The notes under the pieces: model-generated | Seen by the model: the letters and a program-made list of their open reading frames with translations, nothing else | Told to the model about the DNA's origin: nothing | The model's database searches: none | Translations under genes and position numbers: made by a program | From: Synechococcus sp. | GTDB lineage: Bacteria > Cyanobacteriota > Cyanobacteriia > PCC-6307 > Cyanobiaceae | NCBI GenBank assembly: GCA_047284725.1 | Contig: JBJBEO010000001.1 | Location: forward strand, 1,752,203 to 1,816,202 | Direction: 5' to 3' | Length of the DNA: 64,000 nt | Part shown: one piece after another, positions 1 through 64,000 of the stretch | Position numbering within the stretch: the stretch's first letter is position 1 | Layout: each line of letters starts with the position of its first letter

Positions 1-2
1 CA

Positions 3-878
3 GCAGGCGACCCAAGATATTTCACAGATGACCCAGAAATACCTTGGATCACAGTAGGAGAACTAACAAAGGATGAAGAGAAATACCTAGAAAGAACAAA
101 GACATTTTTAACAGAAGAAGGAAAGGAAAGGAGCCGATTAATCAATGAGAAAACATTGCTACTGACCAATAGCGGAGCCACACTTGGAGTGCCAAAGATT
201 ACATTGATATCAGGCTGCATCAATGACGGCTCAGTAGCCCTTGAAGGCCTAGACGAACCACTTAAATCATATCTATACTATGTACTCAAATCCAAGACGC
301 AAGAACTAAGGAATATCAAGCAAGGCGCAGCTCAGCCAAATCTGAACACAACTATCGTAAAAAATATCCGCTTTTCATGCCCAGACGACAAGGAAGGCCA
401 GACAGAAGCAATCAACAAAATCGAAACGCTTTTTGAGTTGGCCGACTTGATTGAAAAGCAAATTGTTCAAGCCAAATCACAAATTGATGCAATAAGGAAT
501 TCGGTTTTAGACAAAGCCTTCCGCGGCGAGCTTGTTCCCCAAGACCCAAACGATGAGCCTGCCTCAGTACTGCTGGAACGAATCAAAGCCCTGCGCGAAA
601 CCGAAGCAGCAGCCAAAAAAACAGCCAAGCGGGGTAGGAAGAAGAAGGCTGCAGCCGCTCAGCTCGTCATTCCAGAAGGAATTGCCGACAACCACCTCGC
701 CAAGGTGCTTGAAGAGTGCGGAGCCTTAAGCGAGCGAGCCTTGCTTGCTGCTTCGGAGCTTGAGCCTGGGGTGTTTCAGCTGCAGCTCAGCAAGGAGCTC
801 GGTGCCGGTGGGCTCAAGCAAGTTGATGTTGATGGCGAAGCTGCCTATGCGGATGCAAGCTGGGAGGAGGAGGGATGA
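3..878 (+). CDS. hsdS: Type I restriction-modification specificity subunit S (5'-partial)
   Basis: Frame is open from position 3 (IPWITVGELT... TRD-like). Contains QGAAQPNLN and the conserved C-terminal DKAFRGELVPQDPNDEPASVLLERIK. Confidence 0.92.
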   Translation, partial: AGDPRYFTDDPEIPWITVGELTKDEEKYLERTKTFLTEEGKERSRLINEKTLLLTNSGATLGVPKITLISGCINDGSVALEGLDEPLKSYLYYVLKSKTQELRNIKQGAAQPNLNTTIVKNIRFSCPDDKEGQTEAINKIETLFELADLIEKQIVQAKSQIDAIRNSVLDKAFRGELVPQDPNDEPASVLLERIKALRETEAAAKKTAKRGRKKKAAAAQLVIPEGIADNHLAKVLEECGALSERALLAASELEPGVFQLQLSKELGAGGLKQVDVDGEAAYADASWEEEG

Positions 879-1816
879 GCGACCTCAACGCAGTGCCTGA
901 GATCCCCAAGTTCCATCAATTCATGCGGCCCCTACTCGAAGTGCTGCAAGAACAAGGAGAGCTGTCACGCAACGACGCCATCGAGGCTGTTGTGCGAAAA
1001 GTGGGCCTAAGTGAAGAACAGATGGCTGTTAGCCAAGAAAGCAATGGGAAAAGCCTGGCTCGCGGACGAATCGGCTGGGCTTCCTCATATCTCAGAGTTG
1101 CTGGTGCTCTCATAGGTCCGAAGCGCGCTTACTTCGCCTTAGGGCCTAACGCCGGGGCACTCTTGGCACTTGGGCGGCCAATCACACGCGCAGATCTAAC
1201 TGGGTTTAAGGAGTGGCAAGAACATCAGGCCGCCAAACAGGCCAAGAGTCAATCGACACCTGACAGCACGAGCGACATCAACACAGAAGACAGCACTCCT
1301 GAAGATCTGATCGAAGCAGGCGTCAAGCAGATCAAGGAGCAGTTGGTCTCTGACCTACTGGATCAGATGAAAGAGATGGATCCTCACGACTTTGAAGGGC
1401 TTGTCTTGGACGTACTCGCTGCCATGGGCTACGGCGGTGGTTCCAGGCAAGCCATGCAAGGGGTGCCGCGCGGACCTGACGGTGGCATCGACGGCAAGAT
1501 CAACGAAGACAAGCTCGGCCTGGATCAGATTTATATGCAGGCGAAGCGCTATTCGGAGAACTCAGTCTCCAGCGAGAAGGTGCAGGCCTTCGTTGGAGCC
1601 ATGACCTCAGGCGGTTGCCGAAAAGGAGTCTTCGTCACCACAAGCAAATTCACTGCTGATGCCGTCCGCTTCGCCAACAGCATTCGCGATCCACGTCTTG
1701 TTCTCGTCGATGGAGACAAGCTTGCCAGCTTGATGATTCAGCACGGGGTTGGCATCCAAAACAAAGAAATCAAAATTCCCAAGATTGATCTCGACTTCTT
1801 TAGTGGTGGGGATTAG
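875..1816 (+). CDS. mrr: Mrr-family type IV restriction endonuclease
   Basis: Mrr N-terminal IPKFHQFMRPLL...RIGWASSYL and catalytic DGGIDG...QAKRY...GVFVTTSKF. Overlaps the hsdS stop (ATGA). Confidence 0.93.
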   Translation: MSDLNAVPEIPKFHQFMRPLLEVLQEQGELSRNDAIEAVVRKVGLSEEQMAVSQESNGKSLARGRIGWASSYLRVAGALIGPKRAYFALGPNAGALLALGRPITRADLTGFKEWQEHQAAKQAKSQSTPDSTSDINTEDSTPEDLIEAGVKQIKEQLVSDLLDQMKEMDPHDFEGLVLDVLAAMGYGGGSRQAMQGVPRGPDGGIDGKINEDKLGLDQIYMQAKRYSENSVSSEKVQAFVGAMTSGGCRKGVFVTTSKFTADAVRFANSIRDPRLVLVDGDKLASLMIQHGVGIQNKEIKIPKIDLDFFSGGD

Positions 1817-1822
1817 TGAAAA

Positions 1823-2102
1823 TCACTCCCCCGCCTGAATCTCCCGCACCACCTCATCGATCTGATCGCTCAGATCGATTTCTCCGTTCTGCCCCGCCAG
1901 CTCCGCAAAACGGCGCCCCTACGGCAACAACCGGCTCTGCGCTGATCCCACGGCTGCATTAAAGCTCTTGTTCAAGCGAGTGATGTTGTTGCCGATGACG
2001 TTGAACTTATCGATTAAGGTTGAGAAGCGCTTGTGCAGCTCCACCGTCTGCGCCTGAAATTCATCGATGTTTTTGGCGATCTCCACCTGATCGATCGGCA
2101 TG
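1823..2102 (-). pseudogene. rmuC: RmuC-like protein, C-terminal remnant with in-frame stop
   Basis: Reads ELHKRFSTLIDKFNVIGNNITRLNKSFNAAVGSAQSRLLP*GRRFAEL...IQAGE*, which resembles the RmuC C-terminus. TAG at 1919-1921; N-terminal part absent. Confidence 0.65.
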
Positions 2103-2394
2103 GTGAAATCGACTGGGATCATGAAGCGCTCAGAAGTGGCGATCGGAACCACACAATCAATAGATAGATGCGATCAAAACAGCAACAATCACCTACAAGA
2201 AATGGTTCAACTTGATCTCGAGACGGAGTTCTTAGCCAAGCCAAAATACAAAGTGCTTAGAAGCTTCTCCAGACCGCATAACCATCCATGGGAGAAGTGG
2301 CAATCCGCCGGAATCCTTGCTAAGAATGGAGTGCTGCTTTAGAGGCAGCAAGCCATTGGCAGCTTATGCAGCAAAAGATCATCTTGCCGCAGCT

Positions 2395-2422
2395 TCTGCA
2401 GACCGCCTAAATACTGTTAGAT
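2395..2422 (+). other. attI-like / cassette 5' recombination junction (GCCTAAATACTG^TTAGAT)
   Basis: GTTAGAT (2416-2422) fits GTTRRRY and is the exact reverse complement of the attC inverse core ATCTAAC at 4721-4727. Confidence 0.6.
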
Positions 2423-4786
2423 TCTCCTCAGGGACCTCACATGGAATCAAAAGATTTACACGGATTTGCCTCAGATAGACCAATTACAAAAGTAGAAGAT
2501 GACTTGTTAGGTCGTTCAGGTTTTTCCACCGACTTGGCAGATGCGATGGCAAGTTGGCATGGAAACGATAGTTTGGTAGTAGCCTTACATGGTGACTGGG
2601 GGGCAGGAAAATCTTCAATTAAAAATATGGCTCTATCTCGGCTAGAGGCAATTACTGAAGACAAACCGGATATCATTCAGTTTTCTCCATGGGAGTGGGC
2701 TGCGCAAGATAAAATAACCGCTTCCTTTTTTCAAGAAATATCAAAATCAATAGGTCGAAAAGATAAAAGCAAATCAGGGAAAAAATTAGCGGCCACCCTT
2801 AAAAAGTATGGTCGTTATCTAAATACGGGCGAGACGGTAGTATCAGGTCTTTCTAGGGCACTCCCTACACTGTTCATTCTTGCAACACTTGTTGGAGTTG
2901 GCGGAAACTTTTCCAACGAAGCATGGGTCAACAACGCTAGCACCCTTATGCTACTTGTTTTAGCTTGTTTGGCTGCAATATTGAAGTGGGGGAAAGGTTT
3001 TCTTGAGAAGTTAAGTGGTAATGTTGAAGCAACTGCAAAGGAAAAAGAGCAGAGTTTGAGCGATATAAGACAGGAGTTAACGGCTTTGTTGCTAAAGCGA
3101 AAAGCCCCCTTGATCGTAGTAATGGATGACTTAGATAGGCTGACATCTTCTCAATTGAGGATGGTTTTTCAGCTTATAAAAGCAAATTTAGAATTCCCGA
3201 ATGTAGTATTCCTTCTTCTATTTCAACGAGGTCTAGTAGAAGATAAAATGAACGATGGGATGCAACTGGGTCGGGATTATTTAGAAAAAATAATCCAAGT
3301 GCCTTTTGATATTCCTCAGATAGAAACGACACGACTTCACAGCCTATTATTCAACAAGCTAGACAAAATCATCGAACAAGATAAATCAGCGACAGATATG
3401 TTTGATTCTGGCCGGTGGGGAAACATATTTCACGGCTCCCTGAACGCATACTTTGACAACTTGAGAAGCGTCTATAGGTATACCTCAACTTTATCATTCC
3501 ACTTTACATTACTTAAAGGTAAAAGTGCTTTTGAGGTCAATCCTGTAGATCTAATTGCGATTGAGTGTCTAAGAGTATTTGAGCCAGATGTTTATAAGGA
3601 AATCGCACGTTCGAAAGAAATATTCACCAAAAATGGATCGGATAGATATGGGAGAAGTGAGGATTCTACAGCTGCTTTAATCAATGGCATCTTGGATAAA
3701 GCAACTCCTGATAAACGAGAGGCTGTAAAAGAAATGGTGGAGCAACTATTTCCAACAATTGAATGGGCCCTAGGTGGGACTCAATATTCTGGAGATTTTG
3801 CCAGCACATGGTTAAGAGAGATGCGTGTTTGCCACCCCTCTAATTTTGACAAATACTTCCAATTTTCCATTCCAAGCGGCGAACTTTCAAACTCAGACTT
3901 ACAGGAAATGCTTAGTCTAACTGCCGATTCTGATAGATTTTCTTCATTTATCTTGTCGCTTAAAGAACGTGGCATTCTAAAAAATGCTCTTTCACAGTTT
4001 GAATCATTTACAGATGAAATTCCTTTAGAAAATGGGCAGGCTTACATTAAGGGGATTTTAGATATTGGTGACTGTTTCGATCATGAATCAACAGGTTTTA
4101 CGATGTTCAGCTCTAATACGCATGCTGTTAGGCTTGTTGTCTGGTTCCTACGACGTATTGATGACATTGAAGAAAGAGGGAAGCTGTTGCTAGAATGCTT
4201 CAAAGCATCGAATGGGATATCTATTGTCGAACATATACTGTTAGGTGATGAAATTCGGAGAGAAAAGTCGGATTCGGACCAAATTCTACGGGATGGAGAA
4301 TTTGAACAGCTTCAAGCAGAATTTGTACAAAAATTGGATAAAATGTCTAAAAATTCGCCCTCTGACCTACTTTCTCATGAGCACTTGGTATCCTTTTTGT
4401 ATAGGTGGAAGCGCTGGGGTGATGAGAACAAAGTTATAGATTGGTTGAAACTTCAGACCCAAACTACCGAAGGCTGTATAGCTTTATTGAAAAAATTTGC
4501 AGGTAAATCATCTTCTCAGGCCATGAGTGATTACGTAGTAAAAATTACGACCTATATCAAACTTGAAAATATTGAAAACTTTCTAGAGATTGCACCAATC
4601 CAAGAAAAAATACGTAATCTTGACGAGACTAAGCTTGATTCCGAAGCACAAGAAGCATTGAAAGCTTTCCAAGATGCATTGCAAAAAAGAGCAAAAGGAA
4701 TTGCCAATGATTGGTAGTGAATCTAACAAGTTGCTGCACTCGGAAAAATTACTCGCTACGCTCCTAATTTTCCGGTGAGCAAGGCG
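2417..4786 (+). mobile_element. Integron gene cassette carrying a KAP NTPase
   Basis: Starts TTAGAT 24 bp before the ATG, holds a single AT-rich ORF and ends in an attC with complementary core sites. Confidence 0.82.
2441..4717 (+). CDS. KAP-family P-loop NTPase (758 aa, two TM helices)
   Basis: DRPI...DDLLGR, Walker A GDWGAGKSS, FSPWEW, TM hairpin, Walker B IVVMDDLDR, YLEKIIQVPF. Confidence 0.93.
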   Translation: MESKDLHGFASDRPITKVEDDLLGRSGFSTDLADAMASWHGNDSLVVALHGDWGAGKSSIKNMALSRLEAITEDKPDIIQFSPWEWAAQDKITASFFQEISKSIGRKDKSKSGKKLAATLKKYGRYLNTGETVVSGLSRALPTLFILATLVGVGGNFSNEAWVNNASTLMLLVLACLAAILKWGKGFLEKLSGNVEATAKEKEQSLSDIRQELTALLLKRKAPLIVVMDDLDRLTSSQLRMVFQLIKANLEFPNVVFLLLFQRGLVEDKMNDGMQLGRDYLEKIIQVPFDIPQIETTRLHSLLFNKLDKIIEQDKSATDMFDSGRWGNIFHGSLNAYFDNLRSVYRYTSTLSFHFTLLKGKSAFEVNPVDLIAIECLRVFEPDVYKEIARSKEIFTKNGSDRYGRSEDSTAALINGILDKATPDKREAVKEMVEQLFPTIEWALGGTQYSGDFASTWLREMRVCHPSNFDKYFQFSIPSGELSNSDLQEMLSLTADSDRFSSFILSLKERGILKNALSQFESFTDEIPLENGQAYIKGILDIGDCFDHESTGFTMFSSNTHAVRLVVWFLRRIDDIEERGKLLLECFKASNGISIVEHILLGDEIRREKSDSDQILRDGEFEQLQAEFVQKLDKMSKNSPSDLLSHEHLVSFLYRWKRWGDENKVIDWLKLQTQTTEGCIALLKKFAGKSSSQAMSDYVVKITTYIKLENIENFLEIAPIQEKIRNLDETKLDSEAQEALKAFQDALQKRAKGIANDW

Positions 4787-4792
4787 TTACCG
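4721..4792 (+). repeat. attC site (72 bp)
   Basis: R'' ATCTAAC, 5-nt spacer, L'' GCTGCAC, inner arms CGGAAAAATTA / TAATTTTCCG, L' GTGAGC, 5-nt spacer, R' GTT. Extrahelical bases present; begins 4 bp after the ORF stop. Confidence 0.88.
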
Positions 4793-5722
4793 CAAACATT
4801 CCCGATGCAACTGTAGATACTGCTCCTGTAGCCGCGAAAATGGCTCAATAACATTGGCTGATGCTATCCCCCAACACTGCAACGCATCACCCGCAGCTTC
4901 GTGCTGCCAAATCAACTGACCATCAGGATCAAAACTGATCCAATGTCGATCGAATAATTTATCAACATGGGGAGACAGCAGCAATCCATTCGCGCCATCA
5001 AGGCGCTCCTGATGATCACAATCACGCCAGGGCTTGATGTGGCTGGCAATCAGGAATTCTTGCCTGGCCAAAGCCGTCACGCGACAAATCGGCTCCTGCT
5101 CAGCCACACGCTGCCGAAACAGGCCTTGCCCCATCCTCGCTTTCGTTAAGGCATCACGCTCGGTGGCGCTTGGAACCTGCTGCAGTTCCTGCACATCCTT
5201 CAACAGCGCATCAACAGAGGTTTGCTCTTCCGCCAGCACCAACAGATGCACTCTGATGGCGGGATCAGCATGGTCTTCGATCAACTGGATGAGGAGATGA
5301 CCCAACACCTCATCCAGCCCTGCGAGATACACCCCCTGATTGCCTCGCCCTGAGGTTGGTCTGATCGGGCTATGGCGCTCCGGCAAAAGGGGTTGAATCA
5401 AATCAAAGTGATCCAACGGCACCAAAGGCTGTTGCAGCGGTTGCCAAGCCACCCGTACCAGCCAGCCGTCATCTCCCCAGTACTCAACGGTGCTGCCAAA
5501 CTCAGGTGGCTTTGGCGCCGTCTCAGCCGCCGATTCCACCACACCAATCCGGCCGATCTTGGCGTAGGCATCACTGAACACCACATCACCCACCTGGCAG
5601 CGCGCCAGGTTGTCGTAGCTGACGTTCTTAGCGCCATTGGCATTCTGTTTAGGCGGCTAGATGGTGCCCCCTTCCGTTTCTTGCCGAACGGTCTGCTTTT
5701 GATTCACCCACCAGAACGCCAC
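4787..5722 (-). pseudogene. EVE/PUA-like domain + HNH endonuclease (putative modification-dependent REase) with in-frame stop
   Basis: Reads MAFWWVNQKQT...GGTI*PPKQNANGAKNVSYDNL...GDVVFS (TAG at 5657-5659). C-terminal ARMGQGLFR, ASHIKPW, NGLLLSPHVDKLFDRHWISF. Confidence 0.8.
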
Positions 5723-5775
5723 GACCAGACCAGGCCTCTCGATTCACCCTTAGCAAGCTGCCTGAGAGACCACAC

Positions 5776-6780
5776 CTAGTAATTCTGTTTGCCTGGAATC
5801 ACCCCCCTCACACCACCCCGCGGGTCAGGCGTGTCGCCGTTGCGCCTCGGGATCAGATGCCAGTGGGCATGCATCACCGTCTGCCCGGCCGACGCACCAC
5901 TATTGAGGCCGATGTTGAAGCCGCTGATGGAGGCATCCGCCAGCTCAAGCTCCTGCAGTCGCTGCTTCAGCAATGCAGCGACTGCATTCCACTCGGGCTG
6001 ATGAAGGTCCATTCCATCCGCCACATGCCGGCAGGGAATCACCAGGCTGTGGCCTTCAGTGACGGGATAGGCATCGGCGATGCAGACCGCCAGTTCGTTC
6101 CTGAGCAGAACCCGATCTGAAGACTGCAGATCACAGAAGAGGCATCCCTCCTGCCTGTGGCCATAGCTCTGCAGCACCCCGCGGAAGTCGGTGCTGTCGC
6201 TGTCCCTCTTGCCGGCGTTGCAACGGAAGCAGAGCGCCTGAAAGTTGGAGATGTCATCGGAACCAGCAAGGTTCTTCGGGATGATGTGATCCACCTCCAG
6301 CGCCGCCTGGTGCTCATGGGCACCGCAGCATTCACAGCGGCCCTTCGCGCGGGTGAACACCCGGTAGCGGATCGATCCGCTGATGGCCGTGCGATGGCGT
6401 GAGCGATGCGCGAAGACCTCATCACCGCGCTTCAGGCGAAAGGCATCGAGCTTCTGCCGGCAAAGCTGCAGCAGTGCATCCCGCTCCTGATCGCTGAGGT
6501 CGTCGGCCCCGACCAGGCTTTAGACGCCTCCGGCATGGGTCGTGATGCCGTTGGAGGTCAGCACCCGCCCCACCATCCGTTTCACCCGTTCGGAGTAGTA
6601 CTCGATCTGGGAGCTGTCCTCGCCGAGGATCCTGCGCGCGATGTCGTCTGCGGGTGCAGGGCTGCGTCTGCCGAGCAGCTCCATCAACATCAACGGCTGG
6701 TAGATGTGCGACATGCACATCCGCTGATTGATGTAAGCGGCGAGATACTCAAAGGCAGTTGATCGTGCAGGCTCCATCAT
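5776..6780 (-). pseudogene. HNH endonuclease-HIT hydrolase fusion with in-frame stop
   Basis: N-terminal MSHIYQPLML...IEYYSERVKRMVGRVL is in frame with CECCG..EVDHIIP..CFRCN (HNH) and HAHWHLIPR (HIT). TAA at 6520-6522. Confidence 0.8.
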
Positions 6781-6888
6781 TCGGGGGAGATGCGATGCAT
6801 GCCAGATCCCTGAACTGGACGTGGCGTGATGGCCTGGCAAGCAACAATCTGAATGAACTGATGAGCGACAACACCGCCTGGACGACCT

Positions 6889-6933
6889 AATGTGGTCACA
6901 TTGGCGAAGATAGACATGGCAGATGTAGTCACA
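6889..6933. promoter_or_regulatory. Probable TA autoregulatory operator (two TGTRGTCACA boxes)
   Basis: Inverted repeat AATGTG-GT-CACATT at 6889-6902 and TGTAGTCACA at 6924-6933, at the start of the antitoxin gene. Confidence 0.55.
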
Positions 6934-7218
6934 AGCCAGGTGTCGGTGCGGGATCTCAAGTCCCACCTCTCCGAATGGCTCGGCCGGGTGCAGGCCGGTG
7001 AGGAGGTGGAAGTCACCTCCCATCGCAAACCCATCGCCCGCATCACCGCTGTGAAGCCTGCGGACTCGGAGATCAGCAACCCGATGCAACAAGCGATTGA
7101 GGCAGGGTTGATCAGCTGGAATGGACAGAAGCCAGTGATGCCTCCACCGGTGAAGCTCAATGATGGAGGGCCACTGATCAGTGACCTCGTGATTGAGGGG
7201 CGTGAATCAACGCAGTGA
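6916..7218 (+). CDS. Phd/YefM-family antitoxin
   Basis: VSVRDLKSHLSEWLGRVQAGEEVEVTSHRKPIARI; overlaps the toxin start (GTGA). The start could be the GTG near 6940. Confidence 0.9.
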   Translation: MADVVTSQVSVRDLKSHLSEWLGRVQAGEEVEVTSHRKPIARITAVKPADSEISNPMQQAIEAGLISWNGQKPVMPPPVKLNDGGPLISDLVIEGRESTQ

Positions 7219-7640
7219 TTCTTTTCTGCGACACATCCGCACTTCTCAAACTGTTCATCAGCGAGGAAGACAGCGACGTCATGCTCAGGCAACACGCTGA
7301 CTGCACAGGCATCGCGGTGTGCAGGATCACCTGGGCGGAATCGATGGCCGCATTCGCGCAGCGCAGTCGGGTCAAGGGTGCAAACCAAACTGGACTGACA
7401 CAGGCCAGATCAATGTTCAAGCAGGCCTGGTCTGACTTTGCGATCGCTGAAATCACGCAACCACTGGTCGAAAAAGCCGGGGTATATGCCGAGGCATTCG
7501 CGCTGCGTGGCTATGACAGCGTTCAACTGGCAGCAGCTCACAATCTGCATGAACAGTTCAAGCTTCCGCTGACATTTGCCTGCTACGACCGTCGACTGAA
7601 TCAGGCCGCCCAGCTGCTTCAACTTGAGATATTGCCATGA
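7215..7640 (+). CDS. vapC: VapC/PIN-domain toxin
   Basis: FCDTSALLKL...E...LRGYDSVQLAAA...CYDRRL. Confidence 0.92.
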   Translation: MILFCDTSALLKLFISEEDSDVMLRQHADCTGIAVCRITWAESMAAFAQRSRVKGANQTGLTQARSMFKQAWSDFAIAEITQPLVEKAGVYAEAFALRGYDSVQLAAAHNLHEQFKLPLTFACYDRRLNQAAQLLQLEILP

Positions 7641-7776
7641 CCACCACTCCTGCCTCCACAGGCGGGATGGAGTGTCTGGTGAATCGTTGTTGCGCCAGAA
7701 ACAATCCAGCCACAAGCAACCAAAGCCTTCAGATCGTTGAGAAGCAGCGAAGAGCGCATGGATGAGCCAGAACGAC

Positions 7777-8145
7777 TCAACCGATCCCCAGCACCTGTTT
7801 CAGCATCGCCACCAACTCCTTCTTGCTGAAACTCTCCAAGGGTGGTGGCGGCGGTTGAACGCCTTCTGCCTCCAGGGCTTTGCAGAGCTCAAGCTTTTTG
7901 AGTTTGGAAAACCCCTTGATCCCGTGCTGTTTGCACAGCTGCCTCAACGTGGCCACGGTCTGCTGCTGAAAACGCCCTTGGCCAAGCAACGCTTTCGCAT
8001 CAATCTGCCCCGGCAAGACCGGAGCAGGCGATGCCACCTGAGCCGTTGCCGCCTTCAGCTCCTGATCGATCTCCCGCAGCGCCCTGGCATCCGAGGCAGC
8101 CACCGCTTTGAGGTTGGCCCGCAGGGCATCAGCGAGTTGGCCCAT
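7777..8145 (-). CDS. Hypothetical protein with SAP/Rho-N-like helix-extension-helix motifs
   Basis: TVATLRQLCKQHGIKGFSKLKKLELCKAL and SFSKKELVAML. Overlaps the upstream gene. Confidence 0.7.
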   Translation of the reverse strand: MGQLADALRANLKAVAASDARALREIDQELKAATAQVASPAPVLPGQIDAKALLGQGRFQQQTVATLRQLCKQHGIKGFSKLKKLELCKALEAEGVQPPPPPLESFSKKELVAMLKQVLGIG

Positions 8146-8614
8146 CGCCGGTCTCCTCGAGATGAGATTGAACGGTCTGCTGTTTCTCCACCAGCACCTG
8201 CAGCTGCTGCTTGGTGGAGGTCCAGCGATTGATGAACCGGATCACAGCCTGAATCAACCGGCCGATGAAGCCAGCGCCCTGCATCGAACGGCGGCCTTTC
8301 TGATAAGCCCCGAACTCATGCACCAGATCGTCACCGGCATCTTCCAGTTCGCCCACCACATTGGTGACGATCTCCAGCATTTCGTAGGCCTCCTGGCGCA
8401 CGGAGGCTTCCCGGGTCGCGATCGCTCGCAACCGGGTCTCCAGCTGCTGCATCGCCTCACGGTTCCGCTCCGCCTTGCCGCGATACACACCCCGGCTCAC
8501 CATCAGGCCCCGGTAGCACCGGCGCAGCTCAAGGTACGCCGCATCCAGCTCTTCGCGTTCAAGCGTGTCGGGCTTGGCGGGGAAATCCCCCGTCGGCGGG
8601 AAGGCTGTGGTCAT
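8129..8614 (-). CDS. Hypothetical coiled-coil protein
   Basis: Helical, charged 161-aa ORF with host-like codon usage, overlapping 7777-8145. Confidence 0.7.
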   Translation of the reverse strand: MTTAFPPTGDFPAKPDTLEREELDAAYLELRRCYRGLMVSRGVYRGKAERNREAMQQLETRLRAIATREASVRQEAYEMLEIVTNVVGELEDAGDDLVHEFGAYQKGRRSMQGAGFIGRLIQAVIRFINRWTSTKQQLQVLVEKQQTVQSHLEETGDGPTR

Positions 8615-8717
8615 CGGCCACGGACATCGGTTCTCTGAGCATGCAGCAAGGCAGGCGCCAATCTCCCCCTCTTCAAAGGATGTTCACCATGGGCTGGTGG
8701 GTGCCCATCCGGCGCGC

Positions 8718-9515
8718 TCACTGCACCGATCCCCCTTGATTCACCTGGAGAAAACAGTGCTCCGGCAGGCCTGATCCACGGATGCGGAAGCTGAGATCAT
8801 CCACCTTGCGCAGGCGATCCAGAATTTTTTCCGCCTGAGAACGATTACTGATCAAGGTTTTCGTGGAATGGGCAGCACCATTCCTCAACAGATTCACCGA
8901 GTTCAGTTTCTCGAACTGCGATTTGGAGGAATAGCCCAGATCGTCGTAGAGACGATGTTCTGCGCAGAGATTCAATAAATCCTTGAAATACAGGTAATGA
9001 CAGGGCGAATAGTTCAGCCCCTGATCGCGATCCCTGTGCAGCTGTTCCAGCCCTTTGTCGCCAATCTGGCCTTCCACCACCTCATGGCCCAGTTTGTACT
9101 CCACAAAGCGGGACAACAGCGTTTCCAGCATCACCACCTGCGAGAACACATACACCCGAAAGGCATTGCCATTGAAGTCGGATAAGCCCAGCAATCCCGT
9201 GACCCGCAGCCGATCGCGGATGAACACAAACGGCTTGTCGGCACGAAGAATCACATCCAAGGCCACTTCGATCGGCGTCTGGCCCGGGAGCATGTCTTCC
9301 GCCAGCACGGGAAAGCACTGGGGCCGATCAGCCCGCGCCTGGCGATACCAGTAGGTGGCGATCAATCCGCCGGGATGCTCATTGGCCACCGGCAACACAT
9401 CAAAATCATGGGCCGCCATGATCGCTTGGGCCGCCTGTGCATCCACATCCGTGCCGGCCATCCTGATCACCTCCCGCGGCACTGCAAGCATCTGGGCGTT
9501 CAGAGGCAGATACAT
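8718..9515 (-). CDS. CBS-pair + HEPN-like protein
   Basis: CBS-like AIMAAHDFDVLPV and VTGLLGLSDFN. C-terminal YLYFKDLLNL...LNSVNLLRNGAAH (Rx4H). Confidence 0.6.
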   Translation of the reverse strand: MYLPLNAQMLAVPREVIRMAGTDVDAQAAQAIMAAHDFDVLPVANEHPGGLIATYWYRQARADRPQCFPVLAEDMLPGQTPIEVALDVILRADKPFVFIRDRLRVTGLLGLSDFNGNAFRVYVFSQVVMLETLLSRFVEYKLGHEVVEGQIGDKGLEQLHRDRDQGLNYSPCHYLYFKDLLNLCAEHRLYDDLGYSSKSQFEKLNSVNLLRNGAAHSTKTLISNRSQAEKILDRLRKVDDLSFRIRGSGLPEHCFLQVNQGGSVQ

Positions 9516-9767
9516 CAGGGTTGAGGGAATGCAATCATCAAAGGCAACCTGTCAATCCCCCGCCTGAACTCGCCCCGAGGCTGCAGACGTCGACAGTGGG
9601 AGACCAGAGGTGCCGCTGAATGTGCACATGGGCTTTGATCCTTCACCCACAGATCCCGACACCCTGCTTCTGCGCCTTGTGGATGTGGAAGCAGATCACA
9701 CCCATGCCCATCACGAGCGTTAACAGCAACGACAGCACTGCAGGCAACTTCAGTCCCTGGGATCTGG

Positions 9768-10652
9768 ATGGCGTCCAACCCTGATCCAATCAACGGCCCC
9801 TGCATCCTCGGCATCGATGCGGCCTGGACGGCCCATCAGCCCAGCGGCATCGCCCTGGTGCAGCGCACCCAGGCCGGCTGGAGCTGTCAGGCCGTCGCCC
9901 CCAGCTATGAAGCGTTCATCAACCAGGCCTCAGGCCAGGCCTGGGATCCCCAGCAGAAGGCCACAGGCAGCAGACCCAACCCAGCAGCACTGCTGCAGGC
10001 CTCTCAACAGATCGCCAATGCGGAGGTCGGCTGCGTGTCGGTCGACATGCCCCTGGCCACCACACCGATCACCAGCCGACGGGCGGCTGACACCGACATC
10101 TCCAGGCGCTTCGGGACCCGGGGCTGCGCGGTGCACAGCCCCTCAGCCGAACGCCCCGGCGCCTTGGCCGATCGGCTGCGCGCCGACTTCGCCGCCCTCG
10201 GCGTCCCCCTGCACACCAAAGGCAGCGATCAGACAACCCCGGCTCTGATCGAGTGCTATCCCCATGTCGCCCTGCTGGCCTTGCTCAACTGCTCCTACCG
10301 CGTGCCCTACAAGGTGAGCCGCTCAGCCCAGTACTGGAGAGACGAGCAGCTGACGCGCCGTGAGCGGATCGCACGCTTGCTCAAACAATTCCGCGCCATC
10401 AAAGACGGCCTCGATGCACACATCCGCGGCATTCCAGAGTTCATCCCCGAGCCCTCCGAGGTGACGACACTGGCGTCGCTCAAGTCGGTGGAAGACAGAC
10501 TCGATGCCCTGATCTGCGCCTGGGTCGGCATCGAGCATCTCGAAGGGAGAACCGTTGGCCTGGGGGATCACACAGCCGCGATCTGGGTGCCGCAGATCCT
10601 GATCACCCCTGACCAACCCCTAACAGCCGGTGGCATCAGCTCCTCGCCTTGA
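9768..10652 (+). CDS. DUF429 family predicted RNase H-fold nuclease
   Basis: ILGIDAAWT, VDMPL, IECYPH, EDRLDALICAW. Confidence 0.85.
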   Translation: MASNPDPINGPCILGIDAAWTAHQPSGIALVQRTQAGWSCQAVAPSYEAFINQASGQAWDPQQKATGSRPNPAALLQASQQIANAEVGCVSVDMPLATTPITSRRAADTDISRRFGTRGCAVHSPSAERPGALADRLRADFAALGVPLHTKGSDQTTPALIECYPHVALLALLNCSYRVPYKVSRSAQYWRDEQLTRRERIARLLKQFRAIKDGLDAHIRGIPEFIPEPSEVTTLASLKSVEDRLDALICAWVGIEHLEGRTVGLGDHTAAIWVPQILITPDQPLTAGGISSSP

Positions 10653-10836
10653 GCAGAAGAGCCGATTGCATACGTCGTTCCTCGTGGGAGAGGAAGTCAC
10701 CCCACATGCTGATCAGAAAGCTCAACGTTTTGAGGGCCTTGACCTGAGCGTCCGACCCTGGCGCGGTGGACTTGAAGTCCATGAACATCCTGTCGGCGAT
10801 GGTCTGCTGCTCCCGGCAGCGGGAATCAATGGTCAT
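10636..10836 (-). CDS. Small hypothetical protein
   Basis: 66-aa ORF starting 2 bp after the upstream gene. Confidence 0.6.
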   Translation of the reverse strand: MTIDSRCREQQTIADRMFMDFKSTAPGSDAQVKALKTLSFLISMWGDFLSHEERRMQSALLLKARS

Positions 10837-10838
10837 GC

Positions 10839-11072
10839 TCAGGCCTCAGGAACCACAACGCCTTCGCTGCCTGAGAAGCGCACAGACCAGAGCTCCTCGT
10901 TCGTCACCGCGCCGTTCTCATCCAGCAGTTCGGGATGAACGGTTCTGAGCCCGGTGCGGTCACTCGGCGCCTGGGCCGAGGACGCCGAGGTCAGGCGCAT
11001 CATCCGAAAGGCCTGCAGCAGCAGGCAGGCGAGACCAACGGCGTAAGCCAGCGGGAAAAGACCTGAGAGCAT
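10839..11072 (-). CDS. DUF2973-like small membrane protein
   Basis: N-terminal TM helix followed by DRTG..TVHPELLDENG..TNEEL. Confidence 0.7.
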   Translation of the reverse strand: MLSGLFPLAYAVGLACLLLQAFRMMRLTSASSAQAPSDRTGLRTVHPELLDENGAVTNEELWSVRFSGSEGVVVPEA

Positions 11073-11127
11073 CGATCACTCGGCCGAATATGAAGAAACG
11101 TTAACCACTGTTGGCGCCCATTGCGGA

Positions 11128-12150
11128 TCAGGACCGCACGCCCTCCACCACGGCCAACGAGCTGGCGGGTTGCGTCCAGGTCTTGCAGAAGGTCCACCCC
11201 GACGCTTCCAGCAGCTCGGCGAATTCGGATTCCGTCCGTTCGCGGCCCGTCAGCACCGACATCATGTGGATGTCGAACATCTTGGAAAAGTCGGACACGC
11301 CCAGGCCGGGAACGATGTATTCAGCGATCAGCACGCGCGCGCCAGGAGCGGATGCGGCGTGGGCGTTCTTGAGAATCGTGCAACAGGCCTGATCGTCCCA
11401 GTCATGCAGGATGTGCTTGAGCAGATAGGCATCCGCCCGGGGCACCTGAGCGAACATGTCGCCGGCCTGATAGGTGATGCGATCCGACACCCCGAAGCGG
11501 CTCGCCAGCAAAGCCTCTGGATTCTCCAGTGACGCCGGCATTTCCAGGATGGTGCCTGTCAGATGCTCAGTGGCCTTGAGGAGGCTGCACAACAGATGGC
11601 CAAAGCCGCCACCGATATCGCAGATGCTGCTGATGGCTTTGAGATCGAAGTGCTGCAACGCCGTGATCACTTCACCGGTTTCCCGGGTGGAGTATCCGGT
11701 CATCGCGTCATTGAAAATCTGCCCCACCTCCGCGTCCGTTGCGATCAGATCAAACAAGGGGCGACCGAACTCCCGCACGATGCCGTCGTCACCACCCTCC
11801 TTGACGATCGCCGGCAGATGTCTCCAGGCTCGATACATCGTCTCGCCTTCTTCCCAGAGGCAGGAGGAGCGCAGGCTGCCGGGGTGATCCGAGGCAAACA
11901 ACGCCCCTGTGGACGACACGCAGAAGCTCCGATCCGCTCGTTCCTCCAGCAGTCCGATGCTGGCTAACGCCCTCAGCAACCGGTAGGTGTTGGTGGAATC
12001 GAGCGCCAGCGTCTCCGCCAGCTGATCGGCACTGTGGGTGGTCGATCCGATCGCATCAAACACGCCCAGCTTGACGCCGGCGTGAAGAATCTGGCTGCGC
12101 CACCGTCCGGTCATCAGATCGAGGGCGTGCTGAAGATCGGAGGAGGCCAT
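11128..12150 (-). CDS. SAM-dependent O-methyltransferase (dimerisation + MT domain)
   Basis: DIGGGFG, GDMF, LKHILHDWDD, GRERT. Confidence 0.92.
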   Translation of the reverse strand: MASSDLQHALDLMTGRWRSQILHAGVKLGVFDAIGSTTHSADQLAETLALDSTNTYRLLRALASIGLLEERADRSFCVSSTGALFASDHPGSLRSSCLWEEGETMYRAWRHLPAIVKEGGDDGIVREFGRPLFDLIATDAEVGQIFNDAMTGYSTRETGEVITALQHFDLKAISSICDIGGGFGHLLCSLLKATEHLTGTILEMPASLENPEALLASRFGVSDRITYQAGDMFAQVPRADAYLLKHILHDWDDQACCTILKNAHAASAPGARVLIAEYIVPGLGVSDFSKMFDIHMMSVLTGRERTESEFAELLEASGWTFCKTWTQPASSLAVVEGVRS

Positions 12151-12214
12151 CACTCACCAGTCAGAGGAGATGCGTGCTGTCTAGCCATGCACAGCAACGG
12201 CCACAACAACGCCC

Positions 12215-14395
12215 TCACCCCTTGATCTCGATCGCGGTGGGGAAGGGGATCACGATCTCCGCTGCCGCCAGCTCCCGCAGCAGCTCCCGGTTGATCCAGT
12301 CGATCGAATCCTTGAACGCGGTGAAGCTGAGCCCCTCGGAGAACAGGTGGCATTTGAAGTCGTAGCTGAACTCGGCGATCGCCAGCAGCCGGCAGGCCTT
12401 CAGCTCGAATCCGGGTGTGCGATCAATGATGCCGCGCACCAGAGCCGGGATCGCCGCCAGCTGCTGATCGGTGGTGTCGTACGACACCGAGAGCACGAAG
12501 TGGCAGAGATCCACCCGATAGATCAGCTGATTGAACGCCAGCGTCAGCGACTCCTGCAGATCGATGTAATCGCGCCAGTTCACCACGTGAATCAGGCCGA
12601 TGCAGCGCAGCCGCTGCGGCGCGCCCGGCTCCAGCTCCACGGTGAGGCAGGGGTTGATCAGGTCGGGCCGCTCGTCGGCGTAGCGGCGCGCCAGGGCCAG
12701 CAGATCGGCGATCTGATCGGGGCTGAACGGAGACGCGTCATCCAGCTCCAGGTTCAGCTCCAGGCCCTGCAGCTGCGAGGCGCCGGCGACGGGGGCATGG
12801 CGCGAGAGGTTGTTGACGATGCAGTCTTCCGCCACCGCGTTCGGGATCGTGATCCGGCCGGTGACCGTTTCGATCTCCACCGAGCGCAGGCCGATCTTGG
12901 TGAGGAAACCCTGCTTGTCGCCGATCTCGCAGAACTCCCCCACCCGCAGCGGCCGGTCGGTCTGCAGCGACAGACCGGCGAACAGGTTGCTGAGCAGCTT
13001 CGAGGCGCCGAGACCGATCGCCAGGCCGGGCACGGTGGAGAGGGCGAGCACCAGGGTGGGCGACAGGCCCAGCTGCAGCAGCAGCTTGTAGATCAGGGCC
13101 ACGGCCACCACCCCCGACACGATCCGGCAGGTGGGCATCACCCGGTTGCTGGTGCGCGACAGCCGCCAGACGTCCTGACTGCCCGAGAGGCGCACCAGGC
13201 CCTCCGACACCGAGCGCCCCAACGCCTCGAAGAACAGAAACACCAGCAGCACGAACAGGCTGAAGTAGGCGACTTCAAACAGCACCGTGAGCACCACCAG
13301 GGGCAGGCCGGTGTAGTTGAGGTAGTCGTCCACGAACAACTCGGTGGCCTTGGTGGCGATCACCATCGGCAGCACCAGCACGAACCGCGTCCAGGCCAGC
13401 GAATCACGCAGCCAGACCTGCGCCGCATCCCCGGAGTCCGTACGGAAGGAGCGGATCAGCTGCCGGAACAGCAGCGCCAGCAGCACCAGCAGCAGACCAA
13501 TCGCCAGCACCGACAGCGCCAGCCGGAACAGGGTCTGGCCGAACAGCACCTCCGTCTCCAGGCCGGCGCGCAGCCCGGCCGGAAGGTTCAGGTACCACTT
13601 GGGCGGGAACAGGCGGCCGGGGGTGTGGATGAAGTCGGCATAGAAAGCGCGGGTGACGAAGGCCTGATCGCCGAGATCCTCCACCTGCCGGCTCACCTGG
13701 GCATACATGGCCGAGGCGTTCGCCACCGTGGCCGCCGAGAAATAGAAGTTGCTGTTGGCCGCATCCTCCGCCAGCTGGCTGGTGAGCACGATCGAGGACC
13801 CCGGCAGCGTCCACGACTGGGTGTCTTTGGAGCGTTCGTCATTCAGCGCCTTCATGGCGGCGGCATCGGGAATGGTGATCACCTGCCGGCTGCTGTTGAA
13901 GATGAAATCCAGCACATGCTTGAGCTGAATCGCCGCTTCGTCCTTGAGGTAGGAGCGCACGCCGAGTGGGAAGAGCGATCCATCCAGCGACGCCACCGCC
14001 GCATCGAAGAGCACCTCCACCTCCGCTATCTCGGCCCGGGCCTGGCGGTTCCAGAACAGGCCGCGGTCGTTGAGGTGCGACGCCTCCACGTCCTCGATCA
14101 GCTGCCCCACATCGGCCATCACGGCGTAGAAGTTGAGCAGGGTGTCCCGGGGTGAGTCCCCCACCACCTGCCCCAGGGGCGTGTGCCGCCAGAGATCGGC
14201 GCGACGCTCCAGTTCGGCATGGAACGGCTGCTGCTCCAGCGGAATCAGCGGCTCGGCACTGGCATAGCGCTGATCCAGGAGTTGATGGTCTCGGTTCTGC
14301 GGACCGGCCCAGAGCGGCAGCCCGGAGAGCAGGCAAACGCTCAGGAGACCGGCCAGAAACGCAACGATCCGCTTGCTTCTGCGCACGCCCGCCAT
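12215..14395 (-). CDS. mscS: Large MscS-family mechanosensitive channel
   Basis: SPRDTL, multiple TM helices, GLAIGLGA...NLFAG...DRPLRVGEFC...IGLRS...IPN, ending IPFPT. Confidence 0.9.
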   Translation of the reverse strand: MAGVRRSKRIVAFLAGLLSVCLLSGLPLWAGPQNRDHQLLDQRYASAEPLIPLEQQPFHAELERRADLWRHTPLGQVVGDSPRDTLLNFYAVMADVGQLIEDVEASHLNDRGLFWNRQARAEIAEVEVLFDAAVASLDGSLFPLGVRSYLKDEAAIQLKHVLDFIFNSSRQVITIPDAAAMKALNDERSKDTQSWTLPGSSIVLTSQLAEDAANSNFYFSAATVANASAMYAQVSRQVEDLGDQAFVTRAFYADFIHTPGRLFPPKWYLNLPAGLRAGLETEVLFGQTLFRLALSVLAIGLLLVLLALLFRQLIRSFRTDSGDAAQVWLRDSLAWTRFVLVLPMVIATKATELFVDDYLNYTGLPLVVLTVLFEVAYFSLFVLLVFLFFEALGRSVSEGLVRLSGSQDVWRLSRTSNRVMPTCRIVSGVVAVALIYKLLLQLGLSPTLVLALSTVPGLAIGLGASKLLSNLFAGLSLQTDRPLRVGEFCEIGDKQGFLTKIGLRSVEIETVTGRITIPNAVAEDCIVNNLSRHAPVAGASQLQGLELNLELDDASPFSPDQIADLLALARRYADERPDLINPCLTVELEPGAPQRLRCIGLIHVVNWRDYIDLQESLTLAFNQLIYRVDLCHFVLSVSYDTTDQQLAAIPALVRGIIDRTPGFELKACRLLAIAEFSYDFKCHLFSEGLSFTAFKDSIDWINRELLRELAAAEIVIPFPTAIEIKG

Positions 14396-14445
14396 CGCTC
14401 TATGAATGGACTGACGCTAGCCAGAGAGGGCGCAACCTCCACGCC

Positions 14446-15000
14446 GTGGCCGCCGTGCACCACCACCCCACAGCCCTGGCGGCGTCCTTCTGGCTGCTGC
14501 CAGATCCGGACGCCGCAGCCGCCCTCAGGCATCTGTCGGCCGCAGCCTGCCGCACGCTGACGGCCTGCACCCTGCCGCCCCACATCACCCTGGTCAGCGA
14601 TCGCCTCCACACGCCGGCCTCCGCCATCGATCGTCTCCGCCGGCTCGCCGAGCAGCGCAGCCCCGTTCTGCTCAGTCCCTCCGGGATCACCGCCGCCGAC
14701 CGGTTCACCCAGAGCCTGATCCTGCGCTTCACGGCCGAGGCCGAACGGGTTCTGCAGGCCTGGGTGCAACCCCTGCGCGACACCGCACCAGCGAAAGCTC
14801 ACGGCCGGTTCGATCCCCACCTGAGCCTGCTCTACAGCCAGGCCTCCCTGAAGCAGAGGCAGGCCCTGGCCGCCCGGCTTCAGGCACCGGAGGCCCCCCT
14901 GCGGTTTGATCAGGTGAGTGTGGTGAGCCATCCAGCGGCGATCAGCTCCCCGGCCGACATCGCCGCCGTCTCAACCCTGGCGCAGCTACCGCTCTCCTGA
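14446..15000 (+). CDS. 2H phosphoesterase (cyclic phosphodiesterase-like)
   Basis: Two HxT/S motifs, PPHITL and DPHLSL. Start uncertain. Confidence 0.75.
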   Translation: MAAVHHHPTALAASFWLLPDPDAAAALRHLSAAACRTLTACTLPPHITLVSDRLHTPASAIDRLRRLAEQRSPVLLSPSGITAADRFTQSLILRFTAEAERVLQAWVQPLRDTAPAKAHGRFDPHLSLLYSQASLKQRQALAARLQAPEAPLRFDQVSVVSHPAAISSPADIAAVSTLAQLPLS

Positions 15001-15008
15001 CGGGATAC

Positions 15009-15743
15009 TCAGGTGCGCGGGGCCTCCCCAGGCAGCAACGGAAAGGGATTGGTCTGCAGCAGCGGGCGAATGCCGAGCTGCTCGCGCCACGCGAGCAGGG
15101 GGGTCTGCCAGCCCTCCTCCCAGCGCTGGGCCAGCAGGGGGCTGGCGGTGGCGCCGAGGTTGAGGCCGTAGGCGATCGCCACCCCCACATCAACGCCTGC
15201 CTCGCCACTGGCTTCGCAATCGCCCTCGGGATTGCCATCCCCATCACTGACGCGGTGGACCAGATCGGCCGCGATCAGCAGGGCGCTGCCGGGCCAGCGC
15301 AGCTGTTCGGTGGTCAGTCCGTTAGCGGCCGCCTCGCCGGCCAGGGTGATCGGCAAGCCGGCGATCACGTGCCAGAGGTCGTGGGTGTGGCGGATGCGCA
15401 TCTGTAGATAGGCGTCATCCCCTCCGATCGCATCCGGCAGCTGCGGCGAGGGCAGCTCCCCCAGCCCCCTGGGATGTCATGAATCGGCCGTAGACATGGC
15501 CCAGAGATCCGGCCGGCATCGCCACCAGTTCTGGCAGGGAGGGCCACTGCCCCCAGTAGCGCTCCCGCACCAGCGGGCCGAGGCCGGATCGGCTTTGAGG
15601 CGATCGCGGGCAGCCTGGGCCACCTCCGTGGCGTAGGTGGCATTCAGAAGATCGAACGCGTGATCGAGATCAACCGGATCACTGCAGAGCGCGGCCAGGT
15701 CCACGGCCAGGCGCTTCAGCAGGGTGCGGTTGGTCGATGCCAC
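15009..15743 (-). pseudogene. Coq4-family protein, frameshifted
   Basis: LVAMPAGSLGHVY and YLQMRIRHTHDLWHVIAG..GEAA lie in different frames. Indels near 15580 and 15467. Confidence 0.75.
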
Positions 15744-15768
15744 AGCAGGCGCTCCTGAGTCGCCCTGA

Positions 15769-15954
15769 TCATGCAACAACCGTGCAGCTGGCTGCAGCCT
15801 CGGCGATCAACGGCTCCGACAACTGCCACAACGCTGCGACCTGGACCGGATCCGCCCCGGCTGCGCTGGTCTCCACCGCCAGACCGATGCCGGAGCTGGC
15901 GCCGGTGATCAACAGCCGCCGGGGACGGAACGCAGCGGTCGAGGAGGAGGCCAT
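15769..15954 (-). pseudogene. Internally deleted SDR oxidoreductase remnant
   Basis: RLLITGASSGIGL is joined directly to a C-terminal GADPVQVAALWQLSEPLI, matching both ends of the SDR at 25490-26488. Confidence 0.7.
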
Positions 15955-16036
15955 CGGCAGGTCGCGGCAGCCGCCAGACGCGGAGCGTCACGTTAGGCAG
16001 CACGGCACGATTGGGTCACTCCGCTGCCGCCCCCTG

Positions 16037-17827
16037 ATGCGCCGCCATCCGATGCGCCGCACCCTGCTGCTGGTCCTTGGCATCTGCAGCCTCTGCAGTG
16101 GAGCCACCAACGCTGCCGCGGCCAGCCGCGACGACCCTGAGCACGCCGATCCCAGCAGCAGCCGCGTCTCCACCGCTGCGGGCTCGGCCGTGGTGGTCAC
16201 CGCCCATCCCCATGCCAGCGAAGCGGCCCTGGCGATGCTCGCGGCCGGCGGCCATGCGGTGGATGCCCTGGTGGCCGCCCAGGCGGTGCTTGCGGTGGTG
16301 GAGCCCCAGAGCTCCGGCCTCGGGGGCGGCGGCTTTCTTCTGCACTGGAACGGCACCAACCGGGATCTGGAGGTGCTGGATGGCCGGGAGGTCGCTCCGC
16401 GCAGCAGCAGGCCCGGCGACCTGCTGCAACCCTCCGGATCGCCCCTGCCCTGGCAGCAGGCCACCGGCACCCCCAGGGCGATCGGCATTCCCGGCACCGT
16501 GGCCCTGCTCTGGGAGGCCCATCAACGCCATGGGCGCCTGCACTGGGCCAACACCCTGAAGCCGGCGATCCGGCTGGCCCGCGAGGGCTTCCGCCCGAGC
16601 CCCCGGCTGCGGCGGTCCGCACGCCTGGCCCGGCGCCTCGGGGTGAACCACAGCCCGGCCTTTCAGGCCCTGTATCTGCCCAACGGCCAGCCACCGGATC
16701 CTGATCAACCGTTCCGCAATCCGGCCCTGGCCCGCACCCTGGAGACCCTGGCCAGCGGCGGTGGACCCGCCTTTTACCAGGGCCCCCTGGCCCGGCAGAT
16801 CCTGGAGGAGATGGCCGCCCTGCAGGCCGTCGACCCCAGCTTCCAGGGCTGGAGCCCAGCGGATCTGGCCGACTATGCGGTGGTGGAACGCAGCCCGCTC
16901 TGCAGGGCGCTGCTGAACCACCGGCTGTGCACGGTGCCGCCCCCGAGCAGCGGAGGCCTGGCGGTGCTCCAGACCCTGGCCCTGCTGGAGATGGCCACTC
17001 CCGCGAACACACCAGCCGATGTCGGCGATCCCGAAGCCCCCGGCACCTGGTTGCAACTGGCACGGGCCCAGGCCTGGGCCGATGCGGACCGGCTCTACTG
17101 GGTGCACGACCCCATCGATGGGCCGATCCCCACGGACAGCCTGCTTGATCCCTCCTACTTGAAGGGCCGGGCCATCGCCATGCAGACCGCCACCAGCCAG
17201 CCCCCCGGGCCGGGGCTGCCGCCCGGCCGGCGGACCTATCCCTTCGCCCTGCCGGAACCGGGCCGCGAACAGGGCACCAGCCAGATCACGATCGCCGATG
17301 CCCAGGGGAATCTCGCCAGCTACACCAGCTCCGTGGAAACGGTGTTCGGCAGCCGGCATCTGGTGGCGGGGATGGTGCTGAACAACCAGCTCACCGACTT
17401 CGCCTTCCGGCCCTCGATCGGCGGGAAACCGGTGGCGAACCGGCGCCGACCGGGGCGCAGGCCAATGTCGTCAATGGCCCCGGTGATCGTGTTCCACAAC
17501 GGCCAGCCACTGCTGGCCCTCGGCACACCCGGTGGCCGCAGCATTCCCCACCTGCTCAGCCGGGTGCTGCTGGCCTCCCTGGTCTGGGGGGAGCCGCCCG
17601 GGCGAGCCGTCGCCCTGCCCCACCTCTCGCAGCGCGGCCGCACCCTGGTGCTGGAACAGGAGCCGCCGCTGCCCTGGCCGGTCCCCCTTGAGCAAGTCAG
17701 AGGCAGCGAGGGGGCGAGCAACACCCGGCCGCTCGGCAGCGGCACGGCACTGGTGCAGCGGATCGATGGGCGCTGGCATGGGGCCGCCGATCCCCGGCGT
17801 GAGGGCACAGCCCTGGCCCTGCCATGA
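16037..17827 (+). CDS. ggt: Gamma-glutamyltransferase
   Basis: EPQSSGLGGGGF, catalytic GTSQIT, LNNQLTDF, RPMSSMAP, GAADPRREG; signal peptide. Confidence 0.92.
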   Translation: MRRHPMRRTLLLVLGICSLCSGATNAAAASRDDPEHADPSSSRVSTAAGSAVVVTAHPHASEAALAMLAAGGHAVDALVAAQAVLAVVEPQSSGLGGGGFLLHWNGTNRDLEVLDGREVAPRSSRPGDLLQPSGSPLPWQQATGTPRAIGIPGTVALLWEAHQRHGRLHWANTLKPAIRLAREGFRPSPRLRRSARLARRLGVNHSPAFQALYLPNGQPPDPDQPFRNPALARTLETLASGGGPAFYQGPLARQILEEMAALQAVDPSFQGWSPADLADYAVVERSPLCRALLNHRLCTVPPPSSGGLAVLQTLALLEMATPANTPADVGDPEAPGTWLQLARAQAWADADRLYWVHDPIDGPIPTDSLLDPSYLKGRAIAMQTATSQPPGPGLPPGRRTYPFALPEPGREQGTSQITIADAQGNLASYTSSVETVFGSRHLVAGMVLNNQLTDFAFRPSIGGKPVANRRRPGRRPMSSMAPVIVFHNGQPLLALGTPGGRSIPHLLSRVLLASLVWGEPPGRAVALPHLSQRGRTLVLEQEPPLPWPVPLEQVRGSEGASNTRPLGSGTALVQRIDGRWHGAADPRREGTALALP

Positions 17828-19074
17828 GCCTCTCCTGGCTGCAACACCTGTCCATCCGGACCCATCAGCGGCTGCTGCAGGGGCTGGCGCTGGTGCTGCC
17901 CTTTCCCCGATCGGAGCTGCTGATCGGGGCCGGAAGCAGCCAGCGACTGGCCGCCGAGCTGCAGCGTCGCGGCTGGCGCCATCCACTGCTGGTCACCGAT
18001 CGCACCCTGATGCAGCTGGGGCTGCCGCGGCCCCTTCAGGGCGCACTGGCCGCGGCGGGGGTGCCTTGCACCGTGTTCGACCGGGTGCCGGAGAACCCCT
18101 GCCTCACCAGCGTCGAAGCCGGACTGCAGCACTTCAGACGCGAGGGCTGCGACTCCCTGATCGCCGTCGGCGGCGGGTCGGTGATCGACTGCGCCAAGGG
18201 CATCGCGGCACGGGCCGGCAACCCCTGGCTGTCGCTGCAGCGGATGGAGGGCCTGTTCCGGGTGCTGCTGCCGCCCCGTCCGCTGGCCTGCGTTCCCACC
18301 ACCGCCGGTTCCGGCTCCGAGGCCTCGATCGCCGCAGTGTTCACGGATCCGGTGAACCAACGCAAACGGACCATCGCCGACCTCAAGCTGATTCCCCGTG
18401 TCGTCGCCATCGATCCGGATCTGATGCTGGGGCTGCCCCCGGCGGTGACCGCCTCCGGTGGCATGGACGCCCTCACCCATGCGGTGGAGTCCTACATCGG
18501 TTGCAGCGGCACCCCCTTCAGCCGTCGCAAGGCCCTCTCGGCCCTGGGCCGCATCGCCGTCTGGCTGCCCCATGCCTACCGGCAGGGAGACAACCTGGAG
18601 GCTCGACTGCAGATGGCCCTGGCGGCCCATGAGGCGGGCCAGGCCTTCACCCGCACCAACGTGGGCTACGCCCATGCCATCGCCCATGCGCTCGGTTGCG
18701 TCTACGGCATTCCCCACGGTCTCGCCAATGCCATGGTGCTGCCGGCGGTGCTGCGCTGGTCGAAGCCGGCCTGTGAAGCGAAGCTCGCTTCTCTGGCCCG
18801 GGCCATCGGCCTGGAGGTCGAGGCCCCCAGCGATGCGGCGCTGGCGGAGCGGTTCATCGCCTGGGTGGATGATCTGAACCGGCAGCTGGGCATCCCGACC
18901 ACCGTGGCGCCACTGCGCAGCGACGCCATCCCGGCGATCGCCCTTGCTGTTCTCCGCGAAGCCCATCCCGACTATCCGGTGCCGCGCCTGATGGATCAGG
19001 CCGACTGCGCCGCGCTGCTGCGGCGGTTGCAGGCCAGGGACGCCATCATCAACCCCTCCACCGGCCAGCCCTGA
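17824..19074 (+). CDS. Iron-containing alcohol dehydrogenase
   Basis: AVGGGSVIDCAK, PTTAGSGSE, GMDALTHAVE, HAIAH, PHG. Confidence 0.93.
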   Translation: MSLSWLQHLSIRTHQRLLQGLALVLPFPRSELLIGAGSSQRLAAELQRRGWRHPLLVTDRTLMQLGLPRPLQGALAAAGVPCTVFDRVPENPCLTSVEAGLQHFRREGCDSLIAVGGGSVIDCAKGIAARAGNPWLSLQRMEGLFRVLLPPRPLACVPTTAGSGSEASIAAVFTDPVNQRKRTIADLKLIPRVVAIDPDLMLGLPPAVTASGGMDALTHAVESYIGCSGTPFSRRKALSALGRIAVWLPHAYRQGDNLEARLQMALAAHEAGQAFTRTNVGYAHAIAHALGCVYGIPHGLANAMVLPAVLRWSKPACEAKLASLARAIGLEVEAPSDAALAERFIAWVDDLNRQLGIPTTVAPLRSDAIPAIALAVLREAHPDYPVPRLMDQADCAALLRRLQARDAIINPSTGQP

Positions 19075-19913
19075 TGGCACCAGCCACCGACTCCACGCCC
19101 CCTCTGCTGCTGATCCACCCCATCGGCGTGGGCCTCTCCTCCCGCTTCTGGGACCGGTTCATCCGGCGCTGGCACCAGGAGGATCCGGAGGCCGTGCTGC
19201 TGGCACCGGATCTGATCGGCTGCGGTGACGCCGCCTGCAGCACGGATCCACTCACGCCCGACGACTGGGCGACACCGCTGGCGGCCCTGCTGCGGGAGCG
19301 CAACGGCGACCCTGTGGTGCTCGTCAGCCAGGGCACCTCGCTGCCGATCGCCCTGGCCCTGCTGGAGCTGGTGCCTGAGCAGGTGTGCGGACTGGTGGCG
19401 GTCAGTCCACCGGGATGGCGGGTGCTGCATGAGACCTTTCCGCTCGAGCGATCACGTCGGCTCTGGCGCTGGCTGTTCAGCGGCCCGATCGGGGCCCTCT
19501 TCTATCGCTATGCGCGGCGGCGCAGCTTCCTGCAGTCCTTCTCCCGCAAGAACCTGTTTGCCGAAGCGGAGGGCGTCGATGAGGAGTGGCTGCAGACCCT
19601 GCGCGAGGGGTCGCGGGCGATGAACACCCGCTGGGCCGTGTTCTCCTTCCTGGCGGGCTTCTGGCGGCGCGACTGGGAACCCCAGCTCACCGGCCTGACC
19701 CTGCCGTTGCAGGTGGTGTTCGGACGCTCGGCCACGGGCATCGGCCGGTCCCGCAGCTGGGACGATCTCGACGAACGTCTCGCCACTTACCGCCAGAAGC
19801 TGCCGGATGCGGTGATCGACACCATCCCCGGCCGCAACGTGCTGCCCTACGAATCCGCCGATGCCTGCGTCAGCTGCGTGCGCCGCTGGGTCACGGAGCA
19901 GCCGTGGCCTTGA
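19074..19913 (+). CDS. Alpha/beta-fold hydrolase-like protein
   Basis: LLLIHPIGVG, APDLIGCG, GRNVLPYE. Canonical GxSxG nucleophile motif absent. Confidence 0.8.
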   Translation: MAPATDSTPPLLLIHPIGVGLSSRFWDRFIRRWHQEDPEAVLLAPDLIGCGDAACSTDPLTPDDWATPLAALLRERNGDPVVLVSQGTSLPIALALLELVPEQVCGLVAVSPPGWRVLHETFPLERSRRLWRWLFSGPIGALFYRYARRRSFLQSFSRKNLFAEAEGVDEEWLQTLREGSRAMNTRWAVFSFLAGFWRRDWEPQLTGLTLPLQVVFGRSATGIGRSRSWDDLDERLATYRQKLPDAVIDTIPGRNVLPYESADACVSCVRRWVTEQPWP

Positions 19914-21291
19914 GCGTCTCCACCTGCAGCTGCACAGGGGTGGTGGGCCCCAGGGTGAAGCCACGCCGACGCGGCAGATTCTCACGGTCGCTGGCCGGGG
20001 TGAGTCGATAGCTGCCCGCGCGCAGGAGGCTCGCCAGGATCAGCTTCATCTCATAAACGGCCAGAGCCGCGCCGATGCAGCGCCTGGAGCCGCCCCCGAA
20101 GCTCAGGAACTCATGGGCGCCGAAGTTGCGCTCCAGGAAACGGTCGGGATTGAAGCGCAGCGGGTCGGGGTACAGGTCACCGCGCTCATGCAGGGACTGA
20201 ATCGAGACCATCAGCACGTCGCCGGGATCGAAGGCAAAGCCCCCCAGCGTGACGGGGGCTTTCACCCGACGCGGAAACATCAGCATCGCCACCGGATGAA
20301 TCCGCAGCACCTCATTCACCACCGCTGAGAGATAGGGCAGGCGGGCGATCGCATCGGGATCGGCGGGGTCGGGCAGGGTGTTGAGCTCCTCCAGCAGACG
20401 CTCCCGCACCGCGGGCGTGCGGTGCAACCAGTGAAGCGCCCAGGTCAACGCCGTAGCCGTGGTCTCATGGCCGGCGAACAGCAGGGTGAGCAGTTCGTCG
20501 TGCAGCTCGTCATCGCTCAATCCCTCACCCTGGTCATCGGTGCAGGCCAGCAGCAGGCTGAGGATGTCGGCCGAGCGCTCCTCAGCGCAGGCGCGCTCCA
20601 CCTCGGCCCGACGCGCGGCGATCTGCGCCAGCAGCTGCCGACGGGTGGAGGCATCCAAGGCCCTGAGCCGTCCCCCCGGACTCCAGGGCCCCAGATCCCT
20701 TCTCAGGAATGGGAAGAACAACAGCAGGGAGCCCAACCGGCTGGAACGGATGTCCATCCCTTCGTGCAGCGAGCGCTCCAGCCGGCGCATCGCCTCCCCT
20801 TCATGCAGCCCGAACACGGCGGTGAGAATCACCCGCATGGTGATGCTCTGCATTCGCGTGCGTGCATCAAAGGCATCCCCCGGCTGCAGGTCGGCCATCG
20901 CCTGCTCCGCCAGCGCCGTGATCAGGCGACCGAAGGCCTTGAGCCGTTCGCCATGGAACGGCGGCGTGAGCAGCTTGCGGCGCTGGCGATGGGGCGCGGG
21001 CTCCAGCAGGATGATCGAGTGCTTGCCCAGCACCTGCGACAGCAAACCATTGAGACTCCCTGGCGCACTGATGGCCGGGCCGCCATCCTCATTGATCAGA
21101 TCCTTGATCACCGCCGGATCGCTGATCAGCACCTGCTGGGGGGGCAGCGTCGGAGACATCCGCACCCGCACCACCCCCGGATGCTGACGGAAACAACGGC
21201 GGTAGTAGGCGATCGGCCGCAGGATCACCTCCAGCATCTGCCAATGCGGTGCCAGCGACAGCTCCGGAATCCGCTTGGCGTCAGCGTGCAT
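19891..21291 (-). CDS. Cytochrome P450
   Basis: AGHETT, EVLR, PDRF and the heme motif FGGGSRRCIG. Confidence 0.95.
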   Translation of the reverse strand: MHADAKRIPELSLAPHWQMLEVILRPIAYYRRCFRQHPGVVRVRMSPTLPPQQVLISDPAVIKDLINEDGGPAISAPGSLNGLLSQVLGKHSIILLEPAPHRQRRKLLTPPFHGERLKAFGRLITALAEQAMADLQPGDAFDARTRMQSITMRVILTAVFGLHEGEAMRRLERSLHEGMDIRSSRLGSLLLFFPFLRRDLGPWSPGGRLRALDASTRRQLLAQIAARRAEVERACAEERSADILSLLLACTDDQGEGLSDDELHDELLTLLFAGHETTATALTWALHWLHRTPAVRERLLEELNTLPDPADPDAIARLPYLSAVVNEVLRIHPVAMLMFPRRVKAPVTLGGFAFDPGDVLMVSIQSLHERGDLYPDPLRFNPDRFLERNFGAHEFLSFGGGSRRCIGAALAVYEMKLILASLLRAGSYRLTPASDRENLPRRRGFTLGPTTPVQLQVETLKATAAP

Positions 21292-21343
21292 CGATCTCAA
21301 GAACAACCCCGAAAAAGCCTAAGGACCACAGCCGGGCAGTGAT

Positions 21344-21823
21344 TCAATAACGGGCCCCATCTCGCAACAGGCGGAAGTCAGTCCACACTGCACAGGCTTC
21401 ATCCTGAAGAATCTGGGTGAGCTGAATCTGCCGTTGATCGCCTGGTTGCTGCAGGTCGTCGTTGATCGCCTGATCCGAAAACAGATCGGCATAGTCCGAC
21501 CAGGCCGCTGCATAGAACACGCTGCGGATCCCTGCCCAGTAGGCAGCGGAATAACACATCGGGCAGCATTCACAGCTGGAATACAGCACGCAACCGCTCA
21601 GATCCCACGTGCCCAGAACGTTGCAGGCGGCACGGATCGCATTGATCTCGGCGTGGGCCGTGGGATCGCGATCCTGCACCACGCTGTTGCCGGCCGCGGC
21701 CACCACCTGGCCGTCCCTGGCGATCACGGCACCGAAGGGGCCTCCTGTTTTGTGCACCACGCCTGCCTCACGCATCAGACGGATGGCTTCCCGCATCAGA
21801 CGCCGATCCTGCTTGGATGCCAT
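21344..21823 (-). CDS. guaD: Guanine/nucleoside deaminase (CDA fold)
   Basis: GGPFGAVI, DPTAHAE, CECCPMC. Confidence 0.85.
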   Translation of the reverse strand: MASKQDRRLMREAIRLMREAGVVHKTGGPFGAVIARDGQVVAAAGNSVVQDRDPTAHAEINAIRAACNVLGTWDLSGCVLYSSCECCPMCYSAAYWAGIRSVFYAAAWSDYADLFSDQAINDDLQQPGDQRQIQLTQILQDEACAVWTDFRLLRDGARY

Positions 21824-21984
21824 CGATCCGCCCTCTGGCTCACGCACCATCGTGCCGAGATCGGCAGGAGAGAACAACACAATCGCCCTCCAATCGATGC
21901 AGGCCTGTTGAGCACTTTTGCTCAAGTCAGTGCCAGGCCACCACGACTAGACAGTGATCGCGGTGTGGGTGGCATCAAGACACA

Positions 21985-22066
21985 GCCCCTTTGCCGCCTG
22001 CGGAGCCATCAATCCAAGCGCTCCGCGTCAGGTCACCTTGTCCCCGACGCTTCTCCAGACCGGGGC
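21985..22066 (-). ncRNA. Candidate structured cis-regulatory RNA upstream of the deaminase
   Basis: Folded by eye on the minus strand: GCCCC/GGGGC, GUCUG/CAGGC, GCGUCGGG/CCUGACGC and GGAGC/GCUCC form a multistem junction. Confidence 0.35.
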
Positions 22067-22425
22067 GGTGACCCCTGGCCAGTCACCGGGGAATTCTTCA
22101 CTTGCGTTTCCCATAGCTCGCGGTTCCACAACTTTCTGGCGTGTTAATTCACAACTCACGATGTAGGCCCACTCCCCATGCAGAACAGCTCTTCTCACTG
22201 CAGACCATCCACGATTGAAGCGCTCGGGGATTCGCACTTCCGTGTCTGCGGAGAACAAGGCTGCGTGATTGTGAAGGGGTGGAACAATGCTCAGTATCTG
22301 AGCCGCCATGCCAACGATGGGGCCCTGCAAAGTCGCTACCGATTTGAAGATTGAGGGGCTGGCAAGGGCCGCAATCATGCACGATTCGGACCAACGCCAC
22401 CAGCCTGATCGACAACAGTGGGTGA

Positions 22426-22695
22426 ATGCGTCCTCGACCGCCTAGCACTGCATATCGCCAGACGGACGTTCCCACTGGGGGCTGGCTGGTGAATGGCAGA
22501 AGTCGGGAACTGCTGCACTTCAAGCCTGTGCACAACGGCAGCTGCGACTGGATCGAGCTGCGCTGTTTCCACTGGGTTCCTCCCCATCCACCCGTTCCCC
22601 AGAACCGCCGTCTGATCTCACTCGAAGACGCCATGGAGCACTGGAGTCAACTCCGCTCCCGTGGCTGGCGAAGGGTGCAGCCGAGCACGTTTTGA
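22426..22695 (+). CDS. DUF1651-like protein
   Basis: GWLVNG...LLHF...RRLISLEDAMEHWSQLRSRGWRRVQP. Confidence 0.75.
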   Translation: MRPRPPSTAYRQTDVPTGGWLVNGRSRELLHFKPVHNGSCDWIELRCFHWVPPHPPVPQNRRLISLEDAMEHWSQLRSRGWRRVQPSTF

Positions 22696-22815
22696 GCCGC
22701 TCACCAGCAAGACACAACGATCTGCCATTGCTGACAACCGCCCGCTTTCGTACCAAACAACACGCAGGTAGCCAGTCAGGGTTCGCCAGGGTGCGGCCAC
22801 CTGACCGTTGCACCG

Positions 22816-23232
22816 ATGTCGATCCATCGAACCGTTGAAATTCTTCCCCGTTCGGGCCTCCAGGCCGGCGTCGCCTTTTTCAGCGACCCCCTGCCAAGCG
22901 ATGCAACGCTCATCGCCGAAGTCCCCTCATCAGACCGTCCCCAACTGTTCTGCCACCGCCGACAGACCGATCAATTGATGGTGATGCGCGGCAGCTTCGA
23001 TCTGATCGTGTTGCAGAACCGCCGCTTACGCCGCATCACCCTGCGGGAAGACGACGCCACCTGGGTCCGCATTCCCGCAGGGGTTCCCCATGGTGCGATC
23101 AACCGCAGCTGCCAGGCGGCCGTGATGGTGAATGCGGTCCTGCGCCACGGACCGAGCGATCCGCGCGACTACCTGCCGCGCCCCGTGCCCCAGGCCCTTC
23201 GCCAGCAGTGGGATGCCTTGATCGCGAGCTAG
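22816..23232 (+). CDS. Cupin (dTDP-sugar epimerase-like) protein
   Basis: FCHRRQTDQL and IPAGVPHGAIN cupin motifs. Confidence 0.8.
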   Translation: MSIHRTVEILPRSGLQAGVAFFSDPLPSDATLIAEVPSSDRPQLFCHRRQTDQLMVMRGSFDLIVLQNRRLRRITLREDDATWVRIPAGVPHGAINRSCQAAVMVNAVLRHGPSDPRDYLPRPVPQALRQQWDALIAS

Positions 23233-23365
23233 GACACCGCACCAACAGCCATGGCCTGGCGCCCCCCGGTCAGCGACCACTGACGTGGCAGCGCTGAAAC
23301 GGTAGGCATCGCTGCACACGATCCAACGCCGGAATCGTTACAACATGTGCAGTTGAAAGGCGGTT

Positions 23366-24214
23366 ATGGCGGTTTATGGGGTAATCGGCTGCGGCTACGT
23401 CGGCAGCGACGTGGCCGTGAGATTCCGCCATGCAGGGCATCACGTGATCGGAACCACCCGCTCCCGGGAGCGCATGGACGAACTCCAGGACCTGGTGCAC
23501 GAAGCGCATCAACTGGACATCACGGATGCCGAGGCGGATCTCTCCTTTCTCGAACATCTCGATGGGCTGCTGATCAGCGCAGCCCCCACCCAGCAGAGCG
23601 AGGGCTACAACGGCGTCTTCGCCCGCGGACTTCGCAACCTCAGCCGTGCCCTGCGCTGCCGCCGCAGCACCAGAGACCTGCACGTGACCCTGATCAGCAG
23701 CGCCGGCGTCTATGGCAACCAGCAGGGCAACGGCGTGGATGAAGACTCCACCCCCGACCACAGCCATCCGGTCAATGCCCTGCTGGCCTCCGCGGAGGAC
23801 CTGCTGCTGAACATCGACCGACCAGACACGAAGGTCTGCATCCTGCGCCTGGGCGGCATCTATGGACCGGGACGCGACATGGTGGCGATGATTCGGCGCG
23901 CCGCAGGCCAGCAGGTCCCCAAGAACGGCAATGCCATTCCTGCCTGGAGCTCCATCATCGACATCACCCGCGGGGTGCACTTCGCCTTTGATCAAGGCCT
24001 CGAGGGCATCTACAACCTGGTCGACGACATGCAGCTCTCCCGCCGCGAACTGTCAACGGTGATCTGTGATCGCGAGGGGCTGCCTCCTGTGCTGTGGGGC
24101 CACCACGAACCGGCAGGCGCTCGCATGATGAATGCCCGGGTGTCGAACGCGAAGATCAAAGCCGCCGGCTTCAGCTTCGAGTCGCCCTCTATGCTGGTGC
24201 CGGAATCGGTGTAA
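23366..24214 (+). CDS. NAD-dependent epimerase/dehydratase (atypical SDR)
   Basis: GCGYVG, ISSAGVYG, LRLGGIYGPGR, VSNAKIK. Confidence 0.9.
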   Translation: MAVYGVIGCGYVGSDVAVRFRHAGHHVIGTTRSRERMDELQDLVHEAHQLDITDAEADLSFLEHLDGLLISAAPTQQSEGYNGVFARGLRNLSRALRCRRSTRDLHVTLISSAGVYGNQQGNGVDEDSTPDHSHPVNALLASAEDLLLNIDRPDTKVCILRLGGIYGPGRDMVAMIRRAAGQQVPKNGNAIPAWSSIIDITRGVHFAFDQGLEGIYNLVDDMQLSRRELSTVICDREGLPPVLWGHHEPAGARMMNARVSNAKIKAAGFSFESPSMLVPESV

Positions 24215-24481
24215 GCCCATGTGAGCATCCGGTCGCCGCAGACTCAGGATGGCTTCATGCCCTGAATAGCTACCATTTTCAGCAGGGAAATCTGTCGATC
24301 CAATTCGAACAGATCAAGCGTCAGCCACCAATAATCTCACTGGAATCCGGCGAAGTCGTTACCAAAATAGTGCCGCTGCCTTAGAGAATCTTAACAAGAT
24401 CTTGGACGAGCAATAACTTATATTTCCGCCCCGAATTGGACCTTCATTAATGCATAAGGTTCGAAAAACAGATGGGCATAC

Positions 24482-25222
24482 GTGAAGCCAGCCAGCATTC
24501 CCGAGAATGAATCTGAGCGACTGAAAGCCCTCAGCGAATACAAGATCCTGGGCACCAAGCCCGAGCAGTCATACGACGACATCACCTCGATGGCTTCCCT
24601 GGTCTGTGGCACCCCCATCGCCCTGCTCAGCCTGGTGGACGTTGATCGGCAATGGTTCAAATCAAAAGTGGGCGTGACCGTGGATGAAACGCCGAGGGAT
24701 TGGTCGTTTTGCGCCCATGCGATTCACGCCCCTGACCCCCTGATCGTCCACGATGCCCTCTGGGATGAACGCTTCCACGACAACCCACTGGTGTGCGGTG
24801 ATCCGAAGATTCGCTTCTATGCAGGTTTCCCGCTGACCAATGGAGCCGAGGAGCGCATCGGCACCCTCTGCGTGATTGATCGCCAACCCAAGCATCTCTC
24901 AGAGACGCAGGTAACCATCATGTCCTCCCTCACCCGCCAGGTGATGGCGTTTCTTGATCTGAGGAAACGGTCGCTCCACCTTCTGGAATCGTTCTGCTCT
25001 CTGGACAAACCCCCAGGGATGATTTCCACCTGCAGCTACTGCCGCAAAGCCAGAAATGATCGAGGCCAGTGGGTGTTTCTTGATCAATACCTGAGCCAGC
25101 ACAGTGATCTGCACTTCTCCCATGGCATCTGCGATGGCTGCATCGAAGAGCATTTCCCTGAAGTCGTGAATGCTTGGCAGGCGGAGGAACAGGCGCATCG
25201 TCATGCCCACCAACCGGGTTGA
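24482..25222 (+). CDS. GAF-domain protein with C-terminal Cys/His motif
   Basis: ENESERLKAL..Y.IL, RQWFKS, SFCAHAI, RFYAGFPL, GTLCVID; CSYC...SHGIC..C. Confidence 0.88.
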   Translation: MKPASIPENESERLKALSEYKILGTKPEQSYDDITSMASLVCGTPIALLSLVDVDRQWFKSKVGVTVDETPRDWSFCAHAIHAPDPLIVHDALWDERFHDNPLVCGDPKIRFYAGFPLTNGAEERIGTLCVIDRQPKHLSETQVTIMSSLTRQVMAFLDLRKRSLHLLESFCSLDKPPGMISTCSYCRKARNDRGQWVFLDQYLSQHSDLHFSHGICDGCIEEHFPEVVNAWQAEEQAHRHAHQPG

Positions 25223-25236
25223 CCGGTGGAGTCCGG

Positions 25237-25404
25237 CTAGAAACCGCCCAGGGAGATCGACATCTGCAGGCTTGTGAACCCGACCAGAAACACGGCCCCC
25301 AGAAGCACCAGTTCCTGCCGGCTGTTCGCCATCAACAACACGGCTGCCCCGACCACCAGGGCCCCAAAAAACACGAATGGGATCTGCAGCTCGATCGCGA
25401 TCAC
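25237..25404 (-). CDS. Small two-TM membrane protein (55 aa, not in the ORF track)
   Basis: GTG start; MIAIELQIPFVFFGALVVGAAVLLMANSRQELVLLGAVFLVGFTSLQMSISLGGF*. Confidence 0.5.
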   Translation of the reverse strand: MIAIELQIPFVFFGALVVGAAVLLMANSRQELVLLGAVFLVGFTSLQMSISLGGF

Positions 25405-25434
25405 CTAGTGCCTGGCACCACCCTGACATGGCTT

Positions 25435-25466
25435 TGTTACGCAAATGTCATGACATCTGCGTAACA
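25435..25466. repeat. 32-bp near-perfect palindrome
   Basis: TGTTACGCAAATGTCATGACATCTGCGTAACA, with one mismatched pair. Confidence 0.85.
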
Positions 25467-25489
25467 GCAGGCATTCCGGCGCCATCACT

Positions 25490-26488
25490 TCAAGTTTCTT
25501 TACGCCCCCGCGGCGAAACGGGGCCGCTGCAGCGGTCGATCAGCATCTCCGACAGACGCCACAACGCAGCAGCCTGATCAACATCGGCACCGTCTGGGCT
25601 GGTGGCCCGCGCCTCAAAGCGGTGCACACCCGGACGCACCAGACGATTGCTGAAGTACATGAAGCCAGGGCTGGCAAAGGCCGCCTCCACCGCAAGCTCC
25701 GCCAGCAGCCGCCCGGCCGTCTGTACCGATTCGGTCAGCCGCAGCAGGTCGCGAGCCACGGCGGCGAACAGCGCCATGCCCACCGGATTGCTCTGGCGGC
25801 TGTAGCGGAAGAATCCCTCACGGCACCGGGGAATCACGAGGCCCGGGCTCCAGGCGATCACCGGCATGGCCCCCTCCAGTTGGCGGGCAAGCGCACGGCC
25901 CAGCAGCACGTTGCAGAGCTTGCTGTCCTTGTAGGCCTTGTCGCCGTCAAAACGAGCACTGCCATCCAGCATCACAAAGCCAGCACCGGAGCGCAGCCCC
26001 GCCAGATCGCCCAGGTGAGCCGGCTGGCCGACCCGGCCACCGCCCGTGGCGGGGTCGTGCACATCCGATGCCGTGATCACCAGCCGAGGCTGCTCGCCGG
26101 CCTGCAACAACGGCAGCAGTCGGGTGGCGATCAACTGATGGGCTAGCTGATTCACCGCAAACGTGATCTCGATCCCCTGGGGGGAGAACACAGGCTCCGC
26201 AGCGCCAGCGCGCTGCTGACCGGCATTGAGCACGAGTGCATCGAACGGTTGGCCCTGCACCAACAACTGCTGGCAGCCGCGCTCCACACTCGCCAGATCC
26301 GCCAGGTCCATGGCGATGCAAACGATCTGGCTGGAATCGACGGCCGCAGAAAGCAACTGCTGGCGCATCTGTTCGCATCGTTCCTCCGACCGGCAGACCA
26401 AGGTGAGCTGATGGCCAGCGGTGGCCAGCAAGCGCGCCGCCTCGAGGCCGATGCCCGAACTGGCGCCGGTGATCAGAAGCCGCTTCAT
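25490..26488 (-). CDS. SDR oxidoreductase (protochlorophyllide reductase-like)
   Basis: TGASSGIG, LNAG, AYKDSKLCN. Confidence 0.88.
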   Translation of the reverse strand: MKRLLITGASSGIGLEAARLLATAGHQLTLVCRSEERCEQMRQQLLSAAVDSSQIVCIAMDLADLASVERGCQQLLVQGQPFDALVLNAGQQRAGAAEPVFSPQGIEITFAVNQLAHQLIATRLLPLLQAGEQPRLVITASDVHDPATGGGRVGQPAHLGDLAGLRSGAGFVMLDGSARFDGDKAYKDSKLCNVLLGRALARQLEGAMPVIAWSPGLVIPRCREGFFRYSRQSNPVGMALFAAVARDLLRLTESVQTAGRLLAELAVEAAFASPGFMYFSNRLVRPGVHRFEARATSPDGADVDQAAALWRLSEMLIDRCSGPVSPRGRKET

Positions 26489-26602
26489 GACCACAGAGGA
26501 TCCAGTGCCACGACTGTGACAGCTCCGCGGAGCCTGGTGCGAGGTAGACACCGGCACAACCAGGGCGCGATAGCTACCAAGTCAATAAGCTCACCTGCGC
26601 CC

Positions 26603-27448
26603 ATGGCCAAGGACTGGATCGGCTCCGCAGCGCTATCGCTCACACTGGCCCTGATTCCCGGCATCCCCGTTGGTGCACAGCCCACCCCCCCATGCGACGC
26701 CGGCCCTGGGTCGCCCGCCGACGTGCCCGAGGTGAGGCCGGGTCTCCTCAAGGGCTATCTCGCGAAGGAGACCATGGCCGATGCCCTGGCGCTTGTGGGA
26801 GAGCCACCGGCACCGGGCAGTGCTGCAGAAGCCCTGGATCAAGCCACGGCCAAAGCCAGCTTTCCCCTGCGAAACACGGCCCGCTGGACCCTGGCGGCGA
26901 AGGATGCCGACCTGCACTTTCCCGGTGTCGCCATGCAGTTCTCCTGCGCCCTTGGCGTCCCGATCAGCCCAATGGAGACACCCAGGCTGCTCATGCTGAT
27001 GCGCCGCAGCCTTACGGACCTGGGGCTCTCCACCTACCCCGCCAAAAACCTCTACGAACGTCGTCGGCCCTACCTGGTGAATAGCCAACCCATCTGCACG
27101 CCAGACGATGAACCCGCCTTGCGCGGGGATGGCTCCTACCCGTCAGGCCACACAGCGGTGGGTTGGGGTTGGGGGTTGATCCTCAGCACGATCGCGCCTG
27201 AACGCAGCGACGCACTGATCGCGAGGGGACGGGCCTACGGCGAGAGCCGCAATGTCTGCAATGTGCATTGGCTCTCGGATGTGCAAGCCGGTGCGTTGAT
27301 GGGCACCGCCACCACGGCCCGTCTGCACGCCGATCCAGTCTTCCAGGCGGATCTGCGGGCTGCACGCCAGGAAGTGCAGGCCCTCAGAGTCCAACAGGCC
27401 CAACCGAACGGCGACTGCGCCCTCGAGCGGGAGGCCCTGACGCGCTAG
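26603..27448 (+). CDS. Class A non-specific acid phosphatase (PAP2)
   Basis: KNLYERRRP, SYPSGH, SRNVCNVHWLSD; signal peptide. Confidence 0.92.
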   Translation: MAKDWIGSAALSLTLALIPGIPVGAQPTPPCDAGPGSPADVPEVRPGLLKGYLAKETMADALALVGEPPAPGSAAEALDQATAKASFPLRNTARWTLAAKDADLHFPGVAMQFSCALGVPISPMETPRLLMLMRRSLTDLGLSTYPAKNLYERRRPYLVNSQPICTPDDEPALRGDGSYPSGHTAVGWGWGLILSTIAPERSDALIARGRAYGESRNVCNVHWLSDVQAGALMGTATTARLHADPVFQADLRAARQEVQALRVQQAQPNGDCALEREALTR

Positions 27449-27649
27449 CCGCCAGGCGTCAGCCACAACCAAGGGCTTGATTGCAACGGATCGAGCCTGG
27501 ATTCAGGCCCAACACCATCGGTCCCTGACGATCAAGATTGCTTTTTATTGAACGAGCATTGAGAAACTTTTCGCGACGAAAATTCGGCACAAAGAAGTGT
27601 GTCGTGAGTTTTTGTTTACTGAAGACATTTCACAGATCTCGCCGACTGC

Positions 27650-28165
27650 ATGGAAAGTGGCGTCCTCTCCATGCAGACCGTGATGACATCTGAGTCACCG
27701 AATGATGCAGGCAGTGGCTTGCCCTTCAAGGAACCCGTTCAGGCAGCCAGTGATGCGGCAGATCCCATCCCAATGCCATCGGAGCCTGGTCAAATCAGCC
27801 GTCAGGCCGACGGCGATGAGAGTGAGGAGCCCGCTGAAGCGAGTCTCCAACAATTACTGAACTACCTCAGACAGGGGCTTGAGTCCCTGAAGGGGCTCAA
27901 TCTGCAGGGGTTTCAGCAGATCTATCCAGCCGTTCTGTCGATCTTTGGCGCCGTGATCGCCGCATTGATGTTGGTGATCGTGGCCAATCTTCTGCAGTCC
28001 ATCCATCAGCTGCCGCTGATTGGCGGCGTGCTGAGCGGGATCTTTGAGCTGTGCGGCGTCGTGGCCTTGACCCGCTTCACAGTCTCCAACCTCTTGCTGC
28101 AGCAGAAAAGGGCCGACTTGTTCGTGCGGATTGCCCAGCTCAAAAAAGAGCTGATTGGTGAGTAG
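27650..28165 (+). CDS. CAAD/CURT1-like membrane protein
   Basis: C-terminal LLQSIHQLPLIGGVLSGIFELCG...NLLLQQKRADL. Confidence 0.75.
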   Translation: MESGVLSMQTVMTSESPNDAGSGLPFKEPVQAASDAADPIPMPSEPGQISRQADGDESEEPAEASLQQLLNYLRQGLESLKGLNLQGFQQIYPAVLSIFGAVIAALMLVIVANLLQSIHQLPLIGGVLSGIFELCGVVALTRFTVSNLLLQQKRADLFVRIAQLKKELIGE

Positions 28166-28210
28166 ATGCCGCGCCATCCCTCATCACAACGATGCGTCAG
28201 GAGCGTCTGA

Positions 28211-29836
28211 TCAGGCCAGCCAGGGCCAGCGGATCCCGACCGCATCCAACCGATCCATCACCACTCTGTTGAGGGCACGGCCCAGCACCACCTGGGGTTC
28301 ATCGGTACGAATGGGGCGCACGGGATGGGGACGACCTGGCGCCGCACCACTGCCGCGCACCAGACCACGTTGCAACAACGCATTGGCTGCCTCCAGACCG
28401 CACACGTAGGCCCTCTCCTGGCAGAGGCCCTTGGCACCGAACTCCTGCTCACCCATCCGCACCCAATCACCGGCACACACCAGCGTTGGCAACGACGTCT
28501 GCAGCGGGGGCCGTTGCTGAAAGCTTCCCGGTGAAAACAACGACACCGAGCCCGGATAACGCCGCACCTCCTGATCCACCAGCTGGGCGGCGCGGAAGGC
28601 CGGTTGCACCATCGGCAACAGCTCCTGCATCAGGCAGTCGACGATGGCCTGATCACTCAGCTGCCGGATCGCCGTGGCGTTGTAGAAATCGCTGGCCACC
28701 ACGGAGCCCTGCACCGGAGCGCCACCCCAGAGCTCACTCTGGTGGTCGCGTTGCAGCTGATCCAGCATGAAAAAGGTGGCCCCGGATCCCTGCAGGGCCT
28801 GGAAGCGTGAGAACACATTGGCGGGATCAGCCACCGGCACCGTGCGATCCAGCCACAACCGCACCGACACCACATCGATGGCTCCGAGGCGACCGGCACG
28901 CACCAGCTCCGGAGTGCGGGCCGCGCACCCCGGTGAGTTGCCCATCAGGGCCCCCATCCCCCTGGCACCCACCGCCAGCACCACGGCATCCACATCCCTG
29001 ATCTCAGCGCTCTGACCCGTAGCCACCGAACGGGTCTCCACCGACGAGACGCGCGTGCCGTCAGCGGAGAGGATCAGACGCGATGCCAGCGTTCCCCCCA
29101 GCACCTCCAGCTGATGCTGAGCGCAAAGGCGTTGGCTCAGCGGCGCCAACAGCTGTTCAGCAACGCTCTTGCTTTTGATCCAGCGCACATCAAAGGAATC
29201 CTGATGGGCCAGGGCGTAGTAGTACAGCAACTCCATCGTCACCGCAGCCGACAGCTCTTCCGGTGGTTTGAACAGTCCCACCAACAGGGTCGGCCGCAGG
29301 AACTCATTGATCATGCGATCGCTGATCCGCAGCTGCTTGAACAGCGTCAGGGCATCGATCCGGTCGTACTGCTCGTACACCGCCTGGTTGCGATGCAGAT
29401 CGAGCATGGCGACCAGCAGACCGGCGATGCTCAGGCGATCGGCAACCGGCAGTCGCTTGAAGTGGTTGATCGTGGCGAAGGCCTGACCCAGCGGACTGGG
29501 CAGCTGGGGGCCGTCAGCGAACACCGGTGCCGTGGCTTCCAGCCCCTGTGGAGACCAGAAGGCACTGGTGGTGAACTCGGTGAACACATCGCTGAGGCCG
29601 AGCTCATCGGTGAGCGCATTGATGTTGGGATAGTCCTTCCAGAAGCCTCGGGTACCGGCTTCAAAGGGCTTGCCGCTGGCGGTGGTGAGCGGCGTGCCAC
29701 CGGTCGGATCCGCCATCCCATCCAGGAGGGTGACGCGCACACCGGCTTCGCAGAGGGCCTTGGCCGCTCCCCAGCCAGCCCAACCGGCACCGATCACCAC
29801 CACATGGGAAGGATTGGAGGCGTCAGTCATGGCCAT
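28211..29836 (-). CDS. FAD-dependent oxidoreductase (amine oxidase / carotenoid desaturase-like)
   Basis: VIGAGWAG, EAGTRGFWKDYPN, AGDWV...LCQERA. Confidence 0.88.
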   Translation of the reverse strand: MAMTDASNPSHVVVIGAGWAGWGAAKALCEAGVRVTLLDGMADPTGGTPLTTASGKPFEAGTRGFWKDYPNINALTDELGLSDVFTEFTTSAFWSPQGLEATAPVFADGPQLPSPLGQAFATINHFKRLPVADRLSIAGLLVAMLDLHRNQAVYEQYDRIDALTLFKQLRISDRMINEFLRPTLLVGLFKPPEELSAAVTMELLYYYALAHQDSFDVRWIKSKSVAEQLLAPLSQRLCAQHQLEVLGGTLASRLILSADGTRVSSVETRSVATGQSAEIRDVDAVVLAVGARGMGALMGNSPGCAARTPELVRAGRLGAIDVVSVRLWLDRTVPVADPANVFSRFQALQGSGATFFMLDQLQRDHQSELWGGAPVQGSVVASDFYNATAIRQLSDQAIVDCLMQELLPMVQPAFRAAQLVDQEVRRYPGSVSLFSPGSFQQRPPLQTSLPTLVCAGDWVRMGEQEFGAKGLCQERAYVCGLEAANALLQRGLVRGSGAAPGRPHPVRPIRTDEPQVVLGRALNRVVMDRLDAVGIRWPWLA

Positions 29837-30000
29837 CACTCCAGGGAAAATTCACGGCGCAACGCCCGGGCATCCTGAATGCGTTGCGCGACAGCCAGCT
29901 GGCGCAGGCGTTGGGTCAACCAGATCCGCAGCCGGGTGGTGGCCACCGATTGGTGCAACAGCGAGTCGCTGGGCTGGGGCTCGCCGAAGGGAATCGTCAT
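29836..30000 (-). CDS. Small hypothetical protein
   Basis: MTIPFGEPQPSD...ARALRREFSLE; stop overlaps the next ATG. Confidence 0.55.
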   Translation of the reverse strand: MTIPFGEPQPSDSLLHQSVATTRLRIWLTQRLRQLAVAQRIQDARALRREFSLE

Positions 30001-30134
30001 CGGCAGCAGGCGGCAGTTGAGGGTAGGAACAACGCCATCGGCACCGCTGGAGTTCAGTCCGCAGGGGAATGGTGCACGCCGCAGTGGCCAGGCCCCTGCC
30101 GCCACGATGCCTTCACACGAAGAACGATCGCGCC

Positions 30135-30752
30135 ATGCACGACCCACGTTCCACCCTGCTGGAACACAACAGCGGCGACTGGTCGGGCTGCTTCATCCGC
30201 CTGAATGCGGGCGGCCTGGAGCAGGAACGGTTTCCCACGCTGCTCAAGGTGGAGGACGTTGATGGCGTGATTCAGACCTGCCTCACCTATGAGAACAGCG
30301 GCGAGACACGCACCATGAACCTCGCGAGCTTGCCCTTCACGATGCAGGTGAATGCCCAGGGTGGCTGGTCGCTGGGTCCCAGCTCGATCACCCCATGGAC
30401 CTGGGTGGGCGAACTCTGCGTGGTGCGGGGGCTTCAACGCCGCCGAGTGATCGTGCGCCATGGCATCCGAGGCCTCGACGGTGTGGTGTACGTGCAGGAA
30501 CGCCGTGGCGAGCATCCCGAGGAGGTGCCCCTGCCCAGGCCCTTGCAATGCGCAAGCCACCCCAGCAACGACCTCACGATCTGGACTCCCGAACCAGGCG
30601 TGGAGCTGCTGCTCGACACGCGCGTGCGGCAGAGCGGCGATGCCACCGCCTGCGGCCTGCGTTGGCACCACCCGGGCGGGGAGACCCACCAGATCGTGAG
30701 GCGGTACGACGCCCAAGGCCAGATGCAACCTCTCTCAGAGGCCTGGCCCTGA
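30135..30752 (+). CDS. DUF3598-like protein
   Basis: LEHNSGDWSGCF, GGWSLGP, IVRRYD. Confidence 0.75.
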   Translation: MHDPRSTLLEHNSGDWSGCFIRLNAGGLEQERFPTLLKVEDVDGVIQTCLTYENSGETRTMNLASLPFTMQVNAQGGWSLGPSSITPWTWVGELCVVRGLQRRRVIVRHGIRGLDGVVYVQERRGEHPEEVPLPRPLQCASHPSNDLTIWTPEPGVELLLDTRVRQSGDATACGLRWHHPGGETHQIVRRYDAQGQMQPLSEAWP

Positions 30753-30871
30753 AGCGGCAACAACCTTCAGGCCTCATCACGCGACCGAACCTTGCACGGC
30801 GGCAAGCCGCATCTATCTCTGCAGCGACGATCGCCCTAAACCTGGTTCAGGGCCCATGGGACGGGGCACTC

Positions 30872-30906
30872 ACTCCTGAGGGCTTTGGCGCTCAGGAGTT
30901 TTTTTT
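30872..30906 (+). terminator. Rho-independent terminator
   Basis: ACTCCTGAG...CTCAGGAGT stem followed by a T-run. Confidence 0.8.
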
Positions 30907-30920
30907 GCAGCGGCGGCGGC

Positions 30921-31187
30921 TCAGTTGGCCTTCTGGAAACCAGGGCCTGGCTTCACGGGCGTGCCGCCATTGCAGAAGTTGGAGGCAAACACCTCCTGGT
31001 CCTGCACCGTCCAGTCGGGTTTGTTGGCCTGATACCAGGCGATGCTGTCGGCGTAACAGGTGTTCCACCGGGTCGCCTGCTCGGCGATCGGCCGCAGCGA
31101 AACAGCAATCGACACGGAGCTCACCGTGGCCACCAGGCCCAGCAACGGGAATAGGTGAGCGTTGAGCATCTCGCGGGCCTTCGACAT
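30921..31187 (-). CDS. Small membrane-anchored/secreted protein
   Basis: N-terminal TM helix; WNTC...FCNGG. Confidence 0.7.
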   Translation of the reverse strand: MSKAREMLNAHLFPLLGLVATVSSVSIAVSLRPIAEQATRWNTCYADSIAWYQANKPDWTVQDQEVFASNFCNGGTPVKPGPGFQKAN

Positions 31188-31409
31188 CACGTCCTGAGCG
31201 TCTGCCTGCCTGTCCTAGCCGTCCCGCATCGGACACGCCGTTCAAACTTTCGGTGGGTTGGCCCGCAAAGGCAATGCGCCTTTACACGGATAGGCAACCC
31301 CGCCCAGCCAGCGCAAAGTAGGTGCATCGAGATCGGAGGCGCTGATGACAGCCGACACTCCACCTGAGCAAACCTAAGAAGCAGACTGACTTCTGGCCCC
31401 TGCTCCAAC

Positions 31410-31623
31410 AGTTTCCACTCATCCGTAGAGCTGGTCCTTTCGCAGGCACTGATCCGGTGCGCCACGCGAATCGACACTCCACTGCACCGCCCAACGCTGC
31501 TCATGCAGACAAGGTGCCCCGGAGCTTCATCAGCACTACACCTGGACGTCATGGCCCCAGGGTTGCCAACGCCAGAACGCTTCGCCCCTTTCCTTCTTTC
31601 CCAAGACGTGACGGGGTTGAACC
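31410..31623. repeat. ~210-bp dispersed repeat, copy 1
   Basis: Core 31430-31498 matches 36738-36806 at 59/69 positions (counted by hand); weaker similarity extends on both sides. Confidence 0.85.
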
Positions 31624-31736
31624 ATGCGCGAACGAGCGAGCTAGGCCGTCTTCCCACCCGGGAAGGCGGCCTTCCTCGTGACGTCAGCGATGGTCTGAGC
31701 CATCGTTGAGGCAAGACCCTGTTGGCACCCGACGTC

Positions 31737-32651
31737 ATGAGCCTCTGGACGCAGCTGCGCAGCGAATTCATCGACGTCATCGAATGGGATGAAGATGGAA
31801 GTGACACCCTGGTGTGGCGATTCCCCCGCCAGGACAACGCCATCAAGACCGGCGCACAGTTGATCGTTCGGGAAGGGCAGCATGCGGTGTTCGTGAGCGA
31901 AGGACAGGTGGTCGACCACTTCGGCCCTGGTCGCCATCAACTCACCACCCGCAATCTGCCGCTGCTGACCACACTGCTGTCCCTGCCCACCGCGTTTGAA
32001 AGCCCGTTCAAGGCCGATGTGTTCTTTGTGGCACTACGCTGCTTCACCAACATCAAATGGGGAACCCGGCATCCCTGGATCCTTCGCGACCCCGAGCTCG
32101 GACCGGTCCGGGTTCGGGGTTTCGGCAGTTTCTGCGTTCAGGTGACTGATCCCGTCAGCCTGATCCGTCATCTCAATGGCAGCAACGCGACCTTCACCCT
32201 TGAAGGCATCCAGGAACAGTTGCGCAATCTGGTGGTCAGTCGCCTGGCCGACCAACTGGGAGAAAACAGAATCCCCGTCCTCGACCTGGCGTCGTCGTAT
32301 GACGAGATCGCGGCAACATTGGAAGAATCGCTGAGCAAGACAAGGCATGACTTCGGCCTGGTCATCAGCAAGCTTCTGATTGAGAGCCTCACCCTGCCGC
32401 CTGAAGTGGAAGCGGCGATCGACCGCCGCGCAGCCATCGCCCTCACCGGGGATCTGGCCGCATTCCGCACCTATCAGGAAGGCATTGCCCTGGAGAAAGC
32501 AGCCGCCAACCCTGGCGGGACCGGCGCAGCGGGTGCCGGTCTGGCGATGGGTTTCGCTCTCGGTGAGCGGCTCAGTCCGCCGGCGAACACCCCAGCTGAG
32601 CAGGCAGACAACGACACACCCACCAACCCGGACAACGCTGAGACGCCATGA
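31737..32651 (+). CDS. SPFH-domain protein (YdjI-like)
   Basis: FIDVIEW...LVWRF, GAQLIVREGQ, KWGT. Confidence 0.88.
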   Translation: MSLWTQLRSEFIDVIEWDEDGSDTLVWRFPRQDNAIKTGAQLIVREGQHAVFVSEGQVVDHFGPGRHQLTTRNLPLLTTLLSLPTAFESPFKADVFFVALRCFTNIKWGTRHPWILRDPELGPVRVRGFGSFCVQVTDPVSLIRHLNGSNATFTLEGIQEQLRNLVVSRLADQLGENRIPVLDLASSYDEIAATLEESLSKTRHDFGLVISKLLIESLTLPPEVEAAIDRRAAIALTGDLAAFRTYQEGIALEKAAANPGGTGAAGAGLAMGFALGERLSPPANTPAEQADNDTPTNPDNAETP

Positions 32652-33373
32652 GTTGCCCCTGCTGCGCAGCCCCGCTCCCCGCAACCGATGTGGTGTGTCG
32701 TTACTGCGGCCACCGCATCGACTTCGATCTGAAGGACTGGCGAAGCATGCGGAGTGCAGCGGCCGGCGGCCCCTTGCAATGCCCCGATTGCCGGACGGAT
32801 CTCGAGCACCTTGAGATCGGAGACGCCAAGGCGGGCGACCCTGCCATCAGGCTGGCGCGATGTGCCGCCTGTCTTGGACTGTTTCTGCCCCTCGGCACCC
32901 TTGAACAACTGCTGGACAGCAGTCCTGTGCAAGCCACGAGCGTGAACCACCGTGTGCTCGACAACCTGCTGAAGGCGAATCACTCAGCCGCATCCACGCC
33001 GCGTTACCGCCGATGCCCATCGTGCAGCACCTTGATGCACCGCAAATTGCACGGCAAACGCAGCGGTGTGATTGTCGACAGCTGCCGCGACCACGGTCTC
33101 TGGCTCGATGCCGGTGAACTCCGGCAGCTGATGGAGTGGTGCCAAGCCGGTGGACGGCTGTGGGATGAGAAGAGACGCGCCATGGAGCGCAGCGAGCAGG
33201 AGCGTCGCGACCGCCTGGACAACCGGGAGCAGGCCGAGCAACGCCTCTTGATGGAAGCGGAGCTGACCATGGAACATCGCAACCGAGGTCATCGGCGAGA
33301 AACCGACATGGTGGAAGACCTGGTGATGGCGTTGGTGGAGGCGGTGGGGGAGGCCCTGTTTTCACGCTCCTAG
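32648..33373 (+). CDS. Multi zinc-ribbon (zf-TFIIB-like) protein
   Basis: Several CxxC pairs and GLWLDAGEL; coupled to the SPFH gene. Confidence 0.8.
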   Translation: MSCPCCAAPLPATDVVCRYCGHRIDFDLKDWRSMRSAAAGGPLQCPDCRTDLEHLEIGDAKAGDPAIRLARCAACLGLFLPLGTLEQLLDSSPVQATSVNHRVLDNLLKANHSAASTPRYRRCPSCSTLMHRKLHGKRSGVIVDSCRDHGLWLDAGELRQLMEWCQAGGRLWDEKRRAMERSEQERRDRLDNREQAEQRLLMEAELTMEHRNRGHRRETDMVEDLVMALVEAVGEALFSRS

Positions 33374-33382
33374 ACCCAACGA

Positions 33383-33886
33383 TCAGTTCATGCGGTCATC
33401 CAGTCGTTGTTTCAGCAGCTCGATTTCAGCCTGCAGTTCAGCATTGGACGCGTCGCCGGCCCCCGGAGCTGACGCCTGCCGGCCCTCCGAGTCATAGGCC
33501 CTGAGCCCACGAAACATCAGACCACCACCAGCAGCGATCATCACGACATACACCGCGAGCTGCCACAGCGTGGTGGGGCGAAACACCATCCGCACGCTGT
33601 TAAGCACACCAACGAACAAGGCCGCCAGGGAGGCCCAGATCAGCAGGTTGGCCCAACGGCGAACACCACCGGTAAACAGCAAACAGACGCCGATGCCCAG
33701 GGGCACCATCAGCAGACCCATGCCCGGCTCTCCGAGGGGAAAGGCAACACCGCCGCCCCAGCCTCTGGCGATGCCGATCTGAGAGCGGACCATCACCTGA
33801 TTGGCCAGCAGGAAGCCTCCGGCCCCGAACAGACACCCCCCGATCAGGAACTGACTGAAATCACCAGCGGCACGACGTCGACCCAT
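33383..33886 (-). CDS. Hypothetical membrane protein
   Basis: About four hydrophobic segments and a coiled C-terminus. Confidence 0.75.
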   Translation of the reverse strand: MGRRRAAGDFSQFLIGGCLFGAGGFLLANQVMVRSQIGIARGWGGGVAFPLGEPGMGLLMVPLGIGVCLLFTGGVRRWANLLIWASLAALFVGVLNSVRMVFRPTTLWQLAVYVVMIAAGGGLMFRGLRAYDSEGRQASAPGAGDASNAELQAEIELLKQRLDDRMN

Positions 33887-33982
33887 GGCAGGCGATCACA
33901 GCAGTGTCCCCACGATCGTCGTGAATCGCGTGGCTGTCATCCAAGCCAGTGGGCAACGGGTCTCAGGGCAGCCAATGCCCCC

Positions 33983-34258
33983 TTAAAACTCCTCCTCATC
34001 AAGAAGAAACAGATCGCCCAGGAAAGGCTCGTTACCGGCTGGCGCGTCGTTCTCCATCACCATCTCACGAATGGCATCATCGGCCTTGAACACAATCAGA
34101 TCGTGATCAGCACCATCCACGCCCTGCATCTCTGGGTGGCCACCAATCATCCGGCGTACACTGCGCCATTCATCAAATTGGCCATAAAACCGCCTTGCAA
34201 CAACATCAAGAAGCAGCAAATCAGCCAGAATCAAAAAGACAATTATGAGGAATGTCAT
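33983..34258 (-). CDS. Small hypothetical membrane protein
   Basis: GAGG RBS before ATG; N-terminal TM; acidic tail. Confidence 0.55.
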   Translation of the reverse strand: MTFLIIVFLILADLLLLDVVARRFYGQFDEWRSVRRMIGGHPEMQGVDGADHDLIVFKADDAIREMVMENDAPAGNEPFLGDLFLLDEEEF

Positions 34259-34448
34259 TAGGCCTCCTCTTGGCTTTCTGAAGCCTATCTTCAGCAGCAA
34301 TTAACGTAAATCGTGACACCACGACAGCAAGAATACTCAGGTTCGAAAGCCAGACTGGCCATCACAAGCCTCAGTAAAGAACGGTTGTCTCTGCTGTGAA
34401 ATTCAAAGCAAACCACCTAGACCAGAAAGAGAGACGAAGGTGGCCGAC

Positions 34449-34577
34449 ATGTTCAACACCCTTGCCTGGTCCGCGCTCATCATGGTGACGATGGTGGCGT
34501 TTCTCGCCTTGGTCGTCGGCGAGGTTCAGCTACTGAGCCAAGATTCAGACACAAGCCAATCAGACGCAACTCGCTGA
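34449..34577 (+). CDS. Possible small TM peptide (42 aa)
   Basis: MFNTLAWSALIMVTMVAFLALVVGEV... with AAGG upstream. Confidence 0.35.
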   Translation: MFNTLAWSALIMVTMVAFLALVVGEVQLLSQDSDTSQSDATR

Positions 34578-34584
34578 CCAAAGC

Positions 34585-34902
34585 TCAGATCTCCCGGCTG
34601 ATCCAACTCTCCTGGCCAAGCCCATCGAGCCCATGCACAACATGGGCGATCAGATCAGCCTGAATCAAACGAATATCACCCGAGTCAACGTCCCAGACCC
34701 GAAGCAACGAAGGTGCAGCCGACTGCTGATCACCGCCTTCACAAAAGAGAATCTGACCCATCCACCAATCTTCCGACCCACGCCGATCCACCTGATCGGG
34801 CAAGCGAACAATCACATATTGACCAGGCAACACGGCCAAAGCCCCAGGCGATGAGCCAGCCCCCGAGCACATCCGAACGGCGCCTGGAGAGTCGGAGTCC
34901 AT
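34585..34902 (-). CDS. DUF3104-like protein
   Basis: V.PGQYVIV...DWWMGQILFCEGG...PSL..V.DVDSG.I. Confidence 0.75.
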   Translation of the reverse strand: MDSDSPGAVRMCSGAGSSPGALAVLPGQYVIVRLPDQVDRRGSEDWWMGQILFCEGGDQQSAAPSLLRVWDVDSGDIRLIQADLIAHVVHGLDGLGQESWISREI

Positions 34903-35314
34903 TCCTAGTACGCACGCACTAATCACGTTCTAACGCACCTTTCCGGAGAAGAAATGAGCAAGACCGCGCACTCCACTCTTAATCCCCACAATCACTCACG
35001 CAACCTTCACCCCACTCCCTCCAACGGAAGGGGTCCGAAACGCCAAACCATCCCTCTTCATGGCCACCATTCAGCGATCACAGCACCGAGGCGCTGCCAA
35101 TCAGGCCAGGTCAGATGCACACGCGATGCCAAGGCAGAGGAGACTCGCCGACCCCGAGCCGGGCACAACGCAGTGCATCACTGATTCGAAGCGATCGGAA
35201 CGAAATCATGGAACAACAATCGCCCAGGAGTCATCAACAACGTCACAGTCAGACAAGACAGGATTGAAGCGTGCTGATCGAGCATGCTCGGGGCTGCTCA
35301 ATCACGATTGCGAC

Positions 35315-35845
35315 CTAAACCTCGTTCCACTTCGCATAAACCGTGAAGGCACCCCTTGGCGAAGGCACGATTCCGATCGTCAAATGCTCACCAGGCTTCG
35401 ACCAAAAACTGGCACCGACGAATTGCTTTCCTTTGACATCCCACCACTCCGGGCTGTCGGACTCCATCAATCCACAGGTGCCGCATTCTCTGAATCCCGA
35501 CAGTGGTACATACTCATGAAGAAAGATCTGATCAATCGAGTCAACATACGCAACAAATTTAAATTGCATTGAATCATCCAAAAAGCCTGGAAAATATCTC
35601 AAACCAATTGGCGTGATACGTGCATTGGGTTGGACACCCACAAGCTGACGCGCATTGGAGACTTGCGCACTGCTCAGACTTGTAGTCTCCTCGGGCATAA
35701 AGATGACTGACATAACTGCCACGGCGAACAGACCAGCAAGATATTCATAGGGTTTATAGATCAGCCAATACAAGAATTGCAGCAGCACAGGATGGGGGAT
35801 CATGGCGGTTGAAGATGGGCTCCCGGCCTGAGAGAGGGCAGTCAA
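35315..35845 (-). CDS. Hypothetical protein
   Basis: 176-aa ORF with an N-terminal TM; lower GC. Confidence 0.55.
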   Translation of the reverse strand: MTALSQAGSPSSTAMIPHPVLLQFLYWLIYKPYEYLAGLFAVAVMSVIFMPEETTSLSSAQVSNARQLVGVQPNARITPIGLRYFPGFLDDSMQFKFVAYVDSIDQIFLHEYVPLSGFRECGTCGLMESDSPEWWDVKGKQFVGASFWSKPGEHLTIGIVPSPRGAFTVYAKWNEV

Positions 35846-35984
35846 GAGGAGCGATTCATGTTGACCCTAGGTGACCTGTCTGGGACGACTGAAGCGAGAA
35901 GAGACAACGATCACGAATCCGCCGCCGAAACACCAACAAGCAAACCGAACGGCAGTTCGCACCGTCCGTCGCGGATCTTTCCAT

Positions 35985-36668
35985 TCACGGTGAACGCCGC
36001 TCCAGATAGAGGAGGTAATTGTTGAACTCTTGCTTGCTCATCGTCTCCGTTGTGCCGATCAGCCATCGACCGCCAGGCGTTTTGGCACGGTCACTCAAGA
36101 TGTACCAGGGTTGCCTAGGCTTCAGATAGTTGGGGTTGGGGGCATCAACCTTCACGGTGACGGTCTTGAATCCATAGGTGAAGTCGCGTCCTTCCTCCAT
36201 CAACGGATAGGGAGGCCGGCCCTCCCAGCCAGGCTCCGGTAGACAGAGATCAGCGACACACCTTCCAAAGGAGTGCGTGCCCCTTGATCGGAGCGTGCCA
36301 TTACGGGCTTGCCGCTTCAACCACTCTCGATCAGCTTTGTGATAAGCCGCGAGCCTGGCCTCTCCGGCCAAGGTGTATCGCTTCACAGTCACATCGTTCT
36401 GTTGAACGTCCCGATCGACCTTGATGGTCTTTTCGCGGTCCAATGGCGTGACTCTGACAGTCGGGTCGTTGTCGTTGTATTGGCTCACCCGCCAGAAACC
36501 ATCCTGTTGCTCGACCGCATAGACACTGGCTTGAGCAGGCGCGGCGATCACCATCACCACAAACGCGGTCACAGTGGAGTGAATCACGGCAGAACAATGG
36601 TTGAACGATGCACAATCACGCTTGCATTCACACGTCAGAGTCATCGCATCACACGCATGATCGATCAA
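35985..36668 (-). CDS. Hypothetical secreted protein (start uncertain)
   Basis: Signal-like TAFVVMVIAAPAQA followed by a globular domain. Confidence 0.6.
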   Translation of the reverse strand: MIDHACDAMTLTCECKRDCASFNHCSAVIHSTVTAFVVMVIAAPAQASVYAVEQQDGFWRVSQYNDNDPTVRVTPLDREKTIKVDRDVQQNDVTVKRYTLAGEARLAAYHKADREWLKRQARNGTLRSRGTHSFGRCVADLCLPEPGWEGRPPYPLMEEGRDFTYGFKTVTVKVDAPNPNYLKPRQPWYILSDRAKTPGGRWLIGTTETMSKQEFNNYLLYLERRSP

Positions 36669-36718
36669 GCATCACAGCCATGCCTTTGGAGCGCGAATCA
36701 TGATGTCTGCCAATCAAG

Positions 36719-36934
36719 AGTTTCACCTATTGGTCGCGCTGGTCGCTTTGCAGACACGGATCCGGTGCGCCATGCCAATCGACACTCCACTGCACCGCCT
36801 GACGCACTTCGCTCAAACAAGGGAACCCGGCCCGCATCAGCACGACTGACCCCTGGACACAACGCCTCCAGGTCGGCCAACGCCTGAATGCTTCGCCCCG
36901 CTCGCTCCTGAACAAGACGCGGCAGGCCTGGAGC
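36719..36934. repeat. ~210-bp dispersed repeat, copy 2
   Basis: Same orientation as copy 1 at 31410-31623. Confidence 0.85.
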
Positions 36935-37045
36935 TCACAGAAAATAGCCATATAACACAAAAAGCCAGCAAAGACAATCAAACCGCCCAAATTGGTGACA
37001 CCTCGAAACACGGTGTTACGATCCTTAACAGTTTTTGCACCGCGG

Positions 37046-38002
37046 ATGTACACGCTCGACAAAGCTCGTCAGATCTTTCCAGAGACCAAGACTGCTGATG
37101 CTGTTCCAGCGATTACAGCCCGCTACAAACTGCTCAGCGCTGAAGACCAGCTGGCTCTGATCTGGTTTGCCTACCTCGAAATGGGGCAGAGCATCACCAT
37201 TGCAGCTCCCGGTGCCGCTCGCATGGCACTCGCCCAGCCCACCCTCGACGAGATCGTGGCGATGAGCTTTGACGAGCAGACCAAAGTGATGTGCGATCTG
37301 GCAGCGAAGATCGAATCGCCGATCTCAACGCTTTATGCCTACTGGTCGGTCAACGTGAAGCTGGGCTTTTGGTACGAGCTCGGTGAATTGATGCGCCAAG
37401 GCAAAGTGGCTCCGATCCCTCAGGGCTACAAGCTTTCCGCGAATGCGTCGTCTGTGCTCGACGCCGTGAAAAAAGTGGAGCAGGGACAGCAGATCACACT
37501 GCTGCGTAACTTTGTTGTCGACATGGGCTTCGATCCGAATCTTGATGACGACAAGGTGATGTCTGAGCCCATCGTTGCTCCGACTCCCATCGAGCAGCGT
37601 GAGCAGATCTTCATCCCCGGAGTGCTCAATGAGACGATCCTGAGCTACATGCAGCTCTTGAATGCCAACGATTTCGATCAACTGATCGACCTCTTCCTCG
37701 AAGATGGAGCCTTGCAGCCTCCCTTCCAGCGTCCGATTGTTGGTCGAGACGCCATTCTCAAGTTTTTCAAGCGCGATTGCCAGAACCTGAAGCTGATGCC
37801 CCAAGGCGGATTCGGGGAGCCCGCTGAAGGAGGGTTCAATCAGATTAAAGTCACCGGCAAAGTACAAACCCCGTGGTTCGGCCGTGAGGTCGGCATGAAT
37901 GTTGCTTGGAGGTTCCTGCTCGACGACAACAACAAGATCTACTTTGTTGCCATCGACTTGCTTGCTTCTCCAGCCGAGCTGCTCAAACTTGGCGCCAAAT
38001 GA
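37046..38002 (+). CDS. ocp: Orange carotenoid protein
   Basis: MYTLDKARQIFP...EDQLALIWFAY, NTF2-like C-terminal domain with VQTPWFG and VAIDLLASP. Confidence 0.97.
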   Translation: MYTLDKARQIFPETKTADAVPAITARYKLLSAEDQLALIWFAYLEMGQSITIAAPGAARMALAQPTLDEIVAMSFDEQTKVMCDLAAKIESPISTLYAYWSVNVKLGFWYELGELMRQGKVAPIPQGYKLSANASSVLDAVKKVEQGQQITLLRNFVVDMGFDPNLDDDKVMSEPIVAPTPIEQREQIFIPGVLNETILSYMQLLNANDFDQLIDLFLEDGALQPPFQRPIVGRDAILKFFKRDCQNLKLMPQGGFGEPAEGGFNQIKVTGKVQTPWFGREVGMNVAWRFLLDDNNKIYFVAIDLLASPAELLKLGAK

Positions 38003-38753
38003 AGTAACACCTGAGCCCAACAAGGGATTAAAACTTGCATGCCTGATTGGGGCCTGTTGGTTTGTGTCCCTTGTGGTTTGCCTGTGTTTCCCTGTTCAAC
38101 AGGAATGCCTTTCTGTGGTGATAGCACTGGTCCTGATTCGCAGTTTTCTGCACACAGGTCTTTTCATTGTCGCCCACGATGCAATGCACCAAAGCCTGGC
38201 TCCAAAATCTTTACCTCTCAACCATAGAATCGGGAATTGGTGCTTGATAGCCTATGCAGGCCTGTCATACAAGAGATGCACACTCAATCATCATCTCCAT
38301 CATCAAAGCCCTGAATCAAAGTCAGATCCCGATTACCACCATACAGATGATCAATCAATCTTAGGTTGGTACATTCATTTTCTCGGCAATTACATCGGGA
38401 AGCTTCAGATCATTCGCCTTGCCGTGATCTGGTTATTCTTGTTTCTAATAAGCCTGAGCTTTCAGGAGTTTGCCGCAAGAGCCGTTGTTCTCTTCGCCAT
38501 TCTTCCTCTGATCATCAGTTCTTGGCAGCTTTTCTTGATCGGGACCTGTCTACCGCACAGGAAACGATGCGATCACAACAAAACTTCCAATCATCCCCGC
38601 AGCCTCAGACTTCCTGCAGCGTTATCATTCGCAGCTTGCTATCACTTTGGCTACCATTGGGAACATCACCAGTTTCCATCAACCCCTTGGTATCAGCTTC
38701 CAAGCCTGAACGTTGCTTATCAACAACACCAAAAAAGTAATCATCATCGATAA
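37989..38753 (+). CDS. crtW: Beta-carotene ketolase
   Basis: His boxes HDAMH, HHLHH, HWEHH, plus CYHFGYH; lies between ocp and frp. Start uncertain. Confidence 0.88.
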   Translation: MAPNEVTPEPNKGLKLACLIGACWFVSLVVCLCFPVQQECLSVVIALVLIRSFLHTGLFIVAHDAMHQSLAPKSLPLNHRIGNWCLIAYAGLSYKRCTLNHHLHHQSPESKSDPDYHHTDDQSILGWYIHFLGNYIGKLQIIRLAVIWLFLFLISLSFQEFAARAVVLFAILPLIISSWQLFLIGTCLPHRKRCDHNKTSNHPRSLRLPAALSFAACYHFGYHWEHHQFPSTPWYQLPSLNVAYQQHQKSNHHR

Positions 38754-38774
38754 AAAAATCCAACTCTCCACCAC

Positions 38775-39095
38775 ATGATTTCAGCCGATTGGACCCAAGA
38801 CGAATTAACGATCGCCCGCACAGCTTTTGAAACAGGCAAGCGGCGCTCCATTGAAGCATTGATCAAGACACTTCAAGAGAGCGTTGGAGCACTCGAAAGC
38901 CCTGAATCAATCTGGTCACTTCACGATTATTTGAGTACTGAGCGCTACCAATACGAAGGTCGCGCCGATTTCGAAACAAGCAATATCCTTTTCACATTGG
39001 CTGACATGCTAAAACAAAAATTGATTTCCCCAGAAGACCTCACTGGCCTCGACCAGAAAAAGCTAAGCAAAGTAAAGGCAATGTCGATGTTTTAA
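38775..39095 (+). CDS. frp: Fluorescence recovery protein
   Basis: W.LHDYLS.ER..Y.G..DF, GLDQKKLSKVKAMS; downstream of ocp. Confidence 0.92.
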   Translation: MISADWTQDELTIARTAFETGKRRSIEALIKTLQESVGALESPESIWSLHDYLSTERYQYEGRADFETSNILFTLADMLKQKLISPEDLTGLDQKKLSKVKAMSMF

Positions 39096-39294
39096 TCGTA
39101 AACCTGCAGAGACTAATCAGCGCCAACGATCCTCACCCTGACAAAACGCAAAAGCGGTTAATACCTTTTCTATTTTACCAAAATTCTTGTGTTGTTGGTC
39201 TGAATCCCCCAGCGAATGTTCAAGTTCAAAGTCTGTTCATGGTTTCGCTTGAACAACGAGGAGCAGACTGATCGTTGAGAGCCGCGCCTTCCCC

Positions 39295-39561
39295 TTGACC
39301 AGCAGAGCAGCGATCCGAGCGGTGTACGACGATCCTCAGGTTGAGGGCATGGAGCTGCTCTACACCGCAATTGGGGAACAACTGCAGCAGGGCATCAGCT
39401 TTGACAACGCCTATGCCAACACCATCGCGGCAGGTGGTGCGGCTGCAACCACCTGGATCCGCTTCTGCGTGCAGTGCTCAACGCGGTTCGATGAACCACC
39501 CGCGGAAGACGACTTTCTCTCGGTGCTCCATGAGATGTGCCGCGAACCCATGAAACGCTGA
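39295..39561 (+). CDS. Hypothetical protein
   Basis: YDDPQVEGMELLY...WIRFCVQC. Confidence 0.6.
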   Translation: MTSRAAIRAVYDDPQVEGMELLYTAIGEQLQQGISFDNAYANTIAAGGAAATTWIRFCVQCSTRFDEPPAEDDFLSVLHEMCREPMKR

Positions 39562-39592
39562 ACCGAGCCAAGTGTCGAAACAGTCACTCGGA

Positions 39593-39997
39593 TCACCAAT
39601 AGAAGATGTCGGGAACCCCCTCTGCGCAGCGCCGCAACTGACGCTCCGCCTTCTGGCGCTTCTCCGCACTGAGCGGAGGTTGATCCGGACCCAACAACGC
39701 TGACACCTCCTCGCAAACCTGCAACGTGCGTTGATGCACCGCTTCCTGCACCCGCAGCTCAATGCCCTTGCAGGCTGCAGGGGTGTCGCGCACCAACGGC
39801 ACATCCAAAGGATCGTTGTCGTACAGCGTCGGCACCTTGCCTCCCGTCTGCTCAAGGCAACGGTCCACTCTGGCTTCAAGGGCAGCGACCTCCGCTTGCC
39901 TGGCTGACTCCTGCCGGATCTCGGAGCCGCAACCAGCCATCAGCAGACTGACCCCCCACAAGGCCCACCAACGGTTCCCCCTCGATGCGGTGTTCAC
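39593..39997 (-). CDS. Hypothetical lipoprotein
   Basis: LMAGC lipobox. Confidence 0.6.
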   Translation of the reverse strand: MNTASRGNRWWALWGVSLLMAGCGSEIRQESARQAEVAALEARVDRCLEQTGGKVPTLYDNDPLDVPLVRDTPAACKGIELRVQEAVHQRTLQVCEEVSALLGPDQPPLSAEKRQKAERQLRRCAEGVPDIFYW

Positions 39998-40074
39998 AGC
40001 AACAGCCGGCGCCCCCTGTCTGCAACGCTAGAGATCTCCACCAGCTCCGCAAGGCGGTTCTCCATTCAGCCCCG

Positions 40075-40452
40075 ATGGCGACAACCCCGGAAGGCCCCTC
40101 CGACATGAACTCCAGCTGCCGCGACCTCAACCTGCCGATCAATGCCGCCCTGCGGGAACGGTTTGAAGCCCACGCACTGGCACAGAACAGCAGTCTCCAG
40201 GCCAGCCGCGGCCCCGCTGCAGCACAGGATGCCGGTGCCCGTGAAGCCCTCACCAAGCTGAAACAACGCACCGAAGCGCTGGAGAGTCTCACCCGCCAAA
40301 TGACCACCCACATGCGCATGCTCCAGGAGGAGGTCGACCAGCTCAAAACGCCTGCAGCCATCAGTGAACAGCAACAGATCAGCGAGATGCTGCCGGCCCT
40401 CGCCGATGACTTCGCCGATGACTTCGCCGATGACTTCGCGGCAGACTTCTGA
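40075..40452 (+). CDS. Hypothetical coiled-coil protein with ADDF tail repeats
   Basis: Heptad-like central region; 12-bp tandem repeat at the 3' end. Confidence 0.5.
   Translation: MATTPEGPSDMNSSCRDLNLPINAALRERFEAHALAQNSSLQASRGPAAAQDAGAREALTKLKQRTEALESLTRQMTTHMRMLQEEVDQLKTPAAISEQQQISEMLPALADDFADDFADDFAADF
40402..40449 (+). repeat. 12-bp tandem repeat (GCCGATGACTTC x3 + 1 degenerate)
   Basis: Directly visible in the sequence. Confidence 0.9.
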
Positions 40453-40487
40453 GCTGGCTGCGAGGCGCGCAGCACAGGTCGCTGGAA

Positions 40488-41312
40488 TCAGCGGTTGATC
40501 ATGCGCTGTCGTACCAGGGCATCCCAGAGACGCGTCGGCATGAAGCGTTGCACCAGCACCGCCTCCGATTCACTGCCACATCGATAGCGCGGCTGGGGGT
40601 CGGAGGCCTCCAGCGCCATCGCGATCGTGCGAGCCACCACCTCCGGCTCCGAGCCCCGGCGGAAACCTTCAGCCCAACTCGAGGCCACCTTGCGCATCAT
40701 CGGGCCCCACACCGGATCGCTGGCTCCTTGGTCCATGGAGACCGCCGATGCCGCTTCAAAGCCGGTGCGGATCAAGCCGGGCTCCACCAGCACCACCTGC
40801 ACACCAAACGCATGAAGCTCCAGGCGCAGGGCATCACTGAGCCCTTCAAGAGCATGCTTGCTGGCGCCATACCAACCCGCACCGGGCGTAACGAAGCGAC
40901 CAGCAATCGACGACAGGTTGACGATGCGACCCCGTCGCCGCTCGCGCATCGCGGGCAGCAAGAGCTGGGTCAGCCCCATCAGACCGAACACATTCACCTC
41001 AAACATGGCCCGGGCCCGCTCGAGCGTCGTCGTTTCCAGGGGACCCACCTCGCCACAGCCAGCGTTGTTGACCAGCGCATCGAGGGCCCCGATCCGCTCC
41101 TGCAACGTGGCCGCCAACTGCTCACGGGAAGCGGCATCGGCCACATCCAGCGGGAGCACCTGGGCACCTCGACTCTGAAGAGATGCCATCGCCTCCACCC
41201 GCCGTGCAGCGGCAAACACCTGCCAGCCACGATTCAACAGGTGATGGGCTGTCGCCAGACCAATACCGCTTGAAGCACCAGTGATCAACACACTGCGACC
41301 CGACATCGCCAT
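40488..41312 (-). CDS. SDR oxidoreductase
   Basis: TGASSGIG, NNAG, YGASK. Confidence 0.92.
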   Translation of the reverse strand: MAMSGRSVLITGASSGIGLATAHHLLNRGWQVFAAARRVEAMASLQSRGAQVLPLDVADAASREQLAATLQERIGALDALVNNAGCGEVGPLETTTLERARAMFEVNVFGLMGLTQLLLPAMRERRRGRIVNLSSIAGRFVTPGAGWYGASKHALEGLSDALRLELHAFGVQVVLVEPGLIRTGFEAASAVSMDQGASDPVWGPMMRKVASSWAEGFRRGSEPEVVARTIAMALEASDPQPRYRCGSESEAVLVQRFMPTRLWDALVRQRMINR

Positions 41313-41421
41313 CAGCTCCTCACCAACCTGTGCACTCTGGCAACAGCCCTCAACCAACGACGACCACGGCGACGCCTGACCTCCCCTGGGGCGATCAACC
41401 CTGAAACCTTTCCGCAACCCC

Positions 41422-41459
41422 TTGACCCCCACCCCGATTCGGCTTAGTACAGATGTACT
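41422..41459 (+). promoter_or_regulatory. sigma70-like promoter with overlapping cyanobacterial LexA box
   Basis: TTGACC-17 nt-TAGTAC; AGTACAGATGTACT at 41446-41459. Confidence 0.75.
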
Positions 41460-41473
41460 GTTGCAGACGGGCT

Positions 41474-41704
41474 ATGGAAGAGTGGGATTTCGTGGACGAT
41501 CACGACCTGACCAACTGGAAGGGAGCCTGCATCTGCATGACCTGCCAGCATTTCGCCTACGGCGTTGATCGGCACTGCCACACCATCGTTGGCTGCAACC
41601 TCAGGAGACGACAGCTCCAGCAGGGGCAGCACCTGACCAAGCGCTGCATTGAATGGGCTCCAACGTGGCAGAAAGAGATGGGCTGGGCCCCCGAAGCAGG
41701 GTGA
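41474..41704 (+). CDS. Small Cys-rich protein
   Basis: CMTCQHF...C..R...QGQHLTKRC..W...GWAPEAG. Confidence 0.75.
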   Translation: MEEWDFVDDHDLTNWKGACICMTCQHFAYGVDRHCHTIVGCNLRRRQLQQGQHLTKRCIEWAPTWQKEMGWAPEAG

Positions 41705-41729
41705 CGCCGATGCACCTGGAAGCCGATGC

Positions 41730-42215
41730 CTAGAACGCTGCAGCCATCAGACCGTCGGGACTGCCTGCTGCGCTCGCGTCCTGCCCGACCCCACTGGGGA
41801 TGGTCAACAACATGTTCCCAGCCAGGCACAGGCTTCCATCGCTGCCACGCACGAGATGCGACGAGATCTCTTCATCGAAACGGATTCCCAAGCCACAATC
41901 CGACTGACCGAACATGGAGCCGGGATTGGTGTATTTGATGACGCCCGTTACAACGACATCGTCTTGCTCACGATTGTCATGCAGATGAATCGTGATGCTT
42001 TCACCCTGGGCTGGCTTCCACTGTCCAGCCACCACGACGACGTAAATGCCAGACAAGCTGATGTCCAGCAAATCCGCATAAAAGATTTCACAATCAGCCG
42101 TCATGATCTTGATGACGTAATCGCTTTGAATCACGAAACGCTTGCGAGCCCTTCGTCCATCACCACCTGCTTCTCTTCGGCTCTTACGCCTGTCAGGAAT
42201 CCTGGTGTAGCTCAT
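41730..42215 (-). CDS. PilZ-domain protein
   Basis: DRRKSRR (RxxxR) and DISLSG (DxSxxG), ending GLGIRF. Confidence 0.7.
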   Translation of the reverse strand: MSYTRIPDRRKSRREAGGDGRRARKRFVIQSDYVIKIMTADCEIFYADLLDISLSGIYVVVVAGQWKPAQGESITIHLHDNREQDDVVVTGVIKYTNPGSMFGQSDCGLGIRFDEEISSHLVRGSDGSLCLAGNMLLTIPSGVGQDASAAGSPDGLMAAAF

Positions 42216-42472
42216 ACACTCTCTAAATGAAGTTGACTGAACAACGAAGCAATCGCCTAAATCAATAGGCAAATAGGCAAGAATTCCTACTGCAAAAACC
42301 CTGCATAAATCAAGTATGTGCCTTAACGAGAAGCCACAGGTCCACTGCAAGTGAAAAAAGACTGAGAATATGACTAAAGCCCCCACAGAAGACTGGACGT
42401 CTCCATCAACGGGTCTGCGGCAGCCGACACAGGGCTGCCAACACGTCACACCTGGCCACTAAGCGACTTCAA

Positions 42473-43072
42473 TCATCGCTGTTCACTTGAACGTTCCCTC
42501 GGAAACCGATACCAACGAAGCGCATAGCCAAGCTTGACCGCCTCTCCATCAACCTTGATCTCCAGCATGTCCGGACGGCCTGGGTAAAGTTCAAACCCCT
42601 CGGGCAGCGTCAGACTGAGCGATTTTCCCTGTTTGAGGATGCCTTCATACAACGTTTTTGCGGACAGATCGCGGATTTCCATCCAGCAATCGCTTTTCGC
42701 CAGGATCGTTGCTGAAATCAGGTTGCTGGCAGGGGAGACGCTCTCGATTGGCTGATCATCCTGACTCCGTGACCCTTGGCGCAGATGGTTGTAAGCGAGA
42801 AGACTCCCCACTGCCGCAGTGAAGACAACCATCAGAATGACGACCCGTTGGCGATGACGGGCCAGAAACGATCCAAGACCTGCCAGATCAGGAAAGTCCA
42901 GTCTTGGACGCTTTCTCGACTGCGCATCCGGTGACTTTGGCAAGCTTTTCTGCTCAGGCTTCGGCCTTGATTTGGACCAATTCAAGAGATCTTTTTCGGT
43001 GATTCCCAGAAGCCGATCAATCTCTCCGGGCTTATTCAGCAGTCGTTCAATTTCATGATCTTTTGGATCCAT
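42473..43072 (-). CDS. Membrane protein with RodZ C-terminal-like (DUF4115) domain
   Basis: TM helix followed by CWMEIRD...LYEGILKQG...GRPDMLEIKVDG. Confidence 0.7.
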   Translation of the reverse strand: MDPKDHEIERLLNKPGEIDRLLGITEKDLLNWSKSRPKPEQKSLPKSPDAQSRKRPRLDFPDLAGLGSFLARHRQRVVILMVVFTAAVGSLLAYNHLRQGSRSQDDQPIESVSPASNLISATILAKSDCWMEIRDLSAKTLYEGILKQGKSLSLTLPEGFELYPGRPDMLEIKVDGEAVKLGYALRWYRFPRERSSEQR

Positions 43073-43249
43073 CCATACCACCCAAACGACCAATCAAGGC
43101 GATGATCTTACATCCCAAGCCAAGCACGGAAGGCCAGGATGTTGACTATCTGGGCTGACCATAGCCCTCGGTGCAGGGCCATCTGCGTCATGGCTCGTCT
43201 GCTTGCATTGATGATTGCTCATCAAGCAAAGCCACGAGGTTGGGGCACC

Positions 43250-43915
43250 TCACCAAGGCAGCACCTCACCATTGGCATGCCAGAAGGTGCCGCTGGTGGC
43301 CAGCGTGAGGGCATCGATGCGAGCCAGCAATCCCTGTACGGACTGTTCTGGACTGATGCCGTTGGGATTGAACTTGATCATGCGGGTCCGAACCAACCCC
43401 GGATGCAGAATCGCCACGGCAATCCCTTTGGGGGCCAGATCATGGGCCAGTGACTTGCCAGCGATGTTCAGCGCCACCTTCGACATGCGATAGCCATAGG
43501 AGCCGCCTGAGGTGTTGTCATCGATGGATCCCATCCGGCTGGTCATCAAGGCCAACTTGCTGCCATGGCCCATCCTCTCCAGCAGGGCGCGGGCCAGGAG
43601 CAGGGGGGCCAGGGCGTTCACCTCGAACTGACGACGGATGCCCTCGGCATCGAGGTCCTCAAGCCCCATCGACTGCAGGATGCCGGCATTGAGAATCACA
43701 CCGTCGAGAACAACGCCCTCAAGACGCTGCACCAGTGCATGGATGGCGGTCTCACTGCTGAGCTCCACCCCTGCTTCCACGCGCACGTCGAGGGCATCGA
43801 GCTCCGGTGAGCCCTGCCGGCACACCGCAATCACCGCGTCACCGCGGCCCTGCAACTGCCTGCAGTACTCCAACCCAATCCCCCGATTGGCACCGGTCAC
43901 CAGAAAGGTCGCCAT
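43250..43915 (-). CDS. SDR oxidoreductase (CsgA-like)
   Basis: TGANRGIG, NAG, YRMSK, HPGLVRT. Confidence 0.9.
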   Translation of the reverse strand: MATFLVTGANRGIGLEYCRQLQGRGDAVIAVCRQGSPELDALDVRVEAGVELSSETAIHALVQRLEGVVLDGVILNAGILQSMGLEDLDAEGIRRQFEVNALAPLLLARALLERMGHGSKLALMTSRMGSIDDNTSGGSYGYRMSKVALNIAGKSLAHDLAPKGIAVAILHPGLVRTRMIKFNPNGISPEQSVQGLLARIDALTLATSGTFWHANGEVLPW

Positions 43916-44000
43916 CGCGAGCACTGCACTGAAGCAGACGCCATCCTGATGCCAACGGATCGCCGAAGCTCGCCATAATCTCGCCAATCAGAGGCGCCCC

Positions 44001-44783
44001 ATGCAGAACGTCACCCCCAACCAACCGGGTGCCCAGGCAAGCCTGACCATCATTGCCGCCTTCACAGCTCTGATCATCGCGGTGGCCTCAGTCTTCGTCG
44101 TGCCAGCCGGAGAAGTCGCCGTGATCACAACGCTGGGCAAAGTGAGCGAAGCACCGCGGGTTCCAGGCCTCAACCTCAAAGCGCCCTTCCTGCAATCCGT
44201 GCACTTCTTCAATGTGCGCACCCAGGTGCGACCGGAGGAATTTTCCAGCCTCACCAAGGATCTGCAGGTGATCGAAGCCACGGCCACGATCAAATACGCC
44301 GTCAAACAAACGGAAGCACCTCGGGTCTACAGCACGATCTCCACGGGCAATGAGGGGATCTACGCCCGCATCATTCAGCCCTCACTGCTCAAGTCTCTGA
44401 AATCGGTGTTTTCAAAGTACGAACTGGTGGAAATTGCCACCGACTGGAACACCATTTCCTCCATTGTTGAAACGAGTGTGGCCAAGGAACTGGAAAAATT
44501 TGACTACGTCGATGTGAAGGGTCTGGATCTCACTGGCCTCAAGATTGCTGAGGAATACCGTTCAGCCATCGAGCAGAAGCAAATCGCCGAACAGCGTCTA
44601 CTGAAGGCCGAAACCGAAGTGAAGATCGCTGAGCAGGAAGCGATCAAATTTGAAACACTCAACAAGGGCCTCAACGAACGGGTGCTCTACAAACTCTTCC
44701 TCGACAAATGGGATGGGCAGACACAAGTGGTGCCTGGCCTATCCGGTGCAGGAACCCCGCCGGTGATCGTGGGGCGGTCGTGA
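44001..44783 (+). CDS. Prohibitin/SPFH family protein
   Basis: VVPAGE, SLTKDLQ, AIEQKQIAEQ, KWDG. Confidence 0.9.
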   Translation: MQNVTPNQPGAQASLTIIAAFTALIIAVASVFVVPAGEVAVITTLGKVSEAPRVPGLNLKAPFLQSVHFFNVRTQVRPEEFSSLTKDLQVIEATATIKYAVKQTEAPRVYSTISTGNEGIYARIIQPSLLKSLKSVFSKYELVEIATDWNTISSIVETSVAKELEKFDYVDVKGLDLTGLKIAEEYRSAIEQKQIAEQRLLKAETEVKIAEQEAIKFETLNKGLNERVLYKLFLDKWDGQTQVVPGLSGAGTPPVIVGRS

Positions 44784-44809
44784 TACGGGCCTGACATCCC
44801 CTCACACCA

Positions 44810-45052
44810 ATGGCTATGACTGGATCAGCCATGACAGATCCGATGCGCTGGGTTGGTCTTCTCGCTTTACCCCTGCTGGCCATGCCAGCGATCGCAGGTT
44901 CAGCGACCGGTGGCGCCAGCACCGAACAGATGGCCACTGCAGAAGCAGAGCGCCAGGTTCCCCGAGGCGCCACGATCACCAAAACCGTGTGCAAAGCCAT
45001 CGGCGCCGCCGGCAATAACGACAACTACCGCTGCACGGTGCACTGGGACTGA
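44810..45052 (+). CDS. Small secreted protein
   Basis: Signal peptide and a Cys pair. Confidence 0.65.
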   Translation: MAMTGSAMTDPMRWVGLLALPLLAMPAIAGSATGGASTEQMATAEAERQVPRGATITKTVCKAIGAAGNNDNYRCTVHWD

Positions 45053-45085
45053 GCCACCATCCTTGAACGACGCGGAAGCAACCGT

Positions 45086-46456
45086 TCAGAAGCGATCCAG
45101 CCGTCCGGCAGCAGGGAGCCAGAGAGCATTCACCACGGCACGCGACGCATCGGTGCGCAAGGCGAGGGTGTCGGCATCAATCCAGCCGATGCTCCCAGGC
45201 GAGCGGCGCGAGCTGATCAGCGTGAGCAGCAACTGATCAGCCACTGGATCGAAATGCAACCCGGAATTGGGGGCCAACCGCCAGGGGCCAAGGGTGCGTT
45301 GCCGCACCACCGTGCCATCACGATCGAGTTGCAACAGGGTATCCACCGCCTCAGGCCGCGTCTCGCGCAGGATCACCCACAGCCGTTCACCACCGTTGTC
45401 GCAGGCGACGGCCATCACCGCCTGCTCCCCGAGCCAGATCTGCCGGGGAGGAAGGCCAGGAATCACCAGCTCCACAGAGCGGCGATAGTCGGGCCAATGC
45501 CGCACCAGCAGTGCCCGGCCGGAACCCGTGCAGAACGCCCGCAGATCTCGGCTGCCGGGGAGCACCTGACGCTTGCTGGCATCGCCTTGCACTGCGGCGA
45601 GAGACAGCAATTCAAGACCGTTGTAGCCAGGCACCACCATCCCCGTCCCATCAGGCAGGAGGCGAACCGGACCCGCCAGTTGGAGGTTCAGGTCTCTGCG
45701 TTGGCCGTCGGCACTGCGTAACCAGAGCTGATCGCTTCCGGGTTCAATGCGCCCAGCCTGCACGATCAGATCACCGCGCAGGTTGCTGCTCACATGGGCA
45801 TATAACTGTCCCGTGTCCGTGAGCTGCTCGAGATCCCCGAGTCGCGGCGTGCCGAGGGAGGCGACATCGACACCCAGGGCACGGGGAGTGAGTGTGCGAA
45901 GCCCGACGGCCTGATCGCCCTGGGCATCAACCGCCACAAAGGCAACGCCACGGCCGTTCCCCAGAGGCTCCATCTGAACGATGCTCGGCCAAACATCCGT
46001 GAGAGCCAGCCAACGGCCATCACGACCTTGCATCTGCACCTGCTCACCGCCATCGCTCTGAACCACGGCCAACAGCGTGGGACGCGGATCCCAGAACAGC
46101 GAGTGGGGTGGCAAGGACAGACCACGCACATCGGAACCCGCCAGCCTCACCTCGATCGGCGCCTCCAATCCATCAGCCTGATTCAGGAGCAGACGCCAGG
46201 CGTTGTCGGCTCCGAACCAGAGGTGCGCCAGCGATGGGCTCAGAGCACTCTGTGATTCCAGCGAGCGCAGGCGCATGGGGCGACTGAAGCGCAGATCCAG
46301 GGCTGCCGCACTGGAACGAAGCGGCTGAATCGCCACCTCCCGCAATCGAGGAGAGCGACGCAGCAACACCTGTTGCTGAATCAGCGCCAGCAGCGTCAGC
46401 CCCCCCAGGGCCAGCAGGAGAGAGCGCGGCCAGGCCCGCAGATTGAATCGACTCAT
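45086..46456 (-). CDS. Hypothetical membrane-anchored protein (Ig-like + propeller-like)
   Basis: TM helix then FSRPM; last gene of the permease operon. Confidence 0.75.
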   Translation of the reverse strand: MSRFNLRAWPRSLLLALGGLTLLALIQQQVLLRRSPRLREVAIQPLRSSAAALDLRFSRPMRLRSLESQSALSPSLAHLWFGADNAWRLLLNQADGLEAPIEVRLAGSDVRGLSLPPHSLFWDPRPTLLAVVQSDGGEQVQMQGRDGRWLALTDVWPSIVQMEPLGNGRGVAFVAVDAQGDQAVGLRTLTPRALGVDVASLGTPRLGDLEQLTDTGQLYAHVSSNLRGDLIVQAGRIEPGSDQLWLRSADGQRRDLNLQLAGPVRLLPDGTGMVVPGYNGLELLSLAAVQGDASKRQVLPGSRDLRAFCTGSGRALLVRHWPDYRRSVELVIPGLPPRQIWLGEQAVMAVACDNGGERLWVILRETRPEAVDTLLQLDRDGTVVRQRTLGPWRLAPNSGLHFDPVADQLLLTLISSRRSPGSIGWIDADTLALRTDASRAVVNALWLPAAGRLDRF

Positions 46457-47154
46457 GGTTCCAACGGACGCGCAGGTCTGGGGATGGCCGTGATCTGTGT
46501 GGGCTTCACCGCATTGCGCACCTCGCCGTTGACCTCCTCCACCACCATCGTCCCTTTGATCTGCAACCAGGTGTCGGTGTTCGGAGTGAAATCCTGCGGC
46601 CATACCACCGGCAATCCCGATGGGGAAGCATCCGCCAGACAGCAACGAACCATCAGGCGCGCCAGCTGTGGAGGCCCCTCCGCAGGCTGAAACACGAACC
46701 CACTGATGGAGAGTGGCGCACCCTCATGCAACGAAGGGTCGGGTTGCGTGCGCAGCAAGCGCACCCACTCGGTCAGAGTGCGCTGTTCCGGCGGCAGGAC
46801 GAAAGCCAGCTGTGGCGCCTCTGGAAGACTTGAGGGTCGGCTGCTAGCCAGATCACTGAAGGAGGGTTCAGGGGGCAGAAGCAACACCAGGACGGCCATC
46901 AGCACACTGAGCCACCAACCCCTGGGAAGCGGTTGCGACAGAAGGCGATCGCTCGCCCTGCCCTGCCAGACAACCAGGCACTGCAGGAGGCCAAGCGCCA
47001 TCAGCAAAGCACCACCAATCCCCACCACTGGGTGATAGATGGCCCGCAACAACAGATCGAGCCGACCGGACACCGTGCTCCACACCATCACCCATCCCCA
47101 CAGCACCAATTGCAGGGGCAGGCCCAGGGCTTGCCATCGACGACGAAACGACAT
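46453..47154 (-). CDS. TIGR03943/DUF1980-family membrane protein
   Basis: G.ISGFV...RLMVRCCLADA...W..G...P..P.EP. Confidence 0.85.
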   Translation of the reverse strand: MSFRRRWQALGLPLQLVLWGWVMVWSTVSGRLDLLLRAIYHPVVGIGGALLMALGLLQCLVVWQGRASDRLLSQPLPRGWWLSVLMAVLVLLLPPEPSFSDLASSRPSSLPEAPQLAFVLPPEQRTLTEWVRLLRTQPDPSLHEGAPLSISGFVFQPAEGPPQLARLMVRCCLADASPSGLPVVWPQDFTPNTDTWLQIKGTMVVEEVNGEVRNAVKPTQITAIPRPARPLEP

Positions 47155-47159
47155 CAGCT

Positions 47160-48122
47160 TCACATCTGCACGAAATTGACCCATTGCCCGATCAGCAGCA
47201 CCAGCAACGACGCCGCCAGCGCTGTCACACCAATCGCTTTTGGGCGTAACAGCACGGTGAAGAGACCCGCCAGCTTGAGGTCAACCACCGGGCCCAGCAG
47301 CAGAAAAGCGAGCAAGGCCCCCGGGGTCACCTGGGCGGCAAACCCGAGCGCCAGAAAGGCATCAACGCTGGAGCAGACCGACACCACCAGGGCCAGCAGC
47401 ATCAAGGCCAGCACCGAGAGGGTTGGGGCTGAGCCCACCGCCAGCAACCAGGCCCGCGGCAGCCAAGCCTGAACAGCGGCAGCCAGGCCACAACCAACCA
47501 GCAAAAGCACCAGCAAACCGAGAAATTCTCGGCTGCTGTGGTGGAGCACCTCCACCAATGACAGTTTGGATGCGCTGGTTGACGCAGAAGAGAACGGAGC
47601 GGACTCCGCCCCGAGGACGCCGCTGCCACGCTCCAAAAGCCCCACCTCAGCAAGGGGCTGACTCAACCTGCGCTCCTCAAGCAACGCAGGGACCAACAGA
47701 GCCCTTTCGCCCAGGAGCCCCAGCAGAGCACTGAGGGCCAGAGCAATCAGAAAAGCCCCCAGGGGGCGAGCCACCAACAGCCAGGGTTGATCCGGGAAAG
47801 CAGCCCAAGTACTGGCCAACACGATCGGATTGAGCACCGGTGCAGCAAACAGGAAGCCGAAACCGGTGCCGAGCGGAGCACCGCTGGCCAGTAAACGCCG
47901 TGCGACAGGCACATTGCCGCACTCACACGCGGGCAACGCAAAGCCCAGGAGAGCGCCGACAACCGGGGCCAGGAGTGGATTCCGCGGCAATCGGCGCACC
48001 CAGGCGGCCTGAGGCACAAGCCAGCGCGCCAGGGCCGCGATCGCCACCCCCAACAACAGAAACGGAAGCGACTCAATCAGCAAACCCTGAAAGATCGCCC
48101 ATGTATTGGCCAGTCGCTGCAT
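47160..48122 (-). CDS. DUF318-family permease
   Basis: PACECGNVP, AAPVLNP, SVCSSVDAF, GPVVDLK. Confidence 0.9.
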   Translation of the reverse strand: MQRLANTWAIFQGLLIESLPFLLLGVAIAALARWLVPQAAWVRRLPRNPLLAPVVGALLGFALPACECGNVPVARRLLASGAPLGTGFGFLFAAPVLNPIVLASTWAAFPDQPWLLVARPLGAFLIALALSALLGLLGERALLVPALLEERRLSQPLAEVGLLERGSGVLGAESAPFSSASTSASKLSLVEVLHHSSREFLGLLVLLLVGCGLAAAVQAWLPRAWLLAVGSAPTLSVLALMLLALVVSVCSSVDAFLALGFAAQVTPGALLAFLLLGPVVDLKLAGLFTVLLRPKAIGVTALAASLLVLLIGQWVNFVQM

Positions 48123-48190
48123 CTCAGTCGCTTCTCGCCTTGATCATGACGCGCCCGAACGGGCACGCAACGGGATGCATGGCACCCGGA

Positions 48191-48207
48191 ATGAGAACGA
48201 TTATCAT
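48191..48207. promoter_or_regulatory. Zur/Fur-type box
   Basis: Imperfect palindrome ATGAGAACGATTATCAT between the divergent permease and znuA-like genes; zur gene nearby. Confidence 0.7.
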
Positions 48208-48238
48208 CCCTTCGGAAAACCGATGCTTCGCCCCTGAC

Positions 48239-49159
48239 TTGGCACGACCAACAACGTTCTTCCTGCCAGTGCTCACAGCGCTTGTTATCGCATCGCTCCC
48301 CCCGGCCGCAGCGGCCGCGGTGCCAACCGTGGTGGCAGGCGATGGCGTGCTCTGTGATCTCACCCGCACCCTGTCCGGCGGTGCCACAGACGTGCGCTGC
48401 ATCCTGGCTCCCGGCACCGATCCCCACCATTTCCAACTGACACCCAGGAATCGGCGCGATGTCGGCGCAGCCGACCTGGTGCTGATCAATGGCTATGGAC
48501 TCACCCCCACATTGGCGCGTCTGAGCGGATCGTTCACCCTGGTTGCCGTTGGCGAGGAGGCGGTTCCCGGCAACCCCTCCCAGGACCCCCATCTCTGGCA
48601 CAGCCCCGTCAACACAAGCGCCATGGCCGCTGTGGTGTCGCGCAGGCTGCAAGACCTCCCTGTCAGTCGTGAATCGAAAACCGGCTTGCAACGACGCCAA
48701 CAAGCCGTGACCGGCATTCTTCGTGATCTGGACCAATGGAATCGTCGACAGATCGCGACGATTCCGTCAGCCCATCGTGCCTTGGTGTCCGAACACCTTG
48801 CCTTTGGCTTTTTCGCCGACCGCTACGGCTTGAACCATGTCGCCATGATCGACGATTACGCGACAGGAGGACAACTGCGCCCCTCCAGCCTGAACCGCAT
48901 CAGTGATGCCGTGAAAGCATCCAACACAAAGGTTTTATTTGCAGAACAACGCCCTCCATCCAAAACCCTGCGACGGATCAGCAAGCGCTCTGGTAAACCC
49001 ATTGCCTCGACAATTCTTTTCGCCGATGGCACTGCACCCAACAAGAGTTTGATCGAGACAGCAACTGCAAACACCTGTAATCTCGTGAAAGCCCAGGGTG
49101 GAACCTGCGACCAGACAGGTGCGAATTCCCTTCAACAGCGCTGGGAAGCGGTGCGCTGA
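48239..49159 (+). CDS. znuA: Zn/Mn ABC transporter substrate-binding protein
   Basis: DPHH, DPHLW, EHLAFGFFADRYG. Start uncertain. Confidence 0.85.
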   Translation: MARPTTFFLPVLTALVIASLPPAAAAAVPTVVAGDGVLCDLTRTLSGGATDVRCILAPGTDPHHFQLTPRNRRDVGAADLVLINGYGLTPTLARLSGSFTLVAVGEEAVPGNPSQDPHLWHSPVNTSAMAAVVSRRLQDLPVSRESKTGLQRRQQAVTGILRDLDQWNRRQIATIPSAHRALVSEHLAFGFFADRYGLNHVAMIDDYATGGQLRPSSLNRISDAVKASNTKVLFAEQRPPSKTLRRISKRSGKPIASTILFADGTAPNKSLIETATANTCNLVKAQGGTCDQTGANSLQQRWEAVR

Positions 49160-49203
49160 AAAGCCGAACCTTTCTCATTGCAATTCTTCGATTTCCTCAG
49201 ACC

Positions 49204-50241
49204 ATGATCCGCTTCAATCTCTCATCGTCAGCCCTGACGTTTCTTGGACTTCTCACACCTTTAGGGCTCACTGTCGCCTATCCACTGTCCGCCGAAGCAG
49301 GTGCTGGCCACAACCACGGTGGAGGCTCCGAGGAAGAACTTGAGAGCGGCGAATTTCGTTCCATGCCGGTGATCACCCTCGAAGGCCATGGTGGTTATGA
49401 AAACAACCTCGAAGGCAAACCAGCCCACTACGCCATTGATGGGATGTTCGGCGCAGTGATGGAATGGGGGCTTCCAAATCAGGGCAGTTTCGCGATTGAG
49501 GCCGCCATCGGACCAGCCTTGGTCTGGGGTGAAGCCGAGCACTTCTATGGCCGGGTTGAACTGGAAGAAGAGGAAGGCGAGGAAGCCCATGGCGACGAGG
49601 ACCATGGTGATGAGGACCATGGCGACGAGGAGCATGGTGACGAGGATCACGCCGAACACGGCGAGGAGGGGCATGGCCACGCAGAGGGCCAGCCGTACCG
49701 ACGCATCGACATGAAGGGCATGCTTCAGGCCCGTTACCAACCCAACGATCGGCTGGCCATTTCAGCCACTTGGAAGCCTTACTTCGTCACCAAATCCCAG
49801 GGGGAAGACATTCAAGGCGTCAAGCACGAAGTGTCCGCCGACATCACCTATGCCTTCGGAGATGGAGACGTCAACTTTGCTCTGGGTGATGGCCTGGAAT
49901 CAGTGATCGATGGAGTTTTTGTGTCGGTCAGCAACCACTCGGGCTGGGAGAGTGATGGCGTTTACCTCGGCAACTACACCGACACCAGGGCAGGGTTTGG
50001 CTTCAATTACGACCAGCTCAACGTCACCCTGACCGGTGGGCCACGCTTCTATACACCCGGCTCCTATTCAGGCCTCTCTCAACGCACGGACTGGGGCGGC
50101 GAGATTGCCCTGGAATACCCCATTTCTGATTCGGTCATTGCGTTCGCCCACTGGGAAGCGGTTTACAGCACCGCCTCCGGCGAGGGTTGGGGCAAAGGAT
50201 TCCAAAACCACGTCGGCACTGGATTAACGTTCCGCTTCTAA
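49204..50241 (+). CDS. His/acidic-rich putative outer-membrane beta-barrel protein
   Basis: Signal peptide, GHNHGG, (HGDED)n insert, alternating beta strands, terminal GLTFRF. Confidence 0.75.
   Translation: MIRFNLSSSALTFLGLLTPLGLTVAYPLSAEAGAGHNHGGGSEEELESGEFRSMPVITLEGHGGYENNLEGKPAHYAIDGMFGAVMEWGLPNQGSFAIEAAIGPALVWGEAEHFYGRVELEEEEGEEAHGDEDHGDEDHGDEEHGDEDHAEHGEEGHGHAEGQPYRRIDMKGMLQARYQPNDRLAISATWKPYFVTKSQGEDIQGVKHEVSADITYAFGDGDVNFALGDGLESVIDGVFVSVSNHSGWESDGVYLGNYTDTRAGFGFNYDQLNVTLTGGPRFYTPGSYSGLSQRTDWGGEIALEYPISDSVIAFAHWEAVYSTASGEGWGKGFQNHVGTGLTFRF
49588..49647 (+). repeat. 15-bp coding tandem repeat x4 (HGDE[D/E])
   Basis: CATGGYGAYGAGGAN repeated four times. Confidence 0.9.
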
Positions 50242-50248
50242 GTGCTTA

Positions 50249-50284
50249 AGGGTGATCACGTTGATCGTGATCACCCTCCCTTTT
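50249..50284 (+). terminator. Hairpin terminator between convergent genes
   Basis: AGGGTGATCACG-TTGAT-CGTGATCACCCT, 12-bp stem. Confidence 0.75.
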
Positions 50285-50694
50285 CAAGCAGAGGGTTGGC
50301 CGGCTTGGGGTCTGCAACGGCCACACAACCCGTAAAACTCCAGGGTGTGGAACAACACCTCATAGCCATCCTGCTGATCCGCAGGAATGGTGATCGAATG
50401 GAGGGGACAGGTGGCAAGCTGCTGTGTCTCACCACAGCTCACACACGTGAGGTGATGGCGGTCACGGGCCACCGGCGCGTAAAGGGCTTCCCCCGTTGGC
50501 AGCTGACGGCAACGCACCAGACCCATCTGCTGCAGGTGCCGCAGATGGCGATAAACCGTAGCGAGGCCCATCGCCTGATCGGCCTTGAGGAGGGCCCGAT
50601 GCAGCTGCTGACCACTGAGCTCGTCGTCGTTCGCTTCCAACAGAGCGATCAATCTCTGTTGCTTGTCACTGATGTCGACCTGAGAACCGGCCAT
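50284..50694 (-). CDS. zur: Fur-family regulator, Zur-like
   Basis: GLATVYR, DRHHLTCVSC, HTLEFYGLCGRC. Confidence 0.88.
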   Translation of the reverse strand: MAGSQVDISDKQQRLIALLEANDDELSGQQLHRALLKADQAMGLATVYRHLRHLQQMGLVRCRQLPTGEALYAPVARDRHHLTCVSCGETQQLATCPLHSITIPADQQDGYEVLFHTLEFYGLCGRCRPQAGQPSA

Positions 50695-51088
50695 TACAAG
50701 GATCTGACCTCTCCATCATCCATCGCCACAGCGCCTCTGCACAAGCCTGGCGAGTGGATCCCGAGGCACTGGCATCCGATCCCTCGAAGGAGGACAATCA
50801 TGCTCAACAGACCCTTCATTGAAGGCAAGCACCTGCCCCTATGCCTGGCGTCATCACAGCATTGATCGCGCTGTATCTCCACTGCTGGTGGTGCGTGCGC
50901 ACCAGTAATTCCGCGGCACTCAAACGAAGCTGGCCCTATCCCCGCGCCTTGAAGGTGAATGGCGATCTCTACCGACGGCCCAGACGACGGGTCGGCCGCA
51001 GTCACGCCCGCATCAAAGCCCGCACGGCATGGATGCAGTCCTGATCTGACGGCAGCCCCAAGCCGATGCAAGCCTGGCGTTGAGACAC

Positions 51089-51120
51089 AAAAAACCCCCG
51101 GGTGTCTCACGCCCGGGGGT
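51089..51120 (-). terminator. Rho-independent terminator
   Basis: Minus strand ACCCCCGGGCGT-GAG-ACACCCGGGGGT followed by a U-run. Confidence 0.8.
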
Positions 51121-51256
51121 GGAAGGTTTTGCAGCAGCCCGTGTCCTGGACTGCGATTGTTCTAAGGCAGTTCGATGCTCGAGGCGTGACTGAATCCGTT
51201 GGCAGATGTGACCGGAGATGACTGACACGCCGATGGCCTGAAGCAAATCCTTCCAC

Positions 51257-51472
51257 TCAGAGACGCACGCATGCGGGGCTGTCCACGTTCAGACCTGCAC
51301 CACGGGCATCCGACAACAGGGCCGACATGCAGGACTGATTGAACACCGCACGCCCCGAAAGGAGGTCATCCCATTCTTCGGCAGGGAAATGGGCTTGCAA
51401 CCAGAACAGGCCCAGGGCACTGGCGGCACGAACACCGAAAACGGAGTCAACCTGCTCGATGGAGAGATCCAA
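51257..51472 (-). CDS. Small hypothetical protein
   Basis: SALGLFWLQAHF..EEWD.L...DARGAGL. Confidence 0.65.
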   Translation of the reverse strand: MDLSIEQVDSVFGVRAASALGLFWLQAHFPAEEWDDLLSGRAVFNQSCMSALLSDARGAGLNVDSPACVRL

Positions 51473-51631
51473 GCTGCTTTTCCTGACTGACTCTATTCAG
51501 CCAACACAGCCGCAACTCAACTGTACGCATTGATACAAAACCGACGTTCATGCGCCAAGGTCCCCAGCCGTTCAGACCCGCGATCCAGTTGGATTAACTT
51601 GACGAAATCAGAAACCGCGACAGGCATCTCG

Positions 51632-52375
51632 TTGGTTCTTCATCGCTTCAAACGCTGTCATTGCCACACCCAGCAGCGGGGGTTCAGCACCCAGCAGGTC
51701 CTCCTCATTCTGCTGGTGGTGTTTCCCCTGGGATGCATCGCCCTGGGACTGATCCTCAACGGGGTGATGCAACGCAGCAAGACGTCAGAAGCGACGGAAC
51801 CAGAACCCCCATCAACCATCGCTGCCAAACCGGAACCGATGGAAGCCGCCGGTGATCCGGATCCAAGCCAGGTTGAAACAGCCCAGCAGGACGCTCCACA
51901 GGCAGCACCAGCAGCGAGCGACACAGTGGAGCTCGGGGCCTCCGTGACGGGTGTTCCAATCCGGTTGCTGATGCAAAGCATCAACACGCGCGACAGGCAA
52001 TTCCGGGACTTTCAATATCAGCTCGGCAGCAGCACCGTTGCGGCGATGGCCAACTGCACCGATCAAAGCTGGACGAGTTACCCGGAGCGCCAGCTGAATC
52101 GGCCCCAGTCCCCCGCGACGGAGCGCATGCTCAGGCTGGTGTGCGGGACAACCAACGAGGCCGACCCGCCAGCCCCATTACCAGACCCTGCTTTTCCCGG
52201 GGTGGCGATCGTGTTCGACCCACCCAGCAATGTGCGCAGGAGCCCAGGCGGAGCCTTTCTTTGCACCGTCAACAACCCGCGCAGCATCCGCGTCGGTCAG
52301 GCCCAGGGTGAGTGGTACCCCACCTCGGCGTGTGGACCCCAGGGGTTCATCCATCGCAGCCAGGTGCGCTTCTGA
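51632..52375 (+). CDS. Membrane protein with GFSTQQ leader and C-terminal SH3b-like domain
   Basis: GFSTQQVLLILLVVFPLG, Pro-rich linker, then VFDPPSNVR..P...GEWY..C..GFIHRSQV. Confidence 0.75.
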   Translation: MVLHRFKRCHCHTQQRGFSTQQVLLILLVVFPLGCIALGLILNGVMQRSKTSEATEPEPPSTIAAKPEPMEAAGDPDPSQVETAQQDAPQAAPAASDTVELGASVTGVPIRLLMQSINTRDRQFRDFQYQLGSSTVAAMANCTDQSWTSYPERQLNRPQSPATERMLRLVCGTTNEADPPAPLPDPAFPGVAIVFDPPSNVRRSPGGAFLCTVNNPRSIRVGQAQGEWYPTSACGPQGFIHRSQVRF

Positions 52376-52401
52376 TCAACACCTCCCCTGCAGGGCTTCC
52401 T

Positions 52402-52968
52402 ATGCCGATGCTCCCTCTCCGCCACCCCTCCACAGCAGGCTTCTCCAATCAACAGGCCCTTCTCGCCCTGCTGGTTGTCTTTCCGCTCGGAATGATGTGC
52501 ATCGGGATGGTGGTCACCCTGGCCCTGCGATCCACCTCCGCCTCCACAGCCCAGGCACCGGCGCCAGCAATCCAGACACCAGCCCCGAGTGCATCTCCAG
52601 CATCCGAGCAGCCAGAGACCGTCAGACCGGCCCCTGCCCCATCGACGCCCGTCAAACCCCTGGCGAATCCGGGATCGGCCAATCCAACTCCCAGCAGCGC
52701 CAACACCTGCTGGTTCCAGATGCAACGGGGAGGACCTCTGATCGGTGATCGTTGCAGCGTGACGCTACGGGTCAATGTCAACGGAGACCGGGTCTTTGAT
52801 GTGATTGAGCCTTCGGGCTTGAAGCGATCCGTGGTGCTGTGGGAGAACGATGACGTGGAAGTGTTCCTGAACGAACAGCGCTACACGGGAAGCTGGCTTG
52901 TGGATGATGAGGGCGATGTTCGCGTCAGCCTGGCCGGAGGCACCTTTGCATTTACGCCTCCTCGCTAG
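52402..52968 (+). CDS. Membrane protein with GFSNQQ leader and beta-rich C-terminal domain
   Basis: GFSNQQALLALLVVFPLG; Pro/Ser linker. Confidence 0.75.
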   Translation: MPMLPLRHPSTAGFSNQQALLALLVVFPLGMMCIGMVVTLALRSTSASTAQAPAPAIQTPAPSASPASEQPETVRPAPAPSTPVKPLANPGSANPTPSSANTCWFQMQRGGPLIGDRCSVTLRVNVNGDRVFDVIEPSGLKRSVVLWENDDVEVFLNEQRYTGSWLVDDEGDVRVSLAGGTFAFTPPR

Positions 52969-53002
52969 AGCGTCAGGCTCATGCCGTCTGGAGAGCGACC
53001 GT

Positions 53003-53557
53003 TCAGCAATCCTCCTCACCCTGCTGCCTGATCAGCAGGATGAATCCAGACAGAATCGACACCAGGGCCAGACACGCCACCACTGCGATCACGGGAGTCG
53101 CCGCAGGGGTTCCTGAGGCTGGAGACAACGCAGGCTCTTGCGGTGGCCGAGGCAACGACTGGTTGTCAGCCGGCAAGGGCTCAGCCATGGGCTGGCCTGG
53201 CTGCATCCGGACATAACGCACCAAGCCATGAAGCCCCACCAACACGGACTGATCAGACGACACATCCAGAATCAGTCCGGAGCCTGTTGATTGAGCCACA
53301 AAGTGAATTCTGTTCTGCTCAAGAAACTCCCAGCGTGCATCAGAGCTGACACCAAACATCGTCACGGTCGCGCGACCGTCAGGCTGAAGATAAAGACAGG
53401 ACATCTGACTCTCAGACTGATCAGATCCGAGCCCCTCCAAACAGTACTTGCCATGTAGCCGCGACCCTGGCGACGCAAAACAAGCCTGAAGCAGAACACA
53501 CCCAACGAAACAAGCCGCGACACGACTGCGCAGAGAAGACAGCCGTCGTTGGCTCAT
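53003..53557 (-). CDS. Hypothetical protein with signal peptide and C-terminal TM anchor
   Basis: Hydrophobic N- and C-termini, Pro-rich linker. Confidence 0.6.
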   Translation of the reverse strand: MSQRRLSSLRSRVAACFVGCVLLQACFASPGSRLHGKYCLEGLGSDQSESQMSCLYLQPDGRATVTMFGVSSDARWEFLEQNRIHFVAQSTGSGLILDVSSDQSVLVGLHGLVRYVRMQPGQPMAEPLPADNQSLPRPPQEPALSPASGTPAATPVIAVVACLALVSILSGFILLIRQQGEEDC

Positions 53558-53573
53558 GATGCGGCTTGCAACA

Positions 53574-54458
53574 TCACAAGCCGGCCTGTCCATTGTCGAA
53601 GCGCTCAAAACCACAGAGACGCGCCGCCGCTTGATACTCAGGGTCGAAGCGATCCCAACGGAAACTGCGGGGATCGTAGCGACTATGGCTGCGGTCAATC
53701 GCCTGATGGGTCGTCAGGCGTGTCAGAGGAATTCCGAACTTGGCCTGCCACAGCAACACCTGGCCAGCCAGATTGCGGTATTGCGCAGAGGTGTAGCCCG
53801 AGTGGCCACTGCGATCATCCCGACCATCAACTGGCGAAACAAGACTGATATGCAAAGCGATGTTATTCACCGAGCCAACACTGGACGCTTTGGTGCGCTG
53901 GGTGACATCACCAAACGCCGACATGCCAGCACCGTAGGCGCGCTTTTCATCGGGGACGATGCGCAACCGTGCGCCATCGCGTGCAATCAACATGTGATAA
54001 CTGGCCTGATCAGCATCGTTGGGATGCGGCGTCTGAAAGAAGGCCACCGTGGCTTTCTCACTGATCACGGTTTCATGCAGCACGATCAGCAACGGCTCAG
54101 CCTGAAGAGCACGGTTCCAGGCATCGACAACTTTGCGTTCGCCGAAATTCGTGGCATCGGCCAGTTGATCCATCTCTGCTGTCAGCGCGAGCGTCTTGGC
54201 ACAGCTGGCGATCTCCTGCGCCGACGCAGGAGGCAAACCAGCATCGGCCAGTGTCATCACAGGCGGAAGGGTCAGACCCTGTTTCGGGCTTTGCCCCTTG
54301 CCCCGGACTGAGCCGTCGTCGTTGGGATTGGTATGCCCGCTGATGGAGGGATGCTGCGGATCACCCGCCCCTTGCCAGGGGAAACGAAACGGCAACGACG
54401 TGCAGCCGCTGAGCAGGATCAGAGCTGCGGCAACAGACAACGAACGAACAAGAGTCAT
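53574..54458 (-). CDS. N-acetylmuramoyl-L-alanine amidase (Amidase_2) lipoprotein
   Basis: LSGC lipobox; IVLHET, ASYH, RAYGAG, TTH..D, DP. Confidence 0.85.
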   Translation of the reverse strand: MTLVRSLSVAAALILLSGCTSLPFRFPWQGAGDPQHPSISGHTNPNDDGSVRGKGQSPKQGLTLPPVMTLADAGLPPASAQEIASCAKTLALTAEMDQLADATNFGERKVVDAWNRALQAEPLLIVLHETVISEKATVAFFQTPHPNDADQASYHMLIARDGARLRIVPDEKRAYGAGMSAFGDVTQRTKASSVGSVNNIALHISLVSPVDGRDDRSGHSGYTSAQYRNLAGQVLLWQAKFGIPLTRLTTHQAIDRSHSRYDPRSFRWDRFDPEYQAAARLCGFERFDNGQAGL

Positions 54459-55118
54459 TTACTGCTTGCGATAGTCCCAGATTTTCCAGCGACCAGACTC
54501 TTCTTTGAGGGTGTAAATCCAGTCTTTGGTACTTGAGGACGTTTCACTGCCCTTGGGCGAGTGCAGATTGGAAACCTCGGTCACCGACACGACAATCGAA
54601 GGCATCGAAGGGGACGGCAAATAGCGGATCACCCGATTCACCTTGATAGTGGAATAGCTGTAATAGCTGTTGTTGTTCTTGAGCCACTGGATGGATCCAT
54701 CCGGCTTGGTTAAATCGGTCCATAAAGGTCCAGCCGCCACCACCTGATCAGCCAGATCGGTGTTGAAAGGCGGAGCGAAGATCTGAGATTTCACCGTCAA
54801 CCACTCCTCCACGATGGCTCTGGCTTGCTCCTGGGTGAGACCAGATGGCTGAGGAGCCGGCTGCTTCTGCGGGGGCAGCGGCTGAATCGTGGTGGATCGC
54901 TCAGAGGACTCCGGTCGCTCCACCGGCTGGGGAGCTGGAGCAGGGGCGGGGGCCGTCGCCACCGTGCTCTGACGCTGCAGCAGCACGATCACCAGCCCCA
55001 GCGCCACCAGGCCGAGGGGAAACAGCAGCAGCAGAACCAGCAGGGCTTGCTGGTTACTGAATCCTTGATCACCGCGCAGCCGATGGCGGAAGCGGCTGAT
55101 TGGCGTTGAGCGACTCAC
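54459..55118 (-). CDS. Membrane protein with GFSNQQ leader and ARC6/IMS-like (DUF4101) domain
   Basis: GGAGG RBS + GTG; GFSNQQALLVLLLLFPLG; A..IV..WL..K..IFAPPF...WLKNNNSYY...V.E...Y.L....WKIWDY. Confidence 0.8.
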   Translation of the reverse strand: MSRSTPISRFRHRLRGDQGFSNQQALLVLLLLFPLGLVALGLVIVLLQRQSTVATAPAPAPAPQPVERPESSERSTTIQPLPPQKQPAPQPSGLTQEQARAIVEEWLTVKSQIFAPPFNTDLADQVVAAGPLWTDLTKPDGSIQWLKNNNSYYSYSTIKVNRVIRYLPSPSMPSIVVSVTEVSNLHSPKGSETSSSTKDWIYTLKEESGRWKIWDYRKQ

Positions 55119-55241
55119 AGAATGACCTCCGGGAACAACGTGGTCAAAGCAGCTGCACCGTGCCTGTCGTGCCACACCCAAAGCAAGGCCATTGGACAAA
55201 CGGTCACAATGATGCACTGATCAGGATCGGAACCAGGGTGA

Positions 55242-56132
55242 TTGAAGCAGGTGCCATCAACCAGAGCCGGCGTGTCTCCTGATCCAAAGCGTCAACCCGG
55301 ACCATGGCCAGCACTGGGTTCCTGGGCTGCGATTCAGCTCCTGCATCAGGCTCCAGCCCAGGCAGCATGGGACCTGCGCCACGCAGCGGCTGTTGAAGAT
55401 CTCCTGAACGACTACATCAAGACGCTGCCTGAGGGAGCCAGCATGCCGGCGCCGAGGCTCTTCCTCTACAAAGGCACTGCGTTTTCAAGGGCCTGCCCAG
55501 GATCCGGCATCGAGGCCCCCGCCTACTGCCCTGGGGATCACACCGTTTATCTGGAAATGGGGCTGGGCGATCAAGTGGCCACCATGTACGGAGATTTCGG
55601 AGCCCTGTCGATCCTGTCGCATGAATTCGGCCACGCCTACATGAGTCAACGCCAGCTGCATCCCCCGGGCAAACAGGGAGAGCTGGCCGCTGATGGTTTC
55701 GCCGGAGGGTTCGCCCGTTATGTCGAGCAACTGGGGCTTCTGGAAGCCGGTGACATCGATGAAGCCCGCGCCACCTTTGCCGCCGTTGGCGACTATCAGG
55801 TGTATCACCATGATCACCACGGCACCCCCAACGAGCGCCGTCAGGCCTTTGAGGCCGGCTACCAGCAAGGGTTCCGTCTGCCGGGGGAGCCACCCACAGC
55901 TCAACCGCCCACAGTTCAATCACCAACCGCTCAACCACCGAGAGCACAACCCCAGCAACCCGCGCCCCAACCCGACCAACCGGCGATCGTTCCCTCTCCG
56001 ATTCCTGGTCAGGCCAACCAGGTCAGCGCCGTTGGTCCCGTCCTTGGCCTCGGCCTCGGCGTTGTTTTCATCGCCTTGATGTTGATCGCCGTTGTCACGC
56101 TGATCAACAGGGCCCGTGATGAAGAGTTTTAA
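55242..56132 (+). CDS. Neutral zinc metallopeptidase (YpfJ-like) with C-terminal TM
   Basis: PAYCP.D, HEFGH, ELAADGFAG, HGT..ER. Start uncertain. Confidence 0.85.
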   Translation: MKQVPSTRAGVSPDPKRQPGPWPALGSWAAIQLLHQAPAQAAWDLRHAAAVEDLLNDYIKTLPEGASMPAPRLFLYKGTAFSRACPGSGIEAPAYCPGDHTVYLEMGLGDQVATMYGDFGALSILSHEFGHAYMSQRQLHPPGKQGELAADGFAGGFARYVEQLGLLEAGDIDEARATFAAVGDYQVYHHDHHGTPNERRQAFEAGYQQGFRLPGEPPTAQPPTVQSPTAQPPRAQPQQPAPQPDQPAIVPSPIPGQANQVSAVGPVLGLGLGVVFIALMLIAVVTLINRARDEEF

Positions 56133-56637
56133 AACCACAGTTCCAACCCCCACAGGGTTCAGCAACCAGCACGCCCTGCTGGTGCTGTTGATTCTGTTTC
56201 CTCTGGGCTTGATGGCCATCGGCAGCCTCGCCGTTCTGTGGTTGAAACAGCCGTCCGTTGTTGCTGACACCCCTTCCAAACCAACCGCCACCGAACCCAA
56301 CCAACCTCAGGCCAGGACCAATGCCAATTCCAATTCCAACGATCACAACAAGACCACCCCAGTCCCTGATCTGATCGCGTTGCAGGAGCAACGCCTGAAT
56401 GACCTTGCCGATGCCATTTTCTGGCGGCGCCATCCATCCCTGCAAGGCGTCAAATTGAGTGGTCAAACAGGCGACTTAGCCCGTGAATGGAGCCGGATCC
56501 GCCACTGCGACGCCATCGTTGATGATCGTTTTTATCGCCTCCATCCACACATGCGCGGACGCACGATCCAGCCGAACCAGACGGAGCTGGCGGCGAGCTG
56601 GCAACGCTTGCGCGATCAAGTCGAGGGTTGCTCCTGA
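56119..56637 (+). CDS. Membrane protein with GFSNQH leader and internally repeated helical domain
   Basis: GFSNQHALLVLLILFPLG; repeats D.IFWRRHPSLQG..L...W and D.RFYRLHPHMRG..I...W. Confidence 0.75.
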   Translation: MKSFKTTVPTPTGFSNQHALLVLLILFPLGLMAIGSLAVLWLKQPSVVADTPSKPTATEPNQPQARTNANSNSNDHNKTTPVPDLIALQEQRLNDLADAIFWRRHPSLQGVKLSGQTGDLAREWSRIRHCDAIVDDRFYRLHPHMRGRTIQPNQTELAASWQRLRDQVEGCS

Positions 56638-57551
56638 ACGCTCGCACGCGTCGAGCGCGGCCGCAGAACCACGACACCGATCGATGCAGGAACCGAGCGC
56701 ACATACGCAGCAAACGGATGCGAGCGGATCACCCCCTTCCCAGGCACGGCATGGATGGCTGACACGCCATCGGCATCACGCACCACAACACCCATATGCG
56801 TGACATCAAGCCCAGGAACGGACGTGGCAATCGCAAACAGATCACCATTCTGGAAGGAACGACTCGCCAGTTCCAGACCATCATTGGGGAGATAGATCTG
56901 TTCAATCGTCAGACGACGCTCCTTCTCTTGAATGCAGCGGAGCGTTGAAGGCGTCTGCAACGGGGAATAGAGAGACGGATGGTCCGACATATAGGTGAGA
57001 TTCAAGACGCGTCGCTGATGACCGGCCACCTCATCCGTGACATCCTCAACCCATCCCTGATCAGCGGCCGATGCCGCCCAGCTCTGGAAATAATGATGAC
57101 GCGAGCAGTAATCAACACGGCCCGCCTCGTATCGCATGGTTTGCGTTGTCGCCACAAACGATGGCCAATCGGATGACACAGCCAGCGCCAGAAGTTGCTC
57201 AACCAACAACATGCAATCAAAACGTGTCAGATCAACGCGCAATCGCTCTGCGCCCCCTTCATCCAGGGAAAAGGCGACATAGGGAGTGCCGAGAAACGAC
57301 TGAGCCAGGGAAGCGACGGTCTGAGCAGGCTCGAGCTCACGCATCCATCCCTTGATCTCGGAATACAACTCCTCACTGCCGGGAGCGACCTGCACCTGCG
57401 GATCCGACGCAGGACGATCCGACGCCAGGGCCGATGGCCCGATCGCACGCTGACGCTGCGGGTTGAACGGCTGATCGGCGGCAAGGCCACCTGCCGCCGA
57501 AAGAGAGACCACCAAACCCGCAAGCCCCATCCACCGGCGTGCACGCATCAC
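56616..57551 (-). CDS. DUF1460 / NlpC-P60-like amidase
   Basis: FLGTPY, FDCMLLVE, Y..R.HYF..W, GLDVTHMG, HA. Confidence 0.85.
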   Translation of the reverse strand: MMRARRWMGLAGLVVSLSAAGGLAADQPFNPQRQRAIGPSALASDRPASDPQVQVAPGSEELYSEIKGWMRELEPAQTVASLAQSFLGTPYVAFSLDEGGAERLRVDLTRFDCMLLVEQLLALAVSSDWPSFVATTQTMRYEAGRVDYCSRHHYFQSWAASAADQGWVEDVTDEVAGHQRRVLNLTYMSDHPSLYSPLQTPSTLRCIQEKERRLTIEQIYLPNDGLELASRSFQNGDLFAIATSVPGLDVTHMGVVVRDADGVSAIHAVPGKGVIRSHPFAAYVRSVPASIGVVVLRPRSTRASVQEQPST

Positions 57552-57626
57552 CCTTGATCAACCACAGACAACCTGGCATGAGCAACCACGCCGCGTAGGC
57601 TGAAATCGGCGATCACAGCAACTGGA

Positions 57627-58919
57627 TTGACTCCGAAATCGTTCTGCCTATCGCTGCGATGCGGACTCTCAACGACGGCCATCGCCATGGTGATCAGCGG
57701 CTGCGCCTCCGCACAACTGCCCAGTTGCGTGATCGGCCTGGAGGCACCCACCCCAGAGCAACGTCAGCGCTGGGAGGCTGCTCCTCAGGTCACCAGCCTC
57801 GACCTGGGCATTGATGGCAGCAGTTCCATGTTGGGGCTCACAGGCTCAGCCGACAGCGCACGGGCCTGGAAGGGCCTGCTCAAAGGCGTCAGCCTGGGTG
57901 CCGCGGCCAACGGGCTCAGCCTGAAGACCCAACGCATCGGCAGCGGTCGCGGCAGCACGGTCTCCAGCCCGATGCAAGCCGCCGACGCCTGTTTCTTTCA
58001 GGGGTGTGGTGCCTTTGCAGCGGTGACCTCCAGCCTTGAATCGCTCTGGAGCAGCCCAGGCCTCAGCCAGGGCAAGCCACCTCTTCGCCTCGCCATCAGC
58101 GATCTGGAGGTGAACGATGGCGACATCGCCAACCTCGTGGGAGCCATCCGACCACATGTGGAGCAGGGAGCCGTGATCGGCGTGCTTGCCGTTCGGCTGC
58201 CATTCGCAGGCAGGGTGTACAACAGCCAGGGCACCGTGATCCACGAGGGCACAGCGGAACGCCCCACCTACCTGCTGGCGACAGGGCCGCGCTCCCAGGT
58301 GCACAACCTGCTCAAAGACGTGAAAACGAAAGCAGCCCTGGCGGGGGTGCCGACAGGCTCCATGCACCTCACCCTGCTGGATGAGCAGGCCAATGCACCC
58401 ACCCTGGTGGCGAAGAGCATCGCGGGCGACAACAGCGGTTACGGCCAGCCGTTGCGTCTCGGAACAACCACCTTCAGCCCGAGTGGCAATGGAAAGTACC
58501 AATTCGCAAGGCTGTTTGAGGGAGCCAATCGTGTCGTTCTCAGCAGCGGAGTGGGCGTCAGCGCCCAAGCGCCGCTGCTGCCCGACCTCGGCCTGATCAA
58601 TGTGCTGCCGGTGGCCTTGCCTGGCACCTCAAGCCACAGCAGCGGCGTGGATGTGGATGGATTCCAGGTGAACGGCACTGACTTGAGCGTGGGCTTGGGG
58701 ATCGCCGACACCACCATCGGCGGGGCCGTGCGGGCGACGGTTGCTCGCGGCCAACTTCCGGAAAGCTGGTGGGTGCGTTGGAATCGCCTGACCCCCAAAG
58801 CAGAGGACGCACGGAATCAAACTGACGGATTATTGCTGTTGCTCACAAGTTTGAGCCAGTTGATGGTTCAAAATGGCACCACTCCAGCCGCGTCTCTCTG
58901 CCTGGCTTTCAGTCGGTAA
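57627..58919 (+). CDS. Lipoprotein with vWA-like (MIDAS) domain
   Basis: ISGC lipobox, IDGSSSM (DxSxS), AISDLE, F.G.VY...RP.Y. Confidence 0.7.
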   Translation: MTPKSFCLSLRCGLSTTAIAMVISGCASAQLPSCVIGLEAPTPEQRQRWEAAPQVTSLDLGIDGSSSMLGLTGSADSARAWKGLLKGVSLGAAANGLSLKTQRIGSGRGSTVSSPMQAADACFFQGCGAFAAVTSSLESLWSSPGLSQGKPPLRLAISDLEVNDGDIANLVGAIRPHVEQGAVIGVLAVRLPFAGRVYNSQGTVIHEGTAERPTYLLATGPRSQVHNLLKDVKTKAALAGVPTGSMHLTLLDEQANAPTLVAKSIAGDNSGYGQPLRLGTTTFSPSGNGKYQFARLFEGANRVVLSSGVGVSAQAPLLPDLGLINVLPVALPGTSSHSSGVDVDGFQVNGTDLSVGLGIADTTIGGAVRATVARGQLPESWWVRWNRLTPKAEDARNQTDGLLLLLTSLSQLMVQNGTTPAASLCLAFSR

Positions 58920-58934
58920 TTCCTGACCAGAACG

Positions 58935-59471
58935 ATGCGAATTCTGCAGTTCATCACCCTTGCCCTGTCGGTTGCTCTTGGCATGGTGTGGATTTTTATT
59001 GTTCAAAACTCGATCTTTCTGCATGTTTTGGCTGGTCCCTTGAGTGGACCTGGCATGAATGTTGTTGACTTCCTGCAGATCGGCAGCAGTCCCGCCTTCA
59101 CCGTGTTCTGGGCTGGCTGCATCTCAGCGCTGCTGATCTGGTTTGTGATCACGCTGAGCTCGCGCCCCCGCAGCTCCGCCCAGACCCGGGGCATGCAACC
59201 GATGTGGTGGCTGGCAGCGGCCCTGCTCACCCTGTTCGGCTGGCTGTGCCTGGGCTGGTTCACAGCATTCAGCTGGACCATGAGTGGTGTCAGCCCGATC
59301 GCAGGCTCTGCTCAACTCTTTTTTCCACTTCCCCCGGGTGGGTGGCTGATGCTGATGGGATTTGTGATGCTCGATGTGATCCTGCTGTTCTGGTTACCCA
59401 CCCTGGTCGCGTCGCCTCGCACCTACCGCTTCGTGGTGCCCGGAGCCGTCACCCTTCTGGGCAGTCGCTGA
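58935..59471 (+). CDS. Integral membrane protein (about 4 TM)
   Basis: Hydrophobic ORF ending 1 bp before the tubulin-like gene. Confidence 0.8.
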   Translation: MRILQFITLALSVALGMVWIFIVQNSIFLHVLAGPLSGPGMNVVDFLQIGSSPAFTVFWAGCISALLIWFVITLSSRPRSSAQTRGMQPMWWLAAALLTLFGWLCLGWFTAFSWTMSGVSPIAGSAQLFFPLPPGGWLMLMGFVMLDVILLFWLPTLVASPRTYRFVVPGAVTLLGSR

Positions 59472-59472
59472 G

Positions 59473-60972
59473 ATGAAACAGATTTTCGCCATCGGCGTCG
59501 GCGGCACCGGCGCTAAATGCATCGAGGCGCTGGTGCATCTCCATGCCTGCGGATTGCTCACCGATCAAGACGGCAACCCAGCCCGATTGGGGGTGTTTCT
59601 GGTGGAGCCGGATCAGCAGAGTGCTCTGCTGCTCCGTGCCCAGACAGCGATCAACCGCTACGGCTCCCTGCGCCGGGCCGTGGGACGTCAAAGCGACCGG
59701 TTTGCCCGCGCCGAACTGCGGGATTACGGCCAGTGGAGTCCACTGAGCACAGCCTCCGGTGCCATCAGCCTCGATCAGGTCTTCCCCAAGGCGGTGCTGC
59801 GCACCCAGGCGCCAGGGGTGGCGGCTTTGTTTGATTGCCTCTTCCCCCCCGAGGAGCAGAGTGCCGACCTGGAAGTGGGGTTCCGCGGCCGACCACCGAT
59901 CGGATCGGCAGTGATGAGCCGCATCAGCCTCGAGCAGGAGGCTCAGGTGGGCCAATGGCAGCAGATGCTGAGCGACATCCAGACCGCCGCCGGCAGCGGC
60001 GAAGCACCGGTGGTGCATCTCTTCGGCAGTGTGTTCGGCGGCACCGGCGCCTCCGGGGTCCCCACCCTCGGCCAGCTGCTCAAAAACTGGCTGAAGCGAC
60101 AGGGGCTCACCAGCGTCCAGGTGCAGGCGTCACTGCTGCTGCCCTACTTCGATTTCGAGGGGATGGCCGACGACGACACCGGTGTGCACGCCGAATCACG
60201 CAACTTCCAGCTCAACACGGACGCCGCCCTGCAGTACCTCCGCACCAGCGGTCGCGCCTGCTTCGATCGGGTCTATCTGGTGGGGAGCGACATCAAGGCG
60301 CGCTACGGCTTCAGCATCGGTGGCACGTCCCAATCGAATGCCGCCCACATGGTGGAACTGCTGGCGGCCCTCGGGGTGTGTCATCCCGGCACGACAAGCA
60401 ATGGCTATGCCCATGTGCTCAGCCGGACGGAGCAGCAGAGCATGGGCTGGGAAGACCTGCCCGACAACGAGATGGTGGGCGATGCCCTGGCCCGCGGCGC
60501 TCGCTTCGCCGTGGCATGGCGCAACAACATCACCCGTGAGATCAATGAGGCCCAGAAGGTGCCGATGCGCACCTTCCTCAGTGGTGCGCCATGGGCGCGG
60601 CGCTTCTTCCATCCTTCCGGGTCGGGCACCGACCGAGGCATGCGGCCTGGCATCCGTGACAAGGAACAGCTCACGGTGCAGAACGCCATTGATCAGTACT
60701 GCGACACACTGCTGCAGTGGCTCAACCAGGTTTCGAGCAACCTCGGCAGTGGATTCCGCCAGGAGCTGTTCACCGCCTCACTGCTAAGGCCCAGTGACCG
60801 CTTCGAGAACAACCTCAGCCGCGTGGTGAAAGGCAAGGCGAGGCCCCGCCGCCCCGAAGCCTCCGACACGGTGGAAGCGATCAAGGTGCGGATGGATCAG
60901 CTCAAGAGTGATGCCATCTCCCATCGCGGCATGGCCGGCCTTGCCGATTGTCTCTGGTCTCTTGTGGTCTGA
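59473..60972 (+). CDS. Divergent FtsZ/tubulin-like GTPase (Tubulin_2-type)
   Basis: T1-like IGVGGTG, GFRGRPPIG, T4 signature GSVFGGTGASG, LLLPYF, GG.SQ.N..H..EL.AAL. Confidence 0.85.
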   Translation: MKQIFAIGVGGTGAKCIEALVHLHACGLLTDQDGNPARLGVFLVEPDQQSALLLRAQTAINRYGSLRRAVGRQSDRFARAELRDYGQWSPLSTASGAISLDQVFPKAVLRTQAPGVAALFDCLFPPEEQSADLEVGFRGRPPIGSAVMSRISLEQEAQVGQWQQMLSDIQTAAGSGEAPVVHLFGSVFGGTGASGVPTLGQLLKNWLKRQGLTSVQVQASLLLPYFDFEGMADDDTGVHAESRNFQLNTDAALQYLRTSGRACFDRVYLVGSDIKARYGFSIGGTSQSNAAHMVELLAALGVCHPGTTSNGYAHVLSRTEQQSMGWEDLPDNEMVGDALARGARFAVAWRNNITREINEAQKVPMRTFLSGAPWARRFFHPSGSGTDRGMRPGIRDKEQLTVQNAIDQYCDTLLQWLNQVSSNLGSGFRQELFTASLLRPSDRFENNLSRVVKGKARPRRPEASDTVEAIKVRMDQLKSDAISHRGMAGLADCLWSLVV

Positions 60973-61016
60973 ACCCACAACAGTCGTTCGATCACTCCCC
61001 AGCACCCTCTCAAGCC

Positions 61017-64000
61017 ATGACCTCCTCTCCCTCGCAGGACATCGTTCAGATTCCCTGGTTCCCGAAAACCGATCCACCCCTCGGAGGCGGAGCCCAGGCT
61101 GGGGAATGGCAGGGGCGTGACCAGCAGAGCCTCGGCACGATCGCCAAGAGCCTCGTCTACGAGGTGGCGACATCACGGGTGAATTCACTGCCATCGCCCT
61201 GGTCACGGGCACTGCAGTTCGAGCAGGCGGTGCTGAACTCGCGCTACCCCACGCGCGATTCCCTGCTGGAGGAGCTGTTTGGGGGCATGGCCTGTCTCGG
61301 CCTCTGGGAGATGTTTGGCCTGCGCCTCGATGCCCAGCGGGTCTCCCTGCTGGACCATGCCGACCTGCAGGACGATGCGGTCGGGCCGTTCTCCCGCAGC
61401 CTGGCCGCCTCGCTCCCTGATGGACGCAACGCCCTGTCACGCCAACCGGAGGGACGGAACCCCTGGGAAGTGGTGTATGTGTTCACCCTGCAGGGAAGCG
61501 TGGTGGGCTTCAGCTCCCCCAGCACGCTGTTCTGCCCGGCCGTTCACCTGCCTCAGCCGATTCAGGGGATGGGCTGGACCAACAGCGGACGCTTCACCTC
61601 CCCCGTGGATTTTCTGGGTGCTCCCCAGCGCCAGGCCCTGGGGGATTGGTTCAGCCACGTGAAAAACGGCATGCTCAATGCGAGCGATCTGCACAGTCAG
61701 ACCAGCGCTGGACAGATGGCCGAAGTGCTGGATCTGTTCATTCACCGGCTCACCGCGGGCCGGCTCGGCACGCCCACCCTGTCCGACACCGGACGGGTCG
61801 CCAATCTTCCCTCCAATCCGGTGGCCCTGTCGCTGCTGGCCAGGCCGGCCAAAGGCGGCGTCAGCGCCAGCCAGGCAACGCTGGAACTGGGCGATCGGCT
61901 CCAGGCACCGCTCGGTGACACCCCCGCCAGCCAGCCGGTGGTGCTGGTGGACCCCGACATGCCCAACAAGCTTGGGGTGAGCGCGGCCGACATCTGCCTC
62001 TACAAATCGGCGACGTTGGAGTCGATCGGCTTCGATCCAGGCCAGCTCGATCGCCAGTACGGCAAAGAGATCACGGTGCTCACCCCTGATCAGATCTTTC
62101 TGGATGAGCTCTATCTGGTCGCAGGAGAACAAGCGCTTCAGAACTCCTGGCTTCCCAGCCGGCTGGAGGGCGTGCCGCGGGTGAACGGCGAGGCTGTCAC
62201 CCCCCTGCTCCCCCTGCGTCCGGAGATCCGCCGACTGTTCAGCAGCCGTGAGCTCAGGGAGCGCTGCCAGCTGCGGGTGATGCAATCCAGCGTCAGCAAT
62301 GAGGTGGAAGTGAGGCTCAGCCTTCCCCTGCAAGGCCAGCGTGAGGGCTATTCGCTGGCTCGCTCCTACCCCCTGAAGGAGCAGAACCTGGTGGCGGAAG
62401 ACCTGCCCGTGATCACCCTCTGGCCCTACGTCAGCGATGAACGCTGGCGCCTCTATTACCTGTTCTGCGAAGACAGTCCGTCGGCGCTGACCGTGGATGG
62501 CTTCAGCGATTACGACCGCAAGCTGGGCCGAGATAACCAGCAGGTGGTGAAGTATTTCACCACCCAGCACTTCCCCGACCTGGTGCGCCTGAGCGAGCGC
62601 GGTCAGGATCGAGGCCTGCTGCCGGTGACCCCGCCGGCCTCGTGCCCGGATGTGGGCACCCAGTGGCAGGTCGGCATCGACTTCGGCACCTCCTTCACCA
62701 ACTTCTTCATCGATGAGGGGGGCGGGCCGGAGCGCCGGCACCTCGAGACACGGGTGATTTCCCTCACCCTGTCGCAGAAGGAAGAACGTCAGCGACTGCT
62801 CAACCAGTACTTCGTTCCCGAGGAAATGCTGCCCAACACCGACAGGGCCAGCAATCCCCCCACCGCCACGGCCATCAGCCTGCGCGGCTGGCAGGAAGTG
62901 CTCGGTCAGGTGCCTGAGCTCTTCCATGAGGCCCGGCTGCGGGTGCCCAGCCCCGGTGAATTCGGTGGGGCTGAATTACGCACGGGCTTCAAATGGGAGC
63001 AGATGCAGTACCAGAAACCCTTCCTTAAAGAGGTGGCGCTGCTGGTCAGTGCCAACGCCGCTGCCAACGGTGCCCAGGAACTGCAGTGGTCGGTGTCGTA
63101 TCCCAGCGCCTTCTCCCCCAATGAAGTGGCCCGCTACCGGCGGGTGTGGGTCGAGCTCTGCGATGACCTCAACCAACTCACCGGCCTGCGCCATGCCCTC
63201 AATGCCAAAGCCGGAGAGGGGGGACTGCAAACCGAGGCTGTGGCCTTCGCCAGCTACTTCGGCAACTTCCAGAACCGCCAGATGGTGCACACCTCCTGCC
63301 TCGACGTGGGTGGAGGCACCACCGACATCTCGATCTGGCAAGACAACCGACTGATCCATCAGGTGTCTGTGCCGTTTGCAGGGCGCGACATCAGTTCGCA
63401 GCTGCTGCGCCGCAAACCGTCGTTCCTCAAGTCGCTGTTTCCACCGAGCCTCACCGCCGACATCAGCGACGACGAAGCCAAAGCCCGTCAGGACCGCAAC
63501 TTCACCAGCCGCCTCGACAACATCATGCGCTACGGCTCCGATGAGCTGCTCGCCGGCCGGCTCGACATGCTGGTGAATCAGGAGTCGACCCTTCAGGAAC
63601 CGCTGCAGCAATTCCTCAGTCTGCTGTCGGTGAGTTTTGCGGGGATCTACCACTACCTGGGTCAGGTGCAGCAGGTGCTGCGCGACGAAGGCAAACTGAC
63701 CCGTCGCACGCCGACGCCGGTCTACATCGGTGGCAATGGCGGACGTTTGATCAACTGGATTGATGCCAGTTCTCGTTTCCAGAAGGGGGGCGATCCCGAC
63801 CGCCTGATGGAGCGGATGCAGATCAAGGCCTCCGGATGCGACGCCGGCAACGCCTGCACCACCCTGTCGGATGCCTACAAGGATGAAACCGCCTGCGGCC
63901 TGATCAGTTCGGGCGTGAATCTGATCGGCGACTTTGATCCCCGTGACGACGTCATGGTCTGCGGGGCCAGTCTGGTGGTGAATGACCTGCACTTCGCGTG
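61017..64000 (+). CDS. Large protein (>990 aa, 3'-partial) with actin/Hsp70-fold ATPase domain
   Basis: Starts MTSSPSQDIV. In-frame motifs: SLPSPWSR, VGIDFGTSFT (62670), TEAVA, LDVGGGTTD (63300), YIGGNGG (63723). Absent from the ORF track, consistent with no stop before the window end. Confidence 0.85.
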   Translation, partial: MTSSPSQDIVQIPWFPKTDPPLGGGAQAGEWQGRDQQSLGTIAKSLVYEVATSRVNSLPSPWSRALQFEQAVLNSRYPTRDSLLEELFGGMACLGLWEMFGLRLDAQRVSLLDHADLQDDAVGPFSRSLAASLPDGRNALSRQPEGRNPWEVVYVFTLQGSVVGFSSPSTLFCPAVHLPQPIQGMGWTNSGRFTSPVDFLGAPQRQALGDWFSHVKNGMLNASDLHSQTSAGQMAEVLDLFIHRLTAGRLGTPTLSDTGRVANLPSNPVALSLLARPAKGGVSASQATLELGDRLQAPLGDTPASQPVVLVDPDMPNKLGVSAADICLYKSATLESIGFDPGQLDRQYGKEITVLTPDQIFLDELYLVAGEQALQNSWLPSRLEGVPRVNGEAVTPLLPLRPEIRRLFSSRELRERCQLRVMQSSVSNEVEVRLSLPLQGQREGYSLARSYPLKEQNLVAEDLPVITLWPYVSDERWRLYYLFCEDSPSALTVDGFSDYDRKLGRDNQQVVKYFTTQHFPDLVRLSERGQDRGLLPVTPPASCPDVGTQWQVGIDFGTSFTNFFIDEGGGPERRHLETRVISLTLSQKEERQRLLNQYFVPEEMLPNTDRASNPPTATAISLRGWQEVLGQVPELFHEARLRVPSPGEFGGAELRTGFKWEQMQYQKPFLKEVALLVSANAAANGAQELQWSVSYPSAFSPNEVARYRRVWVELCDDLNQLTGLRHALNAKAGEGGLQTEAVAFASYFGNFQNRQMVHTSCLDVGGGTTDISIWQDNRLIHQVSVPFAGRDISSQLLRRKPSFLKSLFPPSLTADISDDEAKARQDRNFTSRLDNIMRYGSDELLAGRLDMLVNQESTLQEPLQQFLSLLSVSFAGIYHYLGQVQQVLRDEGKLTRRTPTPVYIGGNGGRLINWIDASSRFQKGGDPDRLMERMQIKASGCDAGNACTTLSDAYKDETACGLISSGVNLIGDFDPRDDVMVCGASLVVNDLHFA

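Follow-up and report, generated by a model that had tools for sequence, protein, structure and literature searches.

A PifA-like KAP NTPase gene in a probable lone integron cassette within a defence neighbourhood of a Synechococcus/Cyanobium-type chromosome

The AT-rich segment at positions 2417-4786 of the window (the whole 64-kb stretch of DNA analysed here) is very probably an integron gene cassette from the pool of marine Gammaproteobacteria that was inserted alone into a chromosome of the marine Synechococcus/Cyanobium type, by an IntI-type G/TT crossover (the slash marks the crossover point) at a non-att GTT. The unit consists of a 24-nt leader, an intact gene for a 758-aa KAP/PifA-like NTPase and a 72-nt attC. 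Under this scenario, the cassette, drawn from the gammaproteobacterial pool, would have entered the picocyanobacterial chromosome as a single circular unit, the G/TT of its attC recombining with a GTT in ordinary DNA (an attG site) located directly past the stop codon with which an HNH gene ends, in a neighbourhood of restriction and defence genes, and the outcome would be a lone attC without a nearby integrase (SALIN). The features of the region are as follows.

3-878, plus strand: type I restriction-modification specificity subunit gene hsdS, truncated at the window start; part of the host flank (Pfam Methylase_S, 6.2e-11; PADLOC Specificity_I, 4.7e-33)
875-1816, plus strand: Mrr-type (type IV) restriction endonuclease gene; left host flank (Pfam Mrr_cat, 7.6e-35, and Mrr_N; PADLOC mREase_IV, 2.8e-68)
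1825-2152, minus strand: fragment encoding the C-terminal part of RmuC, with an internal stop (six-frame translation; Pfam RmuC, 4e-06, profile positions 219-275 of 291)
2153-2415, no strand: non-coding spacer left of the cassette, 263 bp, GC 46%; a 20-nt sequence recurs in direct orientation (2262-2281 and 2391-2410)
2416-2422, plus strand: left junction GTTAGAT, in which G is target DNA and TTAGAT the first six bases of the cassette
2417-4786, plus strand: complete integron gene cassette, 2,370 bp, GC 39.6%, with ends set by comparison with other copies
2441-4717, plus strand: intact gene for a PifA-like KAP-family P-loop NTPase, 758 aa (Pfam KAP_NTPase, 6.4e-40)
4721-4792, plus strand: attC, 72 nt, with R'' at 4721-4727, spacer 4728-4732, L'' 4733-4739, stem/loop 4740-4774, L' 4775-4780, spacer 4781-4785 and hybrid R' 4786-4792
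4786-4792, plus strand: right junction GTTACCG, made up of the final G of the cassette and TTACCG of the target
4787-5722, minus strand: picocyanobacterial-type HNH_2 endonuclease gene, forming the right flank of host DNA (Pfam HNH_2, 2.7e-11)
5776-6360, minus strand: HNH-HIT fusion gene, putative part of the defence neighbourhood (Pfam HIT, 9.5e-17, and HNH, 1e-12; PADLOC ThsC-like HIT, 7.9e-11)

The junctions and the composition of the unit bear out the details on which a preliminary description of this DNA had based the cassette reading. The open reading frame that starts 24 nt past GTTAGAT, a heptamer that occurs only once in the entire window, is AT-rich as described (GC 39.3% vs 60.4% for the window; for the whole cassette, 39.6% vs ~60%), and its GC3 of 0.335 lies below the values of 37 other ORFs (mean 0.703, sd 0.095, minimum 0.498). 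The attC lies just past the gene, beginning at the fourth base after the TAG stop codon (4715-4717), with three nucleotides in between, and its first heptamer, ATCTAAC (4721-4727), is the exact reverse complement of GTTAGAT (2416-2422), matching at 7 of 7 bases. At the right end, the core GTTACCG is indeed non-consensus, and the HNH_2 ORF on the minus strand (4787-5593) has its stop codon in the TTA of this core (4787-4789). Taken alone, the complementarity of the two heptamers is a weak feature because a post-stop 7-mer with its complement no more than 40 nt from the start was found in 6 of the 103 mechanically defined ORFs of at least 150 aa, including the KAP ORF itself; it is the comparative evidence that carries the case.

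When the first 8000 nucleotides of the window were compared by blastn with 20 loci encoding relatives of the NTPase, homology was confined to 2399-4789, and the flanks of the copies proved unrelated past G/TT on both sides. Nucleotide homology ends on the left at 2415/2416 in four loci (L012, L005, L008 and L003) and on the right at 4788/4789 in three (L012, L004 and L019), and in a 97% identical copy (P0001), the left flank is different, with the divergence placed exactly one codon ahead of TTA. Nine of the loci cover the 5' end and reach a protein identity of 73% or more; 7 of these carry GTTRRRY 24-25 nt ahead of the ATG. In three loci (L012, L005 and L008), the KAP unit is abutted by the attC of a preceding cassette; L012 contains three attCs, and in L017, a 53% homologue lies within an array of 12. 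No upstream attC is present in the window copy or in L001, L003, L006 and L007; copies of this kind also occur in Colwellia, Thiomicrorhabdus, Neptuniibacter, a bin with the label Chlorobiaceae, and on plasmids of Shewanella and Vibrio. This recurrence of the ORF and attC with identical ends in unrelated surroundings identifies the unit, at the level of sequence comparison, as an integron cassette and fixes its exact boundaries. With respect to the donor, for which a BLAST search had been suggested, the best nucleotide match is Marinomonas profundimaris D104 (93.5-94.3% identity), and the protein is 81-88% identical to proteins of Vibrio, Pseudoalteromonas, Aeromonas and Shewanella; together with the low GC3, these matches argue strongly for the foreign origin that had been proposed.

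In integron cassettes, the core consensus is RYYYAAC for the inverse R'' box and GTTRRRY for R', and R'' complements a G together with the six bases that open the same cassette. The R'' box ATCTAAC and the left junction GTTAGAT agree with this consensus, and the present R', GTTACCG, retains only GTT(A), a deviation expected of the hybrid core that arises upon insertion at a non-att site. Between the two boxes, the site reads AAGTT, L'' GCTGCAC, 35 nt, L' GTGAGC and AAGGC, with GCT(G)CAC of L'' pairing with GTGAGC of L' and the extra base lying within L''. The bottom strand folds at -11.7 kcal/mol (z = -2.73; 1 of 200 shuffles folded equally well), with three bulged bases on the R''/L'' side (G4736, T4740 and one A of 4744-4748) that are kept in all five copies of the cassette. 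Typical of attCs are an additional base in L'', spacers between the R and L boxes that are partly unpaired, and bulges on the R''/L'' arm of the folded bottom strand, and the site conforms to this pattern. Direct comparison revealed the same geometry of bulges and boxes in the attCs of aadA1, VIM-2, aacA4, dfrA14 and dfrA17. Across the five copies, changes on both sides of the stem occur in 7 of 18 pairs and 94.4% of the cells remain paired; for this sample of five sequences from two subfamilies, the covariation score was 0.348, compared with 0.170 in shuffles, none of 500 shuffles reached it, and slid controls scored far lower. Fold and covariation thus mark the segment as a structured attC, and sequence similarity places it in a family. 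It shares 97% identity with the attC of a cassette on a Salinivibrio kushneri plasmid and 92.8%, over the 69 nt from AAC of R'' to GTTA, with the attC of estX, which in a class 1 integron lies 1 kb from intI1 in the array intI1-estX-psp-aadA2-cmlA1-aadA1 (pEGY1-MCR-1, NZ_CP023143.1, positions 3997-4067 of locus L030). The query matched 633 plasmid records, of which 3 carry the gene; among the matches listed, the rest correspond to the attC only (two records inspected).

The covariance-model check envisaged in the preliminary description gave a divided result. Two small, insensitive models of class 1 sites, R1 (built from the aadA1, aadA2, VIM-2, aacA4 and OXA-4 attCs, five sequences) and R2 (with aadA5, lnu(F) and dfrA17 added, 12 rows), did not match 4721-4792 at E<=10, even with the filters off. 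We read these misses as insensitivity rather than as counter-evidence because the GC-rich, aadA-type centre dominates both models and they perform poorly on other true attCs: R2 scored dfrA14 at E = 0.05, found 5 of the 12 attCs of L017 (E 1.5-3.3) and bounded that of L008 wrongly. Alignment of mixed attC types with MAFFT displaced the L' boxes. The reciprocal model R3, built solely from the attCs of five KAP cassettes, recovered true attCs with exact ends. On 95 kb of sequence, its best five matches were all known attCs (VIM-2, 8.4e-12; dfrA14, 1.1e-3; aadA1, 6e-3; aadA22, 9.7e-3; lnu(F), 0.049), and on a further 93 kb, all 9 matches at E<=1 fell at cassette ends, including 5 of the 5 attCs of the estX array. 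Its sensitivity is limited: at E<0.05 it picked up 5 of 9 attCs from the class 1 reference set, and at E<=5, 3 of the 12 L017 sites. Applied to the window with the filters off, R3 returned 4721-4792 as the sole attC (87.4 bits), the runner-up (E = 0.056) being located 39 kb away, inside a dehydrogenase gene. A heuristic scan for R'' with at most one mismatch, GTT and hairpin energy also recovered the site, along with 8 other places in the window, and was discarded as a detector for being too unspecific. Rfam and tRNA scans of the window yielded no match.

A tyrosine recombinase was found neither among the 74 ORFs of the 64-kb window, in which the cassette lies 2.4 kb from the left edge, nor among 11 fragments of 2060-2440. 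A complete integron, with intI and attI next to the cassette, is therefore not seen within these 64 kb, nor is a CALIN, that is, two or more attCs close together, R3 yielding a single site in the window. The visible DNA thus presents a single attC with an ORF, no integrase nearby and an inferred target containing GTT, and with no second attC and no integrase in the window, we assign the element to the SALIN class. Near the relatives, in L001-L020, all 82 ORFs of 270-450 aa scored below the cut-off for an integron integrase. With regard to the claim of IntI-mediated insertion, then, the cassette and its hallmark junctions stand, and the action of IntI itself is inferred: the integrase would have acted from elsewhere in the genome or in trans on the target CTG/TTACCG, which contains GTT and fits the GWT consensus of attG sites. 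The companion claim that integrons are rarely reported in this lineage requires correction, given that Cury et al. 2016 list Cyanobacteria among the phyla encoding integrons (PMC4889954) and that an intI from a marine Synechococcus sp. has been shown (PMC3607928).

The DNA on both sides is, by homology, cyanobacterial. On the left, the best named homologues of the Mrr endonuclease come from Synechococcus sp. ROS8604 (88%), Synechococcus sp. CBW1006 (80%) and Cyanobium sp. PCC 7001 (76%). On the right, the homologues of the HNH_2 protein have 311-312 aa (Cyanobium sp. ATX 6E8, 74%); read-through translation and alignment place an in-frame stop (5657-5659) where these carry Trp. The C-terminus ends at the same residue as in the closest homologues, so that the stop codon at the junction is native. 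The hsdS, Mrr, HNH_2 and HNH-HIT genes together substantiate the defence island that had been proposed. The DNA between the Mrr gene and the cassette is less regular. The RmuC remnant lacks the N-terminal two thirds, and the spacer, presumably DNA that once lay downstream of the HNH gene, gave no attC-like match with R3 and no homology to any cassette locus in blastn; Pfam searches of the 11 stop-to-stop fragments of 2060-2440 returned nothing meaningful at E<=1, and 1817-2440, compared by blastn and tblastx with the right flank and with the window as a whole, showed only short, chance-level matches. The low GC, the repeat, the lack of a gene and the truncated RmuC indicate that the locus was rearranged, which makes the original target uncertain.

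These irregularities are relevant to the strongest competing explanation, namely, that the cassette is the last survivor of a resident integron or attC cluster, which it entered at attI or attC and from which the integrase and the neighbouring sites were later deleted or decayed. The rearranged left flank, with its truncated, interrupted RmuC, AT-richer spacer and 20-nt repeat, is compatible with such a history, as are the integrons and intI genes known in Cyanobacteria, including marine Synechococcus sp. (PMC4889954, PMC3607928), and the proximity of the window edge, only 2.4 kb to the left. Against this stand the lack of a second attC near the cassette (R3 at E<=10 and the heuristic scan), the lack of an integrase remnant in the 74 ORFs and 11 fragments, and the right junction, which falls on the native stop of a host gene with an intact C-terminus and so fits insertion into ordinary DNA. 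On balance, we consider a resident integron rather unlikely. Less probable still is an origin in which no integron integrase took part, such as the uptake of part of a donor array by transformation and its illegitimate recombination, with ends that match those of the cassette by chance; the window does lack an integrase and the heptamer complement arises by chance in ~5% of ORFs (6/103), but both ends lie within one or two bases of the G/TT crossovers defined by independent copies and nothing of an adjacent cassette or attC is found beside the unit. A contaminated bin or a chimeric assembly, in which the assembler joined a proteobacterial cassette to cyanobacterial DNA, would be in line with the wide distribution of the cassette among co-occurring marine bacteria and with the absence of cyanobacteria among the 20 relative-encoding loci (species representatives), but is most improbable given the picocyanobacterial DNA on both sides, joins that fall exactly at the recombination crossover rather than within shared sequence, and flanks that are absent from every other copy examined. 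Insertion of a single cassette at a non-att GTT accordingly remains our preferred account of the locus.

By homology, the cargo would be a membrane-associated P-loop NTPase, a candidate for aborting or excluding phage infection in the manner of PifA of the F plasmid, which is responsible for exclusion of phage T7; KAP P-loop NTPases are known to act in defence (PMC8594841, PMC13552941). The anti-phage role suggested at the outset gains support from the PADLOC PifA model (PDLC02361), which the protein matches over its full length (3.6e-85; residues 8-745 on profile positions 4-717 of 720). The translation contains Walker A (GDWGAGKSS) and Walker B (LIVVMDDLDR) motifs, two hydrophobic helices inserted within the NTPase domain, recognized by eye and corresponding to helices 137-151 and 161-183 of an AlphaFold model, and a long, helical C-terminal region, also apparent in the model. 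The predicted structure (mean pLDDT 74.8, pTM 0.48) yields nothing past a P-loop NTPase with a helical C-terminal region: a Foldseek search of the PDB gave no match at E<=0.001, only weak likenesses to STAND/AAA+ proteins, such as RdrA (3.3e-3, TM 0.26), CED-4 and ORC, and sequence searches detected no match among solved structures. NCBIfam gave only a match to QatA, whose score of 59.9 bits falls below the cut-off of 600. A promoter scan found no sigma-70-like site upstream of the KAP gene; the region contains 8 sites in total vs 6.0 expected.

If our account is correct, this locus provides a natural example, at base-pair resolution at both junctions, of a cassette that has left integrons and now sits by itself in the chromosome of a bacterium from a distant phylum, by a route experimentally shown in E. 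coli. It would connect the cassette pool of marine Gammaproteobacteria with an attC type that is also found in clinical class 1 integrons and with defence islands in marine Synechococcus, which are relevant to cyanophage-host dynamics, and indicates that transfer between bacterial phyla is possible for cassettes normally moved by integrons in marine proteobacteria. It also offers a PifA-like candidate against cyanophages and an attC/target pair for recombination work. More speculatively, and with considerable doubt, marine picocyanobacteria might be natural recipients of gammaproteobacterial integron cassettes via non-att GTT sites, the PifA-like cassette being unusually prone to solo insertion; integron cassettes would then serve to carry phage-defence genes between phyla in the ocean, whether or not the recipients have integrons of their own.

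The closest known counterpart of the cassette itself is the copy in Marinomonas profundimaris D104 (L008, L004), which, like those of Marinicella, Shewanella, Desulfobulbaceae and others, shares the leader and the ends and whose attC differs from the window site at four positions; unlike the window copy, those in L008, L012 and L005 sit behind the attC of another cassette. The estX attC belongs to the same length class, has the same geometry and scores 66.7 bits with R3. The two differ in the first four bases of R'', as expected because the R'' of each cassette matches its own start, and in cargo, estX as opposed to a KAP NTPase, and the estX site belongs to a complete integron adjoining intI1. 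With PifA and the defence KAP NTPases, the protein shares the KAP P-loop domain with inserted hydrophobic helices and the long helical C-terminal region, the similarity to PifA extending over the full length (PADLOC profile), whereas identity to relatives encoded on plasmids, its own cassette family set aside, is only about 23-29%. Defence genes packed as cassettes are likewise described for mobile and sedentary chromosomal integrons (bioRxiv 10.1101/2024.07.02.601686, 10.1101/2024.07.02.601719); the KAP cassette differs from these in its large size, the abstract stressing streamlined systems, and the main text of the first preprint contains no occurrence of PifA, Pif or KAP. The insertion resembles most closely those at attG, the name given by Loot et al. 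to an insertion site in non-att, double-stranded DNA with the consensus GWT (bioRxiv 10.1101/2022.09.11.507474). As in the attG/SALIN insertions of that work, there is one ORF with one attC and no att site or integrase nearby, the G/TT crossover in ordinary DNA fits GWT, and the hybrid R' is non-consensus on the target side. Unlike those cases, the host is picocyanobacterial, the cargo is a 2.3-kb defence gene and the insertion is deduced by comparison; "cyanobacteria" has no occurrence in the main text of that work.

Apart from our own class 1 covariance models (R1 and R2), every feature tested places the KAP/PifA-like NTPase gene in an integron gene cassette, and with this one exception the cassette reading of the preliminary description is borne out. 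The ORF and the short motifs around it were all found where that description had placed them, including the downstream TTA that forms the stop codon of the neighboring HNH gene.

Features of the cassette (window positions)
2416-2422, GTTAGAT, which occurs once in the window
2441-4717, intact ORF of 758 aa, GC 39.3%
4721-4792, 72-nt element: R'' ATCTAAC, AAGTT, L'' GCTGCAC, 35 nt, L' GTGAGC, AAGGC, R' GTTACCG
4721-4727, ATCTAAC, three bases 3' of the TAG stop
4786-4792, GTTACCG, whose TTA serves the minus-strand HNH_2 ORF as stop codon

The GC3 of the ORF is 0.335, against 0.703 ± 0.095 in 37 other ORFs of the window (overall GC, 60.4%). Folded as single-stranded DNA, the bottom strand of the 72-nt element reaches -11.7 kcal/mol (z = -2.73; one of 200 shuffles was equally good), with three bulges on the R''/L'' arm, and the top strand reaches -10.5 kcal/mol (z = -2.0). 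The complementarity of the terminal 7-mers is, alone, weak evidence for a cassette because such a pair is also present in 6 of the 103 mechanically defined ORFs of at least 150 aa in the window.

The NTPase has hundreds of close protein relatives, and the named ones at 81-88% identity include those of Vibrio parahaemolyticus, V. cholerae, V. vulnificus, V. harveyi, V. breoganii, Pseudoalteromonas, Aeromonas, Shewanella and Idiomarina; none of the 20 loci returned by a one-genome-per-species scan was cyanobacterial. In blastn comparison of window 1-8000 with these loci, homology was confined to the cassette, and the flanks outside the G/TT crossover point were unrelated on both the left and the right.

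Nucleotide matches between the window and loci from other genomes
L012, window 2416-4788, 81.6% identity
L005, window 2415-4782, 80.9% identity
L003, window 2416-4730, 79.6% identity
L008 (Marinomonas profundimaris D104), window 2415-3420, 93.5% identity
L004 (M. profundimaris D104, second contig), window 3418-4789, 94.3% identity
L019, right end at 4789, 77.2% identity

The match to another locus, L006, reaches out to 2399 (83% identity), which we read as a chance extension. GTTRRRY is located 24-25 nt 5' of the ATG in seven of the nine loci that are at least 73% identical and include the 5' end, the two exceptions being L002, with GCTAGAT, and L014, without any such motif. Furthermore, the closest protein (P0001, 97% identity) has 11 extra residues in its gene call, MAALDSPQGPH, in which LDSPQGPH is the cassette leader in translation; the residues preceding it are unlike the stop-I-L of the window, so that this copy has another left flank, beginning exactly at the junction.

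The covariance models R1 and R2 were derived from attCs of plasmid class 1 integrons (aadA1, aadA2, aadA22, aadA5, aacA4, VIM-2, OXA-4, dfrA14, dfrA17 and lnu(F)). Both recovered held-out class 1 sites, and neither matched the window attC at E ≤ 10, with filters off too; the two models were insensitive. The weakness of R2 is apparent from its results for dfrA14 (E = 0.05), for an array in locus L017 (5 of 12 sites, E 1.5-3.3) and for L008 (wrong bounds), and from one partial false match. We aligned the attCs of five KAP cassettes (window, L004, L005, L012 and L019), in which 94.4% of the cells of an 18-pair stem are paired and seven pairs show changes on both sides, across five sequences of two subfamilies. 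The covariation score for these five sequences of two subfamilies was 0.348, compared to 0.170 ± 0.032 after shuffling (reached in 0 of 500 shuffles) and 0.017-0.168 in slid controls. At 71%, pairing in the R''/R' helix is low, as expected, since all but one of the seven R' bases come from whatever adjoins downstream.

The reciprocal model built from this alignment (R3) detected class 1 attCs. Its top five matches in 95 kb, all with exact ends, were VIM-2 (48.5 bits, 8.4e-12), dfrA14 (1.1e-3), aadA1 (6e-3), aadA22 (9.7e-3) and lnu(F) (0.049); aadA5 scored E = 0.74 and three L017 sites 0.22-1.3, false or wrong-strand matches appeared from rank 7 down, and aacA4, OXA-4, dfrA17 on the plus strand and the site upstream of the L008 cassette were missed in this search. 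Another 93 kb gave nine matches at E ≤ 1, every one at a cassette end, and all five attCs of the estX-psp-aadA2-cmlA1-aadA1 array were recovered. Held-out KAP attCs scored 48.2 (L011), 28.3 (L032) and 26.8 bits (L002). The blaVIM-2 attC (L023, 7205-7276), also 72 nt long, bears a striking resemblance to the L012/L005/L019 subfamily, with the common centre CCGCTGCGCTCC.

Elsewhere, some relatives of this cassette occupy arrays. In L012, L005 and L008, a 57-77-nt hairpin site ending in G/TTAGAT or G/TTGGAT lies directly 5' of the cassette and is the attC of the preceding cassette; in L012, another site, the third, lies 330 bp downstream. In L017 (1693-21635), a Flavobacteriales bin, 12 near-identical 80-83-nt attCs form an array in which one cassette encodes a 53% identical KAP homologue; there was no integrase in the 22 kb examined. 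An upstream hairpin site is absent from the window, L001, L003, L006 and L007, and in a screen of the 20 loci, none of the 82 ORFs of 270-450 aa proved to be an integron integrase. The KAP gene has further defence or resistance genes for neighbors in other copies: an anti-phage dCTP deaminase, with two IS elements, on a Vibrio nigripulchritudo plasmid (L033, 8381-15592), a DRT2 reverse transcriptase, with a tyrosine recombinase, in L014 (1004-2335), and a CARB-type beta-lactamase in L013 (16922-17812).

The protein itself matches Pfam KAP_NTPase (6.4e-40) and, over its full length, PADLOC PifA (3.6e-85), with QatA and PDC-S20 far weaker. It contains a Walker A (GDWGAGKSS) and a Walker B motif (LIVVMDDLDR) with two hydrophobic helices in between; no promoter-like site was found upstream of the gene. 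Sequence search identified no solved structure of any relative, and the predicted structure (pLDDT 74.8, pTM 0.48), a P-loop core with a long helical C-terminal region, had no PDB match at E ≤ 0.001, showing weak STAND/AAA+ likenesses alone. The F-plasmid protein PifA excludes T7, presumably by acting at the membrane, and a requirement for the Walker B motif and the C-terminal region was recently shown for KAP NTPases in defence, as described in PMC8594841 and PMC13552941.

By gene content, the window is cyanobacterial (orange carotenoid protein and its regulator FRP, a CAAD-domain protein, an ARC6-like protein, DUF3104). To the left of the cassette are hsdS, Mrr (best named relatives: Synechococcus sp. 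ROS8604, 88%; AH-736-M02, 84%; CBW1006, 80%; Cyanobium PCC 7001, 76%), an RmuC fragment (1825-2152, minus strand), of which the C-terminal third alone remains, interrupted by a stop, and a non-coding spacer of 263 bp (2153-2415, GC 46%). The spacer contains two direct copies of a 20-nt repeat (at 2262-2281 and at 2391-2410, 90% identical) and showed no recognizable gene remnant, family match or match in the loci compared. To the right, the HNH_2 gene (4787-5722, minus strand) is of the Cyanobium type (74% identity to Cyanobium sp. ATX 6E8, up to 93% to other relatives); its C-terminus, HRECLR, ends as in the closest relatives, which marks its stop codon as native. Further upstream in the gene, a stop in frame (5657-5659) replaces a Trp of the 311-aa homologues, and the gene is either a pseudogene or yields a 268-aa product from an internal GTG. 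The RmuC remnant and the broken HNH gene suggest a restriction/defence neighborhood that is decaying or rearranged. A DUF429 protein (9768-10652, plus strand) has a PADLOC match to the candidate defence family PDC-S44 (4.2e-29), and thus, the defence-like neighborhood may reach ~10.6 kb. Separately, a block at 12000-21300 (GC 65-72% vs 60% for the window), encoding an MscS-type channel, gamma-glutamyltranspeptidase, Fe-alcohol dehydrogenase, alpha/beta hydrolase and cytochrome P450, may be another acquired region.

R3 found no other convincing attC in the 64-kb window; its second-best match (43547-43613, 16.2 bits, E = 0.056), inside a short-chain dehydrogenase gene with a GC of 72%, was taken as a false positive. 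None of the 74 ORFs of the window, which reaches 2.4 kb left of the cassette, encodes a tyrosine recombinase. The preliminary description considered integrons rarely reported in this lineage, a view to be revised: integrons are known in Cyanobacteria (according to PMC4889954), a Cyanobacteria-specific attC model exists (according to PMC8352920), and a tree in PMC3607928 includes intI of a marine Synechococcus sp. Our literature search found no paper on this KAP/PifA cassette or on a solo cassette in picocyanobacteria, although preprint supplements may list it; neither PifA nor KAP occurs in the main text of 10.1101/2024.07.02.601686.

With window 2380-4830 as the blastn query, 633 of 72,556 plasmid records matched; among the matches listed, three plasmid records carry the gene (81-82% nucleotide identity, from window 2416) and 12 rows cover the attC only (4723-4793, 92.8-97% identity). 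Two of the latter were inspected: one attC, on an IncHI2 plasmid of E. coli, directly follows estX and has intI1 1 kb away, and the other follows a hypothetical gene on a Salinivibrio kushneri megaplasmid that carries another attC 0.9 kb beyond it. In both, identity begins with the AAC of R'' and stops after GTTA; the cargo genes are unrelated. Within the visible DNA, our cassette is neither a complete integron nor a CALIN (at least two attCs without integrase) and fits the published SALIN/attG category, that is, a single attC without a nearby integrase at a genomic non-att site. We infer that, before insertion, the left flank ending in CTG continued into TTACCG, creating a GTT. According to Loot et al. 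(bioRxiv 10.1101/2022.09.11.507474), genomic attG sites have a GWT consensus and IntI inserts cassettes there, creating SALINs; the GTT target fits this consensus.

Follow-up and report, generated by a model that had tools for sequence, protein, structure and literature searches.

An N-terminal tag shared by otherwise unrelated proteins beside a tubulin-like operon in Synechococcus: a probable docking or processing signal not described before

What does one short N-terminal sequence do on four otherwise unrelated proteins encoded close together in Synechococcus sp.? The four, here called proteins A to D, lie in a 64,000-nucleotide stretch of contig JBJBEO010000001.1 (the window), and the first-pass annotation had described their common sequence as a prepilin-like tag. 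A six-frame regular-expression scan with the 18-residue motif GFS.Q..LL.LL..FPLG gave exactly four matches in the window, at the positions first annotated (Gly codons at 51680, 52438, and 56155 on the plus strand and 55064 on the minus strand); two further matches with five substitutions each were rejected as unrelated sequence. One hundred windows resampled under a first-order Markov model contained no strict match and no loose match (up to three substitutions). Against a local HMM of the four tags, the tags themselves scored 84 to 88 bits and the next best window ORF 7 bits. The HMM search with the four N termini that had been suggested at first pass was run against 1.84 billion representatives (clusters at 50% identity) and returned 27 hits, 26 of them tag-bearing, with the tag starting within residues 1 to 21 in all 26, i.e., always at the N terminus. 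The tag profile also located 15 further tags at eight loci (L001 to L008) of Synechococcus/Cyanobium genomes. The tag is absent from both Pfam and NCBIfam and is, as first proposed, undescribed there.

The four proteins, given here with their likely gene limits, share a layout and little else. Protein A (51632-52375, plus strand; 247 aa) has a TTG start, a leader of residues 1 to 16, and its tag core at 51680-51733; the first four residues of its homologue P0006 are identical. In its AF2 model, a helix (residues 20 to 49) and a linker with pLDDT <50 (50 to 95) precede a beta domain (98 to 172) and a small beta domain (192 to 241). The cargo, first called SH3b-like, thus comprises two beta domains, of which the second gave only weak SH3b-like local matches in Foldseek. 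Protein B (52402-52968, plus strand; 188 aa; ATG start; leader 1 to 12; tag core 52438-52491) continues with a Pro/Ala/Ser linker and a C-terminal beta-rich domain with two Cys, and its residues 96 to 183 match phrog_2953 (6e-14). Protein C (54459-55118, minus strand; 219 aa; leader 1 to 18; tag core 55011-55064) has a GTG start with GGAGG 7 nt ahead, and its Pro-rich linker leads to an ARC6-like IMS domain at residues 99 to 213 (Pfam PF13355, 1.2e-18), as had been predicted. Protein D (56119-56637, plus strand; 172 aa; ATG start; leader 1 to 12; tag core 56155-56208; His at +5) is modeled with a helix (16 to 42), a linker with pLDDT <50 (44 to 79), and helices 83 to 104, 119 to 141, and 155 to 167 with pLDDT >90. 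This confident three-helix domain, which had no match in Foldseek, keeps the helical part of the first description and removes the repeat. Orthologues were found for A in L003, L008, and clusters P0006/12/21/24, for B in L001, L002, and L003, and for C in L001 to L005 (63 to 66% identity); the 13 homologues of D have two invariant Cys. Proteins A to D can be aligned over the tag and linker only, where three Pro columns and one Arg column are invariant past the tag. Among 42 proteins, 28 have a leader with positive net charge, 11 a neutral one, and 3 a negative one; the positive-inside signal is weak, as the 15 residues past the helix carry 0 to +2 in most proteins.

To describe tag conservation, a profile of 49 unique tags was used. 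Gly0 occurs in all 49, followed by Phe at +1 in 43 and Leu in the other 6; Gln+4 is found in 46; and Leu+10, Phe+14, Pro+15, Gly+17, and Gly+22 are each found in 48. Positions −4 to −1 are variable, and conservation falls off past +22. The invariant Gly with its Phe/Leu, and the fact that conservation runs without a gap from Gly0 to Leu+8, suggest a site recognized by an enzyme more than one face of a helix, which counts against the docking reading favored below. Such a site could be a divergent class III (prepilin-type) signal, cut at the cytoplasmic face, between Gly and Phe/Leu, by an A24 PilD-like peptidase, with the mature proteins either anchored by the helix or forming a short pseudopilus or bindosome-like array on which the various periplasmic domains are presented. 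We consider this unlikely. Class III signal peptides (N_methyl PF07963 / TIGR02532) do resemble the tag in being N-terminal, with a short leader, variable here, an invariant Gly at −1 and then Phe/Leu, a polar residue at exactly +5 (Gln in 41 tags, His in 6), and a downstream hydrophobic helix (~20 to 24 residues; ~23 in the tag) with helix-breaking Pro/Gly, and in placing a single module on differing C-terminal domains. Archaeal class III sugar-binding proteins likewise have one N-terminal module in front of unrelated cargo, which by analogy may favor a prepilin-type signal. The terminal minor pilin PilX is described in passages of PMC13759059 as lacking Glu5, and supplement file 5 of PMC2875224 places a COG2165 pseudopilin in one FtsZl1 neighborhood, that of Thermosynechococcus, the only such neighbor in that table. 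However, neither N_methyl nor TIGR02532 matched the tag, even at permissive thresholds, and PDB sequences gave no match to the tag profile at E ≤ 10. Glu, the usual +5 residue of class III signals, stands there in none of the 49 tags, as the first-pass annotation had noted for its four, and the tag has Asn-Gln at +3/+4, where class III signals have hydrophobic residues. In the AF2 models of both A and D, one helix is followed by a long disordered Pro-rich linker (35 to 45 residues), whereas in pilins a continuous helix packs on the beta-sheet of a globular domain. Pilus assembly genes do not lie near the tag genes: no pilus ATPase, platform protein, secretin, or A24 peptidase was found by Pfam among the scanned window ORFs and the flanking ORFs of ≥100 aa in seven loci. 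The prepilin assignment made at first pass thus fails on HMM match, Glu+5, pilin fold, and gene context.

The domains behind the tag fall into at least six classes. Over 54 N-terminal residues, P0015 and P0025 agree at 49, whereas their C termini are unrelated, and the E-class and C-class profiles can be aligned over their first 93 columns only. Homologues of the protein B domain occur in 45 Synechococcus phage records of phrog_2953 type (function unassigned). The sole phage copy read (L009; 116 aa) is 38% identical to B over residues 97 to 178 but lacks both tag and linker and starts instead with a cleavable Sec-type signal peptide. Since the cargo domains cannot be aligned with one another and one is common to tagless phage proteins, the tag has been joined to unrelated domains. 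The ordinary Sec signal peptide of the phage protein also places the cargo in the periplasm and, with the architecture, points to domains that lie in the periplasm and are held at the inner membrane by a tether. The first description of interchangeable extracellular cargo therefore stands as to variability; "extracellular" was too strong.

Codon usage bears on selection. Over the first 18 tag codons, paralogue pairs differ by 5 to 10 synonymous and 2 to 6 nonsynonymous codons, synonymous differences being the more numerous in five of six pairs (the exception is A-D, with 5 and 6), and 52 to 58 of 81 nucleotides are identical. These differences, already remarked on at first pass, indicate selection at the protein level, as opposed to an RNA element or recent gene conversion. 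In orthologue comparisons, identity is 62 to 79% over the 24 residues of the tag and 56 to 83% over the domains, against 0 to 25% for the leader and 16 to 48% for the linker. The tag is therefore a real, selected protein module, as first claimed. It might still be no more than a membrane anchor that an old family of paralogues has inherited, conserved for generic insertion and helix-stability needs with no role in recognition; the tag is present in all 13 of the 13 protein D homologues, and tags of one cargo class from different genomes seem by eye more alike than tags of different classes, which fits vertically inherited old paralogues. We hold this to be improbable, because the C-terminal anchor of the Zn-peptidase of the same cluster keeps only 36% identity at equal divergence (its body, 73%), polar Asn-Gln-Gln and the in-helix Pro and Gly are fixed in 46 to 48 of 49 tags, and the cargo behind the tag is unalignable and in one case shared with tagless phage proteins. 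A tag conserved like a folded domain, where ordinary anchors of the same cluster are not, is probably recognized by one shared membrane partner.

Which partner this may be is suggested by the neighborhood. Directly downstream of C lies an N-acetylmuramoyl-L-alanine amidase gene (Amidase_2; 53574..54458, minus strand; Pfam 1.4e-16), which comes after the C-class gene in L001 to L005 too and whose product matches endolysin phrogs. The product of an ORF at 53003..53698 (minus strand) starts like a lipoprotein, contains a Pro-rich linker, and ends in a TM anchor; it has no Pfam family, and the ORF is not homologous to the same-position gene of other loci. A putative neutral Zn metallopeptidase (55242..56132, plus strand; Pfam PF04228, 4.7e-13; NCBIfam NF050010, 1.7e-17, under the family cutoff) has a Pro/Gln linker and is anchored at its C terminus by a TM segment at residues 267 to 285, and its gene is translationally coupled to D, whose start overlaps its stop by 14 nt. 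An AmiA-like amidase-like gene (56616..57551, minus strand; Pfam PF07313, 3.6e-41) is syntenic in L001 and L002. A UPF0259-like four-TM gene adjoins the C-class gene in all five other loci where the position is visible (L001 to L005) and is absent from the window.

Beyond these genes begins a conserved plus-strand operon. Its first gene encodes a 430-aa lipoprotein-like protein (57627..58919; orthologues 55 to 63% identical in L001, L002, L004/L006, and L007), which was first called a vWA protein and has no Pfam vWA match; a DxSxS-like stretch is visible in its translation. A conserved 178-aa protein with four TM segments by TM scan follows (58935..59471). It is not an aspartyl peptidase, as its two membrane Asp vary in an alignment of 26 of its 111 homologue clusters; it may be the partner of the tag. 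Next come a tubulin-like protein of the Tubulin_2/FtsZl1 type (59473..60972; Pfam PF13809, 1.7e-07), 84 to 89% identical across L001, L002, L004/6, and L007, and a giant actin/FtsA-fold protein (60948..63998), which extends beyond the window, is ~1100 aa in other loci with orthologues 87% identical, and matches FtsA weakly (7.4e-05; 0.07 against PDB FtsA). The FtsZl1 (Tubulin_2) family was described by Makarova and Koonin in 2010 (PMC2875224), with membrane remodeling as the predicted function of FtsZl1-vWA operons; these likewise combine a PF13809 protein with membrane and lipoprotein components and are accompanied by lineage-specific TM proteins. The searched passages and supplement file 5 of that paper mention no shared N-terminal tag and no neighborhoods from picocyanobacterial Synechococcus.

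In every genome where this could be judged, tags lie near the peptidoglycan amidases, the Zn-peptidase, and the FtsZl1 tubulin-like/actin-like operon. Thirteen of 19 tags are ≤10 kb from the tubulin-like gene (window, L001, L002, L004, L006, and L007), 5 are on short contigs that are syntenic but break off within the cluster (L003 and L008), and 1 (L005) is apart from the operon with transposase genes on its flanks. From Synechococcus sp. MIT S9503, whose genome is complete, a collection-wide scan returned this one tag locus only. The linkage to the operon seen at first pass is thus borne out, in about six related genomes, so that it may reflect shared ancestry and not function. With 111 homologue clusters at 90% identity for the four-TM family, against 13 at 90% for protein D and 26 representatives at 50% for the tag, the operon may also occur in many genomes without detectable tags. 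A role in defense, with the tagged proteins serving alongside the amidases and Zn-peptidase as deployable effectors that act on the cell wall for a tubulin/HSP70-fold/vWA conflict system, and with the tag marking those that the system restrains at the membrane until infection, is very improbable: passages of Kaur et al. (2020; PMC7159879) describe conflict systems of tubulin homologues, HSP70-fold proteins, vWA proteins, and variable effectors, and the cargo here differs between genomes with one recent swap (P0015/P0025), cyanophages also have the B domain, the Amidase_2 protein is endolysin-like, and the window has defense genes at 1-6 kb, but these are 45 kb from the cluster, PADLOC matched none of nine cluster proteins, the defining DO-GTPase and GAP1 were not found in the cluster by Pfam, and C, D, and amidase orthologues keep a constant order across genomes at 45 to 66% identity, a pattern closer to the synteny of housekeeping genes than to an arms race.

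We thus favor, at a probability of roughly 0.45, an uncleaved N-terminal signal-anchor through which interchangeable periplasmic modules would dock to one common partner in the membrane. FtsN, RodZ, and ZipN(ARC6) are bitopic, with a short cytoplasmic tail, one TM helix, a Pro/Gln-rich linker, and a small periplasmic domain. The tagged proteins resemble them in this layout and in having genes that adjoin amidases and actin- and tubulin-fold proteins, and protein C resembles ZipN(ARC6) in its IMS domain. They differ in that those families are not known to share a TM-helix sequence motif across different proteins, whereas here one 24-residue sequence serves at least six cargo classes. PEP-CTERM/exosortase, LPXTG/sortase, and PGF-CTERM/archaeosortase are C-terminal sorting tags with dedicated processing enzymes. 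They too put a short signature, a TM helix, and charged residues on unrelated exported proteins of a genome, clustered with a putative machine; the present tag, however, is N-terminal, with its signature at the cytoplasmic and not the outer face, and no sortase-like enzyme was found in its cluster.

The tag would then be a lineage-specific module of a small group of picocyanobacteria, in which a short, variable, mostly basic leader stays in the cytoplasm, the invariant Gly and Phe-(Ser/Thr)-Asn-Gln-Gln-Ala-Leu-Leu lie at the cytoplasmic face of the membrane, and a single transmembrane helix follows with its fixed Phe-Pro-x-Gly...Gly core. It would carry a small cargo domain through the inner membrane and keep it tethered in the periplasm by a disordered Pro-rich linker of 35 to 50 residues. 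A shared partner would gather different periplasmic modules (IMS/NTF2-type, SH3-like, three-helix, and phage-shared beta domains) at one site, where they would adjoin the amidases and Zn-peptidase whose genes are interspersed with theirs. This site would most likely be a complex of the lipoprotein, four-TM protein, FtsZl1 tubulin-like protein, and actin-fold protein of the adjacent operon.

The tag, an N-terminal motif (GFS(N/T)Q(Q/H)xLLxLLxxFPLG) with its membrane helix, is a strongly selected module. It is joined to periplasmic domains that are unrelated to one another, and its genes are syntenic with those for wall hydrolases and with the FtsZl1 operon. In a six-frame scan of the window, exactly four matches to the 18-residue motif were present, their Gly codons lying at 51680, 52438, and 56155 on the plus strand and at 55064 on the minus strand, just where the first-pass annotation had placed its four copies. 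When the window was resampled 100 times under a first-order Markov model, no match appeared even at a tolerance of three substitutions. The four tags scored 84 to 88 bits against a local HMM made from them, the next best window ORF reaching 7 bits. The tag genes are A (51632-52375, plus strand, TTG start, sharing its first four residues with the homologue P0006), B (52402-52968, plus strand), C (54459-55118, minus strand, GTG start behind GGAGG), and D (56119-56637, plus strand, overlapping the stop of the upstream Zn-peptidase gene). Their products carry leaders of 12 to 18 residues and can be aligned over the tag and a low-complexity linker alone, with no alignment outside. Over the first 18 codons, paralogue pairs showed 5 to 10 synonymous versus 2 to 6 nonsynonymous differing codons, and 52 to 58 of 81 bases were identical. 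Because the codons differ synonymously, the tag is conserved at the protein level, as had been proposed; the codon differences likewise rule out recent gene conversion or an RNA element as the cause of the similarity. Promoter and terminator counts in a scan of 50.8 to 57.7 kb were not above those of shuffles.

The window itself is cyanobacterial, with about 60% GC and genes for an orange carotenoid protein and a CAAD domain protein. Several other features were observed. Positions 1 to 6400 hold a defence-type island with a type I restriction S subunit fragment, Mrr, HNH, and HNH-HIT proteins, and a KAP P-loop NTPase that lies in a 42% GC stretch. Positions 14000 to 20000, which encode a gamma-glutamyltranspeptidase, an Fe-alcohol dehydrogenase, a hydrolase, and a cytochrome P450, have 69 to 72% GC against about 60% elsewhere and may have been horizontally acquired. 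A zinc-type uptake cluster at 45086-50694 comprises ZnuA, an ArsP-type permease, a Fur-family regulator, and a His/Asp/Glu-rich protein, the last with a cyanophage OMP-like beta-barrel match just under the Pfam cut-off.

We then determined the spread of the tag. A profile of the four N-termini matched 27 proteins at an E value of ≤0.001 among 1.84 billion cluster representatives, and 26 of them carry the tag, always starting within residues 1 to 21; the remaining match, to nine stretches of P0029, a repeat protein of 491 residues, we read as false. A word-indexed search with residues 1 to 46 of B found two near-identical proteins only, among four candidates, and the ESM Atlas gave no usable match for B or for residues 1 to 52 of C. 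The pattern GF[ST]NQQ[AV]L[LI], searched over 185,579 species genomes, matched 54 stretches, 13 of which were confirmed by tblastn in eight loci. These loci belong to Synechococcus CUG2217 and MIT S9503 (MAG or genome records), Synechococcus sp. Cruz-7E5 (two loci on one contig), a Cyanobium MAG, "Cyanobacteria bacterium bin.51" (two contigs), and a contig, CAXQPR010000117.1 (L008), from a MAG labelled Salipiger bermudensis. Judged by its sequence, the last is probably misbinned: it has two tags and is syntenic with window 45 to 54 kb, five genes of which, including ZnuA and an OMP-like gene, recur there at 65 to 79% protein identity. The six tag-bearing genomes are a lower bound, as the pattern misses variants such as the form with Leu+1 and Lys+3 (counted from the invariant Gly0). 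Regex and HMM agreed on 19 tags, four in the window and 3, 3, 3, 1, 1, 1, 1, and 2 in loci L001 to L008, respectively; they scored 40 to 88 bits, with the next best ORF at 11 bits. Neither Pfam (2025 copy) nor NCBIfam 20.0 contains the tag, a search of 8.4 million papers found no instance of the four motif strings, and the matches listed for ARC6-like/IMS and Tubulin_2 proteins held nothing relevant to it.

At least six classes of cargo domain share the tag. Cargo A consists of two beta domains, the last of which has weak SH3b-like Foldseek matches, e.g., to 2kt8 and to the LysPBC5 wall-binding domain, with probabilities of 0.97 to 0.98 over 59 columns but E values of 0.2 to 0.4. The SH3b-like fold that had been claimed for A is reflected in weak local matches; the model gave no match at an E value of ≤0.001. 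Cargo B is a beta-rich domain. The ARC6/IMS-like assignment of cargo C was borne out by Pfam, residues 99 to 213 matching PF13355 at 1.2e-18 with 68.1 bits against a gathering cut-off of 22.8. Cargo D is a three-helix domain in its AlphaFold2 model, with two invariant Cys residues and no fold match (best Foldseek E value, 1.4). The tag is present in each of the 13 D homologues found (in two, the start call falls inside it), and one subgroup has Leu+1, Lys+3, and His+5. Class E comprises P0007, P0023, P0025, and P0026 as well as genes in L006 and L007, and its profile aligned with that of class C over the first 93 columns only. Class F is represented by P0015, which shares 49 of its 54 N-terminal residues (leader, tag, and start of the linker) with P0025 before the C-termini become unrelated, a recent cargo swap. 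PDB sequence searches with A, B, and D gave nothing significant.

Cargo B also matched phrog_2953 at 6e-14 and 45 Synechococcus phage records. A phage search with A and D gave no match. In Synechococcus phage ACG-2014f_Syn7803C8 (L009, 2435-2785), a 116-residue homologue of the B domain has an ordinary Sec-type signal peptide directly before the domain; 44 further phage records, T4-like cyanophages, carry this phrog, whose function is unassigned. One cargo domain is therefore common to host and cyanophage behind different export signals, and the tag stands in place of the export signal because the phage homologue has a Sec signal peptide there. The phage signal peptide, the IMS domain of C, and the two invariant Cys of D together place the cargo in the periplasm.

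The tag has the single helix of a type II signal-anchor, and one alternative, which we regard as unlikely, is that it is no more than a plain inherited anchor. Each tag protein has one Kyte-Doolittle peak. In 26 of 42 proteins scanned, 20 to 24 uncharged residues follow Gln+5, the rest being shortened by Ser, Asn, or Glu within the helix. With regard to a positive-inside bias, leader net charge in these 42 was positive in 28, zero in 11, and negative in 3, and that of the 15 residues after the helix ranged from −2 to +2. Such a single N-terminal hydrophobic helix of about 20 or more residues is too long for a cleavable h-region, as in a type II signal-anchor. The 24-residue tag is 62 to 79% identical between orthologues, compared to 56 to 83% for the folded cargo domains, 0 to 25% for the leaders, and 16 to 48% for the linkers. 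As an internal control from the same genomes, the neighbouring Zn-peptidase retains 36% identity in its C-terminal TM anchor, versus 73% in its catalytic body. Thus, with identity at the level of domains rather than at the 36% of a plain anchor, the tag is under the constraint of a functional domain and not of a generic anchor.

The first-pass annotation had described the tag as prepilin-like, and processing at Gly/Phe would account for part of its anatomy. Across 49 unique tags, Gly0, which would be the −1 residue of a class III signal, is invariant (49/49), and +1 is Phe (43) or Leu (6, the Leu variants being the D-class proteins P0143 to P0149). Ser or Thr occupies +2 in 48 and Gln occupies +4 in 46, while +3 is Asn in 40 and Lys in 7. 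Position +5 is conserved as a polar residue ahead of the hydrophobic helix (Gln in 41, His in 6, Asn in 1, and Leu in 1); the His+5 of window protein D is recent, since its 97%-identical relative P0141 has Gln. Conservation continues unbroken through Ala+6 (45/49), Leu+7 (47/49), and Leu+8 (45/49), so that the stretch from Gly0 to Leu+8 looks like a recognition site, and it recurs at Leu+10, Phe+14, Pro+15, Gly+17, and Gly+22 (48/49 each). The four residues N-terminal of Gly0 are unconserved, and conservation declines beyond +22. Nonetheless, Glu, the prepilin residue at +5, occurs in none of the 49 tags. None of A to D matched N_methyl (PF07963) or TIGR02532 in Pfam (E ≤ 10) or NCBIfam (E ≤ 0.1), limits at which HMMER filters still discard most matches above about 0.1, and the tag profile matched nothing among PDB sequences at an E value of ≤10. 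A pilin study (PMC13759059) describes an N-terminal helix running into a globular alpha-beta "lollipop" domain. In the AlphaFold2 models, which rest on shallow alignments of 14 rows (D) and 7 rows (A), the single helix instead ends at residue 42 in D (16 to 42) and at residue 49 in A (20 to 49), and 36 to 46 residues of disorder with pLDDT below 50 (44 to 79 and 50 to 95) precede the confident three-helix domain of D and the two beta domains of A. Furthermore, no pilus or secretion assembly gene or A24 peptidase was found among 49 window ORFs and 72 further ORFs (63 flanking the loci, from seven loci, and 9 from the window). The tag appears akin to signal-anchor or class III-like N-terminal signals but, on these features, to fall outside the prepilins, and we regard processing at Gly/Phe as unlikely.

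The tag genes keep a conserved neighbourhood in L001 and L002 and, largely, in the window, L003, L004/L006, and L007. In order, it encodes an actin-fold protein (~1100 aa), a Tubulin_2/FtsZl1 protein (~500 aa), a four-TM protein (178 aa; window 58935-59471), a lipoprotein-like protein (430 aa), an AmiA-like protein, tag protein D, a Zn-peptidase (window 55242-56132), a UPF0259-like four-TM protein (absent from the window), tag protein C, Amidase_2, a bitopic protein, tag protein B, and tag protein A; Cruz-7E5 and bin.51 also have an E-class gene, placed at the far side of the operon. Of the 19 tags, 13 have the tubulin-like gene within 10 kb, five are on short contigs whose ends fall inside the syntenic cluster, and one (L005) is away from the operon, between transposase/integrase genes. 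Transposase genes (rve, DDE_Tnp_1, and DDE_Tnp_1_assoc) at L005 7906-8958 and 11937-12920 and at L004 8252-8926 flank the UPF0259-like, C-tag, and amidase unit and may explain its detachment from the operon in bin.51. As the pattern scan of the complete MIT S9503 genome returned this tag locus only, the motif is, in the genomes covered, not scattered without a link to the operon, in agreement with the association first suggested. Adjacency to the Tubulin_2/FtsZl1 gene, conserved in about six related genomes, is that expected of a component of an FtsZl1-centred operon. The tubulin-like gene is a member of the FtsZl1 family that Makarova and Koonin described, predicting a membrane-remodelling role and noting lineage-specific TM partners (PMC2875224). 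PDB sequence searches with the 430-aa and tubulin-like proteins gave nothing significant, and the actin-fold protein matched FtsA there at 0.07. Another, unlikely alternative is that the tag proteins are effectors of a tubulin/HSP70-fold/vWA conflict system, the GTPase-centric kind with DO-GTPase and GAP1 as core components (PMC7159879); PADLOC gave no match, and no GTPase or defence model matched in Pfam and PADLOC, a profile set without GAP1.

Other members of the neighbourhood were also considered. The four-TM protein at 58935-59471 has 111 homologue clusters, and its invariant residues are mostly Trp, Gly, and Pro, with one Cys and one Gln. It was rejected as a small prepilin-peptidase-like aspartyl protease, both membrane Asp residues being replaced in several of 26 aligned homologues and no A24 profile matching; the "CAAX protease" label that JGI attaches to two of its homologue clusters is unsupported by Pfam matches. 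The UPF0259-like protein (four TM, 229 to 253 aa, weak UPF0259 similarity) is encoded immediately upstream of the gene for the C-class tag protein at five loci (L001 9220-9981, L002 9312-10004, L003 570-1313, L004 9309-9998, and L005 9297-9986), yet it had no tblastn match anywhere in the window and so is not an obligatory partner. The bitopic gene follows Amidase_2 at L001 11466-11954, L002 11484-12020, L003 2754-3293, and L008 11524-12075; the C-terminal ~70 residues of its product look SPOR-like by eye, no Pfam family matched, and an unrelated ORF takes its position in the window. Window genes 55242-56132 and 53003-53698 show a mirror architecture of folded domain, Pro/Gln-rich linker, C-terminal TM helix, and short acidic tail, with poorly conserved C-terminal anchors (36%); periplasmic domains in this cluster are therefore tethered either by the N-terminus or by the C-terminus.

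We propose that the tag would act as an uncleaved type II signal-anchor. Through its juxtamembrane signature and its Phe-Pro-x-Gly helix, it would dock to a membrane partner common to the tag proteins, for which the operon four-TM protein is the obvious candidate. Exchangeable periplasmic modules might thereby collect where the amidases and the Zn-peptidase act. A further-reaching reading, to which we tentatively assign a probability of about one in four, is that the tag represents a new class of N-terminal address label, in which Gly-Phe-Ser-Asn-Gln-Gln and the Phe-Pro-x-Gly helix would be read by an FtsZl1-operon component or a dedicated peptidase, so that peptidoglycan hydrolases and interchangeable modules of the periplasm would become parts of a single trans-envelope machine.

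If the tag is merely an anchor, the finding shrinks to a small lineage-specific protein family. To our knowledge, the FtsZl1 tubulin-like operons, described in 2010, are widespread and still without a known function; the address-label reading, if true, would give the first functional handle on them. Should the tag link these periplasmic proteins with the operon, candidate clients would be the small wall-facing domains encoded beside the amidases and the Zn-peptidase, and such clients would point to peptidoglycan remodelling. Membrane-protein sorting in cyanobacteria is, as far as we know, poorly understood, and the tag offers a compact, testable case of a TM helix sequence as a sorting or docking signal in these organisms.

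Follow-up and report, generated by a model that had tools for sequence, protein, structure and literature searches.

In the ORF listing of the 64,000-nt window, meaning the whole stretch of DNA that was analysed, positions 57627-64000 hold four close-packed genes on the + strand (Table 1). In 5' to 3' order these encode a lipoprotein (LIPO), a membrane protein (TM), a tubulin-like protein (TUB) and an actin-fold protein (GIANT). With the GIANT start taken at 61017, the intergenic gaps are 15, 1 (TM stop to TUB start) and 44 nt, the tight spacing given in the initial annotation. The ATG at 61017 is residue 24 of the listed frame, and the frame from this codon was uninterrupted up to base 63998. 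All motifs quoted in that annotation (GVGGTG, GSVFGGTGASG, IDFGTS, EAVA, DVGGGTTD and GGNG) were found in the translations. GIANT is cut by the window end, with 994 of approximately 1098 aa inside and some 104 residues beyond, as judged from full-length relatives of 1087-1118 aa. In relatives the cassette extends past GIANT with further genes downstream. The names of close homologues agree with the picocyanobacterial host given in the initial annotation. A fifth gene family, a ZorAB-like stator pair, natural fusions and the FtsZl1 precedent, all described below, were absent from the initial annotation.

Table 1. Genes of the locus and neighbouring genes in the window.
Feature	Position	Strand	Details
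LIPO (P0001)	57627..58919	+	430 aa, TTG start, ORF listing
TM (P0002)	58935..59471	+	178 aa, ORF listing
TUB (P0003)	59473..60972	+	499 aa, ORF listing
GIANT (P0004), listed frame	60948..63998	+	open at window end
GIANT from residue 24 of P0004	61017..64000	+	ATG start, translation
AmiA-like amidase	56616-57551	divergent	cell-wall neighbour
Amidase_2	53574-54458		cell-wall neighbour
ARC6-like IMS protein	54459-55217		neighbour
Zn peptidase			neighbour

The tubulin/FtsZ fold originally suggested for TUB was borne out by both structure prediction and fold search. The AF2 model (pLDDT 89, pTM 0.92) gave at least 160 Foldseek matches against the PDB at E<=1e-3, and the matches listed (ranks 1-50, with gaps) were all tubulin, FtsZ, CetZ, TubZ or OdinTubulin. 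At the sequence level, TUB passed the Pfam Tubulin_2 model (31.3 bits, gathering cut-off 27) and had 1637 relatives (50% clusters) at E<=1e-3. Its N-terminal GTPase domain carries T1 (GGTG), T3-like (GFRGRPxIG), T4 (GGTGASG) and T5-like (LPYF) motifs, and its nucleotide motifs do not vary among 32 diverse members. The C-terminal half is all-helical in the model, with neither a canonical T7/C-terminal domain nor a beta-rich C-terminal domain, and no conserved acidic T7 residue was present in the family alignment, matching the earlier remark that no FtsZ T7 loop was obvious. Based on this model, TUB is a divergent GTPase fold of the tubulin/FtsZ superfamily.

GIANT opens with a conserved N-terminal peptide, to which an alpha/beta and a beta-rich domain are joined (~545 aa in total). 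The actin/ASKHA-fold ATPase comes next, beginning ~550 residues after the ATG as initially described. The phosphate-1, phosphate-2 and adenosine motifs are intact, and the nucleotide motifs are invariant across 34 diverse members. The AF2 model of a full-length relative 96% identical to GIANT (pLDDT 86.5) produced at least 393 Foldseek matches against the PDB at E<=1e-3, the best being DnaK, the BeeR filament, Mbl/MreB and Hsp70 nucleotide-binding domains, with BiP also among the matches. A GIANT profile matched the PDB entry 8r2n (5e-7), MreB (8.8e-5) and FtsA (2.5e-4), and within the family the Pfam models FtsA and MreB_Mbl were matched by 29 and 28 of the 34 members, respectively, all under gathering scores. 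Neither an Hsp70 substrate-binding domain nor a Pfam HSP70 match was found in GIANT. The modelled fold and the fold search therefore agree with the earlier assignment that this protein ends in an actin-fold ATPase.

LIPO is a predicted lipoprotein, with a signal peptide and an ISGC lipobox (Cys26) recognised by direct inspection of its sequence. It also contains a MIDAS-like motif (D63-x-S-x-S67) and a conserved TDL (D159), and among 33 aligned members D63, S67, D159, G195, P213 and T399 are invariant. No match was obtained in Pfam, NCBIfam, PADLOC or the PDB. The vWA part of the initial label, vWA lipoprotein, has the D-x-S-x-S motif as its sole basis and stays putative. One possible layout is a periplasmic domain of divergent vWA-like type with a beta-rich part C-terminal to it. 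TM has four hydrophobic segments in Kyte-Doolittle windows and is predicted to be a 4-TM integral membrane protein.

Linkage was surveyed in 80 related loci from Cyanobacteria, Acidobacteriota, Poribacteria, Selenomonadales, Bacteroidaceae and one alphaproteobacterium. TM lies directly upstream of TUB in 78 loci and GIANT follows TUB in 72, while LIPO was found in 60 (31 on the same strand, 29 divergent). Four of the eight loci without GIANT (L006, L037, L043, L048) are at contig ends; L074 and L078-L080 are true absences. The TUB and GIANT genes are thus neighbours in six or more bacterial groups. Pairwise identities of the two proteins correlate (r = 0.78, 65 loci), a value reached in 0 of 999 Mantel permutations and in line with co-inheritance. 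Among the 150 representatives listed, three natural fusions were seen: P0310 joins TUB to GIANT, P0374 joins TUB to the GIANT N-terminus and P0249 (664 aa) joins TM to TUB. This last fusion, together with the adjacency in 78 of the 80 loci, is the reason that TM is proposed to be a membrane anchor for TUB. With both folds confirmed, the genes co-occurring across phyla and the reading frame uninterrupted, the initial annotation stood on all three points.

To the adjacency of the genes, complex prediction added a predicted physical contact. TUB with GIANT scored 0.80 and the best of three controls 0.00; 116 of 157 solved complexes attain the mark for this score, against 2 of 215 mismatched pairs, counts that are approximate here as our own alignments were used. 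Contacts agreed by at least 92% between runs, with a partner pLDDT of at least 83. On the GIANT side, the interface comprises residues 11-66 (ATG numbering), a stretch that is conserved although the monomer model gives it low confidence. On the TUB side, residues 103-126, 140-152, 193-205, 223-224 and 242-332 are involved, corresponding to the T3, T4 and T5 regions and the invariant L123. A sequence search of the PDB found no similar complex (best E 0.41). TUB and GIANT are therefore predicted to bind through the conserved N-terminal peptide and first domain of GIANT, and we consider the cassette architecture together with this complex to be probable.

In the predicted complex the GIANT N-terminal region sits on the nucleotide-loop face of TUB, and therefore a heterodimeric switch is favoured over a filament. 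GIANT would cover the T3/T4/T5 face, the site of the next subunit in a protofilament, and TUB would work as a capped GTP switch, a reading to which we give roughly an even chance. A true dual cytoskeleton, with cytomotive filaments of TUB and of GIANT that segregate DNA or plasmids (as TubZ and ParM do) or set cell shape, would suit two folds from filament-forming superfamilies, the BeeR and MreB filaments among the best GIANT matches and the occurrence of the cassette on plasmids. It is nevertheless extremely unlikely: besides the occupied face, TUB has neither the beta-rich C-terminal domain nor a conserved acidic T7 residue, a Gloeothece plasmid with the cassette already encodes ParA/ParB, no gene for a centromere-binding adaptor was seen, and lipoprotein and membrane partners are ill-suited to segregation.

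The fifth family, termed E, occurs after GIANT in 60 of the 80 loci; among the 63 that have a downstream + strand gene, it follows GIANT in 58. One to five paralogues are arranged in tandem, each with a conserved ~120-aa C-terminal domain behind a variable N-terminus, and 35 of 58 E proteins have 1-3 predicted TM segments. This build and position, along with the DnaK, BiP and Hsp70 fold matches of GIANT, could be explained by chaperone-like sorting or export, with a TUB-gated GIANT ATPase at the inner membrane inserting, extracting or delivering E, or different cargo, on behalf of the periplasmic lipoprotein. Such a role appears improbable, given that GIANT is without the Hsp70 features noted above, that its profile matches lean to MreB, FtsA and BeeR, and that no secretion-system component was recognised.

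A ZorA/ZorB-like stator pair was found downstream in 21-22 of the 80 loci (ZorA-like 21, ZorB-like 22). By group, the ZorA-like gene was present in picocyanobacteria (7/11), Acidobacteriota (5/5), Poribacteria (6/6), Bacteroidaceae (1/1) and Selenomonadales (1/7). It was not found in the 47 non-picocyanobacterial cyanobacterial loci, including 0 of the 28 with at least 4 kb downstream; these 47 gave two short ZorB-model matches, of which the one inspected (L063) was without the conserved Asp. In L001, the locus closest to the window (87% TUB identity), and L004, no stator was present within the available sequence. The stator proteins matched Pfam MotA_ExbB (28 bits) and OmpA (54 bits), and in PADLOC ZorA (up to 49 bits) and ZorB (up to 69 bits), although ZorA/ZorB as best match is biased since PADLOC has Zor models and none for MotAB, ExbBD or TolQR. 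The ZorA-like proteins, 461-802 aa long, have a coiled-coil tail, and 18 of 19 ZorB-like proteins share a conserved Asp where the TM helix begins. According to PMC11946911, long ZorA tails are a hallmark of all Zorya subtypes, and no MotA-like subunit with a long tail is known so far outside Zorya.

A candidate proton-driven stator, an actin-fold ATPase, a GTPase and possibly a vWA-like lipoprotein also make up a parts list like that of the Myxococcus Agl-Glt system (PMC9946355), which would suggest a surface motility or adhesion machine. Agl-Glt combines MreB and a small GTPase with a TolQR-like motor and CglB, a vWA lipoprotein. The hosts range from sponge symbionts and Microcystis to flagellated Selenomonadales, so that the cassette is not known to correlate with gliding or swimming. 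Neither adhesin repeats nor Glt-like proteins were seen, and the likeness to Agl-Glt is one of analogy, making this reading very improbable.

Cell-wall genes adjoin the cassette in unrelated contexts. Besides the two amidases, the ARC6-like IMS protein and the Zn peptidase of the window (Table 1), a LytR_cpsA_psr (LCP) ligase gene is directly upstream of TM-TUB in Selenomonadales, a kinase fused to an IMS domain adjoins LIPO in L033, and an IMS protein and a serine hydrolase lie beside the cassette on a Picosynechococcus plasmid. As far as is known, all host groups are diderm. In cyanobacteria, identity declines roughly along taxonomy and the chromosomal position in picocyanobacteria is partly syntenic, for which reasons the pattern is more suggestive of prolonged vertical transmission than of a reshuffled defence island. 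These features, and the membrane remodelling proposed for FtsZl1 operons in PMC2875224, would fit housekeeping envelope work: lineage-maintained remodelling of peptidoglycan, membrane or outer membrane, or vesicle formation, with the NTPase pair organising or powering periplasmic partners via the lipoprotein and a peptidoglycan-anchored stator. We regard this as rather unlikely, because the cassette is patchy and not universal, is plasmid-borne in five cyanobacterial records (including a 47.5-kb mobilizable plasmid) and has neighbours that change from locus to locus, because tandem variable E paralogues would be unusual in such a machine, and because of the long-tailed subunit.

A role in conflict is hinted at by the plasmid carriage, the patchy spread, the variable tandem E genes, nearby defence genes and an SNase nuclease gene that adjoins LIPO in L003, L053 and L067. 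Clear defence genes (PbeC, DRT reverse transcriptase, SduA, REase_II, AriA/PtuA-like ATPase, mad3, PDC-S03/Uma2) lie within 8 kb in eight loci, as found among 130 flank ORFs examined out of 292 and without a matched background control. Counted against such a role are the PADLOC bias towards Zor, the loci without a stator (L001, L004 and the non-picocyanobacterial cyanobacteria), the vertical-looking inheritance and the cell-wall neighbours. So too are the 0 of 24 picocyanobacterial flank ORFs with a PADLOC match, the failure of LIPO, TM, TUB, GIANT and E to match any PADLOC model, and the lack of a recognisable effector (nuclease, protease, NADase or pore-forming) domain in the core proteins.

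On balance, the four genes of the window form the first part of a larger conserved cassette, LIPO-TM-TUB-GIANT-E, in many lineages with a ZorA/ZorB-like pair, which is postulated to encode an inner-membrane-anchored, envelope-spanning machine around a two-nucleotide (two-NTPase) switch. The 4-TM protein would tether TUB to the membrane, and the GIANT ATPase domain would act on membrane-anchored E proteins. Envelope events would be coupled to the cytoplasmic switch by the lipoprotein and, in loci that have it, by the stator, which would be driven by the PMF, anchored in peptidoglycan and extended by a long coiled-coil tail. The output may be a Zorya-like response to envelope perturbation, either anti-phage or other conflict, or envelope damage. 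We tentatively favour this conflict or damage response over housekeeping remodelling, while placing it somewhat short of an even chance.

No description of the cassette was found in the literature searched. Its closest precedent is the FtsZl1 systems predicted by Makarova and Koonin, to which the initial annotation had aptly pointed through their FtsZ-like and vWA proteins; according to PMC2875224, FtsZl1 operons also include MotA/TolQ/ExbB and OmpA genes. The cassette can be viewed as a variant of the FtsZl1 type, whose stator, where there is one, a long-tailed ZorA-like and ZorB-like pair, resembles that of Zorya.

The operon consisted, in order, of genes for a lipoprotein (LIPO), a membrane protein (TM), a tubulin/FtsZ-like protein (TUB) and a large actin-like protein (GIANT), separated by gaps of 15, 1 and 44 nt, with a G+C content of ~0.62-0.66 over the operon. 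The names on close homologues were Synechococcus, Cyanobium and Prochlorococcaceae. All motifs quoted for TUB and GIANT in the initial annotation were found in their translations, and the GIANT frame, there taken to start at 61017, ran through the window without interruption. GIANT homologues were 1087-1118 aa in length, so the window holds 994 of ~1098 GIANT residues. A promoter scan gave no sigma-70-like site, the terminator-like sites in the scan were not convincing, and a tRNA scan of the window found none.

Coordinates of the operon, of its surroundings in the window and of selected genes at related loci (L numbers)
Feature	Coordinates	Strand	Remark
LIPO (P0001)	57627-58919	+	ORF, 430 aa
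TM (P0002)	58935-59471	+	ORF, 178 aa
TUB (P0003)	59473-60972	+	ORF, 499 aa
GIANT (P0004)	frame from 60948, first ATG 61017	+	ATG at residue 24 of translation; open at window end
AmiA-like amidase	56616-57551	-	141 bits; divergent, upstream of operon
Amidase_2	53574-54458	-	61.5 bits; upstream of operon
Zn-peptidase gene	55242-56132		directly upstream of operon
Small paralogue	51530-52375	+	N-terminal membrane anchor motif
Small paralogue	52312-52968	+	same motif
Small paralogue	54459-55217	-	same motif; C-terminal ARC6-like IMS domain (67.7 bits)
Small paralogue	56116-56637	+	same motif
Secreted acidic protein	49204-50241	+	His/Asp/Glu repeat
SPFH gene	44001-44783
G+C dip	42000-43000		0.516 vs 0.58-0.66 around
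Presumed ketolase-like membrane protein	37899-38753	+	resembles beta-carotene ketolase
Presumed carotenoid protein	36992-38002	+	resembles orange carotenoid protein
Split giant gene	L001:3954-7313		two ORFs, 497 + 606 aa
Large GIANT-like or Hsp70/SrfB-like genes	L019:1490-5131; L020:1890-6446; L024:258-2966; L077:14237-16981		near cassette
Uma2-family genes	L012:9433-10086; L013:9495-10097		between TUB and GIANT
SNase genes	L003:4271-4945; L053:5195-5839; L067:2859-3440		adjoin LIPO

The amidase genes and the Zn-peptidase gene near the operon may represent a functional neighbourhood or a coincidence. The four small paralogues shared the anchor motif GFSNQ[QH]ALLxLLxxFPLG, as read from the window translations. 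IMS-domain proteins also occurred near the cassette elsewhere, at L033, where the domain is fused to a kinase and the gene adjoins LIPO, and on a Picosynechococcus plasmid. The secreted protein contained a strongly acidic repeat, HGDEDHGDEDHGDEEHGDEDH, and its C-terminal part scored 26.5 against Phage_OMP (cyanophage outer-membrane-protein-like beta barrel), just below the gathering score of 27. The translations of the two carotenoid-related genes look like the proteins named in the table. At L007 the same SPFH gene is ~3 kb away from LIPO; in the window its distance to the operon was far longer, which suggests that the zone between them is a variable insertion zone.

For TUB, Pfam Tubulin_2 (PF13809) matched with 31.3 bits against a gathering score of 27, although the match spanned residues 163-257 only; the same domain was precomputed for nearly all close homologues. 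At E<=1e-3, an exhaustive search with TUB returned 1637 relatives, counted as 50% clusters and mostly ~460-560 aa long among the 150 listed, and a search of the phage collection found no relative. Two relatives, P0264 and P0267, carried a helical N-terminal extension of ~260 aa that gave no match to the cassette-family HMMs. When 32 diverse members were aligned, the invariant positions were G10, G11 and G13, GFRGRPxIG (136-144), S186, F188, G189, G190, T191, G192 and G195 within SxFGGTGxxG (186-195), and P224 and F226 of LPYF (223-226). These motifs presumably correspond to the tubulin loops T1 (GGxG), T3, T4 and T5. The AF2 model of TUB (pLDDT 89, pTM 0.92) gave at least 160 Foldseek matches in the PDB at E<=1e-3, and among the matches listed all were tubulin, FtsZ, CetZ, TubZ or OdinTubulin with a probability of 1.00; TM-scores were low (0.21-0.28 by query length, <=0.43 by target length). 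Beyond ~residue 330 the model was all-helical, and no Asp or Glu was invariant after D328 in the 32-member alignment, with Glu295 nearly invariant. Missing from TUB, therefore, are both the beta-rich activation domain of FtsZ and tubulin and their catalytic T7 residue. On the Tubulin_2 match, the model and the Foldseek results, TUB is predicted to be a tubulin/FtsZ-superfamily GTPase domain that lacks the C-terminal activation domain. The tubulin fold proposed in the initial annotation was thus borne out, as was its remark that no T7 loop was obvious, which also agrees with the passages on FtsZl1 in PMC2875224.

The sequence-level matches of GIANT were weak and all fell within the actin clan. 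The window protein scored 23.5 bits against Pfam FtsA (cut-off 31.8) and 18.1 against NCBIfam TIGR01174 (cut-off 175.85). Over 34 family members, Pfam matches were to FtsA (29 members), MreB_Mbl (28), EutA (11) and SrfB (4), none above its gathering score; for MreB_Mbl the best E was 9.2e-6 and the highest score among the matches listed was 22.1 bits against 27. PF00012 (Hsp70) matched none of the 34 members at E<=1. When the family profile was compared with the PDB, the matches were 8r2n, an actin-family BeeR filament (5e-7), MreB (8.8e-5) and FtsA (2.5e-4), with DnaK reaching only 0.2. The fold was examined in an AF2 model (pLDDT 86.5) of a full-length relative with 96% identity. This showed 58 low-confidence N-terminal residues, an alpha/beta domain (~63-300), a beta-rich domain (~300-545) and an actin fold (549-1098), with a short helical extension after the ATPase fold. 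Foldseek returned at least 393 matches at E<=1e-3, led by DnaK, BeeR, Mbl/MreB and the nucleotide-binding domains of Hsp70/BiP. Residues D555-F-G557, E740, D763-x-G765 with D770, and G906-N907 were invariant in the 34 members and correspond to the phosphate-1, connect-1, phosphate-2 and adenosine motifs of the ASKHA fold. Together, the motifs and fold matches with the sub-threshold family scores make 'actin-fold ATPase', in keeping with the fold first assigned, the right description, and 'Hsp70' and 'FtsA' the wrong family names.

An Atlas search with the GIANT N-terminus gave unnamed clusters and a weak lead to SrfB (0.82; SrfB in 19% of that cluster). Pfam follow-up showed that this lead arises only from the shared actin-fold motif, and it was rejected. 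At L001, the locus nearest to the window, the split of the giant gene may reflect a frameshift, a pseudogene or a MAG assembly error. The additional large genes near the cassette at four loci included one of 915 aa at L077 (HSP70 50 bits, SrfB 26.9 bits) and one of 1214 aa at L019 with a HEAT-ARM match.

As read from the sequence, LIPO carries the mark of a bacterial lipoprotein: its signal peptide closes with a lipobox and the lipobox Cys (...AIAMVISGC26), and this Cys was nearly invariant in 33 members. Also invariant in these members were D63 and S67 (D-G-x-x-S-M), D159 (T-D-L), G195, P213 and T399. The pattern D63/S67/D159 is compatible with a putative vWA MIDAS site, the spacing being plausible. 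LIPO gave nothing significant in Pfam (including VWA) or NCBIfam, its family profile matched in the PDB only a de novo NTF2 protein by chance, an hhalign comparison with the vWA protein of a true FtsZl1 operon was not significant (probability 3.7%), and an Atlas search gave unnamed clusters only. TM had four hydrophobic segments.

A scan of species-representative genomes gave at least 600 matching stretches; 568 passed confirmation, and from these the 80 best loci were retained. These were 58 cyanobacterial loci, 11 of them picocyanobacterial or Synechococcus spongiarum-type, together with five from Acidobacteriota, six from Poribacteria, seven from Selenomonadales, one each from Bacteroidaceae and an alphaproteobacterium, and two unclassified. 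Family HMMs were built from ORF clusters of the loci themselves and then searched back over them. TM was found at 78 of the 80 loci and GIANT at 72; the eight GIANT misses were four at contig ends and four real ones in Selenomonadales (L074 and L078-L080), in which TM-TUB comes after an LCP ligase and a YrbL-like gene. LIPO, a lipoprotein with a DxSxS-like motif, was a neighbour at 60 loci, on the same strand in 31 and divergently in 29. The linkage of the genes that had been proposed from the window was therefore seen again in other genomes. The cassette occurs widely among cyanobacteria, and at least five further bacterial groups have it. Plasmid copies were found in Picosynechococcus, where the plasmids are large, and in Gloeothece PCC 7822, on a mobilizable plasmid of 47.5 kb beside par and toxin-antitoxin-like genes. 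RefSeq labels for the cassette genes were 'hypothetical' or 'tubulin-like doman-containing protein'. TubZ/ParM-type segregation was rejected, as the partners are wrong.

A further family, E, was present at 60 of the 80 loci and was the gene after GIANT in 58 of the 63 loci having a downstream plus-strand gene. In E proteins, N-termini that vary (TM segments, coiled coil, zinc ribbon) are followed by a C-terminal domain of ~120 aa that is conserved, and filamentous and other cyanobacteria carried one to five tandem paralogues. Chaperone-like sorting of E proteins was considered in view of GIANT's Hsp70-like fold and position before E; no Hsp70 substrate-binding domain was found in GIANT, and we regard such a role as improbable.

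Accessory genes were seen at several loci. A Uma2-family gene (putative restriction endonuclease; PADLOC PDC-S03) lay between TUB and GIANT at two cyanobacterial loci, and Uma2 genes flanked the cassette at L033, L051, L069 and L070, with L047 and L064 as cluster-mates by clustering only. An SNase (staphylococcal-nuclease-like) gene beside LIPO in picocyanobacteria and Acidobacteriota was called by scanning at L003 and L053 and, at L067, by clustering with these only; it may be an accessory effector.

Pairwise identities of TUB and GIANT over 65 loci were correlated (r = 0.78; Mantel, 0 of 999 permutations as high), which shows co-inheritance as a unit but is not on its own proof of interaction. 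Natural fusions were found among the 150 listed representatives of the 1637 TUB relatives, all contiguous and free of X. In P0310 (1341 aa), TUB (1-486) was fused to GIANT (503-1303), with the conserved TUB C-terminus followed ~20 residues on by the conserved N-terminal peptide of GIANT; P0374 fused TUB to the GIANT N-terminus, and P0249 fused TM to TUB. A word-index search for longer, fused TUB relatives found none, which is weak evidence.

Complex prediction for TUB with GIANT residues 1-500 gave a score of 0.80, against 0.00 for the best of three controls. Of 157 solved complexes, 116 attained the score mark, as did 2 of 215 mismatched pairs; as our own alignments were used, these counts apply only approximately. 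Contacts agreed to at least 92% between runs, partner pLDDT was at least 83, and no similar complex was found by sequence in the PDB. The predicted interface on the GIANT side covered residues 11-66 and 107-179, numbered from the ATG. It included the invariant W31, P59 and W62, which lie in a conserved stretch that the monomer model gives with low confidence. On the TUB side it covered 103-126, 140-152, 193-205, 223-224 and 242-332, segments that take in the regions of loops T3, T4 and T5, which in tubulin and FtsZ face the next subunit of the protofilament. Three lines, namely gene order, fusions and the controlled prediction, thus agree on a predicted TUB-GIANT contact, and on computational grounds the argument that the tubulin-fold and actin-fold proteins form an obligate complex is unusually strong. 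As the predicted interface lies on the protofilament face of TUB, we infer that GIANT would cap TUB and that the two would form a heterodimeric GTP/ATP switch, not a filament. A true dual cytoskeleton, in which both folds would polymerise as their relatives do, is scarcely credible with that face predicted to be occupied.

A stator pair, ZorA-like then ZorB-like, ended the cassette at 7 of 11 picocyanobacterial, all five Acidobacteriota and all six Poribacteria loci, and also at the locus from Bacteroidaceae, at one of the unclassified loci and at one of the seven from Selenomonadales (HMM matches: ZorA-like 21/80, ZorB-like 22/80). Among the other cyanobacterial loci, the 28 whose downstream DNA extends over 4 kb or more had no ZorA-like gene, and L001 (87% TUB identity) and L004 had no stator pair in their available downstream DNA. 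All of the stator features come from related loci and none from the window, which ends inside GIANT. The ZorA-like proteins were MotA/ExbB-like, 461-802 aa long, with a long coiled-coil tail; the ZorB-like proteins were MotB/OmpA-like, 200-297 aa long, with an OmpA-type peptidoglycan-binding domain, and their TM aspartate was conserved in 18 of 19. Pfam matched MotA_ExbB (28 bits) and OmpA (54 bits), while PADLOC, whose only stator models are those of Zorya, matched ZorA with up to 49 bits and ZorB1 with up to 68.8 bits. A motility machine was also considered, and is very improbable.

PADLOC gave no match for LIPO, TM, TUB, GIANT or E, and so no relatives of ZorC, ZorD, ZorE, ZorF or ZorG; canonical Zorya was rejected as no Zor effectors were present. 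The stator pair resembles Zorya in having the ZorA5B2 layout (PMC11946911). It differs in that the cytoplasmic partners in the cassette are NTPases, not DNA-binding or nuclease proteins, and most cyanobacterial cassettes are without a stator. ZorAB are the only characterised long-tailed MotAB relatives, sensing envelope perturbation and signalling to cytosolic partners (PMC11946911).

A scheme can be proposed in which TUB would be tethered to the membrane with its polymerisation face capped by the GIANT N-terminal region. TUB and GIANT would act as a two-nucleotide switch, with a periplasmic lipoprotein and a proton-driven stator of the Zorya type having this switch as their output or load. 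That such an obligate heterocomplex, in place of two filaments, constitutes an unrecognised class of envelope-spanning machine is a tentative idea, which we consider unlikely; if true, it would mean either an immunity like that of Zorya but free of nucleases, or an envelope system of a new, cytomotive kind.

The standing given here to each cellular role comes from weighing the points for and against a conflict role. An envelope-linked conflict or damage response is a real possibility, somewhat short of probable. It is favoured by the apparent kinship of the long-tailed stator with ZorAB, the patchy occurrence over distant phyla, the plasmid copies in Picosynechococcus and Gloeothece, the diversification of E paralogues in tandem and the SNase gene adjoining LIPO at three loci in two phyla. 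PADLOC also matched 19 of 130 flank ORFs (of 292) at E<=1e-12, ~8 of them clear defence genes at eight loci, although these counts stand without a background control and the picocyanobacterial flanks gave 0 of 24. Moreover, no core protein matched a defence model or known effector domain, and the stator scores are limited by the missing non-Zorya models. Inheritance among cyanobacteria looks largely vertical, with partial synteny, and cell-wall genes recur nearby: two amidases and the ARC6-like IMS protein in the window, the IMS-fused kinase at L033, the LCP ligase in Selenomonadales, and an IMS protein with a serine hydrolase on the Picosynechococcus plasmid. Housekeeping envelope remodelling would sit well with these neighbours and with vertical descent, and less well with plasmid carriage and patchiness; we judge it rather unlikely, and the conflict or damage response is kept as the leading candidate role.

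The cassette observation was thus confirmed and extended, and the initial interpretation was partly supported, in that its folds and linkage hold. Cyanobacteria, picocyanobacteria included, are major primary producers, and a conserved 5-7-gene cassette in them that consists wholly of 'hypothetical proteins' is a gap in their cell biology. On the basis of gene order, natural fusion and predicted interface, TUB and GIANT would be the first tubulin-fold/actin-fold NTPase pair hard-wired together outside FtsZ-FtsA, with a geometry that suggests capping over polymerisation. With its link to ZorAB-like stators, the cassette is a further, independent setting for the question of where a long-tailed 5:2 motor sends its signal. 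As the cassette exists in a short compact form, plasmid-borne in Picosynechococcus strains and Gloeothece PCC 7822, the question is experimentally approachable. To our knowledge, the FtsZl1 prediction of Makarova and Koonin has had no test since 2010.

Literature searches combining tubulin-like with Hsp70-like, actin-like, vWA, Zorya, MotA and OmpA found the cassette undescribed, within a coverage that is no proof of absence from print; the closest descriptions were PMC2875224 and PMC7159879. The cassette is nearest to the FtsZl1/Tubulin_2 kind of Makarova and Koonin (2010; PMC2875224), yet distinct in architecture and partners. Like TUB, FtsZl1 has a divergent tubulin/FtsZ GTPase domain with no recognisable T6-H7/T7 region or C-terminal domain. 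According to supplement 5 of that paper, its operons encode vWA-type and membrane proteins, in Deinococcus and cyanobacteria also MotA/TolQ/ExbB-like and OmpA/MotB-like proteins, and the Magnetospirillum operon amb2957-2961 ends in a 1626-aa COG0443 DnaK-like protein. However, FtsZl1 is described as an FtsZ-like domain at the N-terminus, a long coiled coil and, at the C-terminus, a helical domain, of about 1000 aa in all (763-1208 aa among the supplement 5 entries considered), whereas TUB has 499 aa and no coiled coil. An hhalign comparison of the TUB family with a bona fide FtsZl1 (Nostoc punctiforme pNPUN01) aligned 33 columns around GGTG with a probability of 69%. TM, GIANT and E fall outside families A1-A2 and B1-B9, as compared by the supplement 6 descriptions (PMC2875224), and LIPO is not recognisable as a COG2304 vWA protein. 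In PMC9871819, Tubulin_2 proteins serve only as outgroup.

The DO-GTPase/GAP1 conflict systems of Kaur et al. (2020; PMC7159879) include tubulin, HSP70, vWA and TM parts, proposed to be regulated and multimerising. There the tubulin and HSP70 themes are non-overlapping and found mostly in Firmicutes and Actinobacteria, and the defining DO-GTPase and GAP1 are absent from the cassette. SrfB (PF07520) is likewise a protein of ~1000 aa, and srfABC loci reportedly have vWA genes at their flanks (bioRxiv 10.64898/2026.09.18.752743). Its model weakly matched the GIANT phosphate-2 region in 4 of 34 members (best E 0.028; positions 555-580 of 992), far under the gathering score of 27.1, and SrfA- and SrfC-like partners are absent. 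These matches indicate no relationship of SrfB and GIANT other than the fold they share.

The FtsZ-FtsA pair also joins a tubulin-fold GTPase and an actin-fold ATPase at the inner membrane, and the weak Pfam and NCBIfam matches of GIANT are to FtsA and MreB. Housekeeping FtsZ or FtsA was rejected, since architecture and scores do not fit. FtsA binds the C-terminal peptide of FtsZ, and FtsZ polymerises via its T7 loop. In the cassette, by contrast, the predicted contact is that of the GIANT N-terminal region with the nucleotide-loop face of TUB, TUB is without the T7 domain, and GIANT is three times as large as FtsA.
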